Shown here: one piece after another, positions 1-64,000 of the stretch
How positions within the stretch are numbered: position 1 is the stretch's first letter
Layout of the letters: each line of letters begins with the position of its first letter
Assembly: GCA_001873435.1 (NCBI GenBank)
Contig: MNZB01000003.1
Coordinates: 137,789 to 201,788, forward strand
Reading direction: 5' to 3'
Source: Candidatus Pacebacteria bacterium CG2_30_36_39
GTDB taxonomy: Bacteria; Patescibacteriota; Microgenomatia; UBA1400; PJMF01
Length of the DNA stretch: 64,000 bases
Made by a program: the position numbers and the translations under genes
Notes under the pieces: model-generated
Told to the model about the DNA's origin: nothing
The model's database searches: none
What the model saw: only the letters and a program-made list of their open reading frames with translations

Positions 1-1694
1 AGATCATCATTTTCATGGAAATTACCTCTAGAAGCAAAAGTTGCTCCACCAGAGCTTGAGATTCTAATATCCTGGGTTCCTGGCAAGTTGCCTTGTTGAA
101 CATTTAAGAAGAACATGAAGTCACCTGTTTCGGGACTGAAAACTGGAATGTAGAAACTATTAGTTGGCATTTCTCTATATATTCTATGAGCTTCTGGTAG
201 TTCAGCGACACTAGATGTTCCTGCTCCTTGTAGAAGAGCAAAGAAATTGTTTTGTGGGCCAACAGCCCAACCTGGGAAGAATCTAGCTACATTTCTTTGG
301 GCATCTGTTTGAGTCCAGCCTTGACCGCCAATATCTGCACCTTGATAGATTTGTAACATTAAATCGGTTATGTAATTGGCTAAATTTTGACCACCATGCT
401 CACCTCTATATAGATCTCTAAGAGAAACTTCACCAATTCCTGGTAAGTTAACTCTTGGTAAGACTATTTGATTACCAGTAGCTGGATCAATTAAGGCAAA
501 AGTACCATCTGGATTTTCAATACCAGGAACAGTTAGATCAGGGAAGCTCTCACCATACATATCTAGTTCAGATTCTGGAGTATTGTGAGCAGATCTCCAA
601 GAGCCTAGTCCTAACTTGTATTCTCCAGCTGCTGTTGGACTCCAGTAAGTTGGATAGTTTTCTCCACCCTCAACATCAGGAAACACCTCTACCAACCCAT
701 CATAAGTATTAGCTCTCTCCACTAGTGCTTGTGAATATTGAAGTCTCTCTTGGTCAGTCATCTCTGCATATGGCTTAGTTACTAATTCTGGAGCTAAACC
801 CCTCTCGCCAGCTGTCCATTGACCAGTCTGACCATCGACATAAGCAACCACCACACCATTAGCATCTAAGGCTACTGGCAAACCATCTGCCCCAATTGCA
901 AGTTGCACCGCTCTATTCTCACATACACTATTAGCTCCATCTAGTGAAATAGTTAATGTTTCTCCTTGATGTCCAGTTACAAAAGAAATCGTAAAATGAG
1001 TACCAGCTGGGTAATCATCGGTTCTTCCCTGTTGTAAAACCTCAACAATAATATTGTTTGATGAAACATCAACTAGTTTCACTGCGCTTGGCGCAGCCAA
1101 TCCCCTATTGAAAATATATTGATTCATTAAATTCCAAGAATTCTCAATAACTGGATCAATAACTGGATCAATAACATTTTCTTGACCAGCATATCTTCCG
1201 TAATCAATACTCAATTCATCAAAAGGCATTGCAGTAGCAGTTTCTATTGGATTACCACCTGCTTCAGTAGCAGGAGGAACATTAGCAGTCTCAGTAGCAA
1301 CAGTAGTAGGAACAATCACATCAGGACCACCAGTTGGGCCACTAGCACAACTAGCCAAGAAGATCATCAAAAAGATCATGGTAACTAAAGTTAAAATTAA
1401 TCTCTTACGTTCTGGAGCAAAACCAACAGTCTGACTATCAAAACTCTTCTTATTAAATCCACTATCTGCTCCAACTGAAGCATAAGCTAGTTGAACATCA
1501 TCTGGCTTAAGTACAGCCTCTAACTTATATAGTTCAAACTGAACCTTTTGCCAGCCAGCAGTAAGAAGTGATTGGATTTCAGACAACCCTACTCCAGCTT
1601 CTCTACCAAACTCTTTTAATTTTGAATCAGCCTTATTCTTTTGAAAAGCAAAACGATCAAAACCTCTTTGTTCTGGAAAATTGTTTTTAGACAT
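1..1694 (-). CDS. Partial CDS running off the window start. Membrane-anchored, probably surface protein: ~100-aa N-terminal cytoplasmic segment, one TM/lipoprotein-like helix (ILTLVTMIFLMIFLASCASG), then a >450-aa extracytoplasmic domain of unknown function.
   Basis: Continuous reverse-strand reading frame from ATG (rc of cat at 1692-1694) to position 1 with no stops. Hydrophobic stretch followed by a Cys. No recognisable catalytic motif. Confidence 0.5.
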   Translation of the reverse strand, partial: MSKNNFPEQRGFDRFAFQKNKADSKLKEFGREAGVGLSEIQSLLTAGWQKVQFELYKLEAVLKPDDVQLAYASVGADSGFNKKSFDSQTVGFAPERKRLILTLVTMIFLMIFLASCASGPTGGPDVIVPTTVATETANVPPATEAGGNPIETATAMPFDELSIDYGRYAGQENVIDPVIDPVIENSWNLMNQYIFNRGLAAPSAVKLVDVSSNNIIVEVLQQGRTDDYPAGTHFTISFVTGHQGETLTISLDGANSVCENRAVQLAIGADGLPVALDANGVVVAYVDGQTGQWTAGERGLAPELVTKPYAEMTDQERLQYSQALVERANTYDGLVEVFPDVEGGENYPTYWSPTAAGEYKLGLGSWRSAHNTPESELDMYGESFPDLTVPGIENPDGTFALIDPATGNQIVLPRVNLPGIGEVSLRDLYRGEHGGQNLANYITDLMLQIYQGADIGGQGWTQTDAQRNVARFFPGWAVGPQNNFFALLQGAGTSSVAELPEAHRIYREMPTNSFYIPVFSPETGDFMFFLNVQQGNLPGTQDIRISSSGGATFASRGNFHENDD

Positions 1695-1987
1695 TTGTTT
1701 TGTAGTTTCTAGGTATATAACCTGTCGCTAATACAAAACTCTTTAACTATATAAAACTATATACTTCAGAGTCTAAAAGACTATTATAATCATTTTTTTC
1801 TTTAAATGCAACCCTTTGTATATCTTCTTATATATTAATATAGGATTGGTGTTAGCCATTAAAACAAAAAAATACCAACAAAACCACTATCCTCATAAGA
1901 CAATATTTAGCAACTTGATTTTTTTCTCCAACTTGGTTAGAATCATCTCTTCAGTTACATTGCTATTCAAAAATAGAGAAAGAACCT

Positions 1988-2155
1988 ATGGGAGCAGTAC
2001 CAAAAAACAAAATCACCAGTGTCGAACGCGGCAAAAGACGCGCCGGCAACACACCAAGCTTAAAAAAAGACACTAAAATTAGTAAAACCCCTTTACACAA
2101 ACAGGGCCTAATGGCTAGTTTCTTAAAAGCTATATCTGGCGAGAAAAAAGCTTAA
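1988..2155 (+). CDS. rpmF: Ribosomal protein L32 (55 aa; below the ORF-track size cutoff)
   Basis: Translation MGAVPKNKITSVERGKRRAGN... matches the L32 N-terminal signature AVPKxKxSxxRRxxRR. Small basic protein. Confidence 0.5.
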   Translation: MGAVPKNKITSVERGKRRAGNTPSLKKDTKISKTPLHKQGLMASFLKAISGEKKA

Positions 2156-2278
2156 GCTTTTTTAACTGGGTTTACTCAAGCAACTCCTGCTTGCATTTTA
2201 TAATTTTGTCCCCTACTCTAACCAGTAGAGACTCTCATATTGAGAGAGTGTTTTTGTTTGTTAAAACAGAAAGTTAAC

Positions 2279-2659
2279 ATGACCGAACAGGCTGATCCGA
2301 GACATGAAAAAAGAGCACAGCTCATGCAAACCATTTTTGCGCTTATGTTCTCAGGAGAAGAAGGCCAAGAATTGGAAGAACTATTTTTTCTTGAAGAAGC
2401 CAGAGAAATAATAGCTTCTTCAGCTGAAATAGACACCCAAATCACTCAGCACGCCCCAGAACGTCCGTTAACCGAGATAAACCAAGTAGATTTAGCCATT
2501 ATGCGCCAAATCATCTTTGAAGCCACACACAAAAACACCCCCAAAAAAGTCTTAATAAACGAAGCAGTAGAACTAGCAAAAGAATATGGCTCAGAAAGCT
2601 CACCAAAATTTGTAAATGGCGTGCTAGGAAAAGTCCTAATGGAGGAAACCAATGAATAA
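2279..2659 (+). CDS. nusB: Transcription antitermination factor NusB
   Basis: NusB-family motifs (ERPLTEINQVDLAIMRQ..., ...PKKVLINEAVELAKEYGSESSPKFVNGVLGKV). Internal ATG (MTEQ...) preferred over the track start at 2240. Confidence 0.8.
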   Translation: MTEQADPRHEKRAQLMQTIFALMFSGEEGQELEELFFLEEAREIIASSAEIDTQITQHAPERPLTEINQVDLAIMRQIIFEATHKNTPKKVLINEAVELAKEYGSESSPKFVNGVLGKVLMEETNE

Positions 2660-2915
2660 CCAAACATTTTTAGAAATACAAGAACTCTTGGCTCTAGCAA
2701 CGGGCCACAACTCACAAGAAATCATGCCAATCACCCAATTAGAGGTAGACCTAGGCATTGACATGGAAGAAGACTTTCCTCGCCTATTGGCTGTTATCAA
2801 CCAAAAATTTGATATCGACCTAGAACTAGACCATGTTCTAGATGAACTAGATGAAGCCGGAGACACAGTCGAACATCTAGTTAAATTGATCTTTGAAGAA
2901 GTAGAACTAGGATAA
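2652..2915 (+). CDS. Acyl-carrier-protein-like small acidic protein. The phosphopantetheine-attachment Ser is replaced by Met (DLGIDMEED instead of DLGADSLD).
   Basis: 87 aa, acidic, alignable to ACP helix II region. Located immediately upstream of rnc as acpP is in Firmicutes. 8-nt overlap with nusB (translational coupling). Confidence 0.6.
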   Translation: MNNQTFLEIQELLALATGHNSQEIMPITQLEVDLGIDMEEDFPRLLAVINQKFDIDLELDHVLDELDEAGDTVEHLVKLIFEEVELG

Positions 2916-2925
2916 AACAATTGAC

Positions 2926-3594
2926 ATGCTACCTAAGTTTAATAATCCAGAACTATTAACCACAGCCCTCTCACATCGAAGCTCATTGAATGAAGCTGAT
3001 TCTGGCACAACAGCCAAAGAATCCTATGAAAGATTTGAGTTTTTAGGCGACGCAGTTCTAGAACTTGTAACCACCGAATTCTTATTTGCCAAATACCCCA
3101 CTGACCCAGAAGGAGTTTTGACTGCATACAGAAGCGCCTTGGTCAAAACCACTACTCTAGCCTCTATAGCCAGAAAACTAGAGCTGGGCAAGATAATGTT
3201 TATGAGCAGAGGCGAAGAAGCCACTGGGGGCCGTGAAAACGAAGGCCTCTTAGCCGACGTATTCGAAGCTGTCATTGGTGGTCTATACCTCGACCAAGGC
3301 TATGAAGTAGTTAAAACATTTTTAAACGAAGAACTCTTCCCTTACTTCGAAGAAATAAAAAGTAAAAAATTATATAAAGACAGCAAAAGCGCTCTACAAG
3401 AAGCAGTTCAAGCCAGCGGCCTATCTACCCCTGAATACAAAGTGATAAACGAAGAAGGCCCAGACCACGAAAAGACATTTACCGTTGAAGTAATAGTAGC
3501 CAATAAAGTAATGGGACAAGGAACTGGCAAGAGCAAACAAATCGCTCAACAAGAAGCTGCCACTCAAGCTTTATCTGCTTTTGAAAAAAAATAA
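2926..3594 (+). CDS. rnc: Ribonuclease III
   Basis: RNase III signature ERFEFLGDAVLEL and catalytic E...DVFEAVIGGLYLD. C-terminal dsRBD (GPDHEKTFTVEV...). Confidence 0.9.
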   Translation: MLPKFNNPELLTTALSHRSSLNEADSGTTAKESYERFEFLGDAVLELVTTEFLFAKYPTDPEGVLTAYRSALVKTTTLASIARKLELGKIMFMSRGEEATGGRENEGLLADVFEAVIGGLYLDQGYEVVKTFLNEELFPYFEEIKSKKLYKDSKSALQEAVQASGLSTPEYKVINEEGPDHEKTFTVEVIVANKVMGQGTGKSKQIAQQEAATQALSAFEKK

Positions 3595-3614
3595 TTAGTA
3601 AAATATCTTTCGTC

Positions 3615-3643
3615 TTGAGAATTTTGACAAAAAGATATACAAT
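3615..3643 (+). promoter_or_regulatory. Sigma-70-type promoter for rpsP-khpA (TTGAGA - 17 nt - TACAAT)
   Basis: ttgaga at 3615-3620, 17-nt spacer, tacaat at 3638-3643. ~90 nt upstream of rpsP, with a possible leader hairpin (gatcttg...caagatt) between. Confidence 0.45.
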
Positions 3644-3736
3644 TCTCCCCTATGATCTTGCTAGCTCGTGCTCCGAGAATCAAGATTGAAGAGGCTAATT
3701 GTATAAATATTAATAAAAAAAGAGAAAAAATAACTT

Positions 3737-4147
3737 ATGTTAAAGATCAAACTCGCTCGTTTTGGTAAAACAAAACAGCCACAATACCGCATCGTTGTTA
3801 ACGAAGCCAAAGACAAAAGAGACGGCAAATATGTAGAACAAGTCGGTCGTTACGTCCCTGCTCAAATTCCAAAAATCTTAGAATTTGAAGTCGAAAAATA
3901 CAACGAATGGCTCAAAAAAGGCGCTCAACCAACTGAAACAGTAGCCAGCCTTTTCACTCGTTACACTTCAGGCAACCCTTTCCCAGCTAGAAAACCTCAA
4001 CTTTCTCGTAAAGCCAAGGCCAAAGCTGAAGCAGCCGCCAAAGAAGCTGAAGAAAAGAAAAATGCCCCAGTTGAAACTGTTGAAACCACTGCTGCTCCAG
4101 AAGCCCCAGTCGAAACTCCAGTTGAAACCGTTGCAGCTACCGAATAA
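3737..4147 (+). CDS. rpsP: Ribosomal protein S16 with a ~50-aa Ala/Glu/Lys/Pro-rich C-terminal extension
   Basis: N-terminus MLKIKLARFGKTKQPQYRIVV is the classic S16 motif. Tail contains PVETV repeats. Confidence 0.9.
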   Translation: MLKIKLARFGKTKQPQYRIVVNEAKDKRDGKYVEQVGRYVPAQIPKILEFEVEKYNEWLKKGAQPTETVASLFTRYTSGNPFPARKPQLSRKAKAKAEAAAKEAEEKKNAPVETVETTAAPEAPVETPVETVAATE

Positions 4148-4169
4148 TTAAGTAAGCACAAAGGAAAAA

Positions 4170-4400
4170 ATGAAAAACTTTGTTGAGTATCTGTTGGTAC
4201 GATTAATCGATCATCCAGATGAACTTCAGGTTACTGAACAAGAAACTGCAGAAGGCTTGTTAATCCAAATCACCGTCAACCCAGAAGACATGGGACGAGT
4301 AATCGGCAAAGGTGGAAAAGTCATCAAATCAGTTCGCAAACTAGTTCAAGTCAAAGCAGCTCGTGACGGCATTCGCGTTAGAGTTGAAGTAGCTGAATAA
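4170..4400 (+). CDS. khpA: KH-domain RNA-binding protein KhpA (YlqC/UPF0109)
   Basis: VIGKGGKVIKSVR GXXG KH motif. Conserved position directly downstream of rpsP. Confidence 0.8.
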   Translation: MKNFVEYLLVRLIDHPDELQVTEQETAEGLLIQITVNPEDMGRVIGKGGKVIKSVRKLVQVKAARDGIRVRVEVAE

Positions 4401-4422
4401 AATAAATTTTATAATGAAAAAT

Positions 4423-4450
4423 AAAACCCGCTCAACAAGCGGGTTTTTTA
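4423..4450. terminator. Bidirectional rho-independent terminator between convergent khpA and pilO
   Basis: acccgct-caaca-agcgggt hairpin followed by tttttt, with an A-tract upstream. Confidence 0.7.
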
Positions 4451-5287
4451 TTGAGAAAAATTAACATCAGTACTAATCTGCTTTTCCAAATCACTCACTG
4501 CCAAACCCTCAATCCCAAATAAATCTGTGTTATCTCCACCAATAATCTCTGTCTGATCCTCAATCTTAGGAGGAGTAAATTTTAAAATATCCTGGAAAAT
4601 AATTTTTTCCTCATCAGTAATCTTTGGCAAAGCTGAAGCCAAAGTCGCAGAAACAGGCTTAGTATAATAATAAGTATTGAGAGTAATATCTGCCCTAGTC
4701 ATCTGATCTCCACTCAACACACTCTTACTTTCACGATCAATAGAAAGACTAGTAATTGTAGTAATAGGCGAAACTCTTTCAATCATCGTCATAAACTCTT
4801 TTACCTGATTCAACTCCCCCACCACACTCAACTCCAATTCAAGTTGATCATAATCAGCAGACCTCTTTTGCTTAATCGGAGCAACCTTTTTATTTGCCTC
4901 CTGATCTGCCTCAGAAACTATTTCCCCAGGATTAATCTTAAATTCTGTAATAGAAACACGTGTCTCATTGGCAACTGAATTCAAATTATTAAGCAACTCC
5001 AACAAAGGCTTATGAGAAGGCAAAATCTCACTCATCCTCTCTGCCTGAGCATATTCATCAGTGTATTTAAGCTGTTGTAATTCCTCTGTTTTCTTCTTTA
5101 ATTGATCTACCTTCTTTTGAGTAGTAGCAATCTTGCTTTGAGTCTGAAAAATAGCAGTTACCTGCGAATAAGTTAGAACCAACAAAACCAAACTAGTAAA
5201 AATTAAAGCACCAGCAATTACCAACTTCCTCCTGGTACTAAGAATCAAATTGAAATTGAGATTACTCAGCTTATTTAGCGTTGGCAT
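4448..5287 (-). CDS. pilO: Type IV pilus assembly protein PilO-like (bitopic, coiled coil then periplasmic domain)
   Basis: N-terminal TM (LVIAGALIFTSLVLLVLTY), coiled-coil segment. Position downstream of pilM/pilN. Confidence 0.55.
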   Translation of the reverse strand: MPTLNKLSNLNFNLILSTRRKLVIAGALIFTSLVLLVLTYSQVTAIFQTQSKIATTQKKVDQLKKKTEELQQLKYTDEYAQAERMSEILPSHKPLLELLNNLNSVANETRVSITEFKINPGEIVSEADQEANKKVAPIKQKRSADYDQLELELSVVGELNQVKEFMTMIERVSPITTITSLSIDRESKSVLSGDQMTRADITLNTYYYTKPVSATLASALPKITDEEKIIFQDILKFTPPKIEDQTEIIGGDNTDLFGIEGLAVSDLEKQISTDVNFSQ

Positions 5288-5843
5288 CAGCTGTCTCCCC
5301 CTGCTTCAATAGCTCTACTGCGATATCAATATTGTAACTGCCATTATCATCTCGACGTAGACCACTCTTATTAATTGCTGAAAACTCTTTTTTCACTGAA
5401 TCAGAATCTAAAGTATCCAGAATTTTTTCTAAGGCAAAAATATTTTCACTAGTCAATCTTAATGAAAGCTGATTCTCTTCTCCGCCATAATTCATACCAG
5501 ACAAAAATACTTGACTACCAAATAAATTAGAAAAATACTCAATCGACTGCTGCTTATTACTTCTATTCTGATAAAGATCTTTAACTGTCTTGAGCTTTTG
5601 CGTAAAAACCAAAAAAGTCATCTCCGTTGATTCCTCATTGAGAATACTAGAAGAATAAGCTTTTTCGCTCTCATTAGTAGCCTTCAACTTATTAGTTGAA
5701 AAAATATTGACACCCACCACTATAGCAAAAACAGCAAAAACCACACCAAAAACCCACATACTATATTTTTCATAAATAGCATCCTTTTCACCAACCTTAG
5801 TTAGGGTAATGCGGCGTTGAGATAAAAAATTAATCTCAGTCAT
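5271..5843 (-). CDS. pilN: Type IV pilus assembly protein PilN-like
   Basis: 190 aa, short cytoplasmic N-terminus, single TM (MWVFGVVFAVFAIVVGVNIF), periplasmic domain. Overlaps pilM/pilO as in pilMNO operons. Confidence 0.55.
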   Translation of the reverse strand: MTEINFLSQRRITLTKVGEKDAIYEKYSMWVFGVVFAVFAIVVGVNIFSTNKLKATNESEKAYSSSILNEESTEMTFLVFTQKLKTVKDLYQNRSNKQQSIEYFSNLFGSQVFLSGMNYGGEENQLSLRLTSENIFALEKILDTLDSDSVKKEFSAINKSGLRRDDNGSYNIDIAVELLKQGETADANAK

Positions 5844-5844
5844 A

Positions 5845-6852
5845 TCATGCTAATTCCCTCATTAATAAACCAAGACAAACAGAATATGTTTGCTGGTTCT
5901 CTTGAGGAATTTCTCCTGTAGCTGAAGCAAAAGGAGCTGAGAAAAGAATTTCTGTGCCTAAGCTTTCTGACAAATACTCAACCAACCCAGGCAGTTGAGA
6001 AGTACCACCAGTAATAACAATTCTAGAAAGAGTATTTTGAGGGAATTGACTTGCAAAATACCTTTGAGCCTTTTGAATTTCATTAGTCAAAGTATTAATA
6101 ACCGGGATTAACGCATTTCTAACTCTACCCTCAAATTGATTTGGATCTAAACCATAAGTTCGCTTATATTGCTCTGCTTGTTGCAAATCTAAACCTAAAG
6201 TCTGTTGTAGAGTTTTAGTTAACAAAGCACCTGCCCCAGAATGAGTAAAAACAAACTGAATCTCACCCTTAAAAATTACCACCACATCCATATTAGTCGC
6301 ACCGATATTGAGAACCATAGTTGGAGGTTCATCTGCCCCAATATCAAGCGAACGTAATAAAGACAAAACATGAGTCTCTAATAAAGTTGGCTCAATACCC
6401 ATAGCAATAAACATGTTGATAAAACGATCAACCAAGCTCTTACGTGTACCAATTAATAAAACCCTCATCTGCTCTTGCTTGCTTTTTTCTGGTCTATAAA
6501 GAACTTTGTATTGCAAAGACAAATCTTCTTTAGGAATTGGAATATGTTGCTCTGCTTGCCAATTAATAGCAGAAGCCAACTCAGCATCAGTCAAAGGAGG
6601 AATGCTAATAACCTTGGAAGAAACAATAGACTCTGGCAAGCTCAATCTAATATCAGCATGAGGAATTTTATTATCAAAAACAATATTATTCACTAATTCA
6701 CCAACCTGCTCAATTTGAAGATCATCAATTGGCATGGCAATCCCATGTGGATTCAAAGTTTCAACCGTTCTTATAATATTGGGTTGTTTTCCAGGATCAG
6801 CTGAAATAACTTTGACGGCATAAGTACCGATGTCGATGGCTGTGGCAGGCAT
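5845..6852 (-). CDS. pilM: Type IV pilus assembly protein PilM (actin-like ATPase fold)
   Basis: N-terminus MPATAIDIGTYAVKVIS (actin/FtsA-like phosphate-1 motif), 335 aa, GGTSQLPGL motif. Confidence 0.7.
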   Translation of the reverse strand: MPATAIDIGTYAVKVISADPGKQPNIIRTVETLNPHGIAMPIDDLQIEQVGELVNNIVFDNKIPHADIRLSLPESIVSSKVISIPPLTDAELASAINWQAEQHIPIPKEDLSLQYKVLYRPEKSKQEQMRVLLIGTRKSLVDRFINMFIAMGIEPTLLETHVLSLLRSLDIGADEPPTMVLNIGATNMDVVVIFKGEIQFVFTHSGAGALLTKTLQQTLGLDLQQAEQYKRTYGLDPNQFEGRVRNALIPVINTLTNEIQKAQRYFASQFPQNTLSRIVITGGTSQLPGLVEYLSESLGTEILFSAPFASATGEIPQENQQTYSVCLGLLMRELA

Positions 6853-6864
6853 GATTTTTTTTAT

Positions 6865-7671
6865 TTAGTTTTTAATAATAGAACTTCCACTGACTAAGGC
6901 ATATTCCATGAACGCTGGTGCGGTAGACAATGTTCTTTTAACTTCAAAAGTACGAGCTTCTTGTCCAGCTAAAGAATTCTGCGCTTGGGAGTTGATCGTA
7001 AACTGACTAGTAGCTGGAGAGCCGACAATTTTAATATCAGTATCATTGTAGACAGGCTTTACTCTAACAAATTGATCTGTTGCAGAAGTAAAAAGTGTAT
7101 ATCCATACTTATACGGAGCTGGACCAACATCATTAGCTATGAAGTTATCTCCCCTTGTACCAGCACCACTACAATTACCAACGGCATAATGCTTGGCTGT
7201 GATATTCCCAGCATCATTTGAATAAACCGAAAGCAACAAAGAAGCACTATCAGCACAAGCAGCTTCTGTAGCCCAATAAAAACTAATACTACCAGCTGCT
7301 GGCACTAATAACTCAGTACTAGTACCCTGCTTTAAGTGAGTTTCCAAAATATTGCTTTTAGTAATACTGTAATTAATATTTGAATTACTTTCTGTAAGAT
7401 CTAGCGAAGCTATTTCTTCAGAAATGCCAGAAACATCATTAGCTTCTTCATGTTGATAGATACTTGCCAAAGCAGCCTCTACACCAGATTCAGCAGCATT
7501 AAATACTCTAGTAGTATCTTCTTGTTGGATAGCAATTTCTGCTTGTTGAGAGGTTCTAGCAGCAAGAGAAAGTCCTAGAGATAGGATGACCACCATGATT
7601 AAGAGGATAATTAAACCTACTTGACCAGATTGTCCTTGCCACTTTGATTTGGATGGGCTTTTCATAGCCAT
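6865..7671 (-). CDS. Pilus-associated protein with pilin-like N-terminal hydrophobic segment. Minor pilin/PilX-like candidate; non-canonical prepilin motif.
   Basis: Basic N-terminus then GQVGLIILLIMVVILSLGLSLAA hydrophobic helix. No Glu at +5. First gene of the pilMNO transcription unit. Confidence 0.35.
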   Translation of the reverse strand: MAMKSPSKSKWQGQSGQVGLIILLIMVVILSLGLSLAARTSQQAEIAIQQEDTTRVFNAAESGVEAALASIYQHEEANDVSGISEEIASLDLTESNSNINYSITKSNILETHLKQGTSTELLVPAAGSISFYWATEAACADSASLLLSVYSNDAGNITAKHYAVGNCSGAGTRGDNFIANDVGPAPYKYGYTLFTSATDQFVRVKPVYNDTDIKIVGSPATSQFTINSQAQNSLAGQEARTFEVKRTLSTAPAFMEYALVSGSSIIKN

Positions 7672-7728
7672 TCCATGATACGAATAATAATCTCAAGAAA
7701 CAAGACTGAATTGCAGCCCAATATTTTT

Positions 7729-9732
7729 TTAGTTTGGAGCTGGAAGATCAGAATTTGCTTGGAAACTAAAAATAGGCTGCCAATTAGTATTTTTGATCAA
7801 TTGATAACTAGTATGAGCAGCCTGAATTAGCTCCAAGTTTGTCCAAGAAGCAAAACGCAAAGTATCAAGTCCATGTTGTTGAAAACCAAACAAATCCCCA
7901 GCTCCCCTATTTTGCAAATCTCTTTCAGCCAATTTCAAACCATTATTTTCTTGAGTAAACAACTGCAAACGATCAATAGTCTCTGAAGTCTTAGAATTGC
8001 TGAATAACAAACAATAACTTTCTTGACCAGCGCGCCCCACTCTACCCCTCAACTGATGCAAGCTTGCCAACCCAAAACGCTCTGCAGCCTCAATCATAAT
8101 AATATTGGCTTGAGGCAAATCAACACCCACCTCCACAACTGGTGTTGTAACCAAAACATCAATCTTTTTGGCAAAAACACCATCAATAGCCAGTTGTTTT
8201 TCTTTTGCTGACAATTTGCCATGCAACAAACCAACTCTTAATTTAGGATTGGACTTTTGGTAAAAATCTTTAATAGTTACAAACAAATCTTTGGCTGCTG
8301 CAACATTAGAAAGAGTTTCTTGTACTGACGGCTCAATAAACGGACAGACAATCAGAGCTTGACCCTTGGTTTTTTCCAAAGTCTCACCAATCCATTGTAA
8401 TGAACTAATTTTTTTCTGATCTCCAACCAACCAGGTCTTTGTAGGCAATCTTCCTTTTGGCATTTCATCAATAATACTGAGAGTCATATGTGAAAAGAGA
8501 GTCAACATCAAACTACGAGGAATAGGTGTAGCTGATAGAGTTAGGGTATGAGGAGTTCCATGGCTCATGGTAGGCAAGGAACGCTGTTTAACACCAAAGC
8601 GATGTTGCTCATCATAAGCTACTAAAACAGGATCGATTTTTTCTAACTGATTCAGCACCGCATGAGTACCAATGTATAGAGTTGGAGTTGTTCTAACCTC
8701 AAACTTTTTAGCTTCTTTAGTTGTTAAAAGAGCCACTGGCATTGTGGGAAAAAGTTTTTTGATAGTTTCAATATGCTGTTGGGCAAGAATTTGAGTTGGA
8801 GCAACGATCACTGCATTTTTTTTGTTTAACACCACAGCAACAAAACAACCAATCCCAACCACTACAGTTTTACCAGAACCAACATCTCCAATTAACAAGC
8901 GATTCATTGGTAAATCATTTTGCAAATCACCAAGAACCTCTTGCACCGATCTTTCTTGGGCCGCAGTCAAAGCAAAAGGCAATTTATTTGCCAACCACTT
9001 ATGGTAATCATTACTTTTCTCAGGCAACTCCATAGGTAGGGCACTATGAGTATTTTTCCAAGCCTCTTTAATTTGATGTGAATGAAAAATTAAACTTAAC
9101 AACTCTTCCAAAGCTAGTCTTTCACGAGCTAATGGCACCTGATCCGCGTCTTCAGGAAAATGTAGCACCTTCAAAGCTTTGGCCAATGGCATGAGATTAT
9201 TTGGCAATAATTTATCTTGAGAATCATCTTCCAAGCGATCAATAATTTCTTTAACAATTCTTCTAAAGCTACCAACCTTAAGATGTGGACCGATTTCTGA
9301 ATACATCGGCACTAGCCTACCGGTATTAATAGTTTCTGTTTGAATTTTTTCCACCACTGGTTGAACTAAAACATTACGATCAGAAAGTTTGCCTGAAAAA
9401 AACCATTCACTTCCTTTTTTTAATTGACTACCAATAAATCTATTATTAAACCAAAAAGCATTAATTCTCCCAGTTGTATCTTGAAGAGTAGCTTTAGTCA
9501 TTACCTTGCGACCGCGATATGAAGTAGAAATCTGCATCACATGCGCCTGGAAAGTAATAACAACATCTTTTTGCAATTGATCTATAGTGCCGAATTGAGA
9601 ACGATCCTCATAGCGAAAAGGCAGTCTAAGCAAAATATCTAGGACGGAAGAAATATTCTTTGTTTCCAAATCATTTGCCAAAGTAGGACCGATGCCCTTG
9701 ACGACATGAATTGATTCTTTGAAATGATACAT
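7729..9732 (-). CDS. recG: ATP-dependent DNA helicase RecG
   Basis: Walker A GDVGSGKT, DEQH box (DEQHRFGV), helicase C motifs (QLRGRVGR). RecG-typical LTAAQERSV. Confidence 0.85.
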   Translation of the reverse strand: MYHFKESIHVVKGIGPTLANDLETKNISSVLDILLRLPFRYEDRSQFGTIDQLQKDVVITFQAHVMQISTSYRGRKVMTKATLQDTTGRINAFWFNNRFIGSQLKKGSEWFFSGKLSDRNVLVQPVVEKIQTETINTGRLVPMYSEIGPHLKVGSFRRIVKEIIDRLEDDSQDKLLPNNLMPLAKALKVLHFPEDADQVPLARERLALEELLSLIFHSHQIKEAWKNTHSALPMELPEKSNDYHKWLANKLPFALTAAQERSVQEVLGDLQNDLPMNRLLIGDVGSGKTVVVGIGCFVAVVLNKKNAVIVAPTQILAQQHIETIKKLFPTMPVALLTTKEAKKFEVRTTPTLYIGTHAVLNQLEKIDPVLVAYDEQHRFGVKQRSLPTMSHGTPHTLTLSATPIPRSLMLTLFSHMTLSIIDEMPKGRLPTKTWLVGDQKKISSLQWIGETLEKTKGQALIVCPFIEPSVQETLSNVAAAKDLFVTIKDFYQKSNPKLRVGLLHGKLSAKEKQLAIDGVFAKKIDVLVTTPVVEVGVDLPQANIIMIEAAERFGLASLHQLRGRVGRAGQESYCLLFSNSKTSETIDRLQLFTQENNGLKLAERDLQNRGAGDLFGFQQHGLDTLRFASWTNLELIQAAHTSYQLIKNTNWQPIFSFQANSDLPAPN

Positions 9733-9733
9733 C

Positions 9734-9838
9734 TTAATAACTTATAGTTAAGAGACTTAATAGACTACCTGCTACCAAAGCGATAATAGCCAAAATGGCA
9801 AAAGTCTTAACTATTTTTTCTCGTTGTTTACGTGTCAT
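9734..9838 (-). CDS. Possible 34-aa single-TM micro-protein (MTRKQREKIVKTFAILAIIALVAGSLLSLLTISY)
   Basis: ORF fills the tyrS-recG intergenic gap. Its stop abuts the recG ATG (1 nt). No SD. Confidence 0.2.
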   Translation of the reverse strand: MTRKQREKIVKTFAILAIIALVAGSLLSLLTISY

Positions 9839-9843
9839 ATCAA

Positions 9844-11046
9844 TTAAACTAATTTATAGAACCTGCGTTTACCAATTCTAATTCCAGCAACATTTTTTAA
9901 ATCTGGAATTGCTTGGATATCAGCTAATTTTATCTCATCAGGAAGCAATGAAACAGCTCCTTGCTCTATCAATCTACGGGCCTGACTATTACTTTCTCTA
10001 GTAAGCAAAACTACAATTTCATTTGCATTCTTACCCACCAAATCCTCTTTCTTTGCAGTTTCCGCAGTATCAACTAAAGTTTTGTTTTGAATTGTTGCCT
10101 CAAAATGTTTCTGAGCCTCATCAGCAGCAGTTTCATCATGATATTGACGGGTAATTTCCCAAGCCAAAATCTTTTTCCACTCCATTGGATTTTTACCTTG
10201 CTCTAAATCTTTTTTAATCTTATCTATTTCATCTTGATGAATATCAGTAAGCAAAGTGAAGTATTCCACGATTAGCTCATCAGCTACTCTCATTAACTTG
10301 CCATACATATCAAGATTAGTTTCTGTTAAAGCAACAAAGTTATTAAATGACTTACTCATTTTTCTGCCATCAGTACCATTAATAATTGGGGTAGTTAAAA
10401 CCCATTTCTCCTTATTGTTGTAGGTTTTTTGCAAAGTTCTGCCCATCATCATATTGAAAGTTTGATCAGTCCCACCAATTTCAAGATCGACATCCATTGC
10501 AACAGAATCATAGCCTTGCATCAGAGGATACATGATCTCATGACCATGAATAGGTAATCCCTTTTTCAATCTCTCTTGGAACATATCTCGTTCCATTAAT
10601 TGTTGAACAGTCGTTTTGGCCATTAATTTAATTAATTCAGCATAATTCAATTTATCTAACCAATCACCATTGTGTTTAATGGTAATCAAATCAAAATTCA
10701 AGATTTTACTTGCTTGAGCTTTCCAATTAACAAAGTTCTTTTCAATCTCCTCATCAGTCAATACTGGTCTGGACTCATCTCTGCCGGTTGGATCGCCTAT
10801 TCTTACGGTGCCATTACCAATGAGAAGAATTACTTCGTGGCCTAATTGAGCAAATTGCTGAAGCTTACGCAATACAACAGAATGTCCCAGATGCAAAAAA
10901 GAACCAGTTGGATCAATTCCCAGATATAACCTGATTTTCCCCTTTTCAAGTCTTTGCGCAAAACCATTAGTGTTGGGAAGAATTTCTGCAACCCCACGAG
11001 TCAGAACTTCTTCTATGGGAAAAGTAGTTTTTTTTAACATAATCAA
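9844..11046 (-). CDS. tyrS: Tyrosyl-tRNA synthetase
   Basis: Class I HIGH (HLGH) and KMSKS motifs. GIDPTGSFLHLGH...IGDPTG pattern typical of TyrRS. C-terminal S4-like domain. Confidence 0.85.
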   Translation of the reverse strand: MIMLKKTTFPIEEVLTRGVAEILPNTNGFAQRLEKGKIRLYLGIDPTGSFLHLGHSVVLRKLQQFAQLGHEVILLIGNGTVRIGDPTGRDESRPVLTDEEIEKNFVNWKAQASKILNFDLITIKHNGDWLDKLNYAELIKLMAKTTVQQLMERDMFQERLKKGLPIHGHEIMYPLMQGYDSVAMDVDLEIGGTDQTFNMMMGRTLQKTYNNKEKWVLTTPIINGTDGRKMSKSFNNFVALTETNLDMYGKLMRVADELIVEYFTLLTDIHQDEIDKIKKDLEQGKNPMEWKKILAWEITRQYHDETAADEAQKHFEATIQNKTLVDTAETAKKEDLVGKNANEIVVLLTRESNSQARRLIEQGAVSLLPDEIKLADIQAIPDLKNVAGIRIGKRRFYKLV

Positions 11047-11129
11047 GATTCCTATTTTTCTATTTTATACCACCTTCTTGATTTGGTCAGGGGTTCTTTG
11101 CAATAAAAACCTGTTACAATAGACCCGAT

Positions 11130-13871
11130 ATGGAGATTAATTTAACTCAACTTGGCGATCAAGCTCAAGCCATGTATCGTAAATTAATGCGCAAACTTAG
11201 AGTTTATAGCATTCGTTTTAGTAGAGGTAGAATGCGTCAAAGTCGAGTTTCTCCTGCTTTGCAAGAACTTCACAAGGCTCAAAGAATGCGTTTAATTGCT
11301 AGAGCATCTGTTGCAGGAGTAATTGTTGCTGTCGTTGGGTTTATTGGTATGTTTGCTTGGTACTCAAAGGACCTACCAAAGCCAGGAGAAGTAATTCGTC
11401 GAGATGGTTTTAGTACCAAACTTTATGATCGTAGTGGTGTTCTTCTCTATGATTTATTTGATACCGAGCGTCGCAATCCCATCAGCATCAACGGGGTTTC
11501 TGAGTATTTGAAGCAAGCCACTGTTGCCATTGAAGACAAGGATTTTTATAAGCATAGCGGCTTTGATTTTCTTACTATTGTTCGCATTCCATATAATGTG
11601 GTTTTTAAACAAAGAGTTGTGGGTGGATCCACTCTCACCCAACAGTTAGTTAAAAATGCCTTATTAAGCAATGAGCGCACTGTTTCTCGTAAATTCAAAG
11701 AACTAGTCCTTTCTATTCAAATAGAACGTACTTTTACTAAAGACCAAATTTTGGAAATGTATCTCAATGAAGCTCCTTATGGTGGAACAGCTTGGGGAGC
11801 TGGTACTGCAGCCGAACTTTATTTTAATAAATCAGCAGCAGATTTAACTTTGGCAGAATCTGCATTTCTGGCTGGTTTACCTCAAAGACCAAGTGTTTAC
11901 TCTCCTTTTGCCGGCAAAAAAGATGACAACGGCGTTCCTTATTGGAAAATTAGAACAGAAAGCGTGTTGCGAGCCATGGAAAAAAGTGGTTACATCACTA
12001 AACTACAGATGGAAGAAACAATTTCTTCCTTAGATAGCTTAGCTTTTAATTCTACTGATACAGACATTAAAGCTCCTCACTTTGTTTTTTATGTAAGAGA
12101 CAAACTTGAAGAAATGTTTGGAGCTGATTTGGTGGAACGAGGTGGTCTTAAAGTGACCACCAGCCTTGACCTAGAATTACACCAAAAAGCTCAGGCTATT
12201 GTAGCTGAGGAAGTAGCTGGAGTTGAAAGTTATCACATCACCAATGGATCGGCTGTAGTAATGAACCCCAAAACTGGTGAAATCTTAAGTATGGTTGGAA
12301 GCAAAGATTTTTTTGCCAAAGACATTGATGGACAATATAACGTTGCTGCTGATGGCTTGCGTCAACCAGGATCATCTATTAAGCCCGTAACTTATTTATC
12401 GCTATTCCGTCGTGGCTATAGCCCAGCCTCAATGATTGCTGATGTAGAAACGGTTTTTAAACCCAATGAAAATTCCGATGAATATAAGCCAAAAAACTAT
12501 GACGGCAAATTCCGCGGGCCAGTTAGTTTACGCAATAGTCTTGGTAGTTCATTAAATATCCCAGCAGTCAAAGGAGTGGCAATTGTGGGGGTTAAAGAGT
12601 TTTTACAAAATGCATATGATATGGGTTTTGTAACTTTAGAACCAACTGATGACAACATGAAACGCTTTGGTTTAGCAGTTACTTTGGGAGGCGCTGAAGT
12701 ACATTTGTTAGATACCACTACAGCATATAGTGCTTTTGCCAATGGTGGTTTAAAAGTCCAACCAGTATCAATTCTCAAGGTTGAAGATAAAGATGGCAGA
12801 GTCCTATTTGAACATAAACAAGTCGAGGGCAAGAGAGTGATGACAACTGGAGAAGCATTTTTAATTAATGATGTTTTATCAGACAACAACGCTCGCTTAT
12901 TAGCCTTTGGTGTTAACTCTTTATTAAATACTGGCAAAGCCATTGCTGTTAAAACTGGTACCACTAATGACCAACGTGATAACTGGACCATTGGCTGGAG
13001 CCAAGAAATAATGGTTGGTGTTTGGGTTGGTAATAATGACAATACTCAAATGACTAAGGTTGCATCAGGTATTACTGGCGCCTCCCCCATTTGGCGTCGT
13101 ATTATTTTTACTGCTTTAGACAAAGGCTATGGTGCTCCAGCTTGGACTGTTCCAAGTGATATTGAACAAGTAGAAGTAGATCTTGTTTCTGGCTATCCAA
13201 AACATGATGATTTTCCAGCTCGCACCGATTACTTTCTCAAAGGCACAGTACCTAGTTTGCCAGACCCAATTCACGCTAAACTACCAGTCTGTCGTGATGA
13301 TGGCAGTAAGCTGGCAACGGAAGCTAAGGTAAGTTCTGGAGATTATGACACTCGTGAATTTGTAGTTCTTCAGGAAAGAGATCCATTTAGCACTGATGGA
13401 GTCAATCGATGGCAGTTGTCTATTGATGCTTGGATAAATGGCCAGGATGACTCTAGATATAAAGTACCAACTCAGTATTGTGGAGAAACTGGTGAAGTTT
13501 ATGTTCATATTTCTAAACCAGAAAATGAAAAATCTTATAGTGACACAAAAATCGAGGTTCACATCGATGCTGGTAGCGATGCCGGTATTGAAAAAATTGA
13601 AATTTATTTGGACGGTAATAAAACTGAAACAGTCAATGATCGTAAATATCGTGGTTGGATTATTTTTCCAACTGGGAAACATGAACTATATGCCAAGGCA
13701 TTTTCTAGGGATGGCAAAGAATCAAAGAGCAATACAATCAAACTAGGTTCAGGTGGATCTGATTGGAAAGATCCAGAACCAACTGCTACACCAGTGCCAC
13801 CAAAGCCAACCGCCACGCCTATTCCAATCGTGCCCACAATAATCTTAATCTCACCTACTCCAACACCTTAA
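11130..13871 (+). CDS. Class A penicillin-binding protein (GT51 transglycosylase + transpeptidase) with ~230-aa C-terminal extension ending in a Pro/Thr-rich tail
   Basis: GT51 motifs (EDKDFYKHSGFD, GGSTLTQQLVKN), transpeptidase region, N-terminal TM. Tail PEPTATPVPPKPTATPIPIVPTIILISPTPTP. Confidence 0.85.
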   Translation: MEINLTQLGDQAQAMYRKLMRKLRVYSIRFSRGRMRQSRVSPALQELHKAQRMRLIARASVAGVIVAVVGFIGMFAWYSKDLPKPGEVIRRDGFSTKLYDRSGVLLYDLFDTERRNPISINGVSEYLKQATVAIEDKDFYKHSGFDFLTIVRIPYNVVFKQRVVGGSTLTQQLVKNALLSNERTVSRKFKELVLSIQIERTFTKDQILEMYLNEAPYGGTAWGAGTAAELYFNKSAADLTLAESAFLAGLPQRPSVYSPFAGKKDDNGVPYWKIRTESVLRAMEKSGYITKLQMEETISSLDSLAFNSTDTDIKAPHFVFYVRDKLEEMFGADLVERGGLKVTTSLDLELHQKAQAIVAEEVAGVESYHITNGSAVVMNPKTGEILSMVGSKDFFAKDIDGQYNVAADGLRQPGSSIKPVTYLSLFRRGYSPASMIADVETVFKPNENSDEYKPKNYDGKFRGPVSLRNSLGSSLNIPAVKGVAIVGVKEFLQNAYDMGFVTLEPTDDNMKRFGLAVTLGGAEVHLLDTTTAYSAFANGGLKVQPVSILKVEDKDGRVLFEHKQVEGKRVMTTGEAFLINDVLSDNNARLLAFGVNSLLNTGKAIAVKTGTTNDQRDNWTIGWSQEIMVGVWVGNNDNTQMTKVASGITGASPIWRRIIFTALDKGYGAPAWTVPSDIEQVEVDLVSGYPKHDDFPARTDYFLKGTVPSLPDPIHAKLPVCRDDGSKLATEAKVSSGDYDTREFVVLQERDPFSTDGVNRWQLSIDAWINGQDDSRYKVPTQYCGETGEVYVHISKPENEKSYSDTKIEVHIDAGSDAGIEKIEIYLDGNKTETVNDRKYRGWIIFPTGKHELYAKAFSRDGKESKSNTIKLGSGGSDWKDPEPTATPVPPKPTATPIPIVPTIILISPTPTP

Positions 13872-13876
13872 ATTAG

Positions 13877-15130
13877 TTAGCTGTTTTTATTCTTATCACT
13901 TGGCATTAAATAAATCGTGACAATGATCATTCCACCCAACCATTGGGTTAATAAATAATGATCAAGTAAAAATAGGGGTAGAACTGAAAAAGCAATTAAA
14001 CTGTGGCTGTTCCACCACTCTCTTATCTTTTTCCTTAATGAAACTAAAAACATAATTCCCAGAAAACCAGTTTCTGCTAACCAGAGCAAAAAAACATTAT
14101 GAACTGGCTGAATAAACCTAGCTATCTCATCGCTAGATTGCGGTTTTATAGCATAAAGAAAGCTATTGAGTCCTGTGCCAAAAACAGGCTGATTTTGCCA
14201 AGCTAGAACGGCCTGAGCATTAAGAAATATCCTACGTTGGAGTGACAAAAGAGGAAATTCTGTGGCCAATTTAACTAAAATTAATGGTGAAAATAAGATA
14301 GCAATAATTGTTCCAAGCTTAAATAATTTAGTGCCAACTTTTGGATATAAAAAAGACCAATTTTTAAGTACAAAGTAAAAAACTAAAACACCAATAGCTC
14401 CATAGGCTTGAGTGAGAAAAATAGTTTGACAAGTAATTGCCAATAAACCAAGTAAGAGCCAAGGTTTTTTTATTTGTTTATTATTTTTAGTTTCTGTTTC
14501 AAAAACATAAACCAAACCAACAGCCAATAGTCCAGCCAAAATATTGGGGTGAGCAGTGGTTCCATATGGAAGAATTTGTAGTTTTTCAGCTAATTGAGCT
14601 CGGCTAATATTAATGAAATTTGTCAGTTGAGATTCTCCCAGAAAACGATATGGAAGAAGATTGCTCTGATAAATAAATTGTAGATTTGCTATGAAGATTT
14701 GTAGAATTAATGCAAATAAAACTCCATATTTAAAAGCATTTAGCAATCTCGATTGTTTGACAATTAAAACCGAAAAAACAATTAACTCAAAAGCCTTAAT
14801 CAGCCAAAGAAAACTATTTAATGGTTTGGGTGTAAAAAACTGGAAGATGAAAAGTATTAAGAATAAAACACTTGTTAAGTTTAATTTGATTTTTATTTTA
14901 TGCAGTTGTCCAACTGAAAAACTTATTATTAAAACTAAAACAAATATTTCTGCTAGCCAAAACTTAGGAATCAGGTAATCACTAAAAATGCCATTAAGAT
15001 AGGCACTATTAATTTGCCATTTTAAAAATAAATTTAAGGAAGAAAAAACAACTGCAAGAATCACTAAAAGTTCTTGAATTTTTTCTTTCCAATTCATGCG
15101 TTGATTATAACTTGCCAACCAATTTGCCAT
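13877..15130 (-). CDS. O-antigen ligase (Wzy_C/WaaL) family polytopic membrane protein
   Basis: ~10 TM helices. Conserved Wzy_C-like motif GTGLNSF...HNVFLLWLAETGFLG. Confidence 0.55.
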   Translation of the reverse strand: MANWLASYNQRMNWKEKIQELLVILAVVFSSLNLFLKWQINSAYLNGIFSDYLIPKFWLAEIFVLVLIISFSVGQLHKIKIKLNLTSVLFLILFIFQFFTPKPLNSFLWLIKAFELIVFSVLIVKQSRLLNAFKYGVLFALILQIFIANLQFIYQSNLLPYRFLGESQLTNFINISRAQLAEKLQILPYGTTAHPNILAGLLAVGLVYVFETETKNNKQIKKPWLLLGLLAITCQTIFLTQAYGAIGVLVFYFVLKNWSFLYPKVGTKLFKLGTIIAILFSPLILVKLATEFPLLSLQRRIFLNAQAVLAWQNQPVFGTGLNSFLYAIKPQSSDEIARFIQPVHNVFLLWLAETGFLGIMFLVSLRKKIREWWNSHSLIAFSVLPLFLLDHYLLTQWLGGMIIVTIYLMPSDKNKNS

Positions 15131-17069
15131 TAAATTGTTTTGTTACCATTGCCACCACTTTTTCTCTCAGTGGTTTAATATTTTCATTTGCTAAGTTTTT
15201 CTTTTGATCCCAGTACTCAATGCCAAAGCTGCAGTTTTGTTGATAAACATCTTCTAGAGTAACACTTTTAATATATTGACTAAGGCCAGCTATTTCATCA
15301 ATTACTGGTCCTATTTGAGTTTCAACTGGTAAGGTAAAAGTCAAACTTTCTTTTATGCTTGAAGTCTTCGGCAGTGGTTGATAGTTGGGATGTTGTTTAA
15401 CCAATGGCAATAAAATGGCTAGCTCTATTTCTATACAAGTTAAATTATTTTCTAGCCAGATTCTACCAATCTTTATTGAGTCTACTAAAATCTCTCCATA
15501 ACTTTCCCCATTTTTTTGTTTAACAACAGGTTTAGTTAAATAGAATTTTCTCAGTAAAGCTTCGAAATCACCTTTAACTATTGCAAGTGGTTTTTGGGAT
15601 ACCAAGCTCAACAACATTGTTTCATTGGGCAATTCATTTTCTTGTGGATGATAAACATTTGCTAATTCAAATACTGATAAGTTTTCTACCTGTGGATTAT
15701 TAGCAATTGTTTCTTGAAGTGAAGGAGAAAGTGAGCGACGCAAATATACTTTATCTTCAGTTAAAGAGTTGGCTAATTGTAAGTGTCTGGTAATTTGAAA
15801 ACCACTCTGTTGAGCAATTTTTTCACTCACCATCGAGTAGGTATAAATTTCAAACCAACCTCTATCTGCTAAAAAATGCTTGATTGTTTCTTCTGCAGAA
15901 AAGTTTAGATCTTTTGGTTTAGTCAAAGGAATTTTAGTAGGCATTAGGACACTGGGTAAATTATGGTAACCATGGATGCGAGCTATTTCTTCTACAATGT
16001 CGGCTGGTATTTGTAGGTCTTTACGGAAAGTAGGAGGAACAATGTGGAAAGTATTTCTTATTACCTCCACTTTGCACTCTAGTTTCTTTAGTATTTCTAC
16101 AATTCTTTCCTTTTCAATTTCTAGACCAAGATATATATCAATTTTTTCTTTATCAAAAATAATTGGTTGTGGCTGTTCTTCTCCAGAAAAATCATCATGA
16201 ATTTTACTAGCAACAGTTGCTTCACAAAGATCTTGATAAAGTTCGATAGCTCTAACAAAAGTTGGTTCAGCTAAATGTGGATCAATCCCTTTTTCAGATA
16301 ATTGAGCAGCCACAGTTCTAATAGCATGAGACATTGAAGCAAATCTAATTTTGCTTGGTTCTAATGATTCAATCCAAAGCAAAATATTTTTTGTATCAGC
16401 ATTAACTGAGGAGTTTGCTGTGCCCTTAATTGCTGGTAGATCAATAATTTCACCTTTGGAATTTTTGAAAACAATCTCACCTCCCACGCAGCTATGCAAC
16501 TCACCATCCAAAGTTACAAAAGCCTCACCCTTCTTTGCTTCAGTAACATGAATTTCTCCACCAAGAGCCATAATTCTATCGTAATCAAAGGCATGAATAG
16601 GGTGACCAAGCTCATGAGTTACATAGTTTGTGATATCTATAGCACTGTCATGAATATTCATTTCTACTTGAGTTAAACGATCTGCCATCCATTTTGGAGT
16701 AACTGTTCTTTTAACATTTTGCAGAACTACACACAAAGTTCTTTTGCAAAATTTATGAGGATCTATGATTTTAGGTAAAGGTAATAAATTATTTTCTTTT
16801 AAATTTTTTAAGGTTAAATTTTGCTTGGCTAATTTAGCAGGAATATCAAATTGTCCTAGAATAACTGCAGCCTCGCGAGCAACACCACGAACAGACATAC
16901 TATCAACGCGGTTGGTAGTAATTTCAATGTCGTAGACTTTATCATTACCTCTTTCATAAATGCGTTCAATAGAGGGTCCGCAGAGAGAAACATATTCCTG
17001 AATTTTTGTAGGGCTTAATTCAGTTTCTAGTTGTTCAAGTAACCATTTATGAGGGATTAATATATTCAT
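15105..17069 (-). CDS. pheT: Phenylalanyl-tRNA synthetase beta subunit (shortened, 654 aa)
   Basis: Downstream of pheS. B3/B4 and B5 region motifs. The N-terminal tRNA-binding domain appears absent. Confidence 0.8.
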   Translation of the reverse strand: MNILIPHKWLLEQLETELSPTKIQEYVSLCGPSIERIYERGNDKVYDIEITTNRVDSMSVRGVAREAAVILGQFDIPAKLAKQNLTLKNLKENNLLPLPKIIDPHKFCKRTLCVVLQNVKRTVTPKWMADRLTQVEMNIHDSAIDITNYVTHELGHPIHAFDYDRIMALGGEIHVTEAKKGEAFVTLDGELHSCVGGEIVFKNSKGEIIDLPAIKGTANSSVNADTKNILLWIESLEPSKIRFASMSHAIRTVAAQLSEKGIDPHLAEPTFVRAIELYQDLCEATVASKIHDDFSGEEQPQPIIFDKEKIDIYLGLEIEKERIVEILKKLECKVEVIRNTFHIVPPTFRKDLQIPADIVEEIARIHGYHNLPSVLMPTKIPLTKPKDLNFSAEETIKHFLADRGWFEIYTYSMVSEKIAQQSGFQITRHLQLANSLTEDKVYLRRSLSPSLQETIANNPQVENLSVFELANVYHPQENELPNETMLLSLVSQKPLAIVKGDFEALLRKFYLTKPVVKQKNGESYGEILVDSIKIGRIWLENNLTCIEIELAILLPLVKQHPNYQPLPKTSSIKESLTFTLPVETQIGPVIDEIAGLSQYIKSVTLEDVYQQNCSFGIEYWDQKKNLANENIKPLREKVVAMVTKQFNGKLVGKL

Positions 17070-17078
17070 GTTTGCCTT

Positions 17079-18140
17079 TTAGAATTGTGCTAAGAAACGA
17101 GTTTCTCCAGAATAGAAATACCTAATATCATCAATATTCAGGCCTTTGCGGAGGGTATAAGTTCTTTCCACTCCCCACCCAAAAGCAAAACCAGTGTATT
17201 CCTGAGGATCAATGCCACCAGCTTTAAGAACATTGGGGTGAACCATACCAGCACCTCCTACTTCATGCCAACCAGACTTACAGAGACCACATTTTTGTTT
17301 ATCTCCATGTTCATCAGCGATAAGGCCAGTGCCATGACAAATGTGACAACTAAAATCTACTTCAAAAGATGGCTCTGTAAATTGGAAATGAAATGGACGA
17401 ATACGACTTTTTGTTCCTGGTCCATAGAATTCTTGAGCAAAATAATCTAAAGTGCCTTTTAAATGTTGAATATTAATTCCTTTATCTACAACTAAACCTT
17501 CAAATTGATGAAACATTTGAGTATGAGTAACGTCTTGTTGGCGACGATAACAACGAGCAATATTTATCATTCTAATTGGCGGTTGATGTTTGAGTCTTTC
17601 CATTTCTCTTACCTGACCATTAGAGGTATGTGGAGTAAGAACTACCTTGCCCATTTTTTTATTTGGCGGTACTTTGACAAAGAATGTTTCCCATTCATCT
17701 CTAGCTGGGTGATCGGCCGGCATATTCAAGGCTTCAAAAGCATAGTGATCCCAGTCAACTTCAGGATAGCGCACTCGTGTAAAGCCAATTTTTTGAAAAA
17801 TCCCAGAAATTTCTTCTATAGCTTGAGAAATAGGATGTACATGACCAGATTCTTGGTCTTTACCTGGAATAGTTAAATCAACCCATTTGTTTTTATGATC
17901 AACAGAGGAATTTGTTTCCAAACGATTTTGTAGATATGTTTTGAGCTCATTGAGTAATTGTCCAGCAACTTTTTTGTTTTCATTAGAAACATTTTTTATT
18001 TCTTTTGAAAGTTCATTGAACAATCCTTTTTTTCCAAGGTAGATAAGTTTTTTATCTGCATTGATTTGTTGATTTTGATCAAAATCTTTTTTAAGTTTTT
18101 CGATCTGAATCTTTAAATTGGATAAAGTATCGGCTGACAT
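17079..18140 (-). CDS. pheS: Phenylalanyl-tRNA synthetase alpha subunit
   Basis: Class II motifs (FQFTEPSFEVDF..., GWGVERT). N-terminal coiled-coil. Confidence 0.9.
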   Translation of the reverse strand: MSADTLSNLKIQIEKLKKDFDQNQQINADKKLIYLGKKGLFNELSKEIKNVSNENKKVAGQLLNELKTYLQNRLETNSSVDHKNKWVDLTIPGKDQESGHVHPISQAIEEISGIFQKIGFTRVRYPEVDWDHYAFEALNMPADHPARDEWETFFVKVPPNKKMGKVVLTPHTSNGQVREMERLKHQPPIRMINIARCYRRQQDVTHTQMFHQFEGLVVDKGINIQHLKGTLDYFAQEFYGPGTKSRIRPFHFQFTEPSFEVDFSCHICHGTGLIADEHGDKQKCGLCKSGWHEVGGAGMVHPNVLKAGGIDPQEYTGFAFGWGVERTYTLRKGLNIDDIRYFYSGETRFLAQF

Positions 18141-18377
18141 AATTTCTTTATTGTACCAGGCTAGGGAGAATTATTAAAAGGTGGTTCTCCATTATTCTGA
18201 TTCCTCTTCTTGATTATCGGTTGATTGAATAGGAAGTTTTGAGCGCAAGTTGATGACTTTTTCGAGTCTCCCAGCTTGTTTCCAATCCTCAGCTGCTTCA
18301 TAACGATCGAAGCTGTGCTGTTTAGCTAAGTGTGAGAAATAGAACATCCTTTCTCGCATTCTTCCTTTCCGAAAAAC

Positions 18378-18413
18378 CAAAAACCCCGCTCTTTTGGAGC
18401 GGGGTTGTTTTTC
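18378..18413. terminator. Bidirectional intrinsic terminator ending the infC-rpmI-rplT operon
   Basis: ccccgctc-ttttg-gagcgggg hairpin with an A-tract upstream and ttgtttttc downstream. Confidence 0.7.
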
Positions 18414-18539
18414 TTTTATTACTTCTTCAAGTTCTACAACACCACTCCACTAGCCTTTTGGATAAACAAAAAGGAGCAAATTGAATGGTTGGTACGAACA
18501 CGAAGACTATTCATGATATCTATAGTTTTAACAGATTTA

Positions 18540-18896
18540 TTAAGCTTTAGCAACTTTTTCTACGACTGCTTTAAAGGCAGCCATATTTTCTGCAGCAAAT
18601 TTTGCTAGGATCTTACGATCCAAAGCAATATTAGCTTTTTTCAAACCATTGATGAAGCGAGAGTATTTTAAACCATCGCCAACTTGAGTAAGGGCTGCAG
18701 TAATACGAACGATCCAAAGTTTGCGCATATCTCTTTTGCGAAGTTTACGACCTACGAAGGCGTATTGACCAGCATGAAGATTGGCTTCTATAGCTCTTTT
18801 AATTAAACGACGATTTGTGCCACGGAAACCCTTGTTCATTTTTAGGATTTTTTTGTGTGCTTTGCGTCTGACAATTCCAGTTTTAACTCTAGACAT
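18540..18896 (-). CDS. rplT: Ribosomal protein L20
   Basis: [19 protein letters not shown]... classic L20. Confidence 0.9.
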
Positions 18897-18921
18897 ATTT
18901 TTCCTCTATTTATATTTTCTA

Positions 18922-19125
18922 TTAGGCTAAGCCAAGCATTTTCTTAACTTTAGTAGCCCATTTTCCTTTTACTTGAACCAAGATGCGGTAATTTCTCTTA
19001 GCCTTCTTGCTTTTGTTGCGAAGCAGATGACGTTGATTTTGTACTCTGTGCATTACTTTGCCAGTGCCGGTGATTTTAAATCGACGAGCAGCACCTTTGC
19101 GGGTTTTTTGTTTGATTTTTTTCAT
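18922..19125 (-). CDS. rpmI: Ribosomal protein L35
   Basis: [24 protein letters not shown]... classic L35. Confidence 0.9.
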
Positions 19126-19138
19126 GGCTTTGCCTTAT

Positions 19139-19708
19139 TTACTTTATTTCTTTTTTCTTATCAGGTGAGAGCTGGGCAATTAGTTTTTTTCCTAATAATT
19201 TTGCTTCAATCTCAACTTTTGATATTGTTTGGGTGCGCTCTATTACTCGATTAAAGACTTCGAAACCTTGGTCTTTATTAGCAATAGTGCGACCTTTAAA
19301 CATCAAACTTAAACGAACTTTATGACCCTTTTCCAAGAATCCAGTTACTTTTCTCAAGCGTGTTTCAAAGTCACCTTCTCCAATAAATGGAGAAAAACGA
19401 ACTTCTTTTAGTTCTTGAACCTTAGCACTTTTTCGTTGATCAGCCTGTTTTTGTTGTAGCTGATATTTGTATTTACTCAGCTCAATAATTTTGACTACAG
19501 GTGGATCAGCTTTTTCAGTGACTACAACCAAGTCTTTTTCAACTTCCCTAGCTTTTTCCAAAGCTTCCTGAGAACTCATTATTCCCAAGGATTCCCCTCT
19601 TTCTGCCAGAACTCTGACTTGAGGGAAGCGAATGTGGTGGTTTGCCTGAATGAAATCTGCTTTTCTTCTGTTGTATCTATCTTGTTGGTTGTATGGTTTG
19701 TTGATCAC
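19139..19708 (-). CDS. infC: Translation initiation factor IF-3
   Basis: IRFPQVRVL...GIMSSQEALEKA IF3 N-domain, C-domain. Conserved infC-rpmI-rplT order. Confidence 0.85.
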   Translation of the reverse strand: MINKPYNQQDRYNRRKADFIQANHHIRFPQVRVLAERGESLGIMSSQEALEKAREVEKDLVVVTEKADPPVVKIIELSKYKYQLQQKQADQRKSAKVQELKEVRFSPFIGEGDFETRLRKVTGFLEKGHKVRLSLMFKGRTIANKDQGFEVFNRVIERTQTISKVEIEAKLLGKKLIAQLSPDKKKEIK

Positions 19709-19840
19709 TCGTTTTTTAAGTTACTTATTACTATGTTTTCCCGAGAAAAAGTCCCGGAACAACGAACGTTGATTATATCATTTTCTTTGTGATTGTGTAT
19801 TAGAGTTTCATTGGGTATAATTCCCACCATTACTCGGTGA

Positions 19841-19914
19841 GAGCCCGTAGCTCAGTTGGTTAGAGCGCTTCATTGACATTGAAGAGGTCAGAGGTTCGAG
19901 TCCTCTCGGGCTCA
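19841..19914 (+). tRNA. tRNA-Val (anticodon GAC). CCA not encoded.
   Basis: Acceptor stem GAGCCCG/CGGGCTC, D-arm GCTCAGTTGGTTAGAGC, anticodon loop TTGACAT, T-arm GGTTCGAGTCC. TATAAT box ~20 nt upstream. Confidence 0.8.
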
Positions 19915-19927
19915 CCCAGATAAAAAC

Positions 19928-19951
19928 ACTCCCAATTTGGGAGTTTTTTTA
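19928..19951. terminator. Bidirectional intrinsic terminator shared by tRNA-Val and the convergent 1000-aa gene
   Basis: actccca-att-tgggagt perfect hairpin flanked by aaaaa and ttttttt. Confidence 0.7.
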
Positions 19952-22951
19952 TGCCAGTATTTCCTTTGTTTCTTTTAAATTTTCAGTTGAATCAGCCCAT
20001 TTTTTATAAGCTTGGTCTATTATCTCATCCAAAATGGGACCGAACTTCGCAATAATATTCTCTATACTAGCCTCTTCCCTACCCAGCCCAAGAAAAAGCT
20101 TATGGATATAGTCAAAATGGTTTTGACCTTGAGTAACTATTCCCTCAGTGACAAAAATCGACTTAGTTTTTCTCTTATTTTCTGGAGGATTCCAACTTAC
20201 TTTTTTATAATGTTCTAGCACTGCCAAAACTTTCTCTCTTGTTGGAATAAAACCAATGCTAACTAAATATGGATATTTACTCTTAAACTCTTCTAATTTA
20301 CTTTGTTTTTTAGAGTCCTTATTTATTTCTCCAGGATTATCATTAAGATGAACTCTTTTTTCTTTAATAGCTACTAAAAATTCTTCTGCACCTTTTTTTG
20401 CTCCATCTTCCGGATCATGATTATGAATACCTCTGTTTTGAATTATTGATATCTTCCCTTCTTTGCCACTTTCTAGTTCTAGAGTTGAAACCCTTGTCAT
20501 TTTTCCATCCACTATTTTTCTAATAGAAACTATATGGTGAGTTCCTTTGCTGCATTTATCTGAATAACCTCCCTTACCCACACAATGTGACATGGCGCTA
20601 CCCTCATCAACTAATTGTTGAGAGCTTGTGAGTGGAACAAAAAAGTATGTTGTTTTCCCCCATTCAAATCTATATTCTGGGTCGGAGAACAATGGTTTCC
20701 ATTCCCTAGTATCTACGAGATCTTTAATATTTTCTGGAAAATTATGCTGAGGCAAGTGTTCAGTTTGAGCAAACAAAGCCAGCTCACTAAAAGTTAAAGG
20801 TAAACCAAGTTGATTTAATCTCTGGTCATTGTTTAAAAACAAAAAATCCTCAGCAATAGTTTTTGCTAGTTCCAACTGCAGTTTACCAAGATCTTTGTCC
20901 ATGAACACTTCTGTTTTAAGCAATAACAATGGAGCAATAAAACTTCTACTGAATCCTTCTATCGAGTCTTTAATTAGATCAAATTTGTCGATGTCAATTT
21001 TTTCTAATTTTTCCCATAATTTTTCAAAAAAAACCTCATCTGCGTAATCACTTCCAACTTCATTATTCATTTTATTGAAAATGATTGAAAGGTTGTGTTC
21101 AGAAAAATCAATTTTTAGAGCAGAAAGAATTCCAGCAATTTTTTCTAAACAAGCTAGGGCAACCTCAATTTGTTCGGCAGAATAATTATTAAAAAGATCA
21201 TAAACTTCAACCGTTCTGCATAGTAACTCGCTAAAAAATTCATTATTTGAAAATTTTCTAATAGCCTCGACTTCTGCTTCTTTATTATTTTTTCCTTCCA
21301 ATCCTTGCAAAATAATTGTTTCAGAGGTAATCGAAGACCCAGATTTATAATCGAAGACTTTTTTACCAGTCAGAGGGTGTACTTGATTTACAATTTCCTT
21401 CCAATCATCTATTGAGAAGCTAGCTCTAATTTCAGCAAGAGCTTCTTTTTCTGGAAAACCAAACTTATCATAACTAAGTAGTAATAACTGAATTATCCAT
21501 GATGTCAGTGCTATTTCATTCTCTATGTCATCTGGAACTGGAAAATCTTGATTTTTGTATAAATATGTTAAAAAGGGTTTCCAATTTACAAATTTGTAGT
21601 TTTTATTGAGAGTATATCGATATATTTTTTGGATATTTTGCATTCTGCTTTCAGCAAAAGTCCAAACGTCAAGTCTTTCTGGTAAGGTTTTATTATTTTT
21701 TAGAAACCAATTCATTAATTTGTCATGGGTTTTTATTTCAAAAAAACTAAGATTTGATAGCAACCACTCAGTTTTTTTTGAATCTGGTCTATCAATATAG
21801 ATATCTAAAACACTTTGGGGGAATTTTCTTATTGTAGTTAAGTTTAGCTCTTTTATTTCTTCATCATCCCAGGTACTAAAGATTTTTCTTAATATTTGAT
21901 TTTTATTTATTCCTTTGACAATGGCAAATGCTTCAGCAAATTGTTTTCTTCTTTCTGAATTAGGGTTTTTTGATAATAGTTTCCAGATATATTTTCCATT
22001 TATTTCTGGAGGAAAAGCGTGTTGTGCAGAGAAAATAAAGTCCAATCTATCATTTTCAAATAAAAAATCAGCAGTTTCTTTTGTTAAACCATGAAACTTT
22101 GGAATTACGTCTTTTAATACAAACCATGGAAAATCATTATTCTCAACCATTTTTTGGATTAGAAAATTATGATCAAGGGTTGGATATAAATCTAGATTTT
22201 TTAAAATTGCCCAGGCTTTTTCTTTATCAGTCAATAAATTTATTAGATCATTATGAGAGAGATCTGGAAATTTTTCTGGATGTTTTGCCATTAGAAAAGG
22301 ATTTTCCTTAACCATTTCGATCGGAAAATTTGCTGAATCTGTTGCAAACCAATCCCAATAGAGTTCAAAAACATGAGGATAAGAAGACATTACTGAGACT
22401 GCTTCTTCATCGCTAAAATATGGAGGGTTTTTTGGAATTTCCTCTGACTTGGTTTTCTTTACAAATTTGGCAATTACTTCTATATCAACTTGAGAAAAAC
22501 TTTCTTTATATTCAGAATTTACAAATTTATCAAATGTTAAAGGATTTTTTTCTGCTAAAACCAACAAATACCTTTTTGACAAGGCAGTTTTATTGTTTTT
22601 TAAATAGACCTCCAGTAGATCTGCTGTTGCATCGGCTGGACTAGTTTCCCAAGCTCCAGACGGATCAGCTGCTTGATAAATCGTATTATGTTTATCTGAA
22701 ATTTCATAAAGCAGTTCTTCAGAGATGAGCTCTGGTTCTGTGGTGGCAAGTGATTTTGCTCTAACAATAGCACTCTCTTGACCAGAATCTATGGCTGTCA
22801 AAATGTATTGAATTTTTATCTCTGATGGAAAGGCTTTTACTTGCTCATCATAGTCTTTTGGTTTGTCATACCAATTACGGATTAACTCATCGAGTTGATC
22901 CATTTTTCTTTTATGAGAATTATCCAAGGTAGTTGCTATATTTTCTTGCAT
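19949..22951 (-). CDS. 1000-aa orphan protein. Largely alpha-helical N-terminal ~800 aa of unknown function. C-terminal ~150 aa resembles the uncharacterised PcfJ-like family (EG-x2-M-x-HCVG...Y...G..I.S.R...Q.RG..N).
   Basis: Uninterrupted ORF. Motif EGSAMSHCVGKGGYSDKCSKGTHHIVSIRK...IQNRGIHN. Very AT-rich codon usage relative to flanking housekeeping genes. Confidence 0.45.
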   Translation of the reverse strand: MQENIATTLDNSHKRKMDQLDELIRNWYDKPKDYDEQVKAFPSEIKIQYILTAIDSGQESAIVRAKSLATTEPELISEELLYEISDKHNTIYQAADPSGAWETSPADATADLLEVYLKNNKTALSKRYLLVLAEKNPLTFDKFVNSEYKESFSQVDIEVIAKFVKKTKSEEIPKNPPYFSDEEAVSVMSSYPHVFELYWDWFATDSANFPIEMVKENPFLMAKHPEKFPDLSHNDLINLLTDKEKAWAILKNLDLYPTLDHNFLIQKMVENNDFPWFVLKDVIPKFHGLTKETADFLFENDRLDFIFSAQHAFPPEINGKYIWKLLSKNPNSERRKQFAEAFAIVKGINKNQILRKIFSTWDDEEIKELNLTTIRKFPQSVLDIYIDRPDSKKTEWLLSNLSFFEIKTHDKLMNWFLKNNKTLPERLDVWTFAESRMQNIQKIYRYTLNKNYKFVNWKPFLTYLYKNQDFPVPDDIENEIALTSWIIQLLLLSYDKFGFPEKEALAEIRASFSIDDWKEIVNQVHPLTGKKVFDYKSGSSITSETIILQGLEGKNNKEAEVEAIRKFSNNEFFSELLCRTVEVYDLFNNYSAEQIEVALACLEKIAGILSALKIDFSEHNLSIIFNKMNNEVGSDYADEVFFEKLWEKLEKIDIDKFDLIKDSIEGFSRSFIAPLLLLKTEVFMDKDLGKLQLELAKTIAEDFLFLNNDQRLNQLGLPLTFSELALFAQTEHLPQHNFPENIKDLVDTREWKPLFSDPEYRFEWGKTTYFFVPLTSSQQLVDEGSAMSHCVGKGGYSDKCSKGTHHIVSIRKIVDGKMTRVSTLELESGKEGKISIIQNRGIHNHDPEDGAKKGAEEFLVAIKEKRVHLNDNPGEINKDSKKQSKLEEFKSKYPYLVSIGFIPTREKVLAVLEHYKKVSWNPPENKRKTKSIFVTEGIVTQGQNHFDYIHKLFLGLGREEASIENIIAKFGPILDEIIDQAYKKWADSTENLKETKEILA

Positions 22952-23008
22952 GAAATGACATGCTCAAGGCTAGCAGAAAACTAATTGAAAAGGAACAATT
23001 ATTAATAT

Positions 23009-23674
23009 TTAACTACCACTAAAAGCAGTGGATTTTTCATGGTGCATAGTGTCTTGGACAAACTTAGTTTCTTGACTATCAACTACCATTCCCCCGCCTC
23101 GACGTTGAGACATTTTCTTTTTTCTAGAATTCATTTGTTTGGCCCAGGTACGAGCGCTTTTAACTTTTTGTCTCAATAACATGATAAAACTACGAAGTTT
23201 GGCAAAGAAGTTTTTATAGTAACTACCCTCTTGCCCTGGTTGAGTAATTTGAGTCATTAATGTAACTTCTGCTTCTTTTTGCAAAGAACCAAGGTCTGAC
23301 ATTAGTAATGCAATTTCTTTTTTAAGTTGGTTAATTTCTTTTAGCTCCCTCTCTTGGCGAGCGGCATAAATCTCATGGTTATCAACTGGGTTGATTTGAT
23401 CATGAAGTTTTTTACGCAAAGCATCTCGTTCAGCTTGTTTTTTTAACTCAGCTTGTTGTTGGGCTAATAGATCATTTTGACTGGAATTTTTGCCTTTAGG
23501 CTCAAGATTGCCACCGGTTTTAGCTAGAGCCTCACTAAAAAGTTGGCTTTCATTTTTACCAGTTTCTTGTCTGGCTTGATGAGCGTGAGATTCAGTTTCC
23601 ACCAAAGCTTGAGCAAACGGATTAATTCCGGATTGCTTTGCAGCTGGTTTTTTTGTTTGCCCAAGAGTTTGCAT
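23009..23674 (-). CDS. 221-aa Gln/Lys/Glu-rich coiled-coil protein, unknown function. Co-transcribed upstream partner of the 1000-aa gene.
   Basis: ORF with heptad-like charged repeats (LLAQQQAELKKQAERDALRKKL...). Basic C-terminus (RKKKMSQRRGGG). Confidence 0.4.
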   Translation of the reverse strand: MQTLGQTKKPAAKQSGINPFAQALVETESHAHQARQETGKNESQLFSEALAKTGGNLEPKGKNSSQNDLLAQQQAELKKQAERDALRKKLHDQINPVDNHEIYAARQERELKEINQLKKEIALLMSDLGSLQKEAEVTLMTQITQPGQEGSYYKNFFAKLRSFIMLLRQKVKSARTWAKQMNSRKKKMSQRRGGGMVVDSQETKFVQDTMHHEKSTAFSGS

Positions 23675-23687
23675 ATATAATAGCTTT

Positions 23688-23716
23688 AATTATAGGACTA
23701 TACCAGGCTATTGTCA
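23688..23716 (-). promoter_or_regulatory. Perfect consensus sigma-70 promoter (TTGACA - 17 nt - TATAAT) on the minus strand. -10 ends 13 nt before the ATG of the 221-aa gene, giving a leaderless or near-leaderless transcript.
   Basis: Plus strand attata (23688-23693) ... tgtcaa (23711-23716), i.e. rc TTGACA-N17-TATAAT. No SD between -10 and ATG. Confidence 0.55.
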
Positions 23717-23759
23717 AGAAATTTCTTATTAGGCAGAGCTAGGCTCATTAATGATGATT

Positions 23760-24719
23760 CTACGCAAGACTGAGCAAATGGTCTACTACCTTCTGCTTGA
23801 GAAGATTGGTTTCCAAATGACCAAGATAATGCTTGTCCTTTTTGACTTGCTCTCTCACCTTGAGGTCGGTGATGGTTTCAAAATATTTATCTTTATCTTG
23901 ATCAGTAACTGCTAGTTTTTGATCTTTAGCGATAGCACCAAGTAATAAATCTAGTTGAAGTCTACTGAGAGTAGAAACAGCTAATTCTTGAGAAAGAGTA
24001 TCCATAGTCATATTGCGACGGGTTAGATAATCATCAACTGTCATATTGAGCTGTTTGAGCTGATCAACAATGTGTTCAAACTCATGCTGAGTTTCATGTT
24101 TGAGTAATAACTCAGGTACTCCTGGCTTAAGTTGACCAACTAATTCGCGGAAAATATGTTGAAGCTTAGTTTCTTTTTCTTGTTCTGCAGTTGGAGCTGA
24201 CACTTCTTTAGTATCTTTATCTTTGTTTTCATTAGCTTTTTTCTTAGCTTCAGCCAATGCTTTCTCAGCATTTTTAGCACCTGCCTTAACATGTTTTTCA
24301 TAACCCTTAACAGTAACTTCTGGCAATTCAGCAAAATGTGCTTTAATTACCCAATCTTTGCCAATCTCAGTACTGGTGATAGAGAATTCTGGATGAGTAA
24401 TTGGTTTTTTCTTGGCAGCTTCCATGGTTTCTTGATAAGCTGCTGGAACCAATTCGTCTAAAACACGTTCAACTATTTGATTTTGACCAAGTTGTTCTTC
24501 TGCTACTTTGGCTGGAACATTGCCTTTTCTAAAGCCTGGAACAGAGACTTTTTTAGCTAAAGAAGCCAAAATACTTGAATATTTTTTGTTAACATCATCT
24601 TTTTTTAAGGTAATTGTAATAGTGCTATTTGGCAATAAAAGTGAGGTTCCTTCTTCTTTTTTAGGAGCAGTAGTAGCCTTAGTAACCTTTTTTTGTTCTT
24701 GAGTAGTTTTTTTTGTCAT
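23760..24719 (-). CDS. tig: Trigger factor (shortened, 319 aa; N-terminal ribosome-binding domain present)
   Basis: PGFRKGNVPAKV (GFRxGxxP TF signature). K/T-rich N-terminal extension. Shorter than typical ~430 aa. Confidence 0.7.
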   Translation of the reverse strand: MTKKTTQEQKKVTKATTAPKKEEGTSLLLPNSTITITLKKDDVNKKYSSILASLAKKVSVPGFRKGNVPAKVAEEQLGQNQIVERVLDELVPAAYQETMEAAKKKPITHPEFSITSTEIGKDWVIKAHFAELPEVTVKGYEKHVKAGAKNAEKALAEAKKKANENKDKDTKEVSAPTAEQEKETKLQHIFRELVGQLKPGVPELLLKHETQHEFEHIVDQLKQLNMTVDDYLTRRNMTMDTLSQELAVSTLSRLQLDLLLGAIAKDQKLAVTDQDKDKYFETITDLKVREQVKKDKHYLGHLETNLLKQKVVDHLLSLA

Positions 24720-24742
24720 GGTGCGATTATATCGTAGTTTGC

Positions 24743-24771
24743 AAGATTCACCAGGCTTGGTAGAATATAAC
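24743..24771 (+). promoter_or_regulatory. Candidate promoter for the DUF62 gene (TTGCAA - 16 nt - TAGAAT)
   Basis: ttgcaa at 24743, tagaat ~16 nt downstream, ~50 nt upstream of the ATG at 24819. Confidence 0.3.
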
Positions 24772-24818
24772 TCTCATTAATATAAATTTTTTTCATTAAA
24801 AAAAAGAAAGACATTCAT

Positions 24819-25640
24819 ATGCCTCAAGAAAAAAAACTTTTACATGTCGTTTGTGATTATAAAGCTGGTGGTTTGGAGTTTGGAGAAATAAACACTAGAA
24901 TTTTTGAAACTTTGGAAAATCCTACTGAAGTTCTAGTTCATACCACAGAAGTTCCTCCATTGGACACTGCTGCTTTGGGATTTGTTACAGCACAATACGC
25001 TTTAGCTCCTTTTACTGGTAAAAGAGTGATTTATGGCAATGCTGCTCCACGTAGAGACAAGAACACTGCTCTCAAAGACAATGTTGGTGATGGAATTAAG
25101 TATGCCAGATTAAAAAATGGCACCGAAGTAATTAATGTTGATTCTGAATATGCCTTTGGTTTTATTAAAGATGAAATTGTTGAATTTCGTGATATTGACT
25201 GTCCAGCTGGTGGCTCACAATTTCGTTCTAGAGATTTTTTTCCAGAGAGAGTGGCAAAAATAATGAATGGCGATCATTCTGTTTTGACAACTGAACTAGA
25301 CATTGCTTCTATTCCTGAAATTCCAGCCAACAGAGTTGCTTGGACAGATGGCTTTGGCAATATTAAAACTACTACTAGAGCTTCTCATCTCAAGGCTTTG
25401 GGCTTAAAACCTGGAGAGAAAGTACAAGTCACTCTTAATTCAATTAGTATGGTTGGTGTTGTAGCTATTGGTGGTTTTGGTGTTGATCGAGGTGTTTTGG
25501 CAATTAACTTTGGCTCTTCTGGTTATGCAGATCCTTTTGTCGAGTTATTCTTGCGTGTTCATCACATGAGTGAACAAACTGCTTCTGTGCGTTTTGGTTT
25601 TCCAGCCGGTGGAACAGAGTTGACAATCAAACCTTTGTAG
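24819..25640 (+). CDS. SAM hydroxide adenosyltransferase family protein (DUF62; fluorinase/chlorinase/SAM hydrolase superfamily)
   Basis: SQFRSRDFFPERVA matches the DUF62 S-TFHGRDIFAP motif. TDGFGNIKT matches the C-domain DDFGN motif. Two-domain size ~270 aa. Confidence 0.5.
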   Translation: MPQEKKLLHVVCDYKAGGLEFGEINTRIFETLENPTEVLVHTTEVPPLDTAALGFVTAQYALAPFTGKRVIYGNAAPRRDKNTALKDNVGDGIKYARLKNGTEVINVDSEYAFGFIKDEIVEFRDIDCPAGGSQFRSRDFFPERVAKIMNGDHSVLTTELDIASIPEIPANRVAWTDGFGNIKTTTRASHLKALGLKPGEKVQVTLNSISMVGVVAIGGFGVDRGVLAINFGSSGYADPFVELFLRVHHMSEQTASVRFGFPAGGTELTIKPL

Positions 25641-25661
25641 TTTGAGAAATAGAACTTTAGA

Positions 25662-25700
25662 ATTAAAAACCCCCCGCAATGCGGGGGTTTATGTTTTTAT
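25662..25700. terminator. Bidirectional intrinsic terminator between the convergent DUF62 gene and gap
   Basis: ccccccgc-aat-gcggggg hairpin, then tttatgttttt. Confidence 0.7.
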
Positions 25701-25715
25701 AAAAATTAATTGTTA

Positions 25716-26762
25716 TTAAAGCAAGTTTATGCTTTCAATTAAGCGGTGAGAATAACCCCACTCATTATCATACCAACTAATCACCTTAACCATATTGCCG
25801 CCAACAACTTGGGTTAAAAGTAAATCTACAATTGAAGATTCACTGCGGCCCACAATATCTGAGGAAACAATTGGGTCGTTGGTAACAGCTAAAATTCCTT
25901 GCCATTCTGGTTTTTGAGAGGCTTCAGTTAAAACCTTATTAACCTCTTCTACAGTAGTTTCTTTTTTAGTGATAAAAGTGATATCAGACAAAGAACCAGT
26001 TGCAGTTGGTACGCGGATGGCTAAGCCATCAAAGATGCCAATAAATTCTGGTACAACTTTACCAACAGCCTTAGCTGCTCCAGTTGATGTAGGAACAATG
26101 TTCTCGGCAGCACCACGAGCTCGACGCAAATCTTTGTGTGAGTTATCCTGCAGATTTTGATCATCAGTGTAAGCATGAATGGTGGTTAACATGGCTTTTT
26201 CCACTCCAAAATGCTGAGAGATAATCTTGGCTACTGGTGCAGTACAGTTGGTAGTGCAGGAAGCATTGGAGTGAATAATTTCAGGTTTGTCTGTTCCTCC
26301 TACTCCAATAACTCCAGTGCTAATTCCCTCACCTTTCCCTGGTGCTGAAAGTAAAACTTTTTTGGCTCCGCCCTGAAGATGGAGACTAGCTTTTTCTTTA
26401 GTGTTAAAAACTCCAGTTGATTCCACCACAACTTCTACACCATTTTTACCCCAAGGAATTTTATCTGGGCTACGTTGAGCAGTGATTAAGATTTCATATT
26501 GAGCAATTTTTAAAGTGCCCAAAACTGGATCTTCATCTGTTACCTTATCTCTTGTTTGATGCTCGGTATAGGTAAGTTCTTCTGAGAACATTCCATAATG
26601 AGAATCATATTTGAGCAAATGTACCCAACCAGCAATGTCCATTGATCCTGAGGTATTAATGACTTTTAATTCAAGAGTATCGCGATGAGCTTGCCACCAC
26701 ACCCTAAAAGCGTTTCTACCTATACGACCAAAACCATTAATACCAAAGACTTTTTTAGTCAT
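25716..26762 (-). CDS. gap: Glyceraldehyde-3-phosphate dehydrogenase
   Basis: MTKKVFGINGFGRIGRNAFR NAD-binding N-terminus, catalytic SNASCTTNC. Internal start chosen; the track start at 26852 would overlap pyrH. Confidence 0.9.
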   Translation of the reverse strand: MTKKVFGINGFGRIGRNAFRVWWQAHRDTLELKVINTSGSMDIAGWVHLLKYDSHYGMFSEELTYTEHQTRDKVTDEDPVLGTLKIAQYEILITAQRSPDKIPWGKNGVEVVVESTGVFNTKEKASLHLQGGAKKVLLSAPGKGEGISTGVIGVGGTDKPEIIHSNASCTTNCTAPVAKIISQHFGVEKAMLTTIHAYTDDQNLQDNSHKDLRRARGAAENIVPTSTGAAKAVGKVVPEFIGIFDGLAIRVPTATGSLSDITFITKKETTVEEVNKVLTEASQKPEWQGILAVTNDPIVSSDIVGRSESSIVDLLLTQVVGGNMVKVISWYDNEWGYSHRLIESINLL

Positions 26763-26793
26763 GGGAGTAACCTTTCTTTGTTGTCGCCAATTA

Positions 26794-27534
26794 TTAAACC
26801 AATTTTGTAGTGACATCGTTACTGACATAGGTGCCGATGTTTTCACCATCAACAGCTTTTTCTAGATTATCACCTTCGAAGAGTTTGAAGATCATAACTG
26901 CCAAATTGTTTTCTTGACTCATGGCTAAAGCTGAGGTGTCCATTACTTGAACATCATCCATAGAAATTGCATCTTTTAAAGAAAGAGTTTGGTAGCGCTT
27001 GGCATCTGGGAATTTCATTGGATCTTTTTCATATACACCATTAACTTTGGTGGCTTTCATGAATACATCACAATTGAGTTCTAAGGCGTGGAGTGATGCA
27101 CCAGTGTCAGTGGTTACGTAAGGTACGCCTGTTCCTGCACTAAGAATAACAACATGACCTTTTTCCATATGGCGAATTGCTTTGCGACGAATAAAAGTTT
27201 CAGCAACTGAAGGCATATCAAGGGCTGACTGTAAGCGGGTGGAAACATTTACTTTTTCCAAAGCATCTTGAAGAGCCAAACCATTCATAATGGTTGCTAA
27301 CATTCCCATATAGTCTGCTGTAGCACGATCAATTCCATTTTTACTTCCAGCAATACCGCGGAAAATGTTGCCACCACCAATTACAACTGCAATTTGTACT
27401 CCTTTATCATGAATAGATTTTATTTTTTGAGCAACCTCTAGAGCGGCTTGTGGATCAATGCCATATTCTCTGTTGCCAATCATAGATTCTCCACCTACCT
27501 TGAGGAGAATGCGTTTGAAGCGTGGGTTTTTCAT
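26794..27534 (-). CDS. pyrH: UMP kinase
   Basis: KRILLKVGGE...VVIGGGNIFRG amino-acid kinase family motifs typical of PyrH. Confidence 0.9.
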   Translation of the reverse strand: MKNPRFKRILLKVGGESMIGNREYGIDPQAALEVAQKIKSIHDKGVQIAVVIGGGNIFRGIAGSKNGIDRATADYMGMLATIMNGLALQDALEKVNVSTRLQSALDMPSVAETFIRRKAIRHMEKGHVVILSAGTGVPYVTTDTGASLHALELNCDVFMKATKVNGVYEKDPMKFPDAKRYQTLSLKDAISMDDVQVMDTSALAMSQENNLAVMIFKLFEGDNLEKAVDGENIGTYVSNDVTTKLV

Positions 27535-27551
27535 AAAACAGCTTTCTTTTT

Positions 27552-28598
27552 TTATATTCCTACTTTTTTACGTAAACGGAGGAACTTCCAACGAAGTTCT
27601 TCTATAACTCTATATAGTGAGTACATTGTTGAGTCTAGCACAAGGTCATAAGTACCAATAAATTCTTTAAGTTGGCCACCATAGCCCTTTTTAAAACGAT
27701 GAAAACCAAACCATGGATTTTTAGGATCTGGCTCTGGTCCTAATGATCCCCACATATCAAAAGTTTTGCAACCCAGTTGTTTGCCTAAACGAATCATTTC
27801 CCACATCATTAAATTGCTAGCCATTACATCTCTATATTCTCTACTAGATGCTCCATACGGATAATACAAAACGTTATCGAAAACAAACATAATCCAAGAA
27901 ACTAAGACTTTTCCTTCATAAACAGCATTGAAGATTCTCATCATGCCGCTATTACCCAATTCTTGCCACATAGTACGAAAATACTCTGGGGAATGAGCAT
28001 AAAAACCCTGTCTATCAGTAGTTTCTTTTAAGACGTTGAGATAAATTTCCATACCTTCAGCAGTGGAGTTTTCAAAAACCTTAACTCCTTTTTTATCTGC
28101 AACTCTAACGTTATAGCGAGTTTTATTGGAGAGTTGAGCAAATAGCTCTTCTTCAGTTTTATTTAAATCTAATTCAAAAGTGTATTGGGTAAAGAGAGGT
28201 CTCCCTGGTTTGCAGTCATGAGTTTTTAAAAATTTTCTAATGGCAGAGTGAGCTGAAGTTGCAGTTTCTGCAGCTTGAGAAACATTGGGTTCTAATTTGA
28301 TAAATAGAGCATTGTGGGCTTCTCCCAATTTTTTTAATGCTGCCAATTGATTTTCATCTGGCATGAAACCTTTGGGAAAGTAACCTGCTGTTTTACCAAT
28401 GAAAGGTAGGGGATGAAAACTGACTTGAAGACTTTGAGTGATTTTTCCATTTTCGAAAAATCCCAGTCTTTCTATTTCTACTCCAGTTTTTTTACGGAAT
28501 TCACCCCACTCCCAAGTTTGTAAAGGATGGTGAGCGCCTAAGTTATATAGTGCTTGTTCTTCGTTTCTAAGGGCCCTAATCAGCATAGCGGTACTCAA
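27552..28598 (-). CDS. FemAB-family peptidyl/aminoacyl-transferase (peptidoglycan interpeptide bridge formation family)
   Basis: ~350 aa. Conserved FemAB-like C-terminal region (YYPYGASS...MWEMIRLGKQLGCKTFDMWGS). Confidence 0.5.
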   Translation of the reverse strand: MSTAMLIRALRNEEQALYNLGAHHPLQTWEWGEFRKKTGVEIERLGFFENGKITQSLQVSFHPLPFIGKTAGYFPKGFMPDENQLAALKKLGEAHNALFIKLEPNVSQAAETATSAHSAIRKFLKTHDCKPGRPLFTQYTFELDLNKTEEELFAQLSNKTRYNVRVADKKGVKVFENSTAEGMEIYLNVLKETTDRQGFYAHSPEYFRTMWQELGNSGMMRIFNAVYEGKVLVSWIMFVFDNVLYYPYGASSREYRDVMASNLMMWEMIRLGKQLGCKTFDMWGSLGPEPDPKNPWFGFHRFKKGYGGQLKEFIGTYDLVLDSTMYSLYRVIEELRWKFLRLRKKVGI

Positions 28599-28636
28599 TT
28601 ATATGTTTTTTTTAATTTATTGTCAGGAAGAAAATC

Positions 28637-30559
28637 TCAACTATCCAAAAACTCTTTAATATTCATCTCTCCATCTAGTAATGCATCCAGGGTATCGTCA
28701 TCTATAATTTTTCTTCCAGTATATGTTGCAGTGTACCCTACTTTAACATTGCCATTAGGATGAGAAACGCCAATTTCTTCCAATAAGTGTTTTTTAATAT
28801 CAGATAAAAATCTACTACGGGTGCTGTGGGTTATTTTGCCAAAATTCCAACGTCTTTGGGCGTAAGTACAAAAAAGTTTTTCTTTGGCTCTAGTAATTCC
28901 TACATAGCAAAGTCTACGTTCTTCTTCTAGTTCCTCCTTATCCCAAAGTGATTGTTGATGTGGCAACAAGCCTTCTTCCATACCAACCAAAAAGACTACT
29001 GGAAACTCTAGTCCTTTGGCAGAATGTAGACTCATCAAAGTAACACCTGGTTTAGCATTACTACCATCAACATCATGGAAAAAACCGTCTTGAACTAGAG
29101 CTACATTTTCTAAAAATACAGTTGTGTCTTCAAATTGGGCGGCGGTATTTAATAGTTCTTGAATATTTTCGATTCTTGCAGAGTCCTGCGGGTCCTTCTC
29201 ATCAAAGGTACTAAGATATTCGGTTTTTTTAATTACTGACTCCAGTAGTTCCAGCGGACTTAGAGTTTTTATTTTTTCTTCTTCTGTTGTTTGCCATTGT
29301 AATAGTTTGTTTAGTCTACGTTTGCCGTTTTTTTGGGCTCTTTCCATGCTAACTAAATCTTGTGGATTGAGTAGTAGTCTGAGATATGAAATCAAATCTT
29401 TAATTTCTTTACGATCGTAAAAACGTACTCCGCCTACGATGCGATATGGAATTTTTTCTTTAACAAAAACCTCTTCAAAAGCTCTTGATTGAGCATTAGT
29501 GCGATAAAGAATGGCAAAGTCTTGGTATGAATACCCTACTTGTTGCCTAATGCATTGAGCAACTTTCATTGCCTCTGTAGTTTCATCAGCATTTTCAATC
29601 ACGGTAATTGGTTCTGATTGAGTGTTTTCTGTCCATAAGCCCAAAACTGGGTGGGAAGTGTTTTGTGATATTACTTGGGTAGCAGCATCGAGAATTGTTT
29701 GAGTAGAGCGATAGTTTTGTTCCAATTTGTATTCTTTAATTTTTTCGAAATCTTGGCCAAGGCGCATTAAGTTGCGATAGTCTGCCCCTCTCCAAGCATA
29801 AATGCTTTGAGAAAAATCACCTACTACATATAAATTGTCGTGTGGGTGAGCGAAAAATTTGGTTAAAAAATATTGAGCTTTATTTGTATCTTGATATTCA
29901 TCTACTAAAACATGTTCAACTTGATCTTGGTAATATCCTAAAATTTCTTTATCATTTTGGAGTAAATTTACTGTTTCTAAGAGCAAATCATCAAAATCAA
30001 AAGCATTTAGTTCACGTAGTTTATATTGATAGATTTGATAAACTTTGGCTGCAAATTCTTGAGCATCATCATGAGCCAGAGCCTTATATTCTTCTGGAAC
30101 AAGCATTTCATTTTTTGCTTGAGAAATTAATGATTTAACAAATTGAGGAGTGTATTTTTTTGGATCAAAACTACGGTCTTTATAGATATGCTTTATCAAA
30201 GACAATTGGTCATTGCTGTCATAAATTGTAAAATCATGGCTACGATTGGTTTTATCAGCATGAATTCTCAAGATTTTGGTACATAAACTGTGGAAAGTTC
30301 CAGAAAATCTCAATTGTCTGCCAGTTAATTCAAAAACTCTTTTATTCATTTCGCCAGCTGCTTTATTGGTAAAAGTAACTAATAAAATAGAATCTGGATT
30401 TACTTTTTTTTCAGCAATTAAATAAGCAACTCTGGTGGTAAGAACTTTAGTTTTGCCGCTACCAGCTCCAGCTAGAACAATAGCTGGTCCTTCTGGATGT
30501 AGGACGGCTGCTCTTTGTTGTTCATTGAGTTGGTCCAAGGAGTACGGCATGTTAGTCAT
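28637..30559 (-). CDS. pcrA: ATP-dependent DNA helicase PcrA/UvrD family
   Basis: LNEQQRAAV...AGAGSGKT (Walker A), DEYQDTN, UvrD motifs throughout. 640 aa. Confidence 0.85.
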   Translation of the reverse strand: MTNMPYSLDQLNEQQRAAVLHPEGPAIVLAGAGSGKTKVLTTRVAYLIAEKKVNPDSILLVTFTNKAAGEMNKRVFELTGRQLRFSGTFHSLCTKILRIHADKTNRSHDFTIYDSNDQLSLIKHIYKDRSFDPKKYTPQFVKSLISQAKNEMLVPEEYKALAHDDAQEFAAKVYQIYQYKLRELNAFDFDDLLLETVNLLQNDKEILGYYQDQVEHVLVDEYQDTNKAQYFLTKFFAHPHDNLYVVGDFSQSIYAWRGADYRNLMRLGQDFEKIKEYKLEQNYRSTQTILDAATQVISQNTSHPVLGLWTENTQSEPITVIENADETTEAMKVAQCIRQQVGYSYQDFAILYRTNAQSRAFEEVFVKEKIPYRIVGGVRFYDRKEIKDLISYLRLLLNPQDLVSMERAQKNGKRRLNKLLQWQTTEEEKIKTLSPLELLESVIKKTEYLSTFDEKDPQDSARIENIQELLNTAAQFEDTTVFLENVALVQDGFFHDVDGSNAKPGVTLMSLHSAKGLEFPVVFLVGMEEGLLPHQQSLWDKEELEEERRLCYVGITRAKEKLFCTYAQRRWNFGKITHSTRSRFLSDIKKHLLEEIGVSHPNGNVKVGYTATYTGRKIIDDDTLDALLDGEMNIKEFLDS

Positions 30560-30625
30560 ACTACCATGATCAGCAGACTTGTACAGGTTATGACTTCTGC
30601 CCCAGTGAAGTGGTAAGATGCTGTT

Positions 30626-31324
30626 ATGAGAAAAATTATTTTTGGTAATTGGAAAGCTAATAAATCCTTAACTCAAGCCAGAGAATGGCTTGAGATTTTT
30701 AATCAAGAATTAGCTGAAGATGCTCAGTTAGAAGTTGAAGGAGTAATAGCTCCTGCTTTTCCACTCTTATCTGAAGTAAAAGAAAATTTGCCTAAGCAAA
30801 TTAGTTTGGGTTTGCAAGATATTAGCGCTTATCCAGCTGGTTCATATACTGGTGGTGTTTCGGTGCAAAATATTGCCGGTTTTGGGGTGAAATATGCTTT
30901 AATTGCTCATTCAGAACGTCGCAAATACTTTACTGAAACATCCACCACCGCTGCTCAAAAAGTCACCCAATTACTTTCTATTGGTATTACTCCAATTGTT
31001 TGTGTTGAAAGAGAAACCATTGATGAGCAGATTGCTAGAATTTCTGTGGAAGAATTATCTAAATGTATTATTGCTTATGAGCCTTCTGCCTCAATTGGAT
31101 CTGGAAATAATGCTTCATTAAGTGATGTAACTGATTTTAAAGAAAAGGTTAAAAGACTTTGTGGAGATGTGCCATATCTTTATGGTGGAAGTGTTAATGA
31201 GCAATCAATTGCTGAGTATCTTTTTGTCACTGATGGAGTTATTATTGGCACTGCCTCACTTGAGGCAAAACAATTTGTATCAGTTTTACGAGCTGCCCAA
31301 GGGAAAACACCTATTGGCTCATGA
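30626..31324 (+). CDS. tpiA: Triosephosphate isomerase
   Basis: GNWKAN, IAHSERR, AYEP motifs. Confidence 0.85.
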   Translation: MRKIIFGNWKANKSLTQAREWLEIFNQELAEDAQLEVEGVIAPAFPLLSEVKENLPKQISLGLQDISAYPAGSYTGGVSVQNIAGFGVKYALIAHSERRKYFTETSTTAAQKVTQLLSIGITPIVCVERETIDEQIARISVEELSKCIIAYEPSASIGSGNNASLSDVTDFKEKVKRLCGDVPYLYGGSVNEQSIAEYLFVTDGVIIGTASLEAKQFVSVLRAAQGKTPIGS

Positions 31325-32583
31325 AACGATTATTTGAGATACCTTATAGCTTTTCACTATTAGCGATTCTGTTTTTTTCCTTGTTGGTAAGATTTTTTCA
31401 ACTTGGTCAACCTGCAGATTATGTTTTTGATGAGCGTTATCATCTTCCAGCTGTCAGATTGATTGCTGAAAATGACCCTAGAGCTTTTGAGTGGTGGCAT
31501 CCTCCAATTTATGGTGTTTCAAACCATGATTGGCTTCATCCTCCTTTGGCTAAATATATTCAAGCCACTGTTTATAAATTAGGTCATGGCTCAGTAGAGA
31601 GCTGGCGTTTGGGATCAGTTATTTTTGGTCTAGGGGGAATAGTTTTAACCTATGTATTAGGTAGTTTGGTTTTTAATAACAGATTGGTAGGAATTTTATC
31701 TGCTTTAATTTTGAGTTTAGATGGTTTGTGGCTAGTTCAATCTAGAGTGGGAATGAATGATGTTTTTGTTACTGTTTGGTTGCTACTGGCTGCTATTGTT
31801 TATGTAAAGCTGAAGAAAAAAACCAATAGTTCTTTGTTGCTGTTGGTCGGAATTTTTCTTGGTATTGGGATAGCTACCAAGTGGACAGCCATGTTTTGGT
31901 TGGTGGGAATTCTTAGCTATGAACTAGTTAATGTTTGGAGAAAAAAAACTTGGCGCTTGATTCCTTGGCAAGTTTTTTGTTTATTAGCTGTGCCTATTTT
32001 TATCTACTTATTAAGTTATTTGCCTATGTTTATTCAGGGTAAAGATTTTAGTTATTTTTTAGAATTACATAAAAATATTTGGTGGTATCAGACTCATCGT
32101 GAATCCTTGCATTTGTTTCAATCTATTCCAGCCCAATGGATAAATAATACTGGTGTTGTTTGGTATTGGCACGGCTCTAATTATGAAAATATTTATGCTT
32201 TTAATAATCCATTATTGGTTGTTCTAGAAAACATTGCTTTGTTGGTAACCATTTATGCAATTGCAAGAAAAAATGTTAATCATCAATATTTGTCTTTGCT
32301 ATTGTTTTTTTACGCCATGAGTTTTGTGCTATGGGTTTTTAGTCCACGGATACTTTTTTATTATCACTACACTCCAGCTCTGCCATTTTTGGCAATAATT
32401 TTGGGATATTGGTTGAAGAAAATTTATTTTTCGAATGTTGAAGTTAAAAAATCTTTATTATTCTTATTTACAATTGTTTGCCTGGTTTTTGTTTTCTGGC
32501 TTTATTATCCAGCTTGGATTGGATTTCCAGTTTCCAAAGATTTACAAGACACAGTATACTATTTCCTGCCTGGACAGATATAA
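31321..32583 (+). CDS. GT-C fold glycosyltransferase, PMT/ArnT-like (GT39/GT83-type) polytopic membrane protein
   Basis: N-terminal loop DE motif (VFDERYH), >10 TM helices. Confidence 0.55.
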   Translation: MKRLFEIPYSFSLLAILFFSLLVRFFQLGQPADYVFDERYHLPAVRLIAENDPRAFEWWHPPIYGVSNHDWLHPPLAKYIQATVYKLGHGSVESWRLGSVIFGLGGIVLTYVLGSLVFNNRLVGILSALILSLDGLWLVQSRVGMNDVFVTVWLLLAAIVYVKLKKKTNSSLLLLVGIFLGIGIATKWTAMFWLVGILSYELVNVWRKKTWRLIPWQVFCLLAVPIFIYLLSYLPMFIQGKDFSYFLELHKNIWWYQTHRESLHLFQSIPAQWINNTGVVWYWHGSNYENIYAFNNPLLVVLENIALLVTIYAIARKNVNHQYLSLLLFFYAMSFVLWVFSPRILFYYHYTPALPFLAIILGYWLKKIYFSNVEVKKSLLFLFTIVCLVFVFWLYYPAWIGFPVSKDLQDTVYYFLPGQI

Positions 32584-32584
32584 A

Positions 32585-33301
32585 ATGAAAAAACTATCTT
32601 CTCTATCTATTTTTTTTCCTTGTTTTAATGAAGAAAGAAATATTCCTTTTTTTATTGATGAAGCGCTTAATTTTCTTCCCAAAATTGCTGATAAGTTTGA
32701 GATTATTATCATAAATGATGGGAGTGTGGATGATACAAGATTAGTTACTGACAAACTAACCAAGGAAAATCCACTTATTAAGGTAATTCATCATTCAGAA
32801 AACTTGGGCTATGGTGCTGCTTTGAGAACTGGTTTTTCAGTAGCCAAATATGAGTGGGTGTTTTTTACCGATGGTGATTTGCAATTTAAATTGTCTCAAC
32901 TTAAAAAATTTATTCCTTATACTGATAAAAACCACGTGATAATTGGTTATCGCAAAAACAGAGCGGATGGCAAAGCTAGGGTTTTTAATGCTTGGTTATT
33001 TAAGCTTTATATTGATTTGCTTTTTAGAGTTGGGGTTAAAGATATTGACTGTGCATTTAAGTTATTTCATAGGAAAACTTTGCAATCTTTGCATTTAGAA
33101 TCTACTGGAGCTTTTACTAGCTCTGAGGTTCTTTATAAGTTAAAGAAAAAAGGTGAAGTTTTTGTTCAGCTGCCAGTTGATCATAAAAAAAGAAAATATG
33201 GTTCTCCAACTGGAAATAATTTGAAGGTAATTATTAAAGCTGGAATTGAGGCTTTGAGTTTATATTTAAAAATTAAGCTTGGAAGTTTAGTTCAAAAATG
33301 A
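32585..33301 (+). CDS. GT2 family glycosyltransferase, polyprenol-phosphate sugar synthase (DPM1/GtrB-like)
   Basis: LSIFFPCFNEE...IIIINDGSVDDT...DGDLQF (GT-A DxD). Start at 32585 preferred over the overlapping track start. Confidence 0.7.
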   Translation: MKKLSSLSIFFPCFNEERNIPFFIDEALNFLPKIADKFEIIIINDGSVDDTRLVTDKLTKENPLIKVIHHSENLGYGAALRTGFSVAKYEWVFFTDGDLQFKLSQLKKFIPYTDKNHVIIGYRKNRADGKARVFNAWLFKLYIDLLFRVGVKDIDCAFKLFHRKTLQSLHLESTGAFTSSEVLYKLKKKGEVFVQLPVDHKKRKYGSPTGNNLKVIIKAGIEALSLYLKIKLGSLVQK

Positions 33302-34557
33302 AAAAAATAGCAATTATCGGAGCTGGTTTTGCAGGTTTGGCTGCAGCATGGGAAGCTGTTAAATCAGGTTACAAAGTTGATATTTTTGAAGCTGAAAAAC
33401 TACCAGGTGGATTGGCTTCTGGATTAAAAAATGATAAATGGTTGTGGTCTTTGGAGCATCATTATCATCATATTTTTCAAACAGATAAAGATATTCTCAA
33501 TTTATTGTCAGAAATGAATTTGAATAAAAAAATATTTTTTAAGACAGTAAACACTAGATCATATTTTGATAAAAGAGCTTGGTCAGTTGATAGTCCCATT
33601 AATTTGCTTCGCTTCTCTCCCCTATCATTTTTTGATCGTTTACGAGTTGGTTTTGTTATTGCGTTTTTAAAATTTTTACCCAATGGTCGTTGGTTAGAAA
33701 AATACTCTGCTAAAGATTTTTTAATTAAGACTATGGGGAAAGCTGGTTGGGAAATTTTATGGCAACCCTTATTTGATGGCAAATTTGGCAAGCAAGCTGG
33801 AAAGATAAACATGGCTTGGTTTTGGGCTAGAATCAGTTCTCGCTCACAGCAATTGGGATATTATCAGGGTGGATTTTTATGTTTAGCAGAAGATATGGTT
33901 GAAGTTTTAAAATCAAAAGGTGTTAAGTTTCATTTTTCTGCTCCAGTATTAAAAATAAAAAGCAGTAACAAAAAAATAAATGTAATTTTGGAAAAAAATA
34001 AAAGTCTTCCTTTTGATAATGTTTTAATAACCCTTCCATCTCCAGTGGCTAGCAAGTTGGTTGATTTACCAAAGAATAATTTAAAAGGATTATCAGCAAG
34101 AACTTTAGTATTAGAGTTAGATAAAGAATTTTTTATTGATCAGACATATTGGCTGAGTATTCATGAGAAAAACTGGCCTTTTTTGGCTGTGGTTGAGCAT
34201 ACCAATCTTACTAACAAAAAAAATTATGGTAACAAAACTATTATTTATGTTGGTAAGTATTTAGATAAAAAAGAATCTTTTTATAAACTTAGTAAAGAAG
34301 AGATTCTTAAAATATATCAGCCATTTTTAGAAAAACTTTCTCCTGGATTTAATAAATATCTAAAGCGTAGCTGGATTTTTGATGCAGACTTTGCCCAACC
34401 ATTGGTTTTTACCAACCATTCTAAAGAGGTGCCATTAATTAAAACTGATATGAATGGAGTTTATTGGGTCAGCATGCAACATGTTTACCCTTGGGATCGT
34501 GGCATAAATTATGCGGTTAAATTTGGTTTAGAAGCTGTTAAATATTTTAATGATTAA
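33298..34557 (+). CDS. FAD/NAD(P)-binding oxidoreductase (amine-oxidase/CrtI/HemY-like family)
   Basis: N-terminal Rossmann GxGxxG (IAIIGAGFAGLAAA), EAE..PGG motif. ~420 aa. Confidence 0.55.
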   Translation: MKKIAIIGAGFAGLAAAWEAVKSGYKVDIFEAEKLPGGLASGLKNDKWLWSLEHHYHHIFQTDKDILNLLSEMNLNKKIFFKTVNTRSYFDKRAWSVDSPINLLRFSPLSFFDRLRVGFVIAFLKFLPNGRWLEKYSAKDFLIKTMGKAGWEILWQPLFDGKFGKQAGKINMAWFWARISSRSQQLGYYQGGFLCLAEDMVEVLKSKGVKFHFSAPVLKIKSSNKKINVILEKNKSLPFDNVLITLPSPVASKLVDLPKNNLKGLSARTLVLELDKEFFIDQTYWLSIHEKNWPFLAVVEHTNLTNKKNYGNKTIIYVGKYLDKKESFYKLSKEEILKIYQPFLEKLSPGFNKYLKRSWIFDADFAQPLVFTNHSKEVPLIKTDMNGVYWVSMQHVYPWDRGINYAVKFGLEAVKYFND

Positions 34558-36247
34558 ATATATGAAAAAAATATTTCAAAATTTGATTAATTTTTTTCAG
34601 CAAAAAAGCTCTAAAAAATATTTTGTAATTTTTGGAATTTTTTTTCTAATATGTTTTATTTTTTTTCAATCAACATTTTCTTATCATGAACAAAAATTTT
34701 TTATTAAAGCAAAATTGTGGAGCGATTTTGCTGCCCACCTTCCACTCATTAGGTCTTTTAGTCTTGGAGATAATTGGCCAGTGGAATATCCTTTTTTTGC
34801 TGGACTTAAGATTAACTATCATTTTCTGTTTTATGCAGTCGTTGGTGGTTTGGAAAGAATTGGTTTTAGAATTGATTACGCACTAAATTTTCTAAGTGCT
34901 TTGGGTGGCGCTGGTTTATTGACTAGTATTGTTTGGCTTGGTGAGTACTATTTTAGTTTTAGCGCTGGTTTATTGGCAGTTTTTTTATTTTTATTTAATG
35001 GTTCGTTAGTTTTTATTCAATTTTTTAAAGAAAATATTTTTACTAATTTTGAAAATTTTTATCAAACTTTAGTTACTCAAAGAACATTTGTTAGTTTTGG
35101 TCCTTGGAATGGAGATTTAATAAGTGCATTTTGGAATTTAAATATTTTTACCAATCAACGTCATTTGGGCTTGGGTATTAGTATTTTATTGTTTTTAATT
35201 GGTTGGTTTGAATTATTTTTTAAAGAGAAAAATAAGATTTATCAGAGAGATTATTTATTAATAGCTTTTTTAATAGTTTTACTGCCCCTATTTCATCAGG
35301 CCTCTTTTGCTGTTTTAGTAATTTATTTATTAATTGGTTTTTTCTCTAATCCAAAATTTTATTTAAAAAAACATTTATTATTTTTTATTATTACGGGATT
35401 TATTTCTTTTAAATCATATTTAATGTTTAAAAATGGTTTTATACCTATTTTAGACATTGGTTTTTTGGCTTTAGAAAAAAACTTACCAAGTATTTTTAAT
35501 TATTGTTTACAAAACTTTGGACTTTACCTATTTTTTATTCCGCTATTTTTATTTTTAGTATTTTTCAAAAAAGATTATTTTAAATTTCGTAAGATTTATT
35601 TAACTGGTTTATTTATTTTTATTATTTCTTTTATTTTTCGTTTTTCTACAGACATGATTAATAATCATAAATTTATTACTATTTTTCTGATTATTATGAA
35701 TTTAGGCGTTGCTGGCTTATTAGTTAAAACTTATCAAACACAAGTTTTTTTGAAGCAAATTGGTGTTTCTTTAATAGTCTTTTTCTTAACCTTTTCTGGC
35801 TTAATAGACTTATTTCCAATTCTCAATGATGGCTTGTATGTGCAAAAAGATTATCAGCGATCTGAGTTTGGTAGATGGGTAGTCACAATTGATCCACATT
35901 CGGTTTTTTTGGTAAATGAATATTTATATAATCCAATTTCTTTAGCTGGTAGAAAACTCTATCTAGATTATGGTTATTTTTCTTGGTCAATGGGTTATCC
36001 AGATCATGATCGTCGAAAAAAACAGGACCAGATTTTTAGTAAAGATATTGCTAAAGATGACTGGTGCAACCTACTAAGCTCTGAGGGTATTGATTATTTG
36101 GCATTAGACCAAAATCAAGGTGATTTTATGAGTAAGTACAGAGTTGATCAGTCTAGTTTTATTTATTTTTCTAAACCATTGATTTTTGATAAAGCAGAAA
36201 ATCAATCGAGCACATATGTTTATGATGTAAAGGAAATATGTCAATAA
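34550..36247 (+). CDS. Polytopic Phe-rich membrane protein (possible GT-C glycosyltransferase), function unknown
   Basis: ~14 predicted TM helices with a soluble C-terminal domain. Embedded in the glycosyltransferase cluster. Confidence 0.35.
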   Translation: MIKYMKKIFQNLINFFQQKSSKKYFVIFGIFFLICFIFFQSTFSYHEQKFFIKAKLWSDFAAHLPLIRSFSLGDNWPVEYPFFAGLKINYHFLFYAVVGGLERIGFRIDYALNFLSALGGAGLLTSIVWLGEYYFSFSAGLLAVFLFLFNGSLVFIQFFKENIFTNFENFYQTLVTQRTFVSFGPWNGDLISAFWNLNIFTNQRHLGLGISILLFLIGWFELFFKEKNKIYQRDYLLIAFLIVLLPLFHQASFAVLVIYLLIGFFSNPKFYLKKHLLFFIITGFISFKSYLMFKNGFIPILDIGFLALEKNLPSIFNYCLQNFGLYLFFIPLFLFLVFFKKDYFKFRKIYLTGLFIFIISFIFRFSTDMINNHKFITIFLIIMNLGVAGLLVKTYQTQVFLKQIGVSLIVFFLTFSGLIDLFPILNDGLYVQKDYQRSEFGRWVVTIDPHSVFLVNEYLYNPISLAGRKLYLDYGYFSWSMGYPDHDRRKKQDQIFSKDIAKDDWCNLLSSEGIDYLALDQNQGDFMSKYRVDQSSFIYFSKPLIFDKAENQSSTYVYDVKEICQ

Positions 36248-37938
36248 AAAAACCAATCAGAGTTGGTTTTGATTTGGATGGAGTTTTACTTTACAACCCA
36301 GTGAGAATTGTTCGTCCTATTATTTCTTTATTAAAAAAGAAAAAAATTATTCAGCGCAAGGAAATGCAATTTTTTGTTCCCACTAGGAAATGGGAAATGA
36401 TTTTTTGGCGGCTATTTCATAAGACAAGTCTGTTTGTTTCTCCTGGAATTAAGGAAATTGAGAGGCTTGTTAAAGCTGGTGAAATTGAGGCCTATGTTGT
36501 AACTGCTAGATTTAAGTATCTTCAGCCAGATACTCAGTATTGGTTTAATAAGTTTGCCAAAAAGAAGATTTTTAAAACCTGTTATTTGAATGAAAAAAAT
36601 GAGCAACCGCACTTATTTAAAGCAAGGAAAATTGATGAATTAAAGTTAGATTATTTTGTTGAAGACAATTGGGATATTGTTCAGTTTTTAAATAAAAAAT
36701 TTGGTCAAAAGAAAAAGATTTTTTGGATTACCAATTTAGTTGATAATAAAAAGAATTATGAATATAAATTTTTGAGTTTGCAAAAAATATTTAAATCATT
36801 GCCAAATTACAAACCAAAGCTTTTATTTTTTTCACCATACTTCTACCCGCATAAGTCTGGTATTACTCAGTATTCACTAAAGATGCTTTCGGAAATTGCT
36901 AATAAATATAGTATTACTGTATTAAGCTTTAAATTTTCAGCAAGATTAAAAAACTTTGAGTATTTCAACGGTTTAAAAATTATTAGAATGCCATTTTTAT
37001 TTTATTTTAAAAAAGGATTTATTTCTTTTCAATCAATTATTTATTTTTTTAAAAATTTAATTAACACAGATTTGGTTGTCGTTGACTATCCTAATCTAGA
37101 AGGTTTGCCATTAATTATTTTTGCCAAACTAATGAGAAAAAAAATAGTTACAGCTTTTCATTGTAAAATTCAATTTGAAACTGGATTAATTAATTATTTG
37201 ATAAAAAAATTATTGGAATTTTCAGCCTTAGTTCATTTGGATCTTAGTGATAAAGTTGCCGTATTAGCAGATGACTATTTTTATCAATTCTCAAGCTATC
37301 AAAAATATTCACCAAAGATAAAAGAAATTCATCCACATTTTGGATCAGAAAAAAAAGATCAATTATTTTTCAAGAAAATTAAGCAGCAGAAGAAAAAAAA
37401 TATTTGGCTTGGATTTGTTGGAAGAATAGCTTCTGAAAAAGGCATAGAAACACTTTTAAAAGCTTTGCAAAAATTACCAGCAAACCATCAATTAATTATT
37501 GCTGGTCCATCTTTAGTTACTGGAGAAAATGAATATCGAAAGAAAGTTCTAAAAATTGTTGAGAACCAATCGGCTAGGATTATTTTTTTTAATGACTTAA
37601 ATAATAATAAATTAGTTAGTTTATTTTCATTATTAGATGTTTTAATTCTTCCTTCAGAAAAACATACTGAGGCTTTCGGAATTGTACAACTTGAAGCAAT
37701 GGAACAAGGTATTCCAGTTGTGGCTTCAAATCTTCCTGGTATTAGAGTTCCAGTGTTAAAAACTGGTTTGGGAATGTTATTTAAACCAAAAGATGAATTT
37801 AGTTTATACAAAGCAATTAAGCAAACTTTGGATAAACGACAACTCAAGGATAAGACAAAAAATATTAAAAAATTTAATCAGATATTTTCTAGCAAAGAAA
37901 CAGTTAATCAGTTTTTAGATTTATTGCGAAAAATATAA
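36238..37938 (+). CDS. Fusion protein: N-terminal HAD-like phosphatase domain + C-terminal GT4 (GT-B) glycosyltransferase
   Basis: HAD motif I FDLDGVL near the N-terminus. GT4 E-x7-E region (EAFGIVQLEAMEQGIPVVAS) in the C-terminal half. Confidence 0.6.
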   Translation: MSIKKPIRVGFDLDGVLLYNPVRIVRPIISLLKKKKIIQRKEMQFFVPTRKWEMIFWRLFHKTSLFVSPGIKEIERLVKAGEIEAYVVTARFKYLQPDTQYWFNKFAKKKIFKTCYLNEKNEQPHLFKARKIDELKLDYFVEDNWDIVQFLNKKFGQKKKIFWITNLVDNKKNYEYKFLSLQKIFKSLPNYKPKLLFFSPYFYPHKSGITQYSLKMLSEIANKYSITVLSFKFSARLKNFEYFNGLKIIRMPFLFYFKKGFISFQSIIYFFKNLINTDLVVVDYPNLEGLPLIIFAKLMRKKIVTAFHCKIQFETGLINYLIKKLLEFSALVHLDLSDKVAVLADDYFYQFSSYQKYSPKIKEIHPHFGSEKKDQLFFKKIKQQKKKNIWLGFVGRIASEKGIETLLKALQKLPANHQLIIAGPSLVTGENEYRKKVLKIVENQSARIIFFNDLNNNKLVSLFSLLDVLILPSEKHTEAFGIVQLEAMEQGIPVVASNLPGIRVPVLKTGLGMLFKPKDEFSLYKAIKQTLDKRQLKDKTKNIKKFNQIFSSKETVNQFLDLLRKI

Positions 37939-39611
37939 ACCGTAGGGTGATCATAGACAGTAAATGCTTCCTCTGCCCATTGATCATCAATCGTGACTGG
38001 AATACCTAGCCATTCTAATGATGGACTAGTCTGAAAAACTTTTTCCATTTGATAGTTAGTTTCGCCACCAAACAAGTTTTGATAAAAAATGCTTGTTTGA
38101 GGATATCTATTTGGAATTCTAGAAATACTGGCCCAAGCTCTATTTGAGGACAGAATATAATAATCTGCATTTGCTAGTTCATAATTAATAGTTTCCCATT
38201 TTTGAGTTGAGTCTTGGTCAAATACTGAAATTGCTTTGGCTTGATAATTATTGATTTTTCCAGGGACATAAGCCAATGGCAAAGAATCATCCCAGTACTC
38301 ATAGAGAATCATTGAGTTGTTGGGAACATTTTGATAAATCCATCTAGTGGCTTCTGCCCTAGTAAATGGTTTGACAAAAATATTTGTAAACATCAAAGGC
38401 CAAAACATAATTATGATGATGAGTACGATGGCAGTGGTAAAAGGCTTCTTATTGCCAATAGTTTGTTGGATTCTAGCTGCTCCTAGTCCACCAAAAAAGG
38501 CAAAGAATGGGTAAAGCATGGCGAAGTAGCGTAGGTTTTGTGTGAATTGTGATCCCTGCCAACAAATAAATAGTATTATCCAGATTGAAAGTATTGATAA
38601 AAATGTTTTTGGTCTTTTAATAGTTAGCCAAAGCCAACCAATTAAAATTAACAAGCTTTGCCAAATGCCTATGCCAAAAAAGACCATGTTTTTTAGACTG
38701 AATAGAATTGGGGTTCTATCTAGCCATTGCATGGATGGTGGAAACCAAGTATCTGGTTTTGACCATGATTGGAGTGTTTGTAAGTTTTTTATAAAGGCTG
38801 GAGAAATTTGAGGATCTAGCCATGAATTATTGAAAAAATAATCTGGATTTAAAATTCTTAGGGTTACGTAACTAACTAAGCCAAAAAATAGTCCATTTCT
38901 TAATAACAACCAGATTGATTGCCATAGTTTTTTTTTATTTAAAACTGTTTGCCAAATAAAAACTGCAGCAAGTAAGGGTGCGTAATAAATGGCTGATGAT
39001 TTGCTGGCTAGTGCCATGCCCCAAAAAATTCCAGCTAGTTGAATAAAAAATATTTCAATAAAGATGTTATTTGATTTTTTAATAGCTGCAAAAATGCTTA
39101 ACAAACTAGCTAAGCAAAAAAAAGTAACAAAAGGATCAACTGTAAAGAAGTGAGAGAGTTGAATAGGTAGAACCATTAAGGCATAGATGAGAGTTGCCCA
39201 GAGAGAGGTTTTTTTTGGTAAATTAAATTTTTGAGTAAAATAGCGAGCCAACAAAAAGACAAGAACAATGGTGCCTGTTTCCAAGATAATATTTATTGTT
39301 CTGCCAAGCAAAACAAATGGTAAAAAGGCATCCTTTGTGTGAGTGAGTTGGGCGATCACTTTAATAACAGTTAATGGAAAACTGCCATAGACATAAAATT
39401 GATAGGAAGTATTTTTAACTCTCAGGGGTGAGTCTGAAGAGAAATATTCGTTTAGATTTTTGGGAATTTTTAGTTCTTGAGCAACCATGACCAAAAATCT
39501 TTCATCTGGATGCATGAAAGTGCCTTGATCCCAGTAAATTCCTAAAACTCTTATAAAAAAGCCTAGTAAGACCAAGGTGACTAGAGAAAGAAATGCTTTC
39601 ACGTATTTCAT
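37908..39611 (-). CDS. GT-C fold glycosyltransferase (ArnT/PMT-like, COG1807-type)
   Basis: HPDERF DE-motif in the first periplasmic loop, ~12 TM helices. 567 aa. Confidence 0.6.
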   Translation of the reverse strand: MKYVKAFLSLVTLVLLGFFIRVLGIYWDQGTFMHPDERFLVMVAQELKIPKNLNEYFSSDSPLRVKNTSYQFYVYGSFPLTVIKVIAQLTHTKDAFLPFVLLGRTINIILETGTIVLVFLLARYFTQKFNLPKKTSLWATLIYALMVLPIQLSHFFTVDPFVTFFCLASLLSIFAAIKKSNNIFIEIFFIQLAGIFWGMALASKSSAIYYAPLLAAVFIWQTVLNKKKLWQSIWLLLRNGLFFGLVSYVTLRILNPDYFFNNSWLDPQISPAFIKNLQTLQSWSKPDTWFPPSMQWLDRTPILFSLKNMVFFGIGIWQSLLILIGWLWLTIKRPKTFLSILSIWIILFICWQGSQFTQNLRYFAMLYPFFAFFGGLGAARIQQTIGNKKPFTTAIVLIIIIMFWPLMFTNIFVKPFTRAEATRWIYQNVPNNSMILYEYWDDSLPLAYVPGKINNYQAKAISVFDQDSTQKWETINYELANADYYILSSNRAWASISRIPNRYPQTSIFYQNLFGGETNYQMEKVFQTSPSLEWLGIPVTIDDQWAEEAFTVYDHPTVYIFRNKSKN

Positions 39612-39688
39612 TATAACGGAGTCTTTTTTTCCTAGTTACTGGGTTTTCAATCTCTCTTTTTACCTGATATTTTGGTATATTCGAGCGT

Positions 39689-41788
39689 ATGTTTTTAAAT
39701 GGTATTTACTTATTATTTTTAGCCACTTCTACATTACTTTTTCAAATTCTTGGTTTTGCTTTGCTAAATTTATTTTTGCCTAAAAAAAGAATGACAGCTG
39801 AAGTATGGGCTTGGGGGAGAATTGTCGGTTGGTTAGTTATTGGTTTGTTTATGTGGTTTTTGGGTCATTTGTTACCTTTTAATACTGATTTGGGTTTTTG
39901 GTTGATTTTTATATTTACGTATTTTGTTGTATTTATTAAAAATAAAGAGTTGAAGAGTGAATTAAAACAATTTGTTGCAAAGTTTAAAAAAGAAATAATT
40001 TTATTTGAACTAATATTTTTATTTGGTTTTATATTTCTTGGTTTGATGAGAACTTATAATCCTCAGGTTTTAGATTTAGAAAAATTTATGGATGGTGGTT
40101 TAATGCAGCGCTATTTAGTTTCCCCTACCCTTCCTATTCAGGATATGTGGCTGGCTGGTGAAAAAATTAATTATTATACTTTTGGTCATTTTTTAGGAAG
40201 CTTGATGCTGCGGTTTTGGAAGTTGCCAATGGAATGGGGCTACAATATTTTATTAGCTTATATTCTTGGCTTGATGTGTATAGAGTCTTTTGCTTTTGGC
40301 AGAATTTTATTAAAGCCTTTCATTGCTCAGGCTCCAAAAAAACATCTCAAAAGAAATGCTTTTTTACTAACTTTTATTGGTTTACTTTCAATGCTTTTGG
40401 TAAATTTTGCTGGCAATACCCACCCACTTTGGTATCTTATTAAGAATGGGAGTTTTGACAAATATTGGTATCCAGACGCAACTAGATTCATTGAAAGAAC
40501 TATCCACGAATTTCCAGCTTATAGTTATATAGTTAGCGATTTGCATGCTCATGTTTGGGCAATGCCAATCGTTATTTTGATGCTGTTTATTGCTTGGGAA
40601 TGGAAATTGAGTTTGGCTGAAGAAAAGAAATATCTTTCATTTCGTTCGAAACTTGGCGATTTTAAATCTTTAAAAATTGGTAGTTTATTAAATCAGTCAT
40701 ATTTTCGTGAATCTTTGGCTATGGGTGCTATTTTGGGAATTTTAGCAATGACTAGTACCTGGGATACCATGATCTATGGTTTGTTTTTAGCTGTACTTGG
40801 TGTGTTTTTGCTGTTGGAATTTACTGAAAAATTTTGGTTATTTGTTTTTTCTGCTATAGCAGTTGGTTTGGCAGCTATTGTTAGTGTTAGTTTATGGATG
40901 TTAAATTTTACCTCCATTTCTCAGGGAGTATTTTTGGCTTATGAGCATTCACCATTTTGGCAATTAATTGCTTTATGGGGAGGACATTTTTTATTTAGTT
41001 TATTGAGTTTAATATTTGTAGCAATGATTAAGTTTTCCCCAAAATTAAAACCTAGTTATATATTTTTATTGAGTATGGGTATTACAGCTTTTATTTTATT
41101 AGTTTTACCAGAATTGATTTATTTTAAAGATATATACCCCAATCATCCTAGGGCTAACACGATGTTTAAGTTTACTTTTCAAGCTTTTATTTTGATGAGT
41201 TTCTTAATCAGTTGGGGTTTTGGTATGTTGCTGCAAAAATCTACTAAATCTTTAATTTCTTTATTATTAAAAATCTTAGTTTTAATTTTTGTAGGAGGTT
41301 TTTTTCTTGTTGCTTTGTGTTTTCCTTTTTTGGGTTATCCGAGTTACTATGGTCACTTTAAAACTAATGATGGTTGGGATGGCTTGAGTTGGATGAAACG
41401 TGAAACTCCAGCCGATTATCAAGCTATTTTATGGTTAAGAAAAAATGTAGATCCTAATGCAATTATTTTGGAGGCTGTAGGAGAGAGTTATAGTAAAAAA
41501 GCTAGAGTATCTGTTTTTACTGGTATGCCTACAGTGCTTGGTTGGAGGGTTCATGAATGGTTATGGAGAGGTGGATTTGCAATACCTGGTCAAAGAACTA
41601 CTGAGGTAGCCAAAATTTTTGAACAGCCAAATTCTGTGGAGGCTTCAAATCTATTAAATCAATATAAAGTGAAATATATTTTTGTAGGTTCTCAAGAAAA
41701 AATAGTTTATAAATTAAATCATGATTTGTTAGTTGATTTGGGTAAAGTGATTTATTCTAAGGATGGAGTTTATATTATTGAAAGATAA
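39689..41788 (+). CDS. DUF2298 / Chlor_Arch_YYY family polytopic membrane protein (putative GT-C glycosyltransferase)
   Basis: MWLAGEKINYYTFGHFLG matches the family-defining YYY motif region. ~16 TM helices and a C-terminal soluble domain. Confidence 0.5.
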   Translation: MFLNGIYLLFLATSTLLFQILGFALLNLFLPKKRMTAEVWAWGRIVGWLVIGLFMWFLGHLLPFNTDLGFWLIFIFTYFVVFIKNKELKSELKQFVAKFKKEIILFELIFLFGFIFLGLMRTYNPQVLDLEKFMDGGLMQRYLVSPTLPIQDMWLAGEKINYYTFGHFLGSLMLRFWKLPMEWGYNILLAYILGLMCIESFAFGRILLKPFIAQAPKKHLKRNAFLLTFIGLLSMLLVNFAGNTHPLWYLIKNGSFDKYWYPDATRFIERTIHEFPAYSYIVSDLHAHVWAMPIVILMLFIAWEWKLSLAEEKKYLSFRSKLGDFKSLKIGSLLNQSYFRESLAMGAILGILAMTSTWDTMIYGLFLAVLGVFLLLEFTEKFWLFVFSAIAVGLAAIVSVSLWMLNFTSISQGVFLAYEHSPFWQLIALWGGHFLFSLLSLIFVAMIKFSPKLKPSYIFLLSMGITAFILLVLPELIYFKDIYPNHPRANTMFKFTFQAFILMSFLISWGFGMLLQKSTKSLISLLLKILVLIFVGGFFLVALCFPFLGYPSYYGHFKTNDGWDGLSWMKRETPADYQAILWLRKNVDPNAIILEAVGESYSKKARVSVFTGMPTVLGWRVHEWLWRGGFAIPGQRTTEVAKIFEQPNSVEASNLLNQYKVKYIFVGSQEKIVYKLNHDLLVDLGKVIYSKDGVYIIER

Positions 41789-41790
41789 TT

Positions 41791-42579
41791 ATGTTGATTG
41801 TTTTTACACTCATTCCAGTTTTAGCAATTTTGGCAGCATTATTTGTTTATAGGCACAATGGTAAAAAAGAGATTTTACGTTTTGATATGGTGCAGTTTTT
41901 TTATGCTTTTATCTTGATGCCCACTGTTTATGTGTGGTTTAAAGGTTTTTTATATTTATTATTAAAAACTGAATTAAATCAAAAAATTTCTCAACAAGAA
42001 TTGTTTTTTTACGATACTGCTTATTCTATTTTTTTCCTTTTTATCTTTGCTTTTGCTGTTATTCATTCTTTAACAAAAAGCTTTGAGCTAAAAATAAAAA
42101 AAGATCCTCTTTATGATTTGTTTGAGCATTCTGAGTACTATCATCTTTGGTTGTCTCACACCATTTTTTTTGTTGGTTCAATGATTCTATCTACTTCATT
42201 GGCTATTTTTAATATTTGGTTTGATTTGCCAATTGTATTTCCTAAAGCTATTTTCTATTTTATTCTTCTAACTACTCCATTTGTTGCTATGGCTGTTTTT
42301 AAAGTATTTAAAATTTCAGATTTTGGTGATTTTCGTTTTTTAAAATTAATGAAACTTTTTAATGGATTATTCTTTTTAATTCATGGAGTTTTGTTTATTG
42401 TTTTTGAGCCTGTTTTTATGAGTGAAAAACTTATGTATTGGTATTTGACTAATGTTTTTGGCTTCCTATCTTTGATCTCTATTTTTCATTCTCCAGAGCC
42501 AAAGCCAGATTCTTTGCGTAAGAGAATAGCTTATAAGGCTAAGGTTGTAGTTGGAAAATTAATTCATTCTAAAAAATAA
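41791..42579 (+). CDS. Polytopic membrane protein, unknown function
   Basis: ORF with 6-7 hydrophobic helices, 3-nt gap to the upstream gene. Confidence 0.4.
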   Translation: MLIVFTLIPVLAILAALFVYRHNGKKEILRFDMVQFFYAFILMPTVYVWFKGFLYLLLKTELNQKISQQELFFYDTAYSIFFLFIFAFAVIHSLTKSFELKIKKDPLYDLFEHSEYYHLWLSHTIFFVGSMILSTSLAIFNIWFDLPIVFPKAIFYFILLTTPFVAMAVFKVFKISDFGDFRFLKLMKLFNGLFFLIHGVLFIVFEPVFMSEKLMYWYLTNVFGFLSLISIFHSPEPKPDSLRKRIAYKAKVVVGKLIHSKK

Positions 42580-42620
42580 AAAAAAGAGGGCAACCAATGG
42601 TTACCCTCTTTACATATTTT
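42570..42620. terminator. Bidirectional intrinsic terminator between convergent genes
   Basis: aagagggcaacc-aat-ggttaccctctt hairpin flanked by A-tract and T-rich tail. Confidence 0.55.
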
Positions 42621-42631
42621 CTTCTATATTT

Positions 42632-43429
42632 TTAACGACTTATTTCGTAAATAACGGTCACTGTTTTACTTAGTTCTTGTGAACCTGGCTCAACACCAAT
42701 ACTTTCTGCTAGATCCATACCACCTCCAGCCATTGGTAGAGCTGATTTATACATTATTGGATAAGTGCTGCCCATATATCCTTCACTAACTTGCAAGACT
42801 CTGCGGATTTTTTGCTTGGATCCTTCAAGTAGTAAATTAGCTTTTTCTTCGGCATTTGACATAGCTTTGGCTAATAATTCTCTTTCAAGTCCGTCAGTGT
42901 CGCCTGCTTGAAAATTTGGGCCATAAACATCAGTTGCTCCAGAATCCATTAGTAAAGTAGCAAAGTCAGATGCTTTGCTGATATCAGTAATAGTTACTAC
43001 TACTGTATTTGAAGCTCGCCATTTCTTCTCTGTTTTAGTTGGTCTCCCTGGATACATCATATCTATTTCTTGAGTATAAATAGGCTCCTCATACTCATAG
43101 ACACTTAGATTTTGAGTTTTAATATCTTTTGCTTCTATTCCAAAATTTTTAATTTGTTCAATTAAGCTATTGGTTTTTTCTGTTAATTCCTTAACAGCTA
43201 CTGTTTTATCTACATTTTCAGCAGTAACAGTGGCATTAAAACTAGCTTTTTGGTTTAGTTGTGAGCCATCTGCTGTGCCAGTAACAGTAATGGTTGAAGG
43301 ACTGGCTAATTGTAGCGTTCCCCATTCGAAACCTTGGTATTGAGTCCACCAGAAGGTAAGACCAATGATAGCTAATACAAATAGGGTTTTAGGAAACCCA
43401 TGAGAACAGTTTGGCATTTGCATATGCAT
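42632..43429 (-). CDS. SIMPL/DUF541 (BP26-like) family secreted protein
   Basis: N-terminal signal/TM. Two-lobe ~230-aa domain with conserved C-terminal region typical of DUF541. Confidence 0.45.
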   Translation of the reverse strand: MHMQMPNCSHGFPKTLFVLAIIGLTFWWTQYQGFEWGTLQLASPSTITVTGTADGSQLNQKASFNATVTAENVDKTVAVKELTEKTNSLIEQIKNFGIEAKDIKTQNLSVYEYEEPIYTQEIDMMYPGRPTKTEKKWRASNTVVVTITDISKASDFATLLMDSGATDVYGPNFQAGDTDGLERELLAKAMSNAEEKANLLLEGSKQKIRRVLQVSEGYMGSTYPIMYKSALPMAGGGMDLAESIGVEPGSQELSKTVTVIYEISR

Positions 43430-43469
43430 CTACTATACCTAAATTAATAGGAAAATGCATGATGCCTAT

Positions 43470-44372
43470 TTAAGGGGAGATTTTTTGACTATATTGATTA
43501 GCAATCCAGCCTATTTGACCATCAAAATCTATGGCGAACCATTCGCCACTTTGCTCTCGATAAGGGTAGCTTTGGCCAACTTTAGCAAAACCTATTTCTG
43601 TTCCAGCTGAGCTAGGAGAATTTCTAACTCTAAGAACTTCTTGGCCCTCAACAAAAAAACCAGTGCTTAGGATTTGCACTTTTGCATCGCTATTTCCAAG
43701 CAAGCTACTAGTATTTGGTTTGGCAGAGTCTGTTGCAATACCTGTTTCAGTGGCTTCTGGATTTGTTTCTGCTGGAATATTGGGAATTATTTCTTGCGGT
43801 GGGACTATTGGAGTGAGCTCTTTGCCCAGAATGATTGTGAGTTTAATTGAGTGGTTTTTAATGACATTAACCGCTCGTTGCTGAGTTTGATATGAAGGTA
43901 AGCTTACTTCAAAAGTATGATTGCCTTCAGATACATCCATGGTCAATGGACTGAATTGTTTAGTGCCTTCATCAACAGTTATGATGGCATTATTAGGGAT
44001 GCTTTCAAATTCTAATGTAGTTTGACCATTTTTTGATTTATCCATCTCAAAAACTACACCACCAGTGGTTTCTAGGCTGCTAGATGGATTCCAATCAACA
44101 ACGGTAATCATGCCCTTGCGTAAGACTACTGGGATATCATATGGAACCAAACTTTTATCATCTGGTTGGATGCGTAAATTATAGTTTCCAGGTTTAATTT
44201 TTTTATTGATAAAAGGTGTTTTATCCAAATATTGATCGTCAAGGAAAAGACTAGCTGGGATTTCATTGGTTATGACTTGTAATCCAGCTTGTTGTTTAAA
44301 TTCCAATGGATTGCAGCCAGCTAAAAAAATACTTGTAAAGACAGCAAAAAAAAGAAATAGAATTTTTCTCAT
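43470..44372 (-). CDS. Lipoprotein with PEGA-like beta-sandwich repeats and C-terminal SH3b-like domain
   Basis: Lipobox FLAGC after signal peptide (start taken at MRKILFLFF...). C-terminal ...GEWFAIDFDGQIGWIANQY SH3b-like. Confidence 0.45.
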   Translation of the reverse strand: MRKILFLFFAVFTSIFLAGCNPLEFKQQAGLQVITNEIPASLFLDDQYLDKTPFINKKIKPGNYNLRIQPDDKSLVPYDIPVVLRKGMITVVDWNPSSSLETTGGVVFEMDKSKNGQTTLEFESIPNNAIITVDEGTKQFSPLTMDVSEGNHTFEVSLPSYQTQQRAVNVIKNHSIKLTIILGKELTPIVPPQEIIPNIPAETNPEATETGIATDSAKPNTSSLLGNSDAKVQILSTGFFVEGQEVLRVRNSPSSAGTEIGFAKVGQSYPYREQSGEWFAIDFDGQIGWIANQYSQKISP

Positions 44373-44394
44373 CTGTTGATAGTGTACCAGACTT

Positions 44395-46758
44395 TTAAAG
44401 TGGTTTAACAAGAGCAATTTTGAGTACTTCTTCGATCATAGCTACTGGTTTAAAAGTAATAACTTTTTTAACTGAATCTGGAATTTTTTCCAAATCTCTC
44501 TTGTTTTCAGCTGGAATGATAATAGTTGTAATGCCAGCTCGGTGAGCTGCAATGCTTTTCTCTTTTAGACCACCAATTCTTAAAACTTTTCCTCTTAAAG
44601 TAATTTCTCCGGTCATAGCAACTGTGCGTTTAACTGGGATTTTTGTTAAAGCAGATACTAAGGCTGTGGTTAGGGTTACACCGGCAGAAGGTCCATCTTT
44701 TGGTACTGCTCCCTCTGGAACATGGATGTGGATATCTGTTTCTTCTATTTTCTTTTGAGTTATTTTTAATTCTTTGAGATGGGATTTGACAAAAGTTAAA
44801 GCTGCTTGAGCAGATTCTTTCATTACATCTCCTAATTGGCCAGTGAGCTGAATTTTTCCTTTACCAGGAGAAAGAGCTACTTCGATAAAAAGAATATCTC
44901 CCCCCACTGGTGTCCATGCTAATCCTGTGGCTGCACCAGTTAAGTTTTTCTTTTCAGCTAGTCCCTCATCGTAGTCTTTTGGTCCTAAGAATTTTTTTAA
45001 ATCCTTGGTTTCAATGGCAATCTTCTTTTTACGTGGTTTGAGCACTAATTCTTTGGCAACTTTTCTGGCTAAATTATGGATGGTTCTTTCCAGACTGCGA
45101 ACACCAGCTTCTCTGGTATAACCAGAAATAATGGCTTCAATGGTGGCTGTAGGAATAACAACATTTTCCATACTTAGGCCATTACTGGTTACTACTTTTT
45201 CCAATAAGTGTTTTTCAGCAATTTGTAGTTTTTCTTCAGGAGTGTAGCCAGAATATCTAATTATTTCCAAACGATCTCTTAGAGCTGGAGGAATAGTATC
45301 AAGAGTGTTTGCAGTGGTAATAAAAATAGTTTGTGAGAGATCAAATGGTAAATCTAAATAGTGATCCACAAATTCTTTGTTTTGTTCTGGATCTAGAACT
45401 TCTAGTAAGGCAGACGCAGGATCACCCCTGAAGTCATTACCGATTTTGTCTATTTCATCTAGCATAAAGACTGGATTCATAGATTGAGCTTGTTTGATGC
45501 CAGCAATAATTTTTCCAGTCATAGCACCAACATAAGTTTTGCGATGGCCTCTTATTTCGGCTTCATCTCTAATGCCACCAAGAGAAACTTTAACAAATTT
45601 TCGATTTAAAGCTTCTGCGATAGAACGACCGATGCTGGTTTTACCAACTCCGGGTGGTCCAACAAAACATAAGATTGTAGGAGTTTGTTGTTTATTGTTT
45701 TTGATATTTTTTTGCTGTAGTTGTAATACAGCGATATATTCAAGAACTCTATCTTTTACTTCTTGTAGGCCATGATGGTGGAGATCAAGAATTTTTGCTG
45801 ATTCTTTTAAATCAACTTTGTTATTAGTAGTTTTTCCCCAAGGTAAATCAAAAACTATGTCCAACCAAGATCTAATATATCCACTTTCTGGATTATTAGG
45901 AGACATTTGTCTTAAGCGTTTAACTTCTTTTTTTATTTTTTGTTTAGTTTCGGCATCAACTTTTAGTTTTTTAAGTTTAGCCAAATACGCATCAGCTGCC
46001 TCATCTTCATCATCTATTTCGCCTAGTTCTTTTTGAATAGTTCTTAGGCGTTCGCGCAAAATTGTTTCACGCATATGTTTATCAAATTGTTCTTGAGTTT
46101 TGAAAACAACGTCTTTTTCTATTTCTAAAACTTTGATTTCTCTAGTTAAATGATGAGTTACGATTTTTAGTCTCTCTTTAACATCGATGGTTTCCAAGAT
46201 TGATTGTTTGATTGTGGTATCAATGCTTAGAGTGCTAGCAATTTGGTCTGCTAATTCTCCAGCCTTGACTCCACCAAGGAGTTTCATGAAGTTTAAAAAT
46301 TCGACTTGCTTGCCCATTTGAACAGTTTTACGGAATGATTTTTGTAGATTGTTGGCTAGGGCTTTAGTTTCATCATCACTATTTTCTATGTCATTAATTC
46401 TGATAACCTGAGCCTCTAGATATGGACTTGATTGAGTGAAATGTTGAATTTTAACTCTGCCAATTCCTCTAACTAAGGCGTTGACAATGTTTTCTGTTTT
46501 AATTGTTCTTTCAACTATGGCCAATGTTCCTACTTCATATAGGTCGCTTGGTTTTGGTAAAGCTGTGGTTGATTTTTTTTGTGCGACTAAAACAACTAGT
46601 TTTTGGGGGTTTTTTGCTGCTGCTTTTATTCCAGATAAAGAAATATCTCGACCAAAAGTTAGAACAGATTCAGTCACAGGAAATAGGATTCCCTCTTTAA
46701 GTGGGACTATTGGTAAAAGAAGTTGGCTAGTAAGGCTTTGCGAAGTTTTTTCAGTCAT
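44395..46758 (-). CDS. lon: ATP-dependent Lon protease
   Basis: Lon N domain, AAA+ Walker A GPPGVGKTS, proteolytic Ser motif PKDGPSAGVT. Confidence 0.9.
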   Translation of the reverse strand: MTEKTSQSLTSQLLLPIVPLKEGILFPVTESVLTFGRDISLSGIKAAAKNPQKLVVLVAQKKSTTALPKPSDLYEVGTLAIVERTIKTENIVNALVRGIGRVKIQHFTQSSPYLEAQVIRINDIENSDDETKALANNLQKSFRKTVQMGKQVEFLNFMKLLGGVKAGELADQIASTLSIDTTIKQSILETIDVKERLKIVTHHLTREIKVLEIEKDVVFKTQEQFDKHMRETILRERLRTIQKELGEIDDEDEAADAYLAKLKKLKVDAETKQKIKKEVKRLRQMSPNNPESGYIRSWLDIVFDLPWGKTTNNKVDLKESAKILDLHHHGLQEVKDRVLEYIAVLQLQQKNIKNNKQQTPTILCFVGPPGVGKTSIGRSIAEALNRKFVKVSLGGIRDEAEIRGHRKTYVGAMTGKIIAGIKQAQSMNPVFMLDEIDKIGNDFRGDPASALLEVLDPEQNKEFVDHYLDLPFDLSQTIFITTANTLDTIPPALRDRLEIIRYSGYTPEEKLQIAEKHLLEKVVTSNGLSMENVVIPTATIEAIISGYTREAGVRSLERTIHNLARKVAKELVLKPRKKKIAIETKDLKKFLGPKDYDEGLAEKKNLTGAATGLAWTPVGGDILFIEVALSPGKGKIQLTGQLGDVMKESAQAALTFVKSHLKELKITQKKIEETDIHIHVPEGAVPKDGPSAGVTLTTALVSALTKIPVKRTVAMTGEITLRGKVLRIGGLKEKSIAAHRAGITTIIIPAENKRDLEKIPDSVKKVITFKPVAMIEEVLKIALVKPL

Positions 46759-46877
46759 AACTGACTTTCTTTGCCAGGGTTAGTATATAGAGTATTTAGA
46801 TACTCCCCTTCTAGTGGGTTAGCATTCTATATTTTCGTCTGCTAGATGGCAAGGTTCAAAACTTTAGAAAGCCGTTC

Positions 46878-47432
46878 TTAAGATTTTGTTCGAAACCACT
46901 TGGTTGGTTTTCCCATAATTAGGCTAGTTAAATCCAAATGAGCAATGTGGATCCACCATTCTATAAACATTTTGCTGACAAATACTATGCTGAAAACTGT
47001 GGTTACACCCCAAAGATTAAATGATTGGGGAAAGCCAACTACTACTAAGAAAACTGGTTCAAAGAGATTGGGCAGAACAAATAATAACCATTCTTTGTTA
47101 AATTTGGCAAAAGCTAAAATGCCTACTAGTCTCATGGTGAACAATCCCATGAGCAATAAATAATAAGGTGAGGTTTGTAAAAATTGATAAGTATAAAAAG
47201 CCATAGCAATGTAAAACCATAAATCAAGCCACTTATCATATACTTCATAAGTATCTCGTTGAATGCCAAATGATTCAAACATGTGGCCATCTACAGCATC
47301 AATTAAAATATTGAGCACTGCTCCCCAAAAGGGATTCCAAATCCATAATGTAATTACAGCTATTAAACGAAGAAGAGTCCAGAAACTTATGAAGAAAGAG
47401 AATTTTATTTTATTCTTTTTTTGCTTGCGCAT
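46878..47432 (-). CDS. Small polytopic membrane protein, unknown function
   Basis: 184 aa, 4-5 TM helices. Weak D-x2-DG resemblance only. Confidence 0.35.
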   Translation of the reverse strand: MRKQKKNKIKFSFFISFWTLLRLIAVITLWIWNPFWGAVLNILIDAVDGHMFESFGIQRDTYEVYDKWLDLWFYIAMAFYTYQFLQTSPYYLLLMGLFTMRLVGILAFAKFNKEWLLFVLPNLFEPVFLVVVGFPQSFNLWGVTTVFSIVFVSKMFIEWWIHIAHLDLTSLIMGKPTKWFRTKS

Positions 47433-47462
47433 TTAAACAATAGTGTAACTATAATATGCTCC

Positions 47463-48332
47463 ATGTTTCAACCATGGGTTTTATTAGTTTTGGGTGCATC
47501 CATAACTGGAGCTATCGCCAGAATTTTGCAAAAAAAAGTGATGATGAATCCAAAGCATGATTCAATGGCACTGAGTTTTTTATTTCAGTTTATGGCTGCT
47601 GTTATTTTTTTTATTTACAGTAAAGCAACTAATACTTTTGAAATTCCCAATTTATGGACTGTTTGGCCACATGTCATTGCTATGATTTTTCTTTATGCTG
47701 CTGGTAATATTCTTTCTTTTTTAGCTTTTGAACATGCCGAAGCTTCGGAGGCAAGTATTCTATTTCCTACTAGTACGATTTGGGCAGTCTTAACGGCTGT
47801 TATTTTTCTTGGAGAACAGCTTAGTGTTTGGCAAATCGTGGGAATTGCGGTCGTAATTTTGGGTATTATATTTACCTATTTTGAGAAATCGAGTTGGAGG
47901 TTTAATAAAGGTCATGTTTTTGCTTTATTGAGTTCTTTTTTATACGGAATTGCTTTTACCAATGATGTTTATATTTTGAAATTATTCCAATCAGTTTCTT
48001 CTTATATGTTTATGATTTTTCTTTTACCCTCTTTGGTAATTTTATTTTTTAAGCCAAAGCTAACCAAATCTTTGGCTTCATATTTTTCTTCAATAAAAAT
48101 TTCAAATATGCTTATTAGTGCAGTAGTGCTTTATTGTTTTTCTTCTATTGCCTATTTTACTGCTTATAAGGTTGGCGGTCAGGCTTCATTAATTTCTCCA
48201 ATATTTCAAACGAGCGTTATTCTTACGGTTTTCTTAAGTGTCTTTTTCTTGGGTGAACGCAAACATCTTTTGCAGAAGGCCATTGGTTCTTTAGTAACTA
48301 TTGCTGGGGTAATTCTTTTAATAACAACATAA
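47463..48332 (+). CDS. EamA/DMT-superfamily transporter
   Basis: 10 TM helices in two 5-TM repeats. Internal start chosen to avoid overlap with the divergent gene. Confidence 0.55.
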   Translation: MFQPWVLLVLGASITGAIARILQKKVMMNPKHDSMALSFLFQFMAAVIFFIYSKATNTFEIPNLWTVWPHVIAMIFLYAAGNILSFLAFEHAEASEASILFPTSTIWAVLTAVIFLGEQLSVWQIVGIAVVILGIIFTYFEKSSWRFNKGHVFALLSSFLYGIAFTNDVYILKLFQSVSSYMFMIFLLPSLVILFFKPKLTKSLASYFSSIKISNMLISAVVLYCFSSIAYFTAYKVGGQASLISPIFQTSVILTVFLSVFFLGERKHLLQKAIGSLVTIAGVILLITT

Positions 48333-48339
48333 AGTTACT

Positions 48340-49593
48340 GTGAAAAAAACCTTATTGCAACGTCTTAGCATCGAATGGAGTCATTACCAAAGCATGGGTA
48401 TTAACCTTCAAAGATTAATGCTTTCCTATATTTTTTATTTAATGGCTCGTCCCCTACTAGATGTTTTTATGAGTGCTTTTTTATGGCGTCAAGCTAATGG
48501 AGCTATCTTGGTGATTATGTATTATTTGGGTTGGGTATTGGGTTTACCAGTTGGTTTTTTGATTAATGGTTTTCTTCTAAAGAAAATTCATGTTAAAAAT
48601 CTTTATTTTTTCGGGGTTGTTTTTCAAGGAGCCGGTGCTGCTTTGGCCGTTTTTTCAACAGTATTTTCTCCTTTTTCAATATTAAGTTATGGTTTTCTCT
48701 TTGGTCTGACGGCCTCATTTTTTTGGGCTAATAAGAATTCTTTAAGTTATCTATTGAGCAAGGGTAAAGATCGAATGTATTACAATTCCATAGAATCATC
48801 CTTAAGATTGGTGGTTGGAGTTGTAGTTCCAGTAATTGTTGGTTGGTTTCTGGCTTTGGGAGAAACAATTTCTTTTTATTCAGTGGCTAGTGCTTATAAA
48901 ATTATGATCGTTATCGCTTTATTTTTATTATTTGTTAGTGGGCTGTTGATGAAGTTTTCCGCTTTTGAAGATATTGGCTCAGCTCAATTATGGGTTACAA
49001 AGAAAAGTAAGAATTGGTCTATGGCTAGAGCGATCAATTTTATTTATAGCTGTTTAATGGGTATTAATCTTTTTTATCCAGCATTATTGATTTTAAATTT
49101 TGGGGCTAAGGAAGGGTTGCTGGGTACTTTGCAGTCTGTGATGCAGTTGTTGGCTGCTGGCAGTTTATATATTGCTGGCCGTAAAATGAAGGATGGCCAT
49201 GTGCTTCGCTTTATGAATGTTGCTCATTTGCTCTATTTGATAACTATGAGCTTGCTTCTTTGGCAGTTTTCTTGGTTATTTGGTTTAGTTTATTTAATGA
49301 CTCAGATTATTTTAGAATCAGTTAGATGGACCAATAGTTATACTTTAGTGATGAGTGCAATGGATGAGGAGCTCAAGGGTCAGAATGAACATGCTGGTTA
49401 TGCCTACGTTTTTGATAATGAGATATTTTTTAATTTAGGAAGAGCTGTGGGGATTTTGAGCTTTTTATCTGTGATGGCATTCTCAAATCTTGAGTTTGCT
49501 ATGCGTTGGGCTCCCCCAATCTTTATTTTGCTTCAATTCTTTTTGTATTGGCCAATGAAATATTTGTTGGAGCGTAAGGCAAAACGAATCTAG
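48340..49593 (+). CDS. MFS-like transporter (12 TM)
   Basis: 417 aa, 12 hydrophobic helices with a central loop. Confidence 0.45.
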   Translation: MKKTLLQRLSIEWSHYQSMGINLQRLMLSYIFYLMARPLLDVFMSAFLWRQANGAILVIMYYLGWVLGLPVGFLINGFLLKKIHVKNLYFFGVVFQGAGAALAVFSTVFSPFSILSYGFLFGLTASFFWANKNSLSYLLSKGKDRMYYNSIESSLRLVVGVVVPVIVGWFLALGETISFYSVASAYKIMIVIALFLLFVSGLLMKFSAFEDIGSAQLWVTKKSKNWSMARAINFIYSCLMGINLFYPALLILNFGAKEGLLGTLQSVMQLLAAGSLYIAGRKMKDGHVLRFMNVAHLLYLITMSLLLWQFSWLFGLVYLMTQIILESVRWTNSYTLVMSAMDEELKGQNEHAGYAYVFDNEIFFNLGRAVGILSFLSVMAFSNLEFAMRWAPPIFILLQFFLYWPMKYLLERKAKRI

Positions 49594-49611
49594 TTTTCAG
49601 GGAATAAAAAG

Positions 49612-49685
49612 TGGGTGTACTACGAATCGAACGTAGGACCTCTGTCTTATCAGGACAGCGCTCTAACCATCTGAGCTATACACCC
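49612..49685 (-). tRNA. tRNA-Ile (anticodon GAU). CCA not encoded.
   Basis: rc gives GGGTGTATAGCTCAGATGGTTAGAGCGCTGTCCTGATAAGACAG...GGTTCGATTCGTAGTACACCCA. Anticodon loop CTGATAA. Confidence 0.8.
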
Positions 49686-50038
49686 AAAATAATAACCAGT
49701 ATTGTAACATGCTCGGATATTTTTGCTATCTGAAATTTTCTTTTTTCTATTGTAAAACCTTGAGGTTGTTTTAGAAATAAACTTTGTATTGTTGTTAGAT
49801 TTTTTTATTAAAAATTATTAAAAAATTTTCAATAAAAAACTATCCTCTTTCCTATGAAAAATATAACCCTATCTATCAAATAATATCAAAGTATATCATA
49901 TAAAAAATAATGATATATCAATATATATTTTATAAACTAGCAATTAGCAGAGTTTGCCATTGTCTGCTAATGACCTATATTGTATTGACTATTTTAGTGA
50001 TGAATCAGGATATTATTTAATAATAGAGTAATTAAATA

Positions 50039-50070
50039 CAAAAAAACCCTCAGTACTGAGGGTTGGTTTT
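50039..50070. terminator. Strong intrinsic terminator within the 16S to tRNA-Ile spacer
   Basis: Perfect 16-nt palindrome ccctcagtactgaggg. On the minus (rRNA) strand it is followed by TTTTTTTG. Confidence 0.6.
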
Positions 50071-50245
50071 GTCATCTGCTCTTTTTAAGGGCAGTGAGAC
50101 AGATGTTAACATCAGAATAAATTCTGAGCTAAACACGGTGGTGAAAAATGGCCTAGATATGGTGATCATAGGACTTGTTATTTCGAGAACATTACTGTTC
50201 TCGGGAGAAAGGAGGTCGTGATATCTCCTACCCGTTCTCCTTAGA

Positions 50246-51770
<1,525 letters not shown>

Positions 51771-52132
51771 TAAAAATTTATTTTTAAGTTTGAAACTGAT
51801 CTTTTTTTCTTCGTTATCTAAAAGATTTATTGTTTCTGGTTGATAATTTACCCCTGCTGGGATAAATCATCGATTTGGAATTAACGGATTCTTTTTTTAA
51901 AAAAAATCCATCAATGTAACATATTTCACCACCATGTTCATATCAGAATATGAATCCATGGTGTAAATTCTGTCTTAAGTCTATTAATTTGTTAATGTTC
52001 AACTTCTTTTTCACCGAAAAAAAGAAACAATCCCCGCTGGGGGCCGTCTCTTCTTTCCCGCGATTTGTGAATTCTATGTCATGTGACACGAATTGTGAAG
52101 TGGGAGATATTGTATCAAGTAATCATGAGATG

Positions 52133-53227
52133 TCAAAGGATGATTCCACCACCACCACAGATTATCTGATTTTGAGTATCTAAATAGAAAACAGCTGATT
52201 GCCCACTGGCTATTCCATGGGTTTTTTTTGTTAATTTTACCCTGAAATGTCCGTCTTTTTTTTCAATTACTCCACTTATTCTTTCACCAGTATGGCGAAT
52301 TCTAATAGTAAGCTTTTTATTAGCTAAAAGCTCATCTTCGCTTATTCCCAAGACATGCAATTTTTCCAAAGCAAAAGAATTTTTTAGTACTTGAAGGTGA
52401 GGACCAACTACTAATTGATTAATTTTTGGTTTTTTATCAATCACATAGAGAGCTGGTAATTCACCCTTTGATAGTTCTGGATTAAGTTTTGCATATTTTT
52501 TCTTATCATAGGTAAAACCATGTCTTTGGCCTATGGTATGAAACCATAAACCATGATGTTTTCCTAAGATATTTCCAGCTTCATCAACTATTTCACCTGG
52601 TTTTTCGCCCAAATTATCTTTGAGGAATTTGGGTACATTTATATCGCCCACAAAACAAATACCAACAGAATCTTTTTTATTGGCGACTGACAACTGATTT
52701 TTTATAGCTATTTCGCGAACTTCATCTTTATTTAGCTCTTGCAAGGGAAAAACAATATGAGGTAACTGCTCGCTTTTTATTTCATAAAGAAAATATGTTT
52801 GATCTTTATGTTTATCTTTTGGTATGAGTAATTGTTTGCCGTTTGTACCAGCATAATGACCAGTAGCAACGGCTTCATAGCCGTTTTTTATTGCCCATTC
52901 ATAAAATAAACCAAATTTAATAATCTTATTACACATCACATCAGGATTGGGAGTTCGACCAGCTTGATATTCACTTAAAAAATATCCCATGACTTTTTCT
53001 TTATATTCTTTTTTGAAATCTAAAACTTGAAAAGGAAGGTTGAGTTGTAAAGCAACCTTGAGTGCGTCTTTACGATCACCTTCAGCTCTACAGCCTGGTT
53101 CGTTCCAGCACTCAATATAGGCAGTATGCACATCATAACCAGCATCTCTAAGAAGCAGAGCGCTAACGGCGGAATCAACACCACCAGAGAGGCCTAAGAC
53201 TATTTTTTTACTATCGGGTACTAACAT
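52133..53227 (-). CDS. mnmA: tRNA-specific 2-thiouridylase MnmA
   Basis: PP-loop SGGVDSAV, catalytic Cys region, MnmA C-terminal beta-barrel. Confidence 0.85.
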   Translation of the reverse strand: MLVPDSKKIVLGLSGGVDSAVSALLLRDAGYDVHTAYIECWNEPGCRAEGDRKDALKVALQLNLPFQVLDFKKEYKEKVMGYFLSEYQAGRTPNPDVMCNKIIKFGLFYEWAIKNGYEAVATGHYAGTNGKQLLIPKDKHKDQTYFLYEIKSEQLPHIVFPLQELNKDEVREIAIKNQLSVANKKDSVGICFVGDINVPKFLKDNLGEKPGEIVDEAGNILGKHHGLWFHTIGQRHGFTYDKKKYAKLNPELSKGELPALYVIDKKPKINQLVVGPHLQVLKNSFALEKLHVLGISEDELLANKKLTIRIRHTGERISGVIEKKDGHFRVKLTKKTHGIASGQSAVFYLDTQNQIICGGGGIIL

Positions 53228-53253
53228 AAGTGGTCAGTATTATAGCTCAATGA

Positions 53254-54213
53254 CTAGACTAAGAAATTTTCTTTGGCAATCTCAGCAACTTTTCTTTTAT
53301 AAGCATCTGGATCTTTAGTGTAAAAACGAGGCAAAATCGGCTGAAACTTGGGATTTAAAACAACTGCTTTTGTAATATCCTGCCAAGATATTTTTCCATA
53401 ATAGAGTTCTTTTAAAGGAAAATTATTTTCTACCATAAACTTGGTAGTTTCCACAAAACCCTCAAAATAAACATAATCCTTAGTAAAACCTCCTGGCCTG
53501 CTAGTATCAGTGAGTCCTCTTTTCTTTTTGAAGGTTAAAGTAAAAGCTCGTTCTGCATCGCCTAGATAGTGATTTAAATATTGCCATACTTCTAAAAATG
53601 ATTCTTCCTGAGCTTTAATTGTGGCTAAAAAGTTTAGGGCAGCCATGTAGGTTAACTGCATTTTTTGTGGATACATAGCATGTAAGACAGCTAAACCTTC
53701 TTCAGTTTTTAGGTATGGAGCAAAACCGTAGTTCTTTTTTTTCTTAAACCAAGGTTGTTGTTCATAATTAATTCGACGTAGGGCATGAGTTCCAATTTCG
53801 TGGTAAAGCAAACTATCTAGGTCTTCTTTATAAATTGAACAAGGGAGTCTTAGTTTAATTTCGTTGGCATTGATAGCTGCTCTACTGACGAACTCTGCCG
53901 ACCAAATAATCTCAAATTTTCTTTCCAATCCATGAAGTTTGAGAAAATTTCTAATTTCACGAGAAACAATTTCTTCATTCAAAAGTTCGCCTCGTTGAGA
54001 CTGAAGCTCTTCAATAGAAAATTTGGTAAAAGTAGTTTCAATAATTTTTTCAGCTAAATCAATATATTTTGTATTGGGTAAACCATTTTGCACTAAATCT
54101 TCAGTAGCGAAAAAACGATAATAATTAAATTGAGGATTAAAGTTGGGACTAGCTAGAAAACGTTGTTTCTCTGCTAAAAAATTAGTTGGTTGTAGATCTG
54201 CAACGAGTCCCAT
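53254..54213 (-). CDS. DUF1704 / QEGLA-motif protein (putative HExxH zinc metallopeptidase)
   Basis: HEIGTHALR (HExxH) and TEEGLAV (QEGLA-like motif). 319 aa. Confidence 0.55.
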   Translation of the reverse strand: MGLVADLQPTNFLAEKQRFLASPNFNPQFNYYRFFATEDLVQNGLPNTKYIDLAEKIIETTFTKFSIEELQSQRGELLNEEIVSREIRNFLKLHGLERKFEIIWSAEFVSRAAINANEIKLRLPCSIYKEDLDSLLYHEIGTHALRRINYEQQPWFKKKKNYGFAPYLKTEEGLAVLHAMYPQKMQLTYMAALNFLATIKAQEESFLEVWQYLNHYLGDAERAFTLTFKKKRGLTDTSRPGGFTKDYVYFEGFVETTKFMVENNFPLKELYYGKISWQDITKAVVLNPKFQPILPRFYTKDPDAYKRKVAEIAKENFLV

Positions 54214-54230
54214 GTTTTTAACTTAGCTTT

Positions 54231-55511
54231 TTAAGCAGGTCTAATAACAAATCCTGCCAAATCATTCCTACCTATTTCAATTTTTTGAGTGCCTTTATTG
54301 AGTTTTTTGGAAACAACTGCTGAAGTAGTAATTACTTTATCTTTGAGTTTGAATTTCAATTCCACTACAGGGCGCTTACCTTCTCCAGCTACTTGTTGAT
54401 ACCACAAGAGATCATCGACATCTATTAAGCCTAGTTCTTTTGCTAGTTCACTAGAAATAATGGTGCGAAAACGACCAGTGTTAATAAGGGCTTTTTCATC
54501 GATTTTTTGTTTATCGTCACCATAGATAGTAACTGTTTCTTCAATTTCAATAATTGGAATTTCGCCGTCTTCCTTGATTTTACTGGCAAAATTTTCAGCA
54601 AACAGAGCTTGGGCAATTCTAACCCCATGTTCTGTGCTTAGAACATTGAGATCTCTAACTCTTTCCAAGCGTCTTCTGAGTCCCGCTTTATTTGCTACTT
54701 GAATAGATAAGCCAGGATAAGCATTGAGCTCTACTACCATAGGACCTTTTTCTTGATGGATAAAAATATCAACTCCGGTAAAAACTAGGCCAGCTGCTCT
54801 TGCCGCTCCTACCGCAGTCAAAAGAATTTCTTTCCAAAATGGAACGCGAATGCCATTGAGCTTAATTTTTGTATCGGGCATGTATTGAATTAATTGATTT
54901 TTATGAGCAGCTGCGTGAGTAGTAATGCCGGTAGCTATATCAACACCTACTCCCAAAGCTCCCTGGCTTTGATTGGCGCGTCCACCAGATTCTTCAGTTG
55001 GCAAACGTAAAAGAGCCATAACCGGAACGCTATTAAAGACGACCACTCTAACATCAGGAGTGCCTTTATAGCTATATTTTAGTAGTTTGGGGTGAATTGG
55101 AATACGTTCTTCAACAATGATGTTGTGATTTGAACCATGAGTACTATATTCTCCAGACAAAATGTCACCACAATGCAATTTAATATCATCGAGACTCCAA
55201 ACGTGACCTATAGCATCAGTCCAATGTTCTTTATCAGCATGTTGATTGCGGAAAGCAACTACTCCCTTACCAGCATGGCCATTAGTAGGTTTGATCACGA
55301 AGTCTTTTTCTAGTTTTTTCCAGTCAAATTCTTCAATGTCTTCTGAGGTTGCCAAGATACCATAAACTTGAGCGGTGGGAATATTTTGGCTTTGTAATAA
55401 TAATTTAGTAGCGTATTTTGAAATACAAAAAGATCGAGCTTTGCGAGAGTTGAGTGGGACATAAAGCTGGTTGCGAGCATTCATGCCCAGGATGTCATTG
55501 GCGAGTACCAT
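54231..55511 (-). CDS. RimK-like ATP-grasp ligase (alpha-L-glutamate-ligase-related) with ~110-aa C-terminal extra domain
   Basis: N-terminus MVLANDILGMNARNQLY typical of RimK-related ligases. ATP-grasp core (KPTNGHAGKGV, VVELNAYPGL). Internal start preferred. Confidence 0.6.
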   Translation of the reverse strand: MVLANDILGMNARNQLYVPLNSRKARSFCISKYATKLLLQSQNIPTAQVYGILATSEDIEEFDWKKLEKDFVIKPTNGHAGKGVVAFRNQHADKEHWTDAIGHVWSLDDIKLHCGDILSGEYSTHGSNHNIIVEERIPIHPKLLKYSYKGTPDVRVVVFNSVPVMALLRLPTEESGGRANQSQGALGVGVDIATGITTHAAAHKNQLIQYMPDTKIKLNGIRVPFWKEILLTAVGAARAAGLVFTGVDIFIHQEKGPMVVELNAYPGLSIQVANKAGLRRRLERVRDLNVLSTEHGVRIAQALFAENFASKIKEDGEIPIIEIEETVTIYGDDKQKIDEKALINTGRFRTIISSELAKELGLIDVDDLLWYQQVAGEGKRPVVELKFKLKDKVITTSAVVSKKLNKGTQKIEIGRNDLAGFVIRPA

Positions 55512-55515
55512 AAGC

Positions 55516-56448
55516 TTATTCCTCTTCTTCAATGATTGAAGTAAAGCGCACTCTCTCCAAGAGACGCAAACCGGTATATCTACCAATTAAAATATTTAGG
55601 CCAGCAACAGCTAATAAACTGAATTCTGGATAAAGTAAGACGAATTTTTGAATTGACTCTAGATTGATTAATAGTGCACAAAGAATAGCAACTAGAAGAG
55701 TTTCAAAAGTAATACTCAGGGCTTCTTTTTGACTACTGAATAGTTGAGTACTCATAAAGTTTTCTGTTAAGAGCATGATAATTAAAAGTGGAAAAATACT
55801 AATGCTTAGGAGTGAGCTAACATTAATCCAGGAAGCAAGTATTAGTAAACTGAGGATTAAGAAAGTTACTACCCAAAGCAACATGGCAGTTCTGGGTAGC
55901 AATGGTAGCTTGAAGTGTTTTACAGCGCTACGAGCAATGGTTGCGGCTGCTAAGACTGCTACAAATACTAAGACACCAGTTATGATTCCGGTTGAAACAA
56001 AAGCCACAGATAAGACGGCTGGAATGTAGACACCAAAGCCTTTTAGACCCACAACATGACGGGAAACAGCAATTAATGAGGCAATTAATGGAAATAATAA
56101 CATCAACACAATAATATTGGCTGGTAAGCCATTGGCAATGGCTCTACGAATGGCGTGTTGTAAAGGATTGTGCCAAGACAATCCTCCGATGGGATGTTCG
56201 TCTAAGTAGGCAGCTAATTTGCTTTTTTGCTTACCACCAGTTTCTGTAATGTCTTGATCTTTTTTTTCTTGAATTTTTTGGTCTAGTTCAGCCGATGAAG
56301 ATGCTAGATTTCCAGCATCGCTAGCTTCGATGGGGCTGGTTGCTTCTAATACCTGTTTTAGTGGTTCTACTGTTAAGGCTTTGGCTGGAAAGACAGCGAT
56401 AAGTCCGAATAGTAGAACAAATAGAAGGGTTAATCCGAGCTTTTTCAT
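55516..56448 (-). CDS. Seven-TM membrane protein with N-terminal signal peptide (7TM partner of the ATP-grasp cassette; no fused transglutaminase domain)
   Basis: Signal peptide, ~90-aa exported segment, then 7 hydrophobic helices, acidic C-terminus EEEE. Confidence 0.5.
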   Translation of the reverse strand: MKKLGLTLLFVLLFGLIAVFPAKALTVEPLKQVLEATSPIEASDAGNLASSSAELDQKIQEKKDQDITETGGKQKSKLAAYLDEHPIGGLSWHNPLQHAIRRAIANGLPANIIVLMLLFPLIASLIAVSRHVVGLKGFGVYIPAVLSVAFVSTGIITGVLVFVAVLAAATIARSAVKHFKLPLLPRTAMLLWVVTFLILSLLILASWINVSSLLSISIFPLLIIMLLTENFMSTQLFSSQKEALSITFETLLVAILCALLINLESIQKFVLLYPEFSLLAVAGLNILIGRYTGLRLLERVRFTSIIEEEE

Positions 56449-56501
56449 ATTGTTATTATACCAGGATTGATTGGTCAGTGCATTTTTTTACACAACCAAA
56501 C

Positions 56502-56858
56502 TTAGATTACTAATGTGACAAAACCTTGAACAAAACCGATTAAAATTGAAGCAAAGAGAATCGAGCCAAATCGACTCAAGTGATAGCCAAAAACGATCAT
56601 GTTGGAAATTTCGAAACCAGGTACTAAATAGGTAACTAACCACAACATTGCTACGTTGATTACGACGGAAAACAGACCAAAAGTAACAACATTGATAGGT
56701 AAAAATAGAAATTTAATAATTGGTTTAATGATTTTTTGTACAAAGACCATGACTAGACTGGCAATGAGCATAGTGGTCCAGTCTGAAAAACTAATGGTGG
56801 GAAGAAAATAAGAGAGAATCCAAAAAGTAACGCTGGTGTTGAGAAAAAGTCTAAGCAT
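56502..56858 (-). CDS. DUF360 / phage-holin-4-like small membrane protein
   Basis: LPINVVTFGLFSVVINVAMLWLVTYLVPGFEI matches the DUF360 core. Confidence 0.55.
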   Translation of the reverse strand: MLRLFLNTSVTFWILSYFLPTISFSDWTTMLIASLVMVFVQKIIKPIIKFLFLPINVVTFGLFSVVINVAMLWLVTYLVPGFEISNMIVFGYHLSRFGSILFASILIGFVQGFVTLVI

Positions 56859-56865
56859 TAATTGT

Positions 56866-57417
56866 TTATGTATATTTTCTTATTTCTTCAGCTGCTTTAC
56901 TTGCAACTTCTTTTATTAATTCATCACCTTCTAAGTTAAACAATTCCAAGATAAGTTTAGTTGCTTCTGGATCATTTTTCAAAAGTTCAATAAATTTATC
57001 CATTTCTTCACCGGTTGGCAAAATTGGTAAAACTTTTTCCCATAACAGAAATCCATGCTCAGTCATTCCAGAAGGAGTCCAATCAATACTAGCATCTGCA
57101 ACCCGAACAGTTTTATAAGTTATTTCTCTGCCATTGGGAAGTGTATTTTGTAAATGAGTTAGTTGTTTTTGAGAGGTAATAGAAGTTTGATCATCTTGGA
57201 AAACAACAATTTTATGTTTTAATTTTTTATCAGCAAAAAATCTAGACAAAATTCCATATAATTTATCTGCTAAAACATCACCTTCAAAACCTTCTTTAAA
57301 ACTTGTTCTTATTTCAACTAATTCGCTATGTTGCGGGTTAGATTCTTTTTCTTGGGCGGCATCAAACTCTTCAAAAGCTGATTCTAGCCCTGCCAATAGA
57401 TTATTTTCTTCATTCAT
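56866..57417 (-). CDS. Hypothetical acidic cytoplasmic protein (183 aa)
   Basis: ORF tightly packed between uvrC and the DUF360 gene. No recognisable motif. Confidence 0.35.
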   Translation of the reverse strand: MNEENNLLAGLESAFEEFDAAQEKESNPQHSELVEIRTSFKEGFEGDVLADKLYGILSRFFADKKLKHKIVVFQDDQTSITSQKQLTHLQNTLPNGREITYKTVRVADASIDWTPSGMTEHGFLLWEKVLPILPTGEEMDKFIELLKNDPEATKLILELFNLEGDELIKEVASKAAEEIRKYT

Positions 57418-57441
57418 AGTTACATTTTACACACTTTTTAA

Positions 57442-58788
57442 CTATTTATTCAACAAAGCTCTAGTGTGTCTTTTACTCCATTGTTTTTTGGCAAAGCGAT
57501 GAGCTTCGTTTCTTAATTGTTGAATTAGTTTCAATGCTGGATGATCAGGTCCAAGATTAAGAATTTGATATTTTTCTTGTTTTTCTACTGGTAGTGGGAT
57601 AACTAATCTATCTGGATTTTTAGCAATACCTATTACTGGTATTTGCCATTGCCAAATTTGTAAAACTGCTTTGACTTGGCCTTTGCCACCATCTATAACC
57701 ACCAAGTCTGGCTTCCCCCACTCTGGATGATTTTGGCGACGAACCAAAGCTTCTTTCATCATATGATAATCATTAGGAGTATCAAGAGAATAGATATTAA
57801 ATAACTTATATTCACTTGGATTTGCTATTCCATTTTCTGTTACCACCATCGAAACAGCGGCATTTTTACCTTGAACATTGCTTACGTCATAACCTTCAAT
57901 TCTGGATAATTTTTTAGTTTTTGGAAATCTAGTATAAGTTGAAAGAATTTTTTTTAATTCAATAATACCTAATTCTTGTTGATTGAGGCCAAAGCCAGGT
58001 AAAACTAAATCCGGTTTAAGTTGATAGTTTTTTTGTGTAACTTCTTGGATGTATTGAATGCGTTGCTTAATTATCTGTGCCTGTTCATATTCTTGAGTCT
58101 CAGAAAATTGACGCATTTGTAGGGTTAGGTTTTTAAGTACTTCTCTCTTTTTGCCTTTAAGAAAAAGTTTTAAATTATTGATATTTTCTGCGTAGTTTTC
58201 TGGAGAAATTAAGTCAAGACAAACCCCTGGACATTGATCTAAATGGTAGTAAAAACAAGCCTTTTTTTGATCAGTAATTGGTTGATTGCACCAAGGAAAT
58301 ATTTTTCGAGCAATTTTTAAAACTTCATTAACCTTATAACTACTTTGGAATGGCCCAAGAATAGTTCCTTTGGGATTTTCGGTAATCAAATCTGTTTTAC
58401 GCTTTTTTAAGACTTTAGGAAACTTTTCATTAGTAATTAATAAGTAGATGGGAGATTTGTCGTCTTTGAGCCTGATATTAAAAAAGGGTTGATGGGTATG
58501 AATTAGTTCTGCTTCAATTAATAGAGCCTCTAACTCACTATCTAAAACTTGATATCTTACTTCAGTTGCAGTTGTGACGAGTTTTTTAATTCGTGAAGAA
58601 AGCTGTGAATATTGAGTGTAACTAGTGAGGCGATTTTTTAGATTTTTGGCTTTACCAACGTAAAGAATCTTAGCGTTTTTGTCTAAGAACGAGTACACTC
58701 CCGGTTCCAAGGGCCAAGAGGATCGCTGCTCCGCCCAAGGCAAAGATGGTGTAAGGATGGGCAATGGTTTGGACGAAGTTCGGTGCAT
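57442..58788 (-). CDS. uvrC: Excinuclease ABC subunit C (short form lacking C-terminal HhH). Start uncertain, may be further downstream.
   Basis: GIY-YIG N-terminus (PGVYSFLDKNAKILYVGKAKNLKNRL), UvrC homology region, RNase H-like endonuclease domain. Track ORF begins with TTG at 58800 and overlaps the upstream gene by ~130 nt. Confidence 0.75.
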   Translation of the reverse strand: MHRTSSKPLPILTPSLPWAEQRSSWPLEPGVYSFLDKNAKILYVGKAKNLKNRLTSYTQYSQLSSRIKKLVTTATEVRYQVLDSELEALLIEAELIHTHQPFFNIRLKDDKSPIYLLITNEKFPKVLKKRKTDLITENPKGTILGPFQSSYKVNEVLKIARKIFPWCNQPITDQKKACFYYHLDQCPGVCLDLISPENYAENINNLKLFLKGKKREVLKNLTLQMRQFSETQEYEQAQIIKQRIQYIQEVTQKNYQLKPDLVLPGFGLNQQELGIIELKKILSTYTRFPKTKKLSRIEGYDVSNVQGKNAAVSMVVTENGIANPSEYKLFNIYSLDTPNDYHMMKEALVRRQNHPEWGKPDLVVIDGGKGQVKAVLQIWQWQIPVIGIAKNPDRLVIPLPVEKQEKYQILNLGPDHPALKLIQQLRNEAHRFAKKQWSKRHTRALLNK

Positions 58789-60547
58789 TGGTGATAGCAA
58801 AGTCTTTTGTTACGACACTTTCACCATTCATGTTGAAAGTGAAATGGAGAGTGTCCTTGGTCGGCAGTGCTCCATGTGTATTATAAACAAAGAGTTGCAA
58901 ACTTAAGGTTTCAAAAGGTAGTAGAGCTTTTATGGCTGTGTCACCAAAAACTCTAACTCCAGAATTATTTGAAGCTAAATCAAAATTTAGGTTATACCAA
59001 GCAGCTCCTGATTTGTTTTTAATTTTAAGATCATAAAAACCAGGCATTCCAATCCAGGTGTTTTTTTGTGGTTCCAAAGTAACTTCAAAATTTGGTTCTT
59101 GTTCTGGAAAGCTTTTGCCAAAGTTTACTTCTAGGGTTTTTTCTTTTTGCTGTTTGTCTGTTTTATATGATCCAGCTGGGTATGGCAAAGTACTTGATTC
59201 TCCATTAATGGCTAGAACAATATGATTAAGATCAAAGTGATTAAAATAATCAACGCCACCAGTAGTATTTTCCCAGGTGGGGTCAATTGGTTGCCAGTTT
59301 TGTTTTTCCTCATTCCAGTATTCTGGCCAGGCATGCAAAATATCATTGCCTAAACTTAGTGGTCGCAAACGACTGTTTTCTGCATAGCCATAACCAGTAA
59401 TTACTCTAGCAGGGATTTTGTTTATTCTAGCTAGGGTTACAAATAAATCGGAGAATTCTTGACAGGCCGCTTGATCTGGTTTTTCTAAAGCCTTAATTGC
59501 TCCTTTGCGCTCCAAATTATCAATAGAATCTATTTGTGCATATTCCAATTGACTAGTAACAAAGTCATAAACTTCTTTTGGACTAGGGTGTTCAGCGGCA
59601 ATTTTCTGTAAGTCAGCATTGTCTGTTTCCCAAAATGGTTGTTTGGCCAAATTAAAAGCTTGGGGATAAGCAATGGGAACCAAAGGATTTTGCTCTAAAG
59701 TTAAAAGTGCTTGAGCTTTAACTTTAACCGCTTGAGCAGTGTTGCCTTGCATATAAAAAGTAGCGATCCAGTTACCATCTTTATCTAGTTTCATTTCGGT
59801 TGGCTCTGGTTCAATGGATGAATAATTCATTCTTTGGAAAGGAGTATCTGGTGGTAAAGCTGTTTGCAATAGAATGGGCTGAGAATTATTGTTTTCTAAA
59901 AAGTAAGTAAAGTTCAAATCATAAATTTGTTCATAACCAAAAAGAGCAGAGACTCCTTGGTCACCCAAATCTCCGAACACCATTTGAACGCCTTTTTCAG
60001 TTAATTTTTGCACATAGTTAGTAGCTGGAGTTACTCTAGTTGCTGAACCAAAGCGAATTGGTGTATTGAGCACAACTTCAATATGTGCATATTTATGAGG
60101 ATCAGCTTGTTTGGGAACTGCTACTTCCAAAACACTGCCGTTGGCTTGAGCAAGATCTGGGTTGGTGTAACTAATGGTAAAAGTTCTTGTTTTGCCTTCA
60201 CCAACCAATTTATCTGGAAAAGTAATACCAATGTTAGTTTGGTTGTCTACCTGAGTAACTTCTGGATCAAGATTTTTGCCATTTTCCATTACTCTCACAC
60301 CAGAAATACTAGTAGAGCTAGTGCGTAGGCCATGCTTAGTAATGTAATAGGTTGGGGTAAGGTTTTTGATGGTAAATGTATGCTCAACGTAAGTAGAGCC
60401 ATTTTCTTGGACGTTGTAAGTACTTTTTAGGGAGTTTTCAAAAGCTTGCTCTGCTTCTATTTGCTCTTGTTGAGCAAGGACTACAGAATTAAAGCCAAAA
60501 AGGCTGATTATGCTAAAAAATAATCCAAGTAATAACTTACGCATCAT
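58670..60547 (-). CDS. Secreted transglutaminase-like cysteine protease/cross-linking enzyme with C-terminal TM anchor
   Basis: Signal peptide. TGase core motifs with intact triad (C in ACQEFSDLFVTLARINKIPARVITGYGY; H in HAWPEYW; D in IDPTWEN). C-terminal hydrophobic helix + RQKR. Confidence 0.6.
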   Translation of the reverse strand: MMRKLLLGLFFSIISLFGFNSVVLAQQEQIEAEQAFENSLKSTYNVQENGSTYVEHTFTIKNLTPTYYITKHGLRTSSTSISGVRVMENGKNLDPEVTQVDNQTNIGITFPDKLVGEGKTRTFTISYTNPDLAQANGSVLEVAVPKQADPHKYAHIEVVLNTPIRFGSATRVTPATNYVQKLTEKGVQMVFGDLGDQGVSALFGYEQIYDLNFTYFLENNNSQPILLQTALPPDTPFQRMNYSSIEPEPTEMKLDKDGNWIATFYMQGNTAQAVKVKAQALLTLEQNPLVPIAYPQAFNLAKQPFWETDNADLQKIAAEHPSPKEVYDFVTSQLEYAQIDSIDNLERKGAIKALEKPDQAACQEFSDLFVTLARINKIPARVITGYGYAENSRLRPLSLGNDILHAWPEYWNEEKQNWQPIDPTWENTTGGVDYFNHFDLNHIVLAINGESSTLPYPAGSYKTDKQQKEKTLEVNFGKSFPEQEPNFEVTLEPQKNTWIGMPGFYDLKIKNKSGAAWYNLNFDLASNNSGVRVFGDTAIKALLPFETLSLQLFVYNTHGALPTKDTLHFTFNMNGESVVTKDFAITNAPNFVQTIAHPYTIFALGGAAILLALGTGSVLVLRQKR

Positions 60548-60593
60548 ACTAAGGCTATATTAGCCAATAAATTTAGTTAATGCTAGATAAGGT

Positions 60594-63572
60594 TTATTTT
60601 TTTTGAGCGGCGAACTCTGATTTGAGATATTGGCCAGTAAAAGAATTTGTAATTTGAGCTAGTTCTTGTGGTGAACCAGTTGCAATGATTTCACCACCAT
60701 ATTCCCCACCCTCTGGTCCCAAATCAATGATCCAGTCGGCATTTTTAATAACATCGAGATTGTGTTCGATTAAAACAACTGTATTATTTTGAGAAACCAA
60801 TTGATGTAAAACAAAAAGTAACTTTTGTACGTCAGCAAAATGTAGACCGGTGGTTGGCTCATCTAATAAGTAAACTACGTGGTCATTGGTGCGTAAACTT
60901 AATTCACGAGCTAATTTAACACGTTGGGCTTCTCCACCACTCAAAGTTGGAGCTGGTTGTCCTAGTTCCAAATATCCCAAACCGACTTCGACTAGGGTTT
61001 GGAGTTTTTGCTTTAAGTTGCTATTGGTTTTGAAAAATTCTAAAGCATCTTCAATGCTTAATTTAAGAATTTCAGCAATGTTTTTGCCCTTGTATAAAAC
61101 TTGTAGTGTTTCTTCATTATATCGTTGGCCATTGCAGACATCACAAGTAACATAAACATCTGGTAAAAACTGCATTTCAATCTTAATTTGTCCATCTCCT
61201 TGGCAGGTTTCACAGCGTCCACCTTTGACGTTAAAACTAAACCTACCGGGATTATAACCACGAATATGAGCTTCTTGGGTATTGGCAAAAATTTTACGAA
61301 TGTAATCAAAAATCTTGGTATAAGTAGCTGGATTGGAGCGAGGTGTTTTGCCAATAGGACTCTGATCAATTAATGAGACTCTACGGACAACATCTGGAAT
61401 CATAACTTGCTGTACTGAGCCAGCATAATTTTCAGTTTTACGTTCCAAGTGTTTCATTAGTTGGTGATAGAGAGTGTCGTGAAGCAAAGTAGATTTGCCG
61501 CTGCCAGAGAGGCCAGTAATACAGTTTAAAGAATTAAGTGGAAAGTCTACGTCAATGTTTTTAAGATTATGATGAGTTGCACCACGAAGCTGAATAGCTC
61601 CAGAGTGACCTTTAACTTTAGCAGTTTCATCTGGGTCAATGATTTTTCTTGTTACTTCTTTTTCTCTAGTTACGTCTTTTTTACGAGATAAGTATTTACC
61701 AGTTATAGAGCTGGGTAATTTCATTATCTCTTCTGGAGTGCCTTCGGCAATGATTGAACCTCCATGTTTGCCAGCTCCAGGTCCAAAGTCAAAAATGTAA
61801 TCAGAAGACAACATTACATCGCGGTCATGTTCAACTACGATAACGGTGTTACCTTGATTTTTGAGGTTTTGTAAAGTTTCAACTAAACGATCATTGTCTC
61901 TAGGATGCAAGCCAATAGTTGGTTCATCTAAAATATATAAAACCCCAGTTAGGCCGGTACCAATTTGTGAGGCTAGGCGAATACGCTGAGCTTCTCCTCC
62001 AGCTAGAGTTGAGGCTTCACGACTGAGTGATAAATAATTCAAACCAACTGAAGTTAAGAAACGAAGACGAGCCACAATTTCTTTTAAGATTGGTTTACTA
62101 ATTTCTATTTCTTTATTAGAAAGTTTCTTTTCTAGTTGTAAGGCATCTGACCAATCTAGTGCGCGCTGAATTGTCATTCCAGTTACATCAGCAATATTTT
62201 TTTGATCGATTTTAACTGCTAGCGAAGCTGGTTTGAGACGAAGGCCTTTACAATCTGGACAAGTTTCTTTGTGCATGAATTGTTCAATTTCCTTGCGGAT
62301 ATAGTCACTGTCTGTTTCTTGATAGCGTCTTTCTAGGTTGGTGATAAAGCCTTCAAATTTTTCTTGGATTAAAGTTTCCTTGCCAAAACGGTTTTCACCA
62401 GTAACGGTATAAATTTTAGGCGAGCCGTAAAGTAAAGTTTTTTGGAATTCTTCACTCATTTCTTCATAGGTGGTTTTGCGGAAGTCATAGCCATTTTCAA
62501 TTACTACTGTTTGGACAAGTCTGGCCCACCAAGTGTCATTGCTCATAGTGCGAGCAAAGGGAATAATGGCTCCTTCGCTAAGAGTTAAACTTGGGGCAAT
62601 GATTTTTTCAGAGTTAACTCTTAAAAGAGATCCAAGTCCATTACAAGTAGCACAGGCTCCTTCTGGTGCGTTGAAAGAAAATATTCTTGGCTCAAGTTCT
62701 TTAATAGAAATCCCGCAATGACTACAAGCTAGTTTTTCACTAAAAAGATAATCTTCCATGTTTTTTGGTTTGTCTGGAAAATTAAGTGAGTCATCATTAA
62801 TGAAACTAGCTACAACTAGACCGGCAGAAAGTTTTAAGGCTTCTTCTATGGTTTGTGATAAACGTGATTTTAGAGTTTTCATTTCTTGTTTGTCGCGGAG
62901 TTGTTTTTTGGAAAAACTCAAGCGATCAAGAATTGCTTCAATAGTGTGTTTATTGGTTTTTAGTAAAGAAATATTTTCATTTAAATCAAAGACTTCTCCA
63001 TCAATACGCACTCTGCTATATCCTTGCTTTTGCAAGTTATTAAACATTGAGGAGAACTCACCTTTGCGATTTTGAATAACTGGAGAAAGGATCATGAATC
63101 GAGTTGGTTGAGCATCAGCTTTTTCTTCCAATTTATTTACGATTTGACCAATAATTTGGTCGATGCTTTGAGTGCTAACTTCACGACCACATTCTGGACA
63201 ATGAGGATGACCAATGCGAGCAAAAAGTAAGCGTAAATAATCATAGATTTCTGTGATGGTGCCAACTGTAGAACGAGGGTTGTGTGAAGTAGTTTTTTGG
63301 TCAATAGAAATAGCTGGAGATAATCCTTGGATTTGGTCAACATCAGGTTTCTGCATGATGCCCAAAAACTGTCTGGCATAAGAACTCAATGATTCCACGT
63401 ATCGACGTTGGCCCTCCGCGTAGAGAGTGTCGAAGGCTAAGGATGTTTTGCCACTGCCAGAAAGGCCGGTAAAAACTACTAGCTGATTTTTAGGAATTGA
63501 GAGCGAGACATTTTTTAAGTTGTGTTCACGAGCTCCAGAGATAATGATGTGGTCCAAAGAAGTTTTAAGCAT
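60594..63572 (-). CDS. uvrA: Excinuclease ABC subunit A
   Basis: Two ABC ATPase modules (GLSGSGKTSLAFDT, GLSGSGKSTL), zinc-finger Cys clusters. 992 aa. Confidence 0.9.
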   Translation of the reverse strand: MLKTSLDHIIISGAREHNLKNVSLSIPKNQLVVFTGLSGSGKTSLAFDTLYAEGQRRYVESLSSYARQFLGIMQKPDVDQIQGLSPAISIDQKTTSHNPRSTVGTITEIYDYLRLLFARIGHPHCPECGREVSTQSIDQIIGQIVNKLEEKADAQPTRFMILSPVIQNRKGEFSSMFNNLQKQGYSRVRIDGEVFDLNENISLLKTNKHTIEAILDRLSFSKKQLRDKQEMKTLKSRLSQTIEEALKLSAGLVVASFINDDSLNFPDKPKNMEDYLFSEKLACSHCGISIKELEPRIFSFNAPEGACATCNGLGSLLRVNSEKIIAPSLTLSEGAIIPFARTMSNDTWWARLVQTVVIENGYDFRKTTYEEMSEEFQKTLLYGSPKIYTVTGENRFGKETLIQEKFEGFITNLERRYQETDSDYIRKEIEQFMHKETCPDCKGLRLKPASLAVKIDQKNIADVTGMTIQRALDWSDALQLEKKLSNKEIEISKPILKEIVARLRFLTSVGLNYLSLSREASTLAGGEAQRIRLASQIGTGLTGVLYILDEPTIGLHPRDNDRLVETLQNLKNQGNTVIVVEHDRDVMLSSDYIFDFGPGAGKHGGSIIAEGTPEEIMKLPSSITGKYLSRKKDVTREKEVTRKIIDPDETAKVKGHSGAIQLRGATHHNLKNIDVDFPLNSLNCITGLSGSGKSTLLHDTLYHQLMKHLERKTENYAGSVQQVMIPDVVRRVSLIDQSPIGKTPRSNPATYTKIFDYIRKIFANTQEAHIRGYNPGRFSFNVKGGRCETCQGDGQIKIEMQFLPDVYVTCDVCNGQRYNEETLQVLYKGKNIAEILKLSIEDALEFFKTNSNLKQKLQTLVEVGLGYLELGQPAPTLSGGEAQRVKLARELSLRTNDHVVYLLDEPTTGLHFADVQKLLFVLHQLVSQNNTVVLIEHNLDVIKNADWIIDLGPEGGEYGGEIIATGSPQELAQITNSFTGQYLKSEFAAQKK

Positions 63573-63650
63573 AATTTTTTTGTCTTAAAAACGAGGAGCT
63601 ATTATACCTCAGATTCGGTTATATTTCGAGTATGGGAGTAGTAAAAAAGA

Positions 63651-64000
63651 TTACTGTTTTAAATCTTGGATTATGTCTCTTAATTCAGCAGCTAATTCAA
63701 AATCAAGATCAACGGCTGCGCGACGCATTTTTAAATCAAGTTTTTTAATATATTGCTCTTTTTCATCAGGGGTTAAGGAGTCTGGTTTGAGATCTTGTAG
63801 ATTAACAAACTCATTTTTTTTGAGTTGGATTACTCTACCCTTTCTTTTATGGGCAGCTATTTCTGTACCTTCCTCATCTTCTTCTTTTAGTAATAGTTTT
63901 TCACGAATTGGTTTTTGAATTCCAGTTGGGGTGATGTTGTATTGTAAGTTGTAAGCGACTTGAACTTCTCGGCGTCTTTGTGTTTCTTCAATAGATTTTC
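63651..64000 (-). CDS. uvrB: Excinuclease ABC subunit B, C-terminal part (gene continues beyond the window end)
   Basis: rc translation ends ...MRRAAVDLDFELAAELRDIIQDLKQ*, the UvrB C-terminal UVR domain. Confidence 0.7.
   Translation of the reverse strand, partial: KSIEETQRRREVQVAYNLQYNITPTGIQKPIREKLLLKEEDEEGTEIAAHKRKGRVIQLKKNEFVNLQDLKPDSLTPDEKEQYIKKLDLKMRRAAVDLDFELAAELRDIIQDLKQ

What the first reader, a model, noticed from the sequence alone, without database searches (positions are those of the whole stretch)
2652..2915. ACP homologue lacking the phosphopantetheine Ser (DSLD changed to DMEED)
Seen: an 87-aa acidic protein alignable to acyl carrier protein, but with the invariant Ser of DSL replaced by Met (EVDLGIDMEEDF). 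It is translationally coupled to nusB (8-nt overlap) and sits immediately upstream of rnc. Established: the Ser is the 4'-phosphopantetheine attachment site, and acpP lies directly upstream of rnc in Firmicutes. Inference: this is an ACP relic retained after loss of fatty-acid synthesis and repurposed for a non-carrier (protein-interaction) role, as known for some ACPs. The alternative is a pseudo-ACP under relaxed selection.
Basis: partly seen in the sequence, partly recalled or inferred. Interest (0 to 1): 0.6.

Follow-up and report, generated by a model that had tools for sequence, protein, structure and literature searches.

The report
Serine-less acyl carrier protein relic
A tiny acidic protein of an ultra-small (CPR/Patescibacteria) bacterium has the acyl-carrier-protein fold and sits in the ancestral acpP gene slot, but has lost the serine that carries the cofactor; it is nevertheless strongly conserved next to, and in one lineage fused to, the transcription factor NusB, so an old lipid-synthesis protein seems to have been given a new job.

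Summary
ORF 2652..2915 (+) encodes an 87-aa protein (pI 4.05, net charge about -19). It overlaps nusB by 8 nt and ends 10 nt before rnc.

It is a true ACP homologue:
- The family profile aligns to E. coli/B. subtilis ACP (hhalign 97.5%, E 9e-12).
- ACP's DSLD is replaced by the five-residue D-M-E-E-D. The Ser column is M38 or E39 depending on the aligner, never Ser/Thr.

About 155 family members were retrieved, down to 24% identity. None has the Ser. All share a family-specific C-terminus, E-x-E-L-G.

All 17 contexts examined keep rpmF-nusB-X-rnc-rpsP-khpA. This looks like the rpmF-plsX-fab-acpP (E. coli) and acpA-rnc (B. subtilis) arrays with the lipid genes removed.

dN/dS is 0.01-0.05, so it is not a decaying pseudo-ACP.

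New here: a stable natural NusB::X fusion in four assemblies, spanning two lineages at dS 0.9. It points to a role with NusB/RNase III in rRNA transcription or processing. That role is inferred, not shown.

Absence of fab/acpS from the whole genome was not tested. None occurs in the 64 kb window, and the literature reports the phylum lacks the pathway.

Verdict: a new bacterial variant of a known kind.

The parts
1988..2155 (+). Probable rpmF (ribosomal protein bL32), 55 aa, first gene of the conserved array
   Evidence: Weak Pfam Ribosomal_L32p match, E 0.039. The N-terminus MGAVPKNKITS..RGKRR is L32-like. It is conserved at 60-89% identity upstream of nusB in all 12 loci compared.
2279..2659 (+). 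nusB (126 aa from the ATG at 2279; the mechanical ORF starts at TTG 2240)
   Evidence: Pfam NusB 2.2e-23 and TIGR01951 2.8e-28, above its cut-off.
2641..2645 (+). GGAGG Shine-Dalgarno for X, inside the end of nusB
   Evidence: Read directly from the sequence; 6 nt before the ATG at 2652.
2652..2915 (+). X: Ser-less ACP-fold protein, 87 aa, pI 4.05
2652..2659 (+). 8-nt overlap of the nusB stop with the X start (ATGAATAA)
   Evidence: Read directly from the sequence.
2748..2774 (+). D33-L-G-I-D-M-E-E-D41: remodelled phosphopantetheine-attachment loop. M38 is at 2763-2765 and E39 at 2766-2768.
   Evidence: It aligns to ACP's DLGADSLD with a one-residue insertion. Across the family, column 38 is L/M/V/P/F and column 39 is E/D; there is no conserved Ser/Thr. 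In the model this stretch is loop and helix II starts only at F42.
2775..2810 (+). Helix II (F42-F53) with the family-specific conserved residues F42, P43, R44 and N50
   Evidence: By the hhalign register, R44 and N50 fall on E41 and E47 of the E. coli ACP recognition helix. R is found in 84 of 129 members at column 44, and column 50 (N) is nearly invariant (>=90% of members).
2895..2912 (+). Family-specific C-terminal tail E82-E-V-E-L-G87, at the end of an extended helix IV
   Evidence: 85 of 129 members end in ELG. The Leu and Gly codons vary synonymously and the spacer to rnc is 1-91 nt, so the constraint is on the protein and not on an embedded ribosome-binding site.
2926..3594 (+). rnc (RNase III), 222 aa
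   Evidence: TIGR02191 4.3e-74; Pfam Ribonucleas_3_3 plus dsrm.
3737..4147 (+). rpsP (ribosomal protein bS16)
   Evidence: Pfam Ribosomal_S16 9.5e-20. A promoter-like site lies at 3615-3643.
4170..4400 (+). khpA (KH-domain RNA-binding protein)
   Evidence: Pfam KH_KhpA-B 1.2e-21.

Best explanation
X descends from the housekeeping acyl carrier protein gene (acpP/acpA) and still lies in the ancestral rpmF...acp-rnc...rpsP-khpA neighbourhood. The lineage is a large clade of Patescibacteria; source names are Pacebacteria, Woesebacteria and Paceibacterota.

In this clade the protein kept the four-helix ACP fold and its strong negative charge, but lost the phosphopantetheine serine. The first turn of helix II became an acidic loop with a conserved hydrophobic residue (N/D-[L/M]-E-E-D). 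Two acidic positions of the recognition helix became Arg and Asn. Helix IV was extended to an almost invariant C-terminal E-x-E-L-G.

It can therefore no longer carry acyl chains as a thioester. I propose it works as a small acidic protein-binding subunit or adaptor. The remodelled loop, with its hydrophobic knob, and the acidic C-terminal tail would be the contact surfaces.

Its most likely partners are the products of its own operon, NusB and/or RNase III. That would place it in rRNA transcription antitermination or precursor-rRNA processing.

Shown: homology, fold, absence of Ser across the family, positional orthology, purifying selection, operon conservation, and a natural NusB::X fusion.

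Inferred: that it binds proteins, and that NusB or RNase III is the partner.
For: Fold and homology:
- AF2 pLDDT 92.
- hhalign to AcpP/AcpA gives 97.5%, E 8.7e-12.
- 43 of 64 family members hit PF00550.

No Ser:
- Columns 38 and 39 are hydrophobic and acidic in 129 aligned members.
- No correctly placed DSL motif occurs in 155 short members.

Positional orthology:
- B. subtilis acpA-rnc-smc-ftsY operon (PMC4838370).
- E. coli rpmF-plsX-fabHDG-acpP.
- The window and 17 other loci read L32-like, nusB, X, rnc, rpsP, khpA.

Selection:
- dN/dS is 0.01 (L004 vs L005, dS 0.33) and 0.05 (L002 vs L007, dS 1.1).
- The C-terminal ELG is kept through synonymous codon change.

Link to NusB:
- The X start overlaps the nusB stop by 8 nt and has its own SD.
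- No terminator-like site separates nusB, X and rnc.
- A 222-aa NusB::X fusion protein occurs in four independent assemblies as two variants. The variants differ by dS 0.89 and dN 0.028, and dN/dS is 0.01 in the X domain.

Precedent: Plasmodium mitochondrial ACP replaced the Ser by Phe after FASII loss. It is essential as a binding partner of Isd11-Nfs1, and the Phe is part of the interface (PMC8547962).

No lipid-synthesis or PPTase gene was found in the 64 kb window. Patescibacteria are reported to lack fatty-acid synthesis.
Against: - No direct evidence of any binding partner exists.
- AF2 of the natural fusion folds both domains (pLDDT 88) but gives pTM of only 0.59. That means no confident docking of X on NusB. 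The alignment was shallow and unpaired for NusB.
- NusB (pI 4.7) and RNase III (pI 5.0) are themselves acidic, so simple charge complementarity with X is lacking.
- Fusion of two adjacent, overlapping genes needs only a small indel. It is weaker Rosetta-stone evidence than fusion of unlinked genes.
- The acp-rnc adjacency is ancestral and has no known functional meaning in Bacillus, so operon membership may be purely historical.
- X diverges faster than its neighbours at long range: 28-44% identity against 52-67% for NusB and Rnc.
- The fusion proteins lack the ELG terminus; they end in ...EELINAL.
- Absence of AcpS and fab genes from the whole genome was not checked.
Confidence: 0.6

Rival explanations
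1. X is a non-carrier protein-binding module, but its partner has nothing to do with NusB or RNase III. The gene sits there only because acpP did. The retained function would be one of the moonlighting roles of ACP that do not need fatty-acid synthesis. Examples from general knowledge are regulation of an SMC/MukB-type ATPase, a RelA/SpoT enzyme, a cysteine desulfurase, or a ribosome-assembly factor as for mitochondrial ACP.
Against: The NusB::X fusion is stable across dS 0.9, with dN/dS 0.01 in the X domain. A covalent link to NusB would be hard to tolerate if X had to work elsewhere in another complex. The tight nusB-X-rnc spacing is kept in all 17 loci examined.
Confidence: 0.27
2. X binds scavenged fatty acids or lysolipids non-covalently in the ACP hydrophobic pocket. 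It would act as a soluble lipid chaperone for a cell that cannot make its own lipids.
For: The ACP fold has an acyl-binding cavity (general knowledge). The core hydrophobic positions are conserved. Patescibacteria are thought to take up host lipids.
Against: No lipid-metabolism gene is nearby in any locus. The operon is entirely RNA and ribosome related, and X is fused to NusB in one lineage. No precedent is known to me for an apo-ACP binding free lipid without the tether. The family-specific conserved residues are surface and terminal polar residues (R44, N50, E82-G87), not cavity residues.
Confidence: 0.06
3. X is still a carrier protein, but with a different attachment point. Examples would be the invariant C-terminal Gly carboxylate (as in ubiquitin-like sulfur carriers, or LysW-type amino-group carriers that use a C-terminal residue), or post-translational extension or trimming of the acidic tail by an ATP-grasp ligase and a carboxypeptidase.
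For: The C-terminal E-x-E-L-G is nearly invariant and constrained at the protein level. The same window encodes an ATP-grasp (RimK-like) ligase, a MATCAP-like carboxypeptidase and a 7TM-transglutaminase cluster at 53254-56448.
Against: No activating enzyme (E1-like, LysX-like) is linked to X in any locus. The ATP-grasp cluster is 50 kb away and its co-occurrence with X was not tested. The natural NusB::X fusions end in ...EELINAL, without the terminal Gly. The ACP fold is unrelated to the known C-terminal carrier proteins.
Confidence: 0.05
4. X is a decaying pseudo-ACP or a spurious ORF under relaxed selection.
For: The single sequence fails the Pfam and NCBIfam thresholds. X is the fastest-evolving gene of the array at long range.
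Against: dN/dS is 0.01-0.05. The length is constant at about 87 aa and the motifs are conserved in more than 150 clusters at 50% identity. The AF2 model is confident, pLDDT 92. It has a strong SD.
Confidence: 0.01

Closest known systems
Housekeeping acyl carrier protein AcpP (E. coli) / AcpA (B. subtilis), Pfam PF00550
   Different: No Ser at the attachment site; DSLD is replaced by D-[ML]-E-E-D with a one-residue insertion. The first turn of helix II is not helical in the model. Arg and Asn replace the acidic helix-II residues E41 and E47. Helix IV is longer and ends in the invariant ELG. No fab genes are nearby. The NCBIfam ACP equivalog score is 15 against a cut-off of 83.
Plasmodium falciparum mitochondrial ACP (mACP, PF3D7_1208300) and other apicomplexan Ser-less ACPs
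   Same: An ACP retained after loss of the local FASII pathway. The Ser is replaced by a residue that cannot be modified, and a hydrophobic side chain sits at or next to the old Ser site (Phe113 there; L/M at column 38 here). It is kept under selection for a protein-binding role (PMC8547962).
   Different: That case is eukaryotic and organellar, and the partner is known (the LYR protein Isd11 with Nfs1). Here the protein is bacterial. No LYR-type protein was looked for or seen in the loci examined. The operon context and the fusion point to NusB/RNase III. The ELG tail and the loop insertion are specific to this family. That paper found no Ser-less ACP outside Apicomplexa and Vitrella.
ACP-fold subunits of ribosome-assembly and other large complexes (for example mt-SAF32 in the Trypanosoma mt-SSU assemblosome, 6sga_Fc; mitochondrial ACP in the MALSU1-L0R8F8 module, from general knowledge)
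   Different: Those are mitochondrial, and most still use the acyl-phosphopantetheine to plug into an LYR protein. No evidence here places X on ribosomal particles.
Specialised ACP RPA2022 of Rhodopseudomonas palustris (2kw2) and PigH-type or PUFA-synthase tandem ACP domains
   Different: The two solved-structure matches (RPA2022 and PigH) keep a Ser in the aligned DLG[IV]DS motif and belong to secondary-metabolite or specialised lipid pathways; many of the tandem megasynthase domains read DLGIDT instead. X does not have the Ser and is not in such a pathway.

Membership tests
ACP / PP-binding superfamily (Pfam PF00550, ACP-like fold) | Four-helix ACP fold | tested here: met
ACP / PP-binding superfamily (Pfam PF00550, ACP-like fold) | Significant sequence similarity to the family profile | tested here: met
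   The window protein alone scores 14.5 bits, below the 20.8 cut-off. At family level, 43 of 64 members hit PF00550, best 9.5e-12. hhalign to AcpP/AcpA gives 97.5%, E 8.7e-12. The profile hits PDB ACPs at 1e-4.
Functional (holo) acyl/peptidyl carrier protein | Conserved Ser in the D-S-L motif at the N-terminus of helix II, the 4'-phosphopantetheine attachment site | tested here: not met
   The Ser column is M38 (HMMER) or E39 (hhalign). Across 129 aligned members, column 38 is L/M/V/P/F and column 39 is E/D. No correctly placed DSL motif occurs in 155 short members.
Functional (holo) acyl/peptidyl carrier protein | Modification by AcpS/Sfp-type phosphopantetheinyl transferase encoded in the genome | not testable with these tools
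   No PF01648 protein is among the window's listed ORFs of 120 aa or more. The rest of the genome could not be scanned, and modification needs biochemistry.
Housekeeping AcpP (NCBIfam ACP equivalogs) | Score above the equivalog cut-off | tested here: not met
   NF005079 scores 15.2 bits against a cut-off of 83.
Housekeeping AcpP (positional orthologue) | Gene position: downstream of rpmF(-plsX-fab) and immediately upstream of rnc | tested here: met
   The window and 17 related loci read L32-like, nusB, X, rnc, rpsP, khpA. Reference arrays: B. subtilis acpA-rnc and E. coli rpmF-plsX-fabHDG-acpP. The fab and plsX genes themselves are absent, and nusB is interposed.
Ser-less 'divergent ACP' of the Plasmodium mACP type | ACP fold, Ser replaced by a non-modifiable residue, retained under selection | tested here: met
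   This is an analogy of kind, not common descent; the two losses are independent.
Ser-less 'divergent ACP' of the Plasmodium mACP type | Absence of the FASII pathway and PPTase in the same compartment or genome | not tested
   Only the 64 kb window was scanned, and none was found. Papers state that Patescibacteria lack fatty-acid biosynthesis.
Ser-less 'divergent ACP' of the Plasmodium mACP type | Binds an LYR-motif protein (Isd11) | not tested
   No partner was identified. No LYR-family protein was seen in the loci, and none was specifically searched for.

The most novel reading that the evidence does not exclude
X is a dedicated, lineage-specific subunit of the NusB-dependent rRNA transcription-antitermination and RNase III processing machinery of Microgenomates-type Patescibacteria. 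An acyl-carrier-protein fold would have been recruited from lipid synthesis into RNA biogenesis, with the remodelled Ser loop and the invariant C-terminal ELG tail as the new interaction or modification sites.
Probability: 0.25. Interest if true: 0.75.

Novelty: new variant of a known kind. Interest (0 to 1): 0.58.

Why it matters
Ser-less ACPs kept for a non-carrier function have so far been described in apicomplexan mitochondria. The key paper found none elsewhere except in Vitrella. This finding shows the same evolutionary outcome in a large bacterial clade that has lost lipid synthesis.

Two handles make the question experimentally tractable. There is a fixed operon partner set (NusB, RNase III), and there is a natural NusB fusion. 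Together they allow a test of what the protein part of ACP does once the cofactor is gone.

It also matters for annotation. Some members are labelled 'acyl carrier protein' or 'phosphopantetheine-binding protein' by pipelines. That label could wrongly suggest lipid or polyketide capacity in CPR genomes. Most other members are labelled 'hypothetical'.

If the NusB link holds, it adds an unrecognised component to rRNA synthesis in organisms known for unusual ribosomes.

Tried and rejected
1. phmmer of the single protein against the PDB put designed 'Pizza' beta-propeller repeats on top (E 1e-11). These are summed sub-threshold repeats, each with i-Evalue above 100, and were rejected as an artefact.
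2. The weak UbiD_N hit (E 0.078) was ignored.
3. The search for related loci with the broad alignment A3 failed because no conserved 7-10 column stretch was available. A genome-wide search for acpS and fab genes was therefore not possible.
4. I tested whether the conserved ELG merely reflects an embedded ribosome-binding site for rnc. This was rejected: six Leu codons and four Gly codons are used, and the spacer is 1-91 nt.
5. dN/dS between the window gene and its relatives is mostly uninformative because dS is saturated (pS 0.75-0.91). Closer pairs among the relatives were used instead.
6. AF2 of the natural NusB::X fusion was run to look for docking. An earlier MAFFT alignment split the X sequences across NusB and was discarded. 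The final run gave pTM 0.59, which is inconclusive.
7. Charge complementarity with NusB or Rnc was checked; both are acidic, so it gives no support.
8. Literature searches for ACP in CPR/Patescibacteria, or for ACP with NusB, found no description of this family.
9. Cluster look-ups gave few taxon names, so the exact taxonomic span of the family is not established.

Full report
**1. The observation**

ORF 2652..2915 on the + strand starts with ATG and encodes 87 aa. A GGAGG Shine-Dalgarno lies at 2641-2645, 6 nt upstream of the ATG. The upstream gene is nusB (Pfam 2.2e-23; TIGR01951 above its cut-off). Its TAA stop at 2657-2659 overlaps the X start by 8 nt. The downstream gene, starting at 2926 after a 10-nt spacer, is rnc (TIGR02191 4.3e-74).

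X has 22 acidic and 3 basic residues, a pI of 4.05 and a net charge of about -19. E. coli AcpP has the same pI. Its only Ser is S21, in the loop after helix I, and that position varies among orthologues.

**2. Is it an ACP homologue?**

Taken alone, the sequence is sub-threshold:
- PF00550 scores 14.5 bits against a cut-off of 20.8.
- The NCBIfam ACP model gives E 0.02.
- phmmer against PDB ACPs gives E about 0.1 over the full length.
- The apparent top hits, designed 'Pizza' propellers, are a repeat-summing artefact.

The family context settles the question:
- Two word-indexed searches and one exhaustive HMMER search of 1.84 billion cluster representatives gave 209 hits. About 130 of the listed ones are 80-106-aa proteins; the rest are megasynthases with tandem ACP domains.
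- A profile of close relatives hits the PigH ACP domain (1.3e-4) and the specialised ACP 2kw2 (2.4e-4) in the PDB.
- A 64-member family profile aligns to E. coli AcpP, B. subtilis AcpA and a metagenomic ACP with hhalign probability 97.5%, E 8.7e-12.
- 43 of the 64 members individually match PF00550, best 9.5e-12.
- The AlphaFold2 model has pLDDT 92 and pTM 0.81, with helices at 3-17, 42-53, 59-69 and 73-86.

**3. The attachment site**

ACP reads D-L-G-A-D-S-L-D. X reads D33-L-G-I-D-M-E-E-D41, which is one residue longer.

The two aligners disagree on the register. HMMER places M38 on the Ser. hhalign places E39 on the Ser and treats M38 as the insertion. Either way there is no Ser or Thr.

In 129 aligned family members, column 38 is L, M, V, P or F and column 39 is E or D. 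S/T occur only sporadically and at shifting positions. Members without the insertion are unambiguous: ELGVTPVDF, DLGITETDF and DLGLTAPDI against DLGADSLDT. A motif search found a correctly placed DSL only in P0216, a genuine ACP retrieved by a word match.

In the model, helix II begins only at F42. The first helical turn, which carries the Ser in ACPs, is a loop here.

Two further family-specific features stand out:
- R44 and N50 fall on E41 and E47 of the E. coli recognition helix.
- Helix IV is extended and ends in E-x-E-L-G. 85 of 129 members end in exactly ELG.

The ELG conservation acts on the protein. Six Leu codons and four Gly codons are used, and the distance to rnc varies from 1 to 91 nt. 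It is therefore not an embedded ribosome-binding site.

**4. Genomic context and descent**

The exact protein is in NCBI as a hypothetical protein of a Candidatus Pacebacteria MAG, phylum Minisyncoccota/Patescibacteria. The named relatives are Pacebacteria, Woesebacteria, Paceibacterota and 'Patescibacteria group'.

In all 17 related loci whose DNA or gene calls I could see, the order is the same: small L32-like gene, nusB, X, rnc, rpsP, khpA. These loci span 24-75% identity to X. The array is usually followed by pilO/N/M on the other strand.

For reference, B. subtilis has an acpA-rnc-smc-ftsY operon (PMC4838370). E. coli has rpmF-plsX-fabH-fabD-fabG-acpP-fabF. From general knowledge, ffh-rpsP-khpA follows ftsY in Bacillus. 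The CPR array therefore looks like the ancestral ribosomal/lipid/RNA cluster with the lipid genes removed and nusB inserted. On that basis X is the positional orthologue of acpP/acpA.

None of the window's 48 listed ORFs of 120 aa or more, nor the ORF cut by the left end of the window, is a fab, pls or PPTase gene. Papers state that Patescibacteria lack fatty-acid biosynthesis and probably scavenge lipids (PMC12455944; PMC9938205). I could not scan the rest of this genome.

**5. Selection**

Comparisons with the window gene are saturated at synonymous sites. Closer pairs give usable figures:

| Pair | dS | dN | dN/dS |
|---|---|---|---|
| L004 vs L005 | 0.33 | 0.004 | 0.01 |
| L002 vs L007 | 1.11 | 0.05 | 0.05 |

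At long range X diverges faster than its neighbours: 28-44% identity against 52-67% for NusB and RNase III. Length, motifs and position are nevertheless kept. The 'pseudo-ACP under relaxed selection' alternative is refuted.

**6. A new lead: a natural NusB::X fusion**

Among the representative hits, P0133 (222 aa) has a NusB domain at residues 1-120. A linker of about 10 residues follows, and then an X domain that still begins with the old start Met (...EEAV-MNQEEIF...).

A second variant, P0219, is 94% identical. Together they occur in four independent assemblies, always in the same locus. The two variants differ by about 70 synonymous and about 14 non-synonymous changes (dS 0.89, dN 0.028). 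dN/dS is 0.01 in the X domain. The fusion is therefore real, has persisted over species-level divergence, and its X domain is under strong constraint.

The fusion, the 8-nt overlap and the absence of terminator-like sites between nusB, X and rnc together argue that X works with NusB, and possibly with RNase III.

The limits of this evidence:
- Adjacent overlapping genes fuse easily.
- AF2 of the fusion gives good domains (pLDDT 88) but pTM 0.59, so no confident docking.
- NusB and RNase III are acidic.
- The fusion lacks the ELG terminus.

**7. Mechanism proposed**

X cannot be a thioester carrier. I propose that it is a small acidic binding subunit. Its remodelled Ser loop, a conserved hydrophobic residue flanked by acidic ones, would take the place of the acyl-phosphopantetheine arm as a contact element, as Phe113 does in Plasmodium mACP. 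Its C-terminal E-x-E-L-G tail would be a second contact or modification site.

The most likely setting is NusB-dependent rRNA transcription and RNase III processing. I estimate the probabilities as follows:
- About 0.9 that X is a non-carrier derivative of AcpP under selection.
- About 0.3-0.35 that its partner is NusB or RNase III.
- About 0.27 that the partner is unrelated.
- About 0.06 for a non-covalent lipid chaperone.
- About 0.05 for a carrier using another attachment site.
- About 0.01 for a decaying gene.

**8. Comparison with what is known**

By fold, sequence and position, X belongs to the ACP/PP-binding superfamily. It fails the defining functional feature of a carrier protein, the Ser, and the NCBIfam AcpP equivalog cut-off. 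It should therefore not be annotated 'acyl carrier protein' or 'phosphopantetheine-binding protein', as some pipelines do.

In kind it resembles the apicomplexan Ser-less mitochondrial ACP (PMC8547962). That paper reports no such proteins outside Apicomplexa and Vitrella. My literature searches found no description of a bacterial counterpart.

**9. Verdict**

It is a new bacterial variant of a known kind, with an unexpected and testable link to NusB. Interest is moderate to fairly high for people working on ACP or on CPR biology. The function itself remains inferred.

Noticed in passing
window 53254..56448 (- strand): A cluster of three genes: a MATCAP/DUF1704-like carboxypeptidase (53254-54213, 1e-29), an ATP-grasp ligase of the ATPgrasp_ST/RimK type (54231-55586, 1.6e-59) and a 7TM_transglut membrane protein (55516-56448). 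This is a predicted system for ligating or trimming peptide tails. Whether the acidic C-terminal tail of X could be a substrate is pure speculation.
   Followed up: no
P0045, P0056, P0078, P0083, P0149 and about 25 other long proteins: PfaA-like megasynthases of about 3000 aa carry 4-6 tandem carrier domains that read DLGIDT. That is Thr where the phosphopantetheine Ser should be. Across the 60 long hits, Thr was counted 150 times at this position and Ser 84 times. P0045 has the domain order KS-AT-carrier domains-KR-DH, with a C-terminal fused PPTase domain.
   Followed up: partly
window 50245..51773 (-), 49611..49685 (-): A full-length 16S rRNA gene without insertion is followed by tRNA-Ile(GAT). 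No 23S rRNA follows it in the window; the next gene downstream is an MFS transporter on the other strand. The rRNA operon therefore appears to be split. The 16S leader contains GTTGAACATTAACAA, which is vaguely BoxA-like; this was not tested.
   Followed up: no
window 4448..7671 (- strand) and the same position in L001, L002, L010-L014, L016: Type IV pilus assembly genes pilM and pilO, an unassigned ORF between them (pilN by position; no Pfam hit), and a PilX_N-like gene directly follow khpA on the opposite strand. recG lies beyond them. This wider synteny is conserved across the clade.
   Followed up: partly
window 19949..22951 (-): A 1000-aa protein whose only Pfam match is a PcfJ-like domain at residues 761-847 (3e-13). 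A DUF5660 protein lies next to it at 23009-23674.
   Followed up: no
L009 2764..2854: In Pacebacteria GW2011_GWA1_46_10 the X-rnc spacer is 91 nt. It contains a long, nearly perfect inverted repeat (ttttgcttatgattttttct...agaaaaaatcataagcaaaa), so nusB-X and rnc may be uncoupled transcriptionally there.
   Followed up: no
window 3..1727 (- strand): A long ORF of at least 575 aa runs off the left end of the window and has no Pfam match. ORFs 34550-36247, 41791-42579, 46878-47432, 56866-57417 and 24819-25640 also have no Pfam family.
   Followed up: no
P0036 (123 aa), P0027/P0032-34 (95 aa): Some orthologues are annotated with C- or N-terminal extensions. P0036 continues 36 aa past the ELG, which suggests a lost stop codon or a mis-call. 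This was not examined.
   Followed up: no

Follow-up and report, generated by a model that had tools for sequence, protein, structure and literature searches.

What kind of protein is encoded by the long open reading frame (ORF) that stands by itself between a DUF5660 gene and a tRNA-Val gene on this Patescibacteria chromosome, and how did it come to be there? The window, by which we mean the whole 64-kb stretch of DNA that was analysed, contains on its minus strand one complete ORF with an ATG start (19949..22951), which encodes a repeat-plus-PcfJ protein of 1000 aa and is closed by a stop codon. From the base composition of the window, a stop-free run of 1000 codons has a probability of ~10^-30.6, and ENA metagenome contig k141_599416 carries the same gene with 99.985% nucleotide identity, encoding an identical protein (P0001). 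The initial annotation, which reported a single uninterrupted 3-kb ORF with a PcfJ domain, is confirmed in this respect.

The ORF converges with tRNA-Val(GAC) (19841..19916, plus strand), the 3' end of which forms the right-hand edge of a variable slot; 32 bp separate this tRNA from the stop codon of the ORF. A hairpin that resembles a bidirectional terminator (19928..19944, no strand; ACTCCCAAxTTGGGAGT with a T-run) is located between the two. Upstream of the ORF lies the DUF5660 gene (23009..23674, minus strand), which is conserved across the lineage, in loci with an empty slot as well as in those with a filled one. No minus-strand terminator was found between the DUF5660 gene and the ORF, and the two are probably co-transcribed. 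Judging from its consensus match, a perfect sigma-70-type site upstream of the DUF5660 gene (TTGACA-17-TATAAT; 23689..23717, minus strand) is the likely promoter for both.

A Pfam search identified the core of the PcfJ family (PF14284) at residues 761-847 (20411..20671, minus strand), with an E-value of 3.1e-13 and a score of 50.2 bits versus a gathering cutoff of 25. The alignment spans profile positions 58-138 of 147, and in place of the upstream part of the profile the protein has a divergent helical extension that is common to its subfamily relatives. The motifs from which a PcfJ-like C-terminus had been proposed are indeed present (EGSAMSHCVG at residue 783, HHIVSIRK at 805 and IQNRGIHN at 837) and belong to a genuine domain. 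This domain is not found in the last ~150 aa, as had been stated, since ~150 residues come after the core. Three PHROG families matched the same stretch, and tblastn recovered phage and plasmid proteins that are annotated as PcfJ. The protein had no match in NCBIfam, no significant match in a sequence search of the PDB, and no match to the PADLOC defence HMMs at E<=0.1.

Conservation within the core was assessed in an alignment of 25 subfamily members (24 plus the query) and four classical PcfJ proteins from phages and plasmids. Eight residues are invariant: E783, H789, C790, G792, Y796, T823, Q838 and N844. The Pfam description of PF14284 names a conserved C and G, to which the present alignments add the E, H, Y, T, Q and N. 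The HC motif (nt 20552-20605, minus strand) lies within the core, the topology of which is beta-beta-alpha-alpha-beta-beta-beta(-alpha). Going by secondary-structure order, the invariant residues map to the loop between alpha1 and alpha2, to its surroundings and to strands beta3 and beta4. An additional cysteine, C800, is nearly invariant in the subfamily alignment and is kept in Sphingobium, but it is not conserved in the classical PcfJ proteins of phages and Clostridium plasmids.

Homology to relatives extends beyond the Pfam match and spans residues ~640-950, as seen in P0002, P0004, P0006, P0009 and others. In this extended PcfJ-subfamily module (residues 640-950, 20102..21034, minus strand), the PcfJ core is flanked by helical extensions on both sides, the C-terminal one carrying a conserved 'GE..K ... 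IGF.PT.E.V..A..HY' stretch. An AF2 model of the module reached a pLDDT of 76.4 and a pTM of 0.70, with values above 90 for the core. The helical tail that follows (residues 951-1000, 19952..20101, minus strand) aligned to nothing in alignment A1, and no homologue of it was detected.

Since the query retains all residues that are invariant in the family, and its core has a fold similar to the N-terminal arm of GNAT N-acyltransferases, we take the PcfJ core to be an active enzyme, which would most likely catalyse a Cys/His-dependent group transfer or hydrolysis. The likeness to GNAT is partial: ~90-100 residues of the core model align with GNAT N-acyltransferases (PDB 3pzj, 4lua, 1s7f) and MYST histone acetyltransferases at ~10% identity, and Foldseek returned no significant structural match. 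One alternative is that the core is specifically a GNAT-derived, acyl-CoA-dependent acyltransferase acting on a protein or nucleic-acid-associated target displayed by the N-terminal part of the protein. In GNAT proteins, however, a beta5-alpha4-beta6 arm completes the acyl-CoA site, and this arm, which forms the pantetheine cleft, is missing from the query model, where alpha3 is followed by helices only; classical PcfJ proteins terminate after alpha3 altogether. The GNAT motif A (Q/R-x-x-G-x-G/A) is matched in part by Q838-N-R-G841-I-H843, where Q-x-x-G fits but the final position is not G/A, and the family consensus is Q.xG..N. Besides the low identity, there was no match to an Acetyltransf/GNAT family of Pfam or NCBIfam at E<=0.1, and the invariant His-Cys pair that lies in the loop between alpha1 and alpha2 is, to our knowledge, no characteristic of GNAT proteins. 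We consider an acyltransferase of this kind unlikely.

A second alternative is that the PcfJ module has no catalytic activity and is a binding domain, for example a small DNA- or protein-binding fold stabilised by a metal held by His and Cys, so that the whole protein would be an adaptor or structural component. A metal could be bound by H789 and C790 together with C800, which is nearly invariant, the sequence matches no enzyme family, and the partnership of classical PcfJ with the small PcfK protein hints at complex formation. Yet the absence of C800 from classical phage and Clostridium plasmid PcfJ proteins means that a Cys/His metal site is not a feature of the family, and an invariant set of E, H, C, Y, T, Q and N looks more like an active site than like a structural metal site. 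We regard a pure binding function as unlikely.

The region in front of the module (residues 1-639, 21035..22951, minus strand) is all-helical and is predicted to form an alpha-solenoid scaffold. Contrary to the statement that the first ~800 aa contain no placeable motif, residues 640-760 are part of the module that is conserved in the PcfJ subfamily, and residues ~120-410 (21722..22594, minus strand) match a family of 28-aa helical repeats. The latter stretch holds ~10 degenerate two-helix repeats of 28-30 aa each, of the 'GLDHxEIAxKLIxxGxGxxVAxNLxKF' type. With phmmer, 21 large repeat proteins matched residues ~217-305 (best-matching part, nt 22037-22303, minus strand), each in 2-9 stretches, with full-sequence E-values down to 1.5e-24 in the fetched set and 2.3e-15 in the whole library. 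A MAFFT alignment put the query repeats in register with those of the repeat-family proteins. Self-BLAST had not revealed these internal repeats, which surfaced only via matches to other proteins, and no significant Pfam repeat family was found in the repeat proteins tested. The structure prediction that had been suggested for the N-terminus gave an all-helical model with matches to solenoids, although its confidence is low beyond residue ~330. Based on these features, we infer that the N-terminal alpha-solenoid (~40-640) may act as a binding or targeting scaffold, and the C-terminal extended PcfJ module (~640-950) as the working part, the most likely substrate of the enzyme being a macromolecule that the solenoid would recruit.

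Neither the length of the protein nor its build sets it apart as strongly as had been assumed. Among 128 PcfJ-type relatives the median length was 620 aa, with 20 proteins of at least 800 aa and five of at least 1000 aa, so that the range of 265-420 aa given for the family is overstated and outdated. Similarly, the term 'novel architecture' goes too far, as several relatives join N-terminal ankyrin repeats to PcfJ (P0003, P0004, P0009), making repeat-plus-PcfJ a recurrent architecture, and locus L029 carries four tandem PcfJ paralogues. Among 1.84 billion cluster representatives none but the protein itself matched below E=1e-30, and a word-indexed homologue search with the full protein likewise returned only itself, in a search that is weak here in that a C-terminal fragment gave no match at all, itself included. 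An alignment profile search yielded five proteins only, while a scan of genome contigs with the protein itself found no relative. Viral contigs, for which alignment A1 was too divergent to serve as the query, were scanned with a degenerate DNA pattern for EG..M.HCVG; it occurred in 120 of them, and three of these were true PcfJ matches, all core-only at ~33% identity. No viral donor of the gene was identified among these contigs.

The genomic position of the gene was compared with that in related Patescibacteria. The bacterium is a genome-reduced member of the Patescibacteria/Paceibacterota: IF3 encoded in the window is 77% identical to the IF3 of a Paceibacterota MAG, and synteny is conserved. 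The backbone tig-DUF5660-[slot]-tRNA-Val-infC-rplT recurs in the 10 related loci compared for gene order, with pheS/pheT displaced or absent in three of them and DUF5660 missing in one. The gene is absent from the slot in all 10. Four loci have an empty slot; elsewhere it contains Fic/DOC genes, methyltransferases, unknown ORFs or an M23/SLT protein, and unrelated genes fill it in five relatives, including the closest one. No trace or remnant of the gene was detected by tblastn in 19 retrieved related loci. Against the closest relative (L006), blastn homology stops at position 22977 of the window and resumes at 19915 with clean breakpoints, so that the window-specific DNA (19916..22976, no strand) holds this one gene alone and abuts the 3' end of tRNA-Val. 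The relative has 1046 bp with a 151-aa Fic/DOC ORF in its place. The proposed comparison with sister genomes thus shows the gene to be lineage-specific and to occupy a swap-prone slot beside tRNA-Val. For Patescibacteria this documents a specific hotspot of gene exchange, bounded by the DUF5660 gene and tRNA-Val, where unrelated accessory genes replace one another and which may be useful for understanding how tiny genomes gain accessory functions.

The claim of a likely horizontal origin stands in part. Lineage specificity and absence from the slots of relatives speak for it, while the native composition and the lack of an integrase, att site or mobile gene nearby do not. The gene, said to be more AT-rich than its surroundings, is so relative to its immediate neighbours (GC 0.319 versus 0.36-0.38), but among the genes of the window it is no outlier (z=-0.97 for GC, -0.81 for GC3 and -1.07 for codon-usage distance). 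GC3 and codon usage within ~1 SD look native, and the argument from distinct composition to horizontal transfer does not hold. With these z-scores inside the range of the window, a compositional island was rejected. The part of the window that is truly AT-rich lies at 31-42.6 kb and contains a glycosylation cluster. Nor does the neighbouring tRNA support it: that tRNA-Val lies next to infC is an ancestral trait of the lineage. No integrase or mobile-element genes were found in the 64-kb window, nor was there a second copy of the tRNA-Val 3' end, even when 2-3 mismatches were allowed. A tRNA-targeted integrative element was therefore rejected, as integrase and flanking direct repeats are both lacking. 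Given native composition and no mobility genes, the acquisition, if horizontal, would either date far back or involve a donor whose composition is similar.

The same observations could also be read as signs of an ancestral gene that was inherited vertically, diverged fast and was lost repeatedly in relatives. Native codon usage and GC3, the absence of mobility genes and att repeats, and the chromosomal location of the distant homologues P0002 and P0006 are in line with such a history. It is, however, difficult to combine with a slot that is empty in four relatives and holds unrelated genes in another five, the closest one among them, with the lack of remnants in any locus, and with the position of P0002 elsewhere on its chromosome. 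Judged from 10 loci, loss in relatives keeps a small probability, and we regard ancestral inheritance as very improbable. Horizontal acquisition appears the better reading, in which an accessory, lineage-specific single gene would have come from the mobile gene pool and been inserted into a Patescibacteria (Paceibacterota/Minisyncoccota) chromosome at a site prone to recombination, which is delimited by the conserved DUF5660 gene and the tRNA-Val 3' end.

As to its role, we found no experiments on any PcfJ protein in the searchable literature, where results were swamped by C. elegans pCFJ plasmids. Classical PcfJ genes lie in phage and plasmid regions by PcfK, and members of the subfamily are fused to ankyrin repeats beside integrases. 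Because of these contexts, inter-genome conflict or manipulation of a host or partner, rather than housekeeping, would be the most likely role. The protein had been put forward as a candidate for host interaction or DNA transactions; host or partner manipulation remains among the likely roles. In a stronger form, the protein would be an effector that a presumed episymbiont exports to the interior or surface of its host cell, with the solenoid binding a host target. Repeats with a small enzymatic domain and the ankyrin-fused paralogue arrays of relatives are typical of effectors, the window includes type IV pilus genes, and the phylum is one of host-dependent cells, a dependence that is assumed here from the phylum. 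On the other hand, neither a signal peptide or secretion motif nor a transmembrane segment is evident on reading the protein sequence, which makes a cytoplasmic location probable, and no secretion-system gene is adjacent. We consider export as an effector unlikely.

A survey of diversity-generating retroelements (DGRs) includes a PcfJ-like motif in its list of target proteins from CPR bacteria (PMC5758913), which raises the question of whether the gene is a DGR target. No template/variable repeat pair involving the ORF was present within 64 kb, and no reverse transcriptase was found among the ORFs of the window. The idea was rejected for this locus, and such an origin of variation is extremely unlikely here.

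Taken as a whole, the gene is best explained as an accessory single-gene insertion that encodes a solenoid scaffold with a PcfJ enzyme and serves in conflict or manipulation, an explanation to which we give roughly even chances. A bolder version holds that the PcfJ core represents a previously unrecognised 'half-GNAT' class of enzymes, in which the His-Cys dyad covalently modifies a macromolecular target and, in Patescibacteria, modules on interchangeable solenoids are swapped at the tRNA-adjacent hotspot as conflict or host-interaction effectors. We would not expect this to be correct, but if it were, the protein would offer a tractable, PcfK-free entry to the biochemistry of the PcfJ family, which is widespread on plasmids, phages and integrative elements and genetically linked to the AcrIIA9 anti-CRISPR family. 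No solved structure could be matched to PcfJ by sequence. Three observations are new and open to testing: the compact invariant set (E, HC, Y, T, Q, N), carried by a core that was modelled with confidence and is like the N-terminal half of the GNAT fold, the recurrent combination of a repeat scaffold with PcfJ, and the conserved PcfK(AcrIIA9)-PcfJ gene pair in mobile elements. The gene by itself is one more accessory protein and not a new kind of system.

Three groups of known proteins show what the query shares and where it departs. The 28-aa helical repeat proteins (P0007, P0010, P0018, P0019 and others) have tandem repeats that align in register with query residues ~120-410. Their repeats are near-perfect, whereas those of the query are highly degenerate, and at the C-terminus they have other domains, none of them PcfJ. 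The extended PcfJ subfamily, known from metagenomes (P0002 of 1003 aa, P0006 of 717 aa, P0003, P0004 and P0009), shares the whole ~300-aa module (query 640-950) at 25-32% identity, including the helical N-extension and a C-extension with 'GET..SK ... IGF.PT.E'. In these proteins, too, the N-terminal part is a large region of repeats or helices, but it is unrelated in sequence (ankyrin or other versus 28-aa LEKF-type repeats in the query). P0004 is found in a TrwC/Tn3/integrase context and P0009 in paralogue arrays beside an integrase, while the closest long homologues, P0002 and P0006, reside among housekeeping genes and not on mobile elements. The classical PcfJ proteins (Listeria phage B054 gp62, Streptococcus phage Javan367 gene 0022 and C. 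botulinum pCBG WP_040109976) have the same core motif, L..EG.A[LM].HCVG...Y ... T.E ... Q.RG..N, and the same predicted secondary structure of the core. They are 450-650 aa long, with the C-terminus following immediately on the core, in contrast to the 1000 aa of the query with its ~150-aa extension. Their genes occupy phage early regions or accessory regions of conjugative plasmids, typically directly downstream of a PcfK/AcrIIA9-family gene. Such a gene is immediately upstream of PcfJ in both Listeria phage B054 and Streptococcus phage Javan367, an AcrIIA9-annotated gene is upstream of PcfJ on C. botulinum pCBG, and AcrIIA9 is known to contain a PcfK domain (PMC6739104). PcfK (PF14058) had no match in the query or its neighbours; unlike the classical genes, that of the query lacks a PcfK partner and stands alone in a housekeeping region of the chromosome.

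The 1000-codon, ATG-started ORF at window positions 19949-22951 (minus strand) is a real feature that the initial annotation had spotted correctly. At the base composition of the window, the chance of a stop-free random stretch of this length is ~10^-30.6, and the same gene with its neighbours is present, at 99.985% identity, on a 6.5-kb contig from an ENA metagenome. The motifs quoted in that annotation were located at residues 783, 805 and 837, and the Pfam search it had proposed matched PcfJ (PF14284) at residues 761-847 (E=3.1e-13; 50.2 bits, gathering score 25). The C-termini of three PHROG families of unknown function matched the same region, and tblastn hits with 29-37% identity over ~100 residues were annotated as 'PcfJ domain-containing proteins' of Listeria and Streptococcus phages and of Bosea, sphingomonad, Clostridium and Alicyclobacillus plasmids. 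The domain is therefore present, but its core, which the annotation had put in the last ~150 aa, is followed by ~150 more residues and so does not lie at the extreme C-terminus. The gene belongs to a known, uncharacterised family, and no functional study of PcfJ was found in the searchable literature.

To place the complete protein, phmmer was run exhaustively against 1.84 billion cluster representatives (cutoff E<=1e-3). Only the protein itself scored below 1e-30, and the 378 matches obtained in total fell into two classes. Proteins of the first, PcfJ-type class aligned to residues ~640-950, far beyond the extent of the Pfam match; the best of these (P0002, 1003 aa) was 30% identical over residues 660-951 with an equally positioned domain. 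The median length of 128 such relatives was 620 aa, rather than the 265-420 aa taken to be normal for the family, with 20 of at least 800 aa and five of at least 1000 aa. The second class comprised 21 large proteins with tandem 28-aa repeats (GLDHxEIAxKLIxxGxGxxVAxNLxKF) that matched residues ~217-305 and ran in register with our protein across ~120-410, a part of the ~800 aa previously thought to lack any placeable motif. In the repeat proteins tested, Pfam gave no significant match and no PcfJ domain was found in the C-terminal regions. Near-perfect copies of this repeat, which Pfam does not cover, build a large family (P0007, P0010, P0018, P0019, P0023 and others) with varying C-terminal regions: that of P0018 has a weak, sub-threshold DUF3626 match and that of P0007 no Pfam match.

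Ankyrin repeats are fused to PcfJ in three of the PcfJ-type relatives (P0003, P0004 and P0009), and these fusions, together with the long relatives, make a repeat scaffold plus PcfJ a recurrent architecture and not a novel one. New in this protein are its type of repeat and its own sequence. A predicted solenoid scaffold, of which the repeats are part, would serve in targeting; a rival view is that the 1000-aa protein is an exported effector.

Next, the locus was compared with its relatives, using an IF3 query against one genome per species, which retrieved 19 loci. Those that were labelled belonged to Patescibacteria, Paceibacterota or Woesebacteria, and the closest, L006, is a 'Candidatus Paceibacterota' MAG (a name that maps to the phylum Minisyncoccota) with a 77% identical IF3. 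This makes the premise of a genome-reduced symbiont reasonable, although symbiosis itself was assumed from the phylum. The ORF is flanked upstream by genes for a DUF5660 protein, a trigger factor without PPIase domain and GAPDH, and downstream, beyond tRNA-Val(GAC) on the opposite strand (19841-19916), by infC, rpmI, rplT, pheS and a short pheT. The backbone tig-DUF5660-slot-tRNA-Val-infC-rplT, in which the slot lies between the DUF5660 gene and the tRNA-Val 3' end, recurred in 10 related loci, except that L010 and L011 had pheS/pheT displaced, L016 had neither of the two, and L010 lacked DUF5660; tRNA-Val beside infC was nearly universal. The slot was empty in L008, L011, L013 and L017; L007 and L020 carried SAM-dependent methyltransferases there, L016 and L018 unknown ORFs, and L010 a larger insertion that includes an M23/SLT protein. 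In L006 it contained a 151-aa Fic/DOC-family protein (8866-9321; Pfam 25.4 bits, cutoff 24), beyond which ~400 bp are non-coding.

For the proposed check in sister genomes, the 1000-aa protein was compared by tblastn with all 19 loci, and nothing was found (best E 0.77). Nucleotide homology to L006 (~71% identity) ended at 22977, 32 bp beyond the DUF5660 stop, and restarted at 19915, within the tRNA, so that the window-specific DNA (19916-22976) adjoins the 3' end of tRNA-Val and holds the PcfJ gene alone. The PcfJ gene is thus specific to its lineage and occupies a hotspot of gene swapping. We looked for a duplicated tRNA-Val 3' end and found none, nor was a repeat pair involving the ORF found. 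A rival reading of the absence from relatives is that the gene is ancestral and was lost elsewhere.

The claimed compositional distinctness was not borne out. GC (0.319, z = -0.97), GC3 (0.224, z = -0.81) and synonymous-codon distance from other genes (among the lowest, z = -1.07) all lay within ~1 SD of the 47 window ORFs (mean GC 0.355, SD 0.037; mean GC3 0.260, SD 0.045). The lower GC resided mostly at codon positions 1 and 2, because the protein is rich in K, E, I, N and F. Composition therefore provides no evidence of foreign origin, and horizontal acquisition is backed by synteny but not by composition; it would be either old or from a donor of like composition. AT content in the window peaks in an envelope glycosylation cluster (31321-42579, GC 0.26-0.31), which departs in composition far more than the PcfJ gene and contains two PMT-type GT-C enzymes, GT2, GT4, a flavin amine oxidase and DUF2298, as well as two ORFs that lack a Pfam match.

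Housekeeping genes make up the remainder of the 64 kb (NusB, RNase III, PilM/O, RecG, TyrRS, class A PBP, FemAB, UvrABCD, Lon, 16S rRNA, MnmA and others), and no integrase, transposase or reverse transcriptase was found. The trigger factor (23760-24719; 319 aa) lacks the PPIase domain and PheT (15105-17069; 654 aa) the N-terminal domain, its match to the bacterial model starting at position ~149; both losses are consistent with a streamlined genome. The rRNA operon appears split, with 16S rRNA (50245-51773, minus strand) followed by tRNA-Ile (49611-49685) and MFS and EamA transporter genes, and no 23S found in the window. Three genes at 53254-56448 (minus strand), for a 7TM_transglut membrane protein, a sugar-transfer-associated ATP-grasp enzyme and a MATCAP-like peptidase, look like a peptide-ligation or modification cassette. 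The TTG-started GAPDH ORF (25716-26852) overlaps the upstream amino-acid-kinase-family ORF (26794-27534) by 59 nt; its true start probably lies further downstream, since Pfam coverage starts at residue ~37 and the orthologue in L006 has 349 aa.

A perfect promoter consensus ahead of the DUF5660 gene probably serves the PcfJ gene as well, and a bidirectional terminator hairpin follows the latter at 19928-19944; both were identified by consensus match only. The ~130-nt leader between tRNA-Val and infC (19709-19840, minus strand) was by eye much better conserved relative to L006 (9804-9985) than the ~71% of flanking coding DNA, and contains a promoter-like TACACA-16-TATAAT with TG extension (19799-19772). 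Rfam returned no family match for this leader, which may be a lineage-specific IF3/L20-type autoregulatory leader.

Several relatives of the PcfJ gene occur in mobile elements. In Listeria phage B054 and Streptococcus phage Javan367, the gene ahead of PcfJ is of the PcfK family (PF14058); in C. botulinum plasmid pCBG, it is annotated as AcrIIA9 family. AcrIIA9 carries a PcfK domain (PMC6739104). The PcfK-like (AcrIIA9 family) and PcfJ genes overlap or adjoin in the Listeria phage (L002, 3511-5291) and the Streptococcus prophage (L003, 3553-5288), with a similar pair in the C. botulinum plasmid (L027, 3738-6306), where the AcrIIA9-annotated gene has no PcfK Pfam match. This conserved pairing suggests that PcfK-like and PcfJ proteins act together. 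The copy on a Sphingobium plasmid lies among DNA-methylase, DUF3768, DUF736 and VapC genes. Contexts in the extended subfamily were mixed: P0004 adjoins TrwC, Tn3, integrase and ParDE, and P0009 is one of four tandem paralogues beside integrase and PolA, while P0002 and P0006 sit among housekeeping genes. Such an array lies on JGI metagenome contig L029 (1-9529), where four tandem PcfJ paralogues of 795, 694, 767 and 842 aa, two with recorded ankyrin repeats, adjoin PolA and integrase genes. Since a PcfJ-like motif is listed in some CPR target proteins of diversity-generating retroelements (DGR; PMC5758913), the gene might itself be such a target, but no DGR features were present at the locus. 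On balance, the evidence best fits a modular protein that is accessory and lineage-specific, and which would be drawn from a gene pool shared with mobile elements and likely act in inter-genome conflict or partner manipulation. In itself the gene is of modest interest, and of somewhat more as a way into PcfJ biochemistry and hotspot-mediated gene flux in Patescibacteria.

Within the PcfJ module, a 25-sequence alignment of the extended subfamily showed L780, E783, H789, C790, G792, Y796, T823 and Q838 to be invariant and P674, H732, W751, L754, V791, C800 and N844 nearly so. The E, H, C, G, Y, T, Q and N were retained in classical phage and plasmid PcfJ proteins, among which C800 was kept only in the Sphingobium protein. 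The intact module is probably an enzyme, whose active site would centre on His-Cys and sit on a half-GNAT-like fold; a rival reading of the module is a non-catalytic binding domain. An AF2 model of residues 640-1000, built on the same alignment (pLDDT 76.4, core >90; pTM 0.70), predicted a core of order beta-beta-alpha-alpha-beta-beta-beta-alpha with helices on its flanks. This strand and helix order is that of the GNAT N-terminal arm plus beta4-alpha3, and the conserved Q838-x-x-G841 occupies the position of GNAT motif A. A true acyl-CoA GNAT is nevertheless disfavoured, since the model lacks the beta5-alpha4-beta6 arm with which the acyl-CoA site would be complete, and classical PcfJ proteins terminate directly after alpha3. 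For this reason we call the predicted core GNAT-like in its N-terminal half, rather than GNAT.

Follow-up and report, generated by a model that had tools for sequence, protein, structure and literature searches.

Described Systems and the Present Locus

Promoters of the group 1 sigma factors (sigma-70 and sigma-A), among them rRNA P1 and synthetic consensus promoters, combine the hexamers TTGACA (−35) and TATAAT (−10) across a spacer of 16–18 nt, with an optimum of 17 nt. A perfect consensus does not always make the strongest promoter, as promoter escape can become limiting. Leaderless and short-leader mRNAs are a second described class, found in Mycobacterium, Streptomyces, Deinococcus, and archaea. 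A leaderless mRNA has a 5′UTR of 0 to ∼5 nt, with the −10 box ending ∼6–9 nt before the start codon, and −10 boxes in this position are reportedly a signature of bacteria rich in leaderless mRNAs. In E. coli, a few extra nucleotides at the 5′ end already lower initiation of the leaderless type. Few of the ultra-small Patescibacteria (CPR) have been cultured, and little has been described of the signals that control their gene expression; a literature search found no paper on leaderless use in Microgenomates and nothing specific on leaderless mRNAs in Patescibacteria.

We analyzed a 64-kb stretch of the genome of Candidatus Pacebacteria bacterium CG2_30_36_39 (the window), in which a promoter-like element precedes a gene for a 221-residue protein of the Pfam family DUF5660 (23009..23674, minus strand). 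The element shares both hexamers, the optimal 17-nt spacing, orientation, and position with consensus sigma-70 promoters, and the 16S rRNA P1 of the same organism has an identical −35 box. Unlike most other promoters of this genome, which are of the extended −10 type, it lacks the TG of an extended −10 and carries an invariant CC instead. The DUF5660 gene resembles leaderless and short-leader genes in having no Shine-Dalgarno (SD) sequence and a −10 box near the start codon. It differs from the leaderless mRNAs of Actinobacteria, Deinococcus, and archaea in its predicted leader of 6–8 nt, and the leaders predicted for its orthologues usually measure 20–40 nt. Known mechanisms are left unchanged: the locus is best described as a well-supported consensus sigma-70 promoter with a predicted short-leader mRNA, and both belong to known classes.

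A Consensus Element Upstream of the DUF5660 Gene

On the minus strand the element reads ...TTC TTGACA ATAGCCTGGTATAGTCC TATAAT TAAAGCTATTATAT ATG..., with the −35 hexamer at 23717-23712, the −10 hexamer at 23694-23689, and the 17-nt spacer ATAGCCTGGTATAGTCC between them. Together with the two preceding cytosines, the −10 box forms the octamer CCTATAAT (23689..23696), which occurs once in the window. The element lies in sense orientation in the non-coding 85-nt gap between the trigger factor gene (tig) and the DUF5660 gene. A preliminary description of this DNA had reported TTGACA, 17 nt, and TATAAT on this strand as the only textbook-perfect sigma-70 promoter in the window, and both statements hold: this is the sole 12/12 match in 64 kb, where 0.05 would be expected. 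That description counted 13 nt between the −10 box and the ATG at 23674; the actual number is 14 (TAAAGCTATTATAT). When spacers of 16–18 nt are permitted, only three sites in the window reach at least 11/12, namely the DUF5660 promoter, 16S rRNA P1, and a site upstream of a FemAB-family gene.

Shuffled versions of the window contained a perfect match in 5 of 100 cases, and a single-window p of about 0.05 is by itself weak evidence for a promoter. The match is clearly beyond chance because it is conserved in orthologous loci.

Conservation across Microgenomates

A scan of species-representative genomes yielded 73 orthologous DUF5660 loci. Promoters were counted in the 63 species-level loci with a placeable start codon (window included) by searching the 200 nt upstream. 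The best sigma-70 match was 12/12 in 26 of these loci and 11/12, mostly with TTGACT as the −35 box, in a further 27, giving 53/63 in total; the spacer was 17 nt in 45 loci of this set. Over the full 661 kb of loci, both strands considered, 52 matches of at least 11/12 fell within the 200-nt target region, compared with 28 elsewhere, and the latter number is what shuffling predicts (13–30). All but one of the 26 perfect matches in the 661 kb are the DUF5660 promoter.

The conserved positions are limited to aTTGACa and CCTATAAT. When the loci are aligned on the −10 box, information content reaches its maximum at TTGAC and CCTATAAT and is approximately zero in the flanks, spacer, and leader; the hexamers (with TTGAC(A/T) near-invariant at −35) and the CC have thus been kept while their surroundings drifted. 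In 47/73 loci the exact pattern TTGAC-N16-CCTATAAT is present a single time, always just upstream of the DUF5660 gene. All 44 aligned loci share the octamer CCTATAAT, although these had been selected by CTATAAT and the first C alone is a free observation; in the unselected list of loci, CCTATAAT is present in most. Near-invariant −35 and −10 boxes at a fixed spacing, in an otherwise unconserved intergenic region, argue for selection on promoter function. The comparison provides strong evidence of purifying selection, throughout a class-level clade, on the two hexamers and on the distance between them, and it supports the identification of the element as the real promoter of the DUF5660 gene. 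Such conservation also fits strong, activator-independent transcription.

Two further sequence features were noted beside the hexamers. In every aligned locus TATAAT is directly preceded by CC, a dinucleotide with no known role in sigma-70 recognition. CTCGAG is found just past the −35 box in several loci (e.g., L046, L048, L051, L062, L065, and L070). As neither is known as a sigma-70 determinant, they may reflect an operator or a contact peculiar to the clade.

Start Codon and Leader

The DUF5660 start codon can be regarded as secure, since an in-frame TAA within the −10 box blocks any upstream extension of the ORF and the same initiating Met, ∼17 residues ahead of an invariant NPFA motif, is shared by all 38 aligned homologues. 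With the usual distance of 6–8 nt between a −10 box and the start site, transcription would begin at about 23681-23683. The predicted 5′UTR (23675..23682, minus strand) is AU-rich, about 6–8 nt long, and devoid of an SD sequence. The absence of an SD site had been noted in the preliminary description, and indeed the stretch TAAAGCTATTATAT between the −10 box and the ATG contains no GGAG, GAGG, or AGGA core.

The same description had called the transcript effectively leaderless. The distance of 14 nt lies outside the 6–9 nt of the leaderless class in this lineage and points instead to a short leader of about 6–8 nt. Across orthologues, between 9 and 98 nt (median about 35 nt) separate the −10 box from the ATG. 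Distances as short as that in the window are found in few loci, among them L001 (9 nt), L042 (10 nt), L003 (11 nt), and L036 (13 nt), and L002, also a close relative, has 31 nt. Since the distance varies so widely, the short leader is no family-wide feature. Extra 5′ nucleotides lower leaderless-type initiation, and DUF5660 may therefore use the general SD-independent route of the lineage.

In relatives with leaders of at least 20 nt, a small hairpin (z below −1.5) is found in 19 of 42, followed by an unstructured A-rich stretch. The loci with such a hairpin include L004, L007, L017, L019-L021, L053, and L070; it is absent from the window. Lying within the leader, the hairpin may act as a 5′ stabilizer or regulatory site. 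A conserved regulatory leader was considered for the family and rejected, because the hairpin is not universal (19/42) and the leader in the window has no room for one.

Expression Signals in the Lineage

The preliminary description considered both the missing SD site and the near-leaderless start to be unusual. Neither stands out in this genome or its lineage. An SD-like core precedes only 4 of the 48 ORFs in the window, compared with 5.7% of random positions (p = 0.29), and yet the 16S rRNA retains the canonical anti-SD sequence. With 44 of 48 ORFs lacking an SD core, its absence does not discriminate leaderless mRNAs here. Leaderless and short-leader spacings are common as well. A −10-like box ends 4–15 nt before the start of 15/48 ORFs (9.2% at random positions, p = 1.6e-5) and 5–9 nt before the start of 7/48 (3.7% at random, p = 0.002). 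Examples are tig (TATAAT + 6 nt), the 7TM gene (TGGTATAAT + 6 nt), and the genes for triose-phosphate isomerase, pheS, and PBP1 (+9 nt). In the related loci (421 ORFs), −10 boxes cluster sharply at 6–9 nt from the ATG (21, 15, 39, and 17 ORFs, compared with ∼5 per bin elsewhere), although these loci are syntenic and the counts are therefore not independent. From the spacing of these boxes, leaderless mRNAs seem to be customary throughout the lineage.

Extended −10 boxes of the form TGNTAYAAT occur six times in the window, in all six cases upstream of genes or RNAs. The longer motif CCTGKTAYART, which joins CC to an extended −10, has four matches where 0.14 would be expected: 11110-11120 (plus strand), and 18150-18160, 56455-56465, and 23697-23707 (all minus strand). 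Three of the copies precede the PBP1, pheS, and 7TM (7TM-transglutaminase-associated) genes at 6–9 nt from the ATG, and the motif looks like the standard leaderless promoter of this genome. The fourth copy, CCTGGTATAGT, is located within the spacer of the DUF5660 promoter, so that a second, overlapping start site is possible there.

At the level of sequence, these counts suggest that Microgenomates barely use SD sites and that many of their mRNAs would start at or near the start codon. Such a habit matters for gene calling: the start of the FemAB-family gene in the window appears to be miscalled by the longest-ORF rule.

The DUF5660 Protein

The 221-aa protein matches Pfam DUF5660 (PF18904, E = 5e-18) with 65.7 bits, above the curated gathering cut-off of 24, and aligns with family members over its full length. 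Homologues of about 220 aa number 141 and come from Pacebacteria, Woesebacteria, and other Microgenomates, and the protein is identical to one from a Candidatus Pacebacteria metagenome-assembled genome (CG10_big_fil_rev). The gene and the 1000-aa gene that follows it had been described as a hypothetical pair, the latter as an orphan. With more than 140 homologues for the first protein and a PcfJ-like domain in the second, these labels do not hold in their strict sense. The literature search found no paper that mentions DUF5660 and no expression data for the family.

The AlphaFold2 model is all-helical (H19-33, H42-53, H64-94, H99-140, H148-193, and H200-219), with a pLDDT of 68 and a pTM of 0.32. 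The conserved N-terminal motifs, NPFAxALAE and FSEALARTGG, fall in its low-confidence part. The protein carries a net charge of +11, concentrated at residues 161–195, and has no hydrophobic segment. Fold searches, a check named in the preliminary description, returned generic coiled-coil matches only, and no solved relative of the family was found. If a basic helical protein of this kind is produced abundantly, its binding partner could be nucleic acid, ribosomes, or the membrane.

The consensus character of the promoter and its conservation suggest that DUF5660 is needed at a high level, and we infer that it is an abundant protein. As a class-wide, uncharacterized, and probably highly expressed protein, DUF5660 merits priority. 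A more far-reaching proposal, which we regard as possible but doubtful, is that DUF5660 ranks among the most abundant proteins of Microgenomates as a lineage-specific, helical, basic factor that is structural or associated with the nucleoid or the ribosome. The most consensus-like promoter of the genome would fix its level, CC-TATAAT would be a recognition or regulatory feature peculiar to the clade, and the slot downstream would be a landing site that gives acquired genes free expression.

Gene Neighborhood and the Downstream Slot

The usual gene order in the orthologous loci is tig, DUF5660, tRNA-Val, infC-rpmI-rplT-pheS-pheT, and the window has tig upstream and tRNA-Val, infC, rpmI, rplT, and pheS downstream. 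Downstream of DUF5660, the arrangement given in the preliminary description was recovered in every part: the 221-aa ORF is followed by a 57-nt gap (22952..23008, minus strand), a 1000-aa ORF (19949..22951, minus strand; GC content 0.316), and a bidirectional hairpin (19928..19944) shared with the convergent tRNA-Val(GAC) gene (19841..19916, plus strand). The hairpin has the form of an intrinsic terminator directly after the last gene, with a GC-rich 7-bp stem (19944-19928) and, on the minus strand, a GTTTTT tail; it begins 4 nt past the stop codon.

The 1000-aa protein contains a Pfam PcfJ-like match (PF14284) at residues 761–847 with 50.2 bits against a cut-off of 25. The PcfJ-like family is named after PcfJ of a conjugative plasmid. 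An exhaustive phmmer search recovered 378 partial relatives, which align either at ∼640–950, the region shared with hundreds of PcfJ-like proteins, or at a repeat (∼215–360) that is also present in other repeat proteins. Unlike PcfJ-like proteins, the 1000-aa protein has an N-terminal part of ∼640 residues without full-length relatives. No full-length relative of the whole protein was found either by phmmer or by a word-indexed search, which returned only the protein itself, and the gene appears to be lineage-specific.

The preliminary description treated the DUF5660 and 1000-aa genes as a two-gene module. The conserved partner is, rather, tig on the upstream side, and the tig-DUF5660 pair constitutes the conserved gene pair as judged from gene order. 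A relative of the 1000-aa gene was found in none of the 73 orthologous loci, including relatives at 71–73% identity, in which DUF5660 is followed by the same terminator and tRNA-Val. The tRNA-Val gene, the ancestral downstream neighbor, comes directly after DUF5660 in 11 of 11 loci checked and is on the opposite strand in 10 of them. L001 and L003 have a hairpin beside tRNA-Val at the position equivalent to the 19928-19944 terminator, and junction alignments with both show that the window holds 3 kb extra between the DUF5660 stop codon and the hairpin. The 1000-aa gene was probably inserted in the 3′ region of the DUF5660 unit. A search around it found no flanking direct or inverted repeats, duplicated tRNA end, integrase, or other mobile-element genes.

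In other species the interval between DUF5660 and infC measures 0.2–5 kb and holds unrelated genes, encoding Fic/DOC, a methyltransferase, an EEP nuclease, NrdD, and unknown ORFs (loci include L002, L035, L060, L068, and L069). This slot looks like an insertion hot spot beside tRNA-Val. The 57-nt gap contains neither a terminator nor a promoter-like site of at least 9/12, and the hairpin lies after the 1000-aa gene, which makes co-transcription plausible in this genome. Judged from this absence of intervening signals, the 1000-aa gene is probably transcribed together with DUF5660 as a passenger.

Proposed Mechanism and Alternatives

The reading that best joins these observations, to which we assign a probability of roughly three in four, is that DUF5660 has a dedicated, activator-independent, and probably strong promoter for the housekeeping sigma factor, and that a short-leader, SD-less mRNA reads through the 1000-aa gene to the terminator shared with tRNA-Val. 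RNA polymerase holoenzyme, unaided by an activator, would recognize TTGACA-17-TATAAT and initiate transcription ∼7 nt past the −10 box. The mRNA would carry an AU-rich leader of roughly 6–8 nt with no SD site, and translation would begin by the SD-independent route used for most genes of the lineage. The ancestral unit would have comprised the promoter, DUF5660, and the bidirectional terminator, with tRNA-Val convergent; in the present genome the 3-kb gene with the PcfJ-like domain sits between the DUF5660 stop codon and the terminator and would be carried as a passenger. Transcription from the promoter is predicted to be strong and constitutive, its strength being read from similarity to the E. 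coli and B. subtilis consensus.

An account in which the consensus element has no function, being a chance occurrence in AT-rich DNA, could appeal to the perfect matches in 5 of 100 shuffles of the window and to the observation that promoter-like sites of 9/12 are no commoner in the region than chance would have them. Such an account is refuted by the orthologous loci, since the same element stands at the same place in 53/63 of them (window included) while the rest of the 661 kb remains at the chance level, and we give it practically no weight. Here tig (23760..24719, minus strand) lies immediately upstream and has its own TATAAT (24731-24726, minus strand) 6 nt before its ATG, a leaderless spacing. 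DUF5660 could mainly be the second cistron of a tig-DUF5660 transcript from this promoter, with the consensus element minor or conditional. This arrangement is suggested by the position of tig, which is adjacent and on the same strand in 67/73 loci, and by the gap of only 85 nt in the window. Between tig and the promoter there is no intrinsic terminator, either in this genome or in most relatives, and terminator-like hairpins occur upstream of DUF5660 in just 8/64 loci. Read-through from tig may therefore add to DUF5660 expression. However, hexamers that stay near-invariant and a fixed distance apart, while the rest of the intergenic region is unconserved, require selection on promoter function, and read-through does not preclude an internal promoter. 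We consider it unlikely that the tig transcript is the main source.

The overlapping motif CCTGGTATAGT (23707-23697) offers a different −10 box within the same gap. Were this extended −10-type box the active one here, the leader would be ∼15 nt, and TTGACA/TATAAT would be an ancestral element firing alongside it or less. The excess of CCTGKTAYART over expectation (4 against 0.14), the location of its other three copies right before gene starts, and the six TGNTAYAAT copies, all upstream of genes or RNAs, lend this some appeal. The box is not conserved in the closest relatives, L001-L003, though similar CCTGGTAAT spacers occur in L017 and L072, and its TATAGT makes a weaker −10 box than the neighboring TATAAT, which is moreover paired with a perfect −35 at the optimal distance. 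We hold this alternative to be less likely still than transcription mainly from tig. The dedicated consensus promoter is thus the reading we prefer, and a promoter supported by conservation in this way could serve as a strong, portable element for the genetic tools now emerging for Patescibacteria. The value of the locus is otherwise modest, as a marker of a probably abundant protein and as evidence on the expression signals of Microgenomates.

The trigger factor encoded by tig has only 319 aa; it consists of Trigger_N and Trigger_C, and the PPIase domain between them is missing.

Other Promoters in the Window

The 16S rRNA P1 (TTGACA-16-TGATACAAT, 52136-52109) matches the consensus at 11/12, so that the DUF5660 promoter, at 12/12, is at least as consensus-like as the rRNA promoter. 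The 16S rRNA gene (50245-51773, within the minus-strand region 49612-51773) is preceded by tandem promoter-like sites, TTGACA-16-TGATACAAT and TTCACA-17-TAGAAT (52071-52136, minus strand). About 560 nt downstream of the 16S rRNA there is a tRNA-Ile and then a protein-coding ORF; no 23S rRNA follows the 16S rRNA within the window.

The third site, upstream of the FemAB-family gene, is CTGACA-17-TATAAT (28626-28598, minus strand), followed after 11 nt by an ATG at 28586 (protein MLIR...). The longest-ORF rule places the start at a TTG (28598) that overlaps the −10 box, and this call is probably wrong. L001-L003, L034, and L037 have kept the same arrangement of promoter and start. Elsewhere in the window, the segment from about 32000 to 40000 has a markedly low GC content of 0.27–0.33, compared with about 0.36 outside it, and contains several ORFs of 400–570 aa.

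Follow-up and report, generated by a model that had tools for sequence, protein, structure and literature searches.

A vertically inherited Microgenomates-type locus, probably for extracytoplasmic glycosylation, in an ultrasmall patescibacterium

A putative extracytoplasmic glycosylation locus

An uncultured ultrasmall Patescibacteria/CPR bacterium encodes, at positions 31321-42579 of the window (the whole stretch of DNA analysed, 64,000 nucleotides), an ~11-kb cluster of eight tightly packed genes that is probably (at a probability of roughly 0.7) a vertically inherited Microgenomates-type locus for extracytoplasmic glycosylation with polyprenyl-phosphate-linked sugar donors. On the cytoplasmic face, a soluble GT2 would transfer a sugar from a nucleotide sugar to polyprenyl phosphate, and a flavoenzyme, an HAD phosphatase domain and a GT4 domain may act on the donor, a donor precursor or a primer, a role suggested by analogy with ArnD, DprE1/DprE2 and the HAD phosphoribose phosphatase of pentofuranose systems. 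The lipid-linked sugar would be flipped across the membrane, for which a 262-aa protein with six transmembrane segments (TM) is the sole candidate in the cluster, and on the outer face four GT-Cs would pass it to acceptors. Among these, a GT39-like PMT that keeps the three catalytic motif patterns most likely glycosylates Ser/Thr of secreted or surface proteins, and the PMT_2-like, ORF5 and YYY enzymes could use further acceptors, perhaps a growing protein-linked glycan, a wall polymer or a lipoglycan. A precedent for the concept is given by Kelly et al. 2024 (PMC11127046).

The 5' neighbour of the cluster is tpiA (triose-phosphate isomerase; 30626..31324, plus strand; PF00121, 181 bits), which overlaps the PMT gene by 4 nt (ATGA), as it also does in the related loci L003 and L005, and is probably co-transcribed with it. 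Downstream, the junctions are a 1-nt gap (PMT/GT2, with the true GT2 start at 32585, as called in the assembly L001) and overlaps of 4 nt (GT2/FAD), 8 nt (FAD/ORF5) and 10 nt (ORF5/HAD-GT4). The HAD-GT4 gene converges on the minus-strand GT-C gene with a 31-nt overlap, a divergent 77-nt spacer (39612..39688, from the sequence as read) separates the latter from the DUF2298 gene, and a 2-nt gap precedes the 262-aa gene. The putative role of the spacer is that of a bidirectional promoter; promoter-scan matches were no more numerous than in shuffled sequence. A GC-rich, 13-bp hairpin between A and T runs (42583..42611; terminator scan and sequence) is likely a bidirectional terminator that marks the 3' end of the cluster.

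Seven of the eight genes are on the plus strand, with the PMT_2-like one alone on the minus strand; a previous sequence-only reading had counted nine, eight of them on the plus strand, even as its own list held eight items. The tight packing and ORF positions that it described agree with the ORF coordinates and junction lengths, its gene-family calls were all confirmed by HMMs, motifs and structure models, and its figure of at least three GT-Cs holds and rises to four. The general logic that it proposed, a Dpm1/GtrB-type GT2 supplying lipid-linked sugar to outward-facing GT-Cs, was likewise borne out. Hydropathy gives no TM segment for the GT2, FAD and HAD-GT4 proteins; in three of the four GT-Cs a first loop of 74-97 aa comes after TM1, and C-terminal soluble domains of ~150 aa are present in the ORF5, PMT_2-like and DUF2298 proteins.

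Gene families and conserved motifs

The first gene (31321..32583, plus strand) encodes a MIR-less, protein O-mannosyltransferase-like GT-C (GT39-like) of 420 aa with at least nine TM segments, matching PF02366 (72 bits) and PF16192 (PMT_4TMC; 44 bits). Its motifs D37-E38, R142-x4-D147 and R343-x2-F346 showed no variation among 16 orthologues and fit the motif patterns of the catalytic residues demonstrated for M. tuberculosis PMT (PMC12331936). The second gene (32585..33301, plus strand) encodes a soluble protein of 238 aa, shown to be a GT2 of the Dpm1/GtrB/ArnC polyprenyl-phosphate sugar synthase type (PF00535, 98 bits). The nearest solved structures are ArnC (E 3e-14), GtrB sll0501 (4e-11) and DPMS (6e-6), and sub-threshold NCBIfam matches were to PgfS, ArnC, AglJ, PpgS and a Dol-P-hexose transferase.

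The third gene (33298..34557, plus strand) encodes a cytoplasmic, 419-aa FAD flavoenzyme of the PPOX/amine-oxidase/CrtI superfamily (NF005560/PRK07233, 382 bits vs a cut-off of 252; PF01593 (Amino_oxidase), 78 bits), and its family profile matched only PPOX, LAAO, MAO and CrtD in the PDB. It lies immediately upstream of an ORF5 homologue in 58 of the 66 flavoenzyme-bearing loci. The substrates of its nearest relatives are tetrapyrroles, amines or isoprenoid chains rather than sugars, and its own target might thus be the polyprenyl chain or lie outside glycosylation.

ORF5 (34550..36247, plus strand; 565 aa) is a predicted, unclassified GT-C-fold glycosyltransferase and DUF2298 paralogue with a C-terminal extracytoplasmic domain of ~146 aa. 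Residues S58-D59-F60, H63 and R68 are invariant in its orthologues; its top Foldseek matches are the protein-modifying GT-Cs AglB, STT3, PglB and DPY19, with the C-terminal domain similar to that of AglB. The second such protein (39689..41788, plus strand; 699 aa, ~13 TM, ~156-aa C-terminal domain) is a polytopic, full member of Pfam DUF2298 (PF10060, 246 bits) and TIGR03662 Chlor_Arch_YYY (382 bits vs a cut-off of 300), in which L130-E131-K132, M134-D135 and N161-Y162-Y163 are invariant and, by hydropathy, a long 65-aa loop comes after TM4. ORF5 had no direct HMM match to DUF2298/TIGR03662 and is a remote paralogue only; hhalign placed the DUF2298 protein and the ORF5 family together at 96.7% over 455 columns, and profile homology to ORF5 assigns the DUF2298 protein as a predicted GT-C. 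TIGRFAMs describes TIGR03662 as a function-unknown family that often neighbours the PMT-like family TIGR03663, to which the minus-strand PMT_2-like protein had no match at E <= 0.01.

A 566-aa fusion protein combines an HAD-superfamily phosphatase-like domain in its N-terminal ~195 aa (36238..36822, plus strand) with a GT4 (GT-B) nucleotide-sugar glycosyltransferase domain (36823..37938, plus strand; PF00534, 103 bits; PF13692, 73 bits), and an Agl16-type match covers residues 196-545. The HAD domain was undetected by any HMM searched, and its predicted identity is confirmed only by invariant motifs I-IV (D12-x-D14-G-V, T89/R91, K128 and E142-D143-N144) together with an AlphaFold/Foldseek match, in which the AF2 model (pLDDT 88.5) aligned with the HAD phosphatases YniC, HDHD1A and beta-PGM (E 3e-6 to 1e-4). 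The fusion does not differ between two independent assemblies (L001 and L002), and HAD-GT4 fusions were found also in L003, L010, L022 and L050; in most relatives the HAD is a separate protein of ~195 aa. The minus-strand gene (37908..39611) encodes a 567-aa protein tentatively assigned as a PMT_2/ArnT-like GT-C, with Pfam scores barely over the gathering score (PF13231, 28 bits; PF02366, 27.5 bits, E 3e-6). Its topology by hydropathy is TM1, then a 74-aa first loop, in which the motif H34-P35-D36-E37-R38 is invariant across 28 orthologues, and it ends in a ~154-aa extracytoplasmic domain. The last gene (41791..42579, plus strand) encodes the 262-aa, six-TM membrane protein, which had no match in Pfam or NCBIfam and belongs to a very small family (69 clusters at 50% identity among 1.84 billion representatives). 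It lies immediately downstream of DUF2298 in L003, L008, L010, L013 and L028 and could act as a flippase or as an accessory subunit; no recognisable flippase of the GtrA, MATE or SMR type was found in the cluster. A literature search found no paper on the ORF5, DUF2298, NF005560 or 262-aa families.

Conservation, inheritance and base composition

The block between tpiA and SIMPL is also present in relatives at the identical position, at 35-60% protein identity (for ORF5, 56% in L003 and 40% in L005), and the relatives share the flanking UvrD, FemAB, UMP-kinase-like and GAPDH genes upstream and the PEGA/SH3 and Lon genes downstream. The flavoenzyme-ORF5-DUF2298 core lies beside tpiA/UvrD/FemAB in most of 82 loci drawn from Levy-, Woese-, Shapiro-, Ames-, Davies- and Gottesmanbacteria; DUF2298 is present in 67/82, and HAD is kept beside ORF5 in 21. 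Protein identities within the cluster are correlated with those of UvrD and FemAB in the flank (Spearman rho 0.46-0.73), and the identical locus was recovered from different metagenomes. GT4, SDR and extra GT-C genes are present in some relatives and absent from others; in L005, for example, the HAD is followed by an SDR.

The cluster is the lowest-GC 11-kb stretch of the window, at 0.301 vs 0.363 in the remaining genes, and the difference extends to GC1 (.374 vs.482), GC2 (.300 vs.348), GC3 (.229 vs.258) and four-fold sites (.177 vs.237; Mann-Whitney p = 0.005). Runs of A/T of at least 5 are denser, as had been claimed, at 21.4 per kb compared with 11.2 per kb elsewhere. The earlier description as "very low-GC" captured a real dip in a composition that is not uniform but overstated it, as the difference is six points only. 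Most of this dip is due to amino-acid composition (F/I/L/K/N-rich, mostly membrane proteins), and the remainder is a small synonymous-site shift that is common to orthologous clusters. The dip recurs in the orthologous clusters of L003 and L005, and is thus a property of these genes rather than a mark of recent import. Lateral acquisition of the block as a possibly mobile island with a surface-glycan pathway specific to the strain or lineage, the origin that the sequence-only reading had suggested, is very improbable. Such an island would fit the low GC, the small but significant drop at four-fold sites and the variable GT4, SDR and GT-C content; it is largely refuted by the shared site and neighbours, which persist down to ~35-40% protein identity, by the dip in orthologues and by the co-divergence with UvrD and FemAB. 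The overlap of tpiA with the first cluster gene and the recovery of the exact locus from different metagenomes also count against it, and no integrase or transposase gene, adjacent tRNA or boundary repeat was found at the block.

Comparison with known systems and alternative functions

The closest known systems include actinobacterial protein O-mannosylation (Ppm1 plus Pmt, GT39), in which a GT2 polyprenyl-phosphate sugar synthase likewise adjoins a MIR-less PMT with PMT and PMT_4TMC modules and the DE, Rx4D and Rx2[Y/F] motif patterns. However, the PMT described here is shorter (420 aa vs the 530-position profile of the M. tuberculosis-type equivalog) and scores far below the NCBIfam Pmt equivalog cut-off (50 vs 800 bits), the GT2 is no equivalog of a named synthase, and the locus, in a CPR host, has three more GT-Cs, a flavoenzyme and an HAD-GT4 fusion. 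GtrABC, ArnC-ArnT and the pentofuranose systems of Kelly et al. 2024 (PPPRS-PRP, MATE flippase and GT136; PMC11127046) follow the same logic of cytoplasmic polyprenyl-P-sugar synthesis, flipping and GT-C transfer outside, likewise with accessory cytoplasmic tailoring of the lipid-linked donor and an HAD-family phosphatase in donor synthesis. By comparison, the window has no GtrA, MATE or SMR flippase and no UbiA-type synthase, four GT-Cs rather than one, an HAD fused to GT4 instead of to the synthase of pentofuranose systems, and a PPOX/CrtI-superfamily flavoenzyme as the tailoring candidate. Such a flavoenzyme is not known from any system of these types. Of the mycobacterial decaprenyl-P-arabinose pathway (UbiA Rv3806c, a phosphatase, the DprE1 FAD oxidase and the DprE2 reductase), the window lacks UbiA and a DprE2-like reductase, and DprE1 is a vanillyl-alcohol-oxidase-type flavoprotein of a different fold family from the flavoenzyme here. 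No sequence similarity to Emb/Aft GT-C arabinosyltransferases was detectable. The oligosaccharyltransferases STT3, AglB and PglB (GT66) and the DPY19 C-mannosyltransferase are also among the closest systems.

Instead of glycosylating proteins, the locus could make a glycopolymer that is linked to the cell wall or anchored in a lipid (arabinogalactan-, lipomannan- or teichoic-acid-like), a possible but less probable function in which the GT4 would make a cytoplasmic primer and the four GT-Cs would successively polymerise or branch, like Emb, Aft and Mpt of Corynebacteriales. Against this stands the first gene, whose product is a PMT carrying the two Pfam modules as well as the motif patterns of protein O-mannosyltransferases; the protein-modifying best matches and AglB-like domain of ORF5 also argue against it, and polymer export or ligation genes of the LCP, ABC or Wzx type are absent from the cluster. 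A pentofuranose-type "three-component" or decaprenyl-P-arabinose-like pathway is an unlikely identity for the flavoenzyme-HAD-GT-C core; in such a pathway the HAD would dephosphorylate a lipid-linked sugar phosphate, the flavoenzyme (together with an SDR in some relatives) would oxidise and epimerise it and DUF2298-superfamily GT-Cs would transfer it. The parts set of Kelly et al. 2024 (HAD phosphoribose-phosphatase, UbiA-type synthase, GT-C and an optional cytoplasmic SDR epimerase; PMC11127046) is in its favour, as are the conserved HAD beside ORF5 and the HAD-SDR order of L005. An Omnitrophota cluster with the same GT-C families also speaks for it, having a UbiA of the decaprenyl-phosphate phosphoribosyltransferase type above the equivalog cut-off (241 vs 234 bits), GT2s, a flavoenzyme and an SDR. 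By tying these GT-C families to a genuine enzyme of lipid-linked donor synthesis, the Omnitrophota cluster supports the favoured reading of the locus as well. The flavoenzyme of the window, however, is barely similar to that of Omnitrophota outside the FAD-binding motif. Moreover, its fold is unrelated to that of DprE1, the cluster lacks an SDR as well as the UbiA and MATE or SMR components, and the donor synthase is a GT2 that uses nucleotide sugars. Equally doubtful is a role for the flavoenzyme in tailoring the lipid carrier used by the OST/PMT-like GT-Cs (e.g. into a dolichol-like lipid) rather than the sugar, as a RetSat/CrtI/HpnE-type enzyme that reduces or desaturates the polyprenyl chain. 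In favour are the lipophilic, mostly isoprenoid substrates of its nearest families (PPOX, CrtI/CrtD and HpnE), its coupling to GT-C genes also at loci with no GT2 nearby, and the resemblance of the GT-Cs to eukaryotic and archaeal enzymes with dolichyl carriers, but the conserved HAD partner would be left unexplained and known polyprenol reductases belong to other families.

We conclude that the block, probably devoted to extracytoplasmic glycosylation, is an old, vertically inherited part of the genome of this lineage rather than a recently acquired mobile island. Its earlier description as lineage-specific holds only in the broad, Microgenomates-wide sense and is limited by the relatives in Omnitrophota. 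The locus has two layers: an ancient flavoenzyme/ORF5/DUF2298 core, often with an HAD protein, that occurs across Microgenomates, and an extension made up of the PMT, GT2, GT4, PMT_2 and 262-aa genes, which is present in the clade to which this genome belongs.

Gene content and composition of the cluster

The cluster at window positions 31321-42579 contains eight ORFs, seven on the plus strand and one on the minus strand, rather than the nine genes counted in the sequence-only reading, whose own list also has eight items. The tight packing described there was confirmed, with plus-strand neighbours overlapping by up to 10 nt or separated by at most 2 nt. The first cluster gene shares 4 nt with upstream tpiA, to which the cluster is translationally coupled; a GC-rich 13-bp hairpin (42583-42611), located by terminator scan and in the sequence, closes the block at its downstream end. 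A promoter scan was uninformative because its matches were no more numerous than in shuffled sequence. The low GC content and dense T/A runs noted earlier were also reproduced: the cluster is the lowest-GC 11-kb stretch within the window (0.301 versus 0.363 for other window genes) and carries 21.4 A/T runs of ≥5 nt per kb, compared with 11.2 elsewhere. This dip is greatest at first codon positions (GC1,.374 versus.482; GC2,.300 versus.348; GC3,.229 versus.258) and therefore reflects the amino-acid composition of proteins rich in F, I, L, K and N, to which a smaller synonymous-site component is added (four-fold-site GC,.177 versus.237; p = 0.005).

The remaining window is ordinary core genome, encoding RNase III, type IV pilus assembly, RecG, aminoacyl-tRNA synthetases, a class-A penicillin-binding protein, IF3, trigger factor, GAPDH, FemAB, UvrD, tpiA, Lon, MnmA and UvrA/UvrC. 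Its pilus genes (PilM, PilO-like) occupy 4448-6852 (-). The 16S rRNA gene (50245-51773 (-)) is bacterial, which identifies the source as a bacterium; no 23S gene adjoins it in the window, so the rRNA genes appear unlinked. After the 16S gene come tRNA-Ile (49611-49685) and an MFS transporter gene encoded on the opposite strand. Other genes outside the cluster include one for a 417-aa polytopic protein with a Wzy_C/O-antigen-ligase domain (PF04932, E 1e-10; 13877-15130 (-)), which adjoins the class-A penicillin-binding protein gene (11130-13871 (+)), has a GC content as low as that of the cluster (0.31), and could encode a second, independent surface-glycan ligase or O-oligosaccharyltransferase. 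A 1000-aa protein whose sole match is a PcfJ-like domain (PF14284; 19949-22951 (-)) is encoded beside tRNA-Val, at a GC content (0.32) below the window average. An uncharacterised conserved module at 53254-56448 (-) and 58670-60547 (-) includes three neighbouring genes, for a MATCAP-like peptidase, a 'sugar-transfer associated' ATP-grasp protein (PF14397) and a 7TM_transglut membrane protein (PF14402), with a gene for a transglutaminase-core protein nearby.

A protein mannosyltransferase-like enzyme and a candidate donor synthase

GT-C enzymes act extracytoplasmically with polyprenyl-(di)phosphate-linked donors, and polyprenyl-P-sugars are made by Dpm1/GtrB/ArnC-type GT2 enzymes; PMTs O-mannosylate Ser/Thr. 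The first cluster gene (31321-32583) encodes a protein with HMM matches to PMT (PF02366, 72.2 bits, cut-off 22.7) and PMT_4TMC (PF16192, 43.7 bits, cut-off 32.4), in which D37-E38, R142-x4-D147 and R343-x2-F346 are invariant among 16 orthologues. Judged by motif pattern and order, these residues match motifs essential in Mycobacterium tuberculosis PMT, where external loop 1 contributes DE, loop 2 a second Asp (Rx4-6D) and loop 5 Rx2[Y/F] (PMC12331936). The match to the NCBIfam Pmt equivalog NF058602 covers the N-terminal part only, at 50.4 bits against a cut-off of 800, and a PDB sequence search gave no match. By its Pfam domains and motifs the predicted protein is assigned to GT39, outside the NCBIfam Pmt equivalog.

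The second gene (32585-33301, HMM assignment, start as called in other assemblies) encodes a GT2 protein (PF00535, 98.5 bits) whose nearest solved relatives, ArnC, GtrB and DPMS, are all polyprenyl-phosphate glycosyltransferases. Its NCBIfam matches (PgfS, ArnC, AglJ, PpgS and Dol-P-hexose transferase) all fall below equivalog cut-offs. Hydropathy shows no TM-like segment in its 238 aa and the C-terminal anchor of GtrB/ArnC is absent, as in the short, soluble DPM1/PpgS-like form, which argues against GtrB/ArnC orthology and not against this activity class. The GT2 is thus predicted from homology to be a polyprenyl-phosphate glycosyltransferase of no named equivalog.

Two large uncharacterised families with a modelled or predicted GT-C fold

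ORF5 (565 aa, 34550-36247) had no Pfam, NCBIfam or PDB sequence match, and its >1000 homologues in a protein search are nearly all unnamed; precomputed PF10060 matches exist for a few of them. An AlphaFold model based on 39 homologues (pLDDT 90.6, pTM 0.91) matched AglB, STT3, PglB, DPY19, AftA and ArnT in Foldseek (E 2e-7 to 1e-3), and the modelled protein has the polytopic core and long first extracytoplasmic loop that define the GT-C fold. S58-D59-F60 is invariant among the 39 homologues, with H63 and R68 also kept, and the acidic residue of this loop-1 motif is presumably catalytic. In sequence comparisons ORF5 falls into no described GT-C family and appears only as a remote profile relative of DUF2298.

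The 699-aa protein encoded at 39689-41788 is, by HMM, a full member of DUF2298/TIGR03662 Chlor_Arch_YYY (PF10060, 245.8 bits, cut-off 27.8; TIGR03662, 382.2 bits, cut-off 300.25). It has the YYY motif, with N161-Y162-Y163 invariant and L130-E131-K132 and M134-D135 kept, and gave no match in a PDB sequence search. The alignment of the ORF5 family with a single DUF2298 sequence in hhalign was weak (21.6%) and a profile-profile comparison was needed, in which the two families are homologous over 455 columns (96.7%, E 4e-10). A GT-C fold can accordingly be predicted for the DUF2298 protein from its profile homology to the modelled ORF5 family. The minus-strand gene (37908-39611) encodes a PMT_2/ArnT-like protein with marginal matches to PMT_2 (28.0 bits, cut-off 26.1) and PMT (27.5 bits, cut-off 22.7), none to TIGR03663 and no PDB sequence match; its loop-1 acidic motif, H34-P35-D36-E37-R38, is invariant among 28 orthologues. 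A relationship between this PMT_2-like family and the DUF2298 family was rejected (family comparison, 3.6%). In the PMT, ORF5 and PMT_2-like proteins TM1 is followed by a first loop of 74-97 aa, the DUF2298 protein has a long 65-aa loop after TM4, and the ORF5, PMT_2-like and DUF2298 proteins have C-terminal soluble domains of ~150 aa.

Because the ORF5 and DUF2298 families are homologous, the cluster encodes four GT-C-type proteins, counted by HMMs, the ORF5 model and profile homology, which corrects the earlier estimate of at least three. No characterised member was found for the superfamily to which two of these four belong. DUF2298/Chlor_Arch_YYY and the unannotated, paralogous ORF5 family are two large uncharacterised families that become assignable to the GT-C fold, ORF5 from its model and DUF2298 by prediction from profile homology. 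The last cluster gene encodes a 262-aa protein with no Pfam, NCBIfam or PDB sequence match, from a very small family (69 clusters at 50% identity among 1.84 billion representatives).

Soluble enzymes: a HAD-GT4 fusion and a flavoenzyme

The protein encoded at 36238-37938 joins a HAD phosphatase-like domain (36238-36822) to a C-terminal GT4 domain (36823-37938) with HMM matches to the GT-B C-terminal Glycos_transf_1 families (PF00534, 103 bits; PF13692, 73 bits). Single-sequence and profile searches with the N-terminal 200 aa gave no Pfam or PDB match, so the HAD assignment was settled only by motif conservation and a structure model. HAD motifs I-IV (D12-x-D14-G-V, T89/R91, K128 and E142-D143-N144) are invariant among homologues (sets of 32 and 34), and the model (pLDDT 88.5) matched HAD phosphatases in Foldseek (best E 3e-6), including the capped sugar-phosphate phosphatases and mutases YniC, HDHD1A and beta-PGM. 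Motifs and the modelled Rossmannoid fold with cap place the domain in the HAD superfamily as a divergent subfamily outside existing HAD sequence profiles. Most relatives encode it as a separate protein of ~195 aa, and the fusion occurs as in the window at 4/82 loci (L003, L010, L022 and L050). The identical locus was recovered in independent ENA and JGI assemblies, and the fusion is accordingly real. Neither this protein nor the GT2 has TM segments.

The gene between those for the GT2 and ORF5 (33298-34557) encodes an Amino_oxidase-type flavoenzyme of NF005560/PRK07233, a family annotated as 'hypothetical protein' (382 bits, cut-off 252). It has no TM segment, and its family matched only PPOX, amino-acid and amine oxidases, CrtD and an uncharacterised Pyrococcus protein.

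Distribution among relatives and mode of inheritance

Homologues of window proteins come almost exclusively from Patescibacteria/CPR metagenome-assembled genomes, and those with informative lineage names are Microgenomates (Pace-, Woese-, Levy-, Shapiro-, Ames-, Davies- and Gottesmanbacteria). Contigs encoding ORF5 homologues were examined, a scan of GTDB species representatives yielding 80 loci, and 82 non-redundant loci were annotated by BLASTP against the window proteins. Many GTDB-representative MAGs with the locus go under the title 'uncultured Pseudomonadales/Gammaproteobacteria bacterium' in MAG TPA_asm records; on MAGs with a typical Patescibacteria locus, such a title is probably a placeholder or an incorrect taxonomic label in the source record. 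Because many loci are incomplete, counts per gene are minima: DUF2298 was found at 67/82 loci, the flavoenzyme at 66/82 (directly upstream of ORF5 in 58), UvrD at 52/82, FemAB at 47/82, tpiA at 42/82, HAD at 34/82, PMT_2-like at 30/82, GT4 at 24/82, GT2 at 23/82, PMT at 17/82 and the 262-aa gene at 5/82. The flavoenzyme is tightly and specifically coupled to the DUF2298 and ORF5 families, and this conserved coupling of a flavoenzyme to GT-C proteins is without characterised precedent.

Gene order was compared at individual loci. L003, a relative's locus with 56% ORF5 identity, has the same genes in the same order between tpiA and SIMPL, flanked on the upstream side by GAPDH, UvrD, FemAB and a gene of the amino-acid-kinase family, and on the downstream side by PEGA/SH3 and Lon. 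L005 (40% ORF5 identity; coordinates 11786-18382) has the same frame, with an epimerase/dehydratase-like SDR in place of GT4, directly after a stand-alone HAD gene, and three extra tandem membrane proteins (543-561 aa, without Pfam matches, one of them PMT_2-like by BLASTP) replacing the single minus-strand GT-C. These replacements indicate that the variable part evolves modularly.

The sequence-only reading took the low-GC block as possibly laterally mobile. Its composition does differ from that of other window genes, yet L003 and L005 show the GC dip in their orthologous clusters (an Omnitrophota relative of higher GC content lacks it), and synteny with tpiA, UvrD, FemAB and SIMPL/Lon is conserved. 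Searches for integrase or transposase genes, adjacent tRNAs and direct repeats at the cluster boundaries found none, the repeat search returning AT-rich low-complexity matches only. Across relatives, the identity of cluster proteins to their window counterparts rises and falls with that of flanking UvrD and FemAB (Spearman rho 0.46-0.73). A mobile genomic island was therefore rejected. Together, the co-variation, shared GC dip, lack of mobility genes and coupling to tpiA argue for an old, vertically inherited locus with modular gain and loss, and the case shows that horizontal transfer had been read too readily into a GC dip.

A related cluster in Omnitrophota and its possible donor pathway

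A cluster with an ORF5 homologue is also present on a 3.36-Mb chromosome of Candidatus Omnitrophota (OY759724.1, L007/L019; locus coordinates 4860-20253). It encodes a UbiA protein matching the decaprenyl-phosphate phosphoribosyltransferase equivalog (241 bits, cut-off 234), two GT2s, a GDSL lipase-like protein, a PRK07208-like flavoenzyme, the ORF5 homologue, three more polytopic (GT-C-like) proteins, an SDR and a DUF2298 protein. Its flavoenzyme is a different member of the same superfamily; orthology with that of the window was rejected, the two being similar only in the FAD-binding N-terminus. This gene content hints at chemistry like that of decaprenyl-P-arabinose (DPA) in the Omnitrophota lineage, and looks like a donor pathway of DPA or pentofuranose type that supplies DUF2298-superfamily GT-Cs in a lineage other than Actinobacteria and Proteobacteria. 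It also strengthens the link of ORF5/DUF2298-type GT-Cs to lipid-linked donors.

Extending a direct pentofuranose/DPA reading to the window genome was rejected because no UbiA-type polyprenyl-phosphate phosphoribosyltransferase (DPPR synthase) occurs among ORFs of ≥150 aa in the 64-kb window. The window cluster further differs from pentofuranose/DPA systems in having no MATE/SMR flippase and no DprE1/DprE2- or SDR-type epimerase, an SDR being present only in L005 and L007.

Proposed pathway

In operon-like units, the cluster brings together a GT2 of the Dpm1/GtrB/ArnC type, three soluble cytoplasmic activities and four GT-C-type proteins, which share an outward-facing architecture and keep acidic motifs in loop 1. 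This content bears out the earlier proposal of a GT2 feeding GT-C transferases. We propose, with a probability of about 0.7, that it encodes a glycosylation pathway in which the GT2 would supply the donor, the PMT would modify secreted or surface proteins, and the ORF5, DUF2298 and PMT_2-like proteins would either lengthen the PMT-made glycan or act on other acceptors in the envelope. Tailoring of the donor, a donor precursor or the carrier lipid would fall to the flavoenzyme and HAD enzyme, and the 262-aa protein is a candidate for the missing flippase or for an accessory subunit. Proteins are a plausible main acceptor class, at somewhat under even odds, and a wall- or lipid-linked polymer is rather unlikely to be the principal one. 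Lipid-linked donors are tailored before flipping by ArnD and DprE1/E2 in known systems. Such tailoring by a HAD phosphoribose phosphatase and an SDR epimerase has also been described (Kelly et al. 2024, PMC11127046). As narrower assignments, a flavoenzyme dedicated to the sugar of the donor is improbable, as is one dedicated to the lipid chain.

Such a cluster is unsurprising in principle. The proposed pathway would work like the actinobacterial Ppm1/Pmt pair and three-component systems of the GtrABC and ArnC-ArnT type, and resembles mycobacterial LM/LAM/AG assembly in its multiplicity of GT-Cs. A more speculative reading, which we consider distinctly unlikely, is that the flavoenzyme-(HAD)-ORF5-DUF2298 core constitutes an undescribed GT-C pathway, widespread in Microgenomates, whose donor (sugar or lipid) would be remodelled by the flavoenzyme and transferred by the DUF2298 superfamily. 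The PPOX/CrtI-superfamily flavoenzyme would then serve the same function as DprE1/DprE2 or ArnD without being homologous to them, and the DUF2298 superfamily would be a new GT-C family whose nearest structural relatives include the STT3/AglB/PglB oligosaccharyltransferases. On this reading, CPR bacteria would have a surface-glycosylation chemistry of their own, typical of the lineage. Our literature search, of incomplete coverage, found no relevant paper on DUF2298 function, this cluster in CPR, GT-C/PMT enzymes in CPR or Microgenomates glycosylation.

CPR/Patescibacteria are thought to be attached to host cells, and their surface chemistry is almost unknown. The putative envelope-glycosylation locus described here is conserved widely within a major CPR lineage, as a multi-GT-C cluster kept in a large share of Microgenomates-type genomes despite extreme genome reduction. 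It may represent a new way of tailoring lipid-linked sugar donors, and it offers testable candidates (enzymes, catalytic residues and operon partners) for the first biochemistry of CPR surface glycans.
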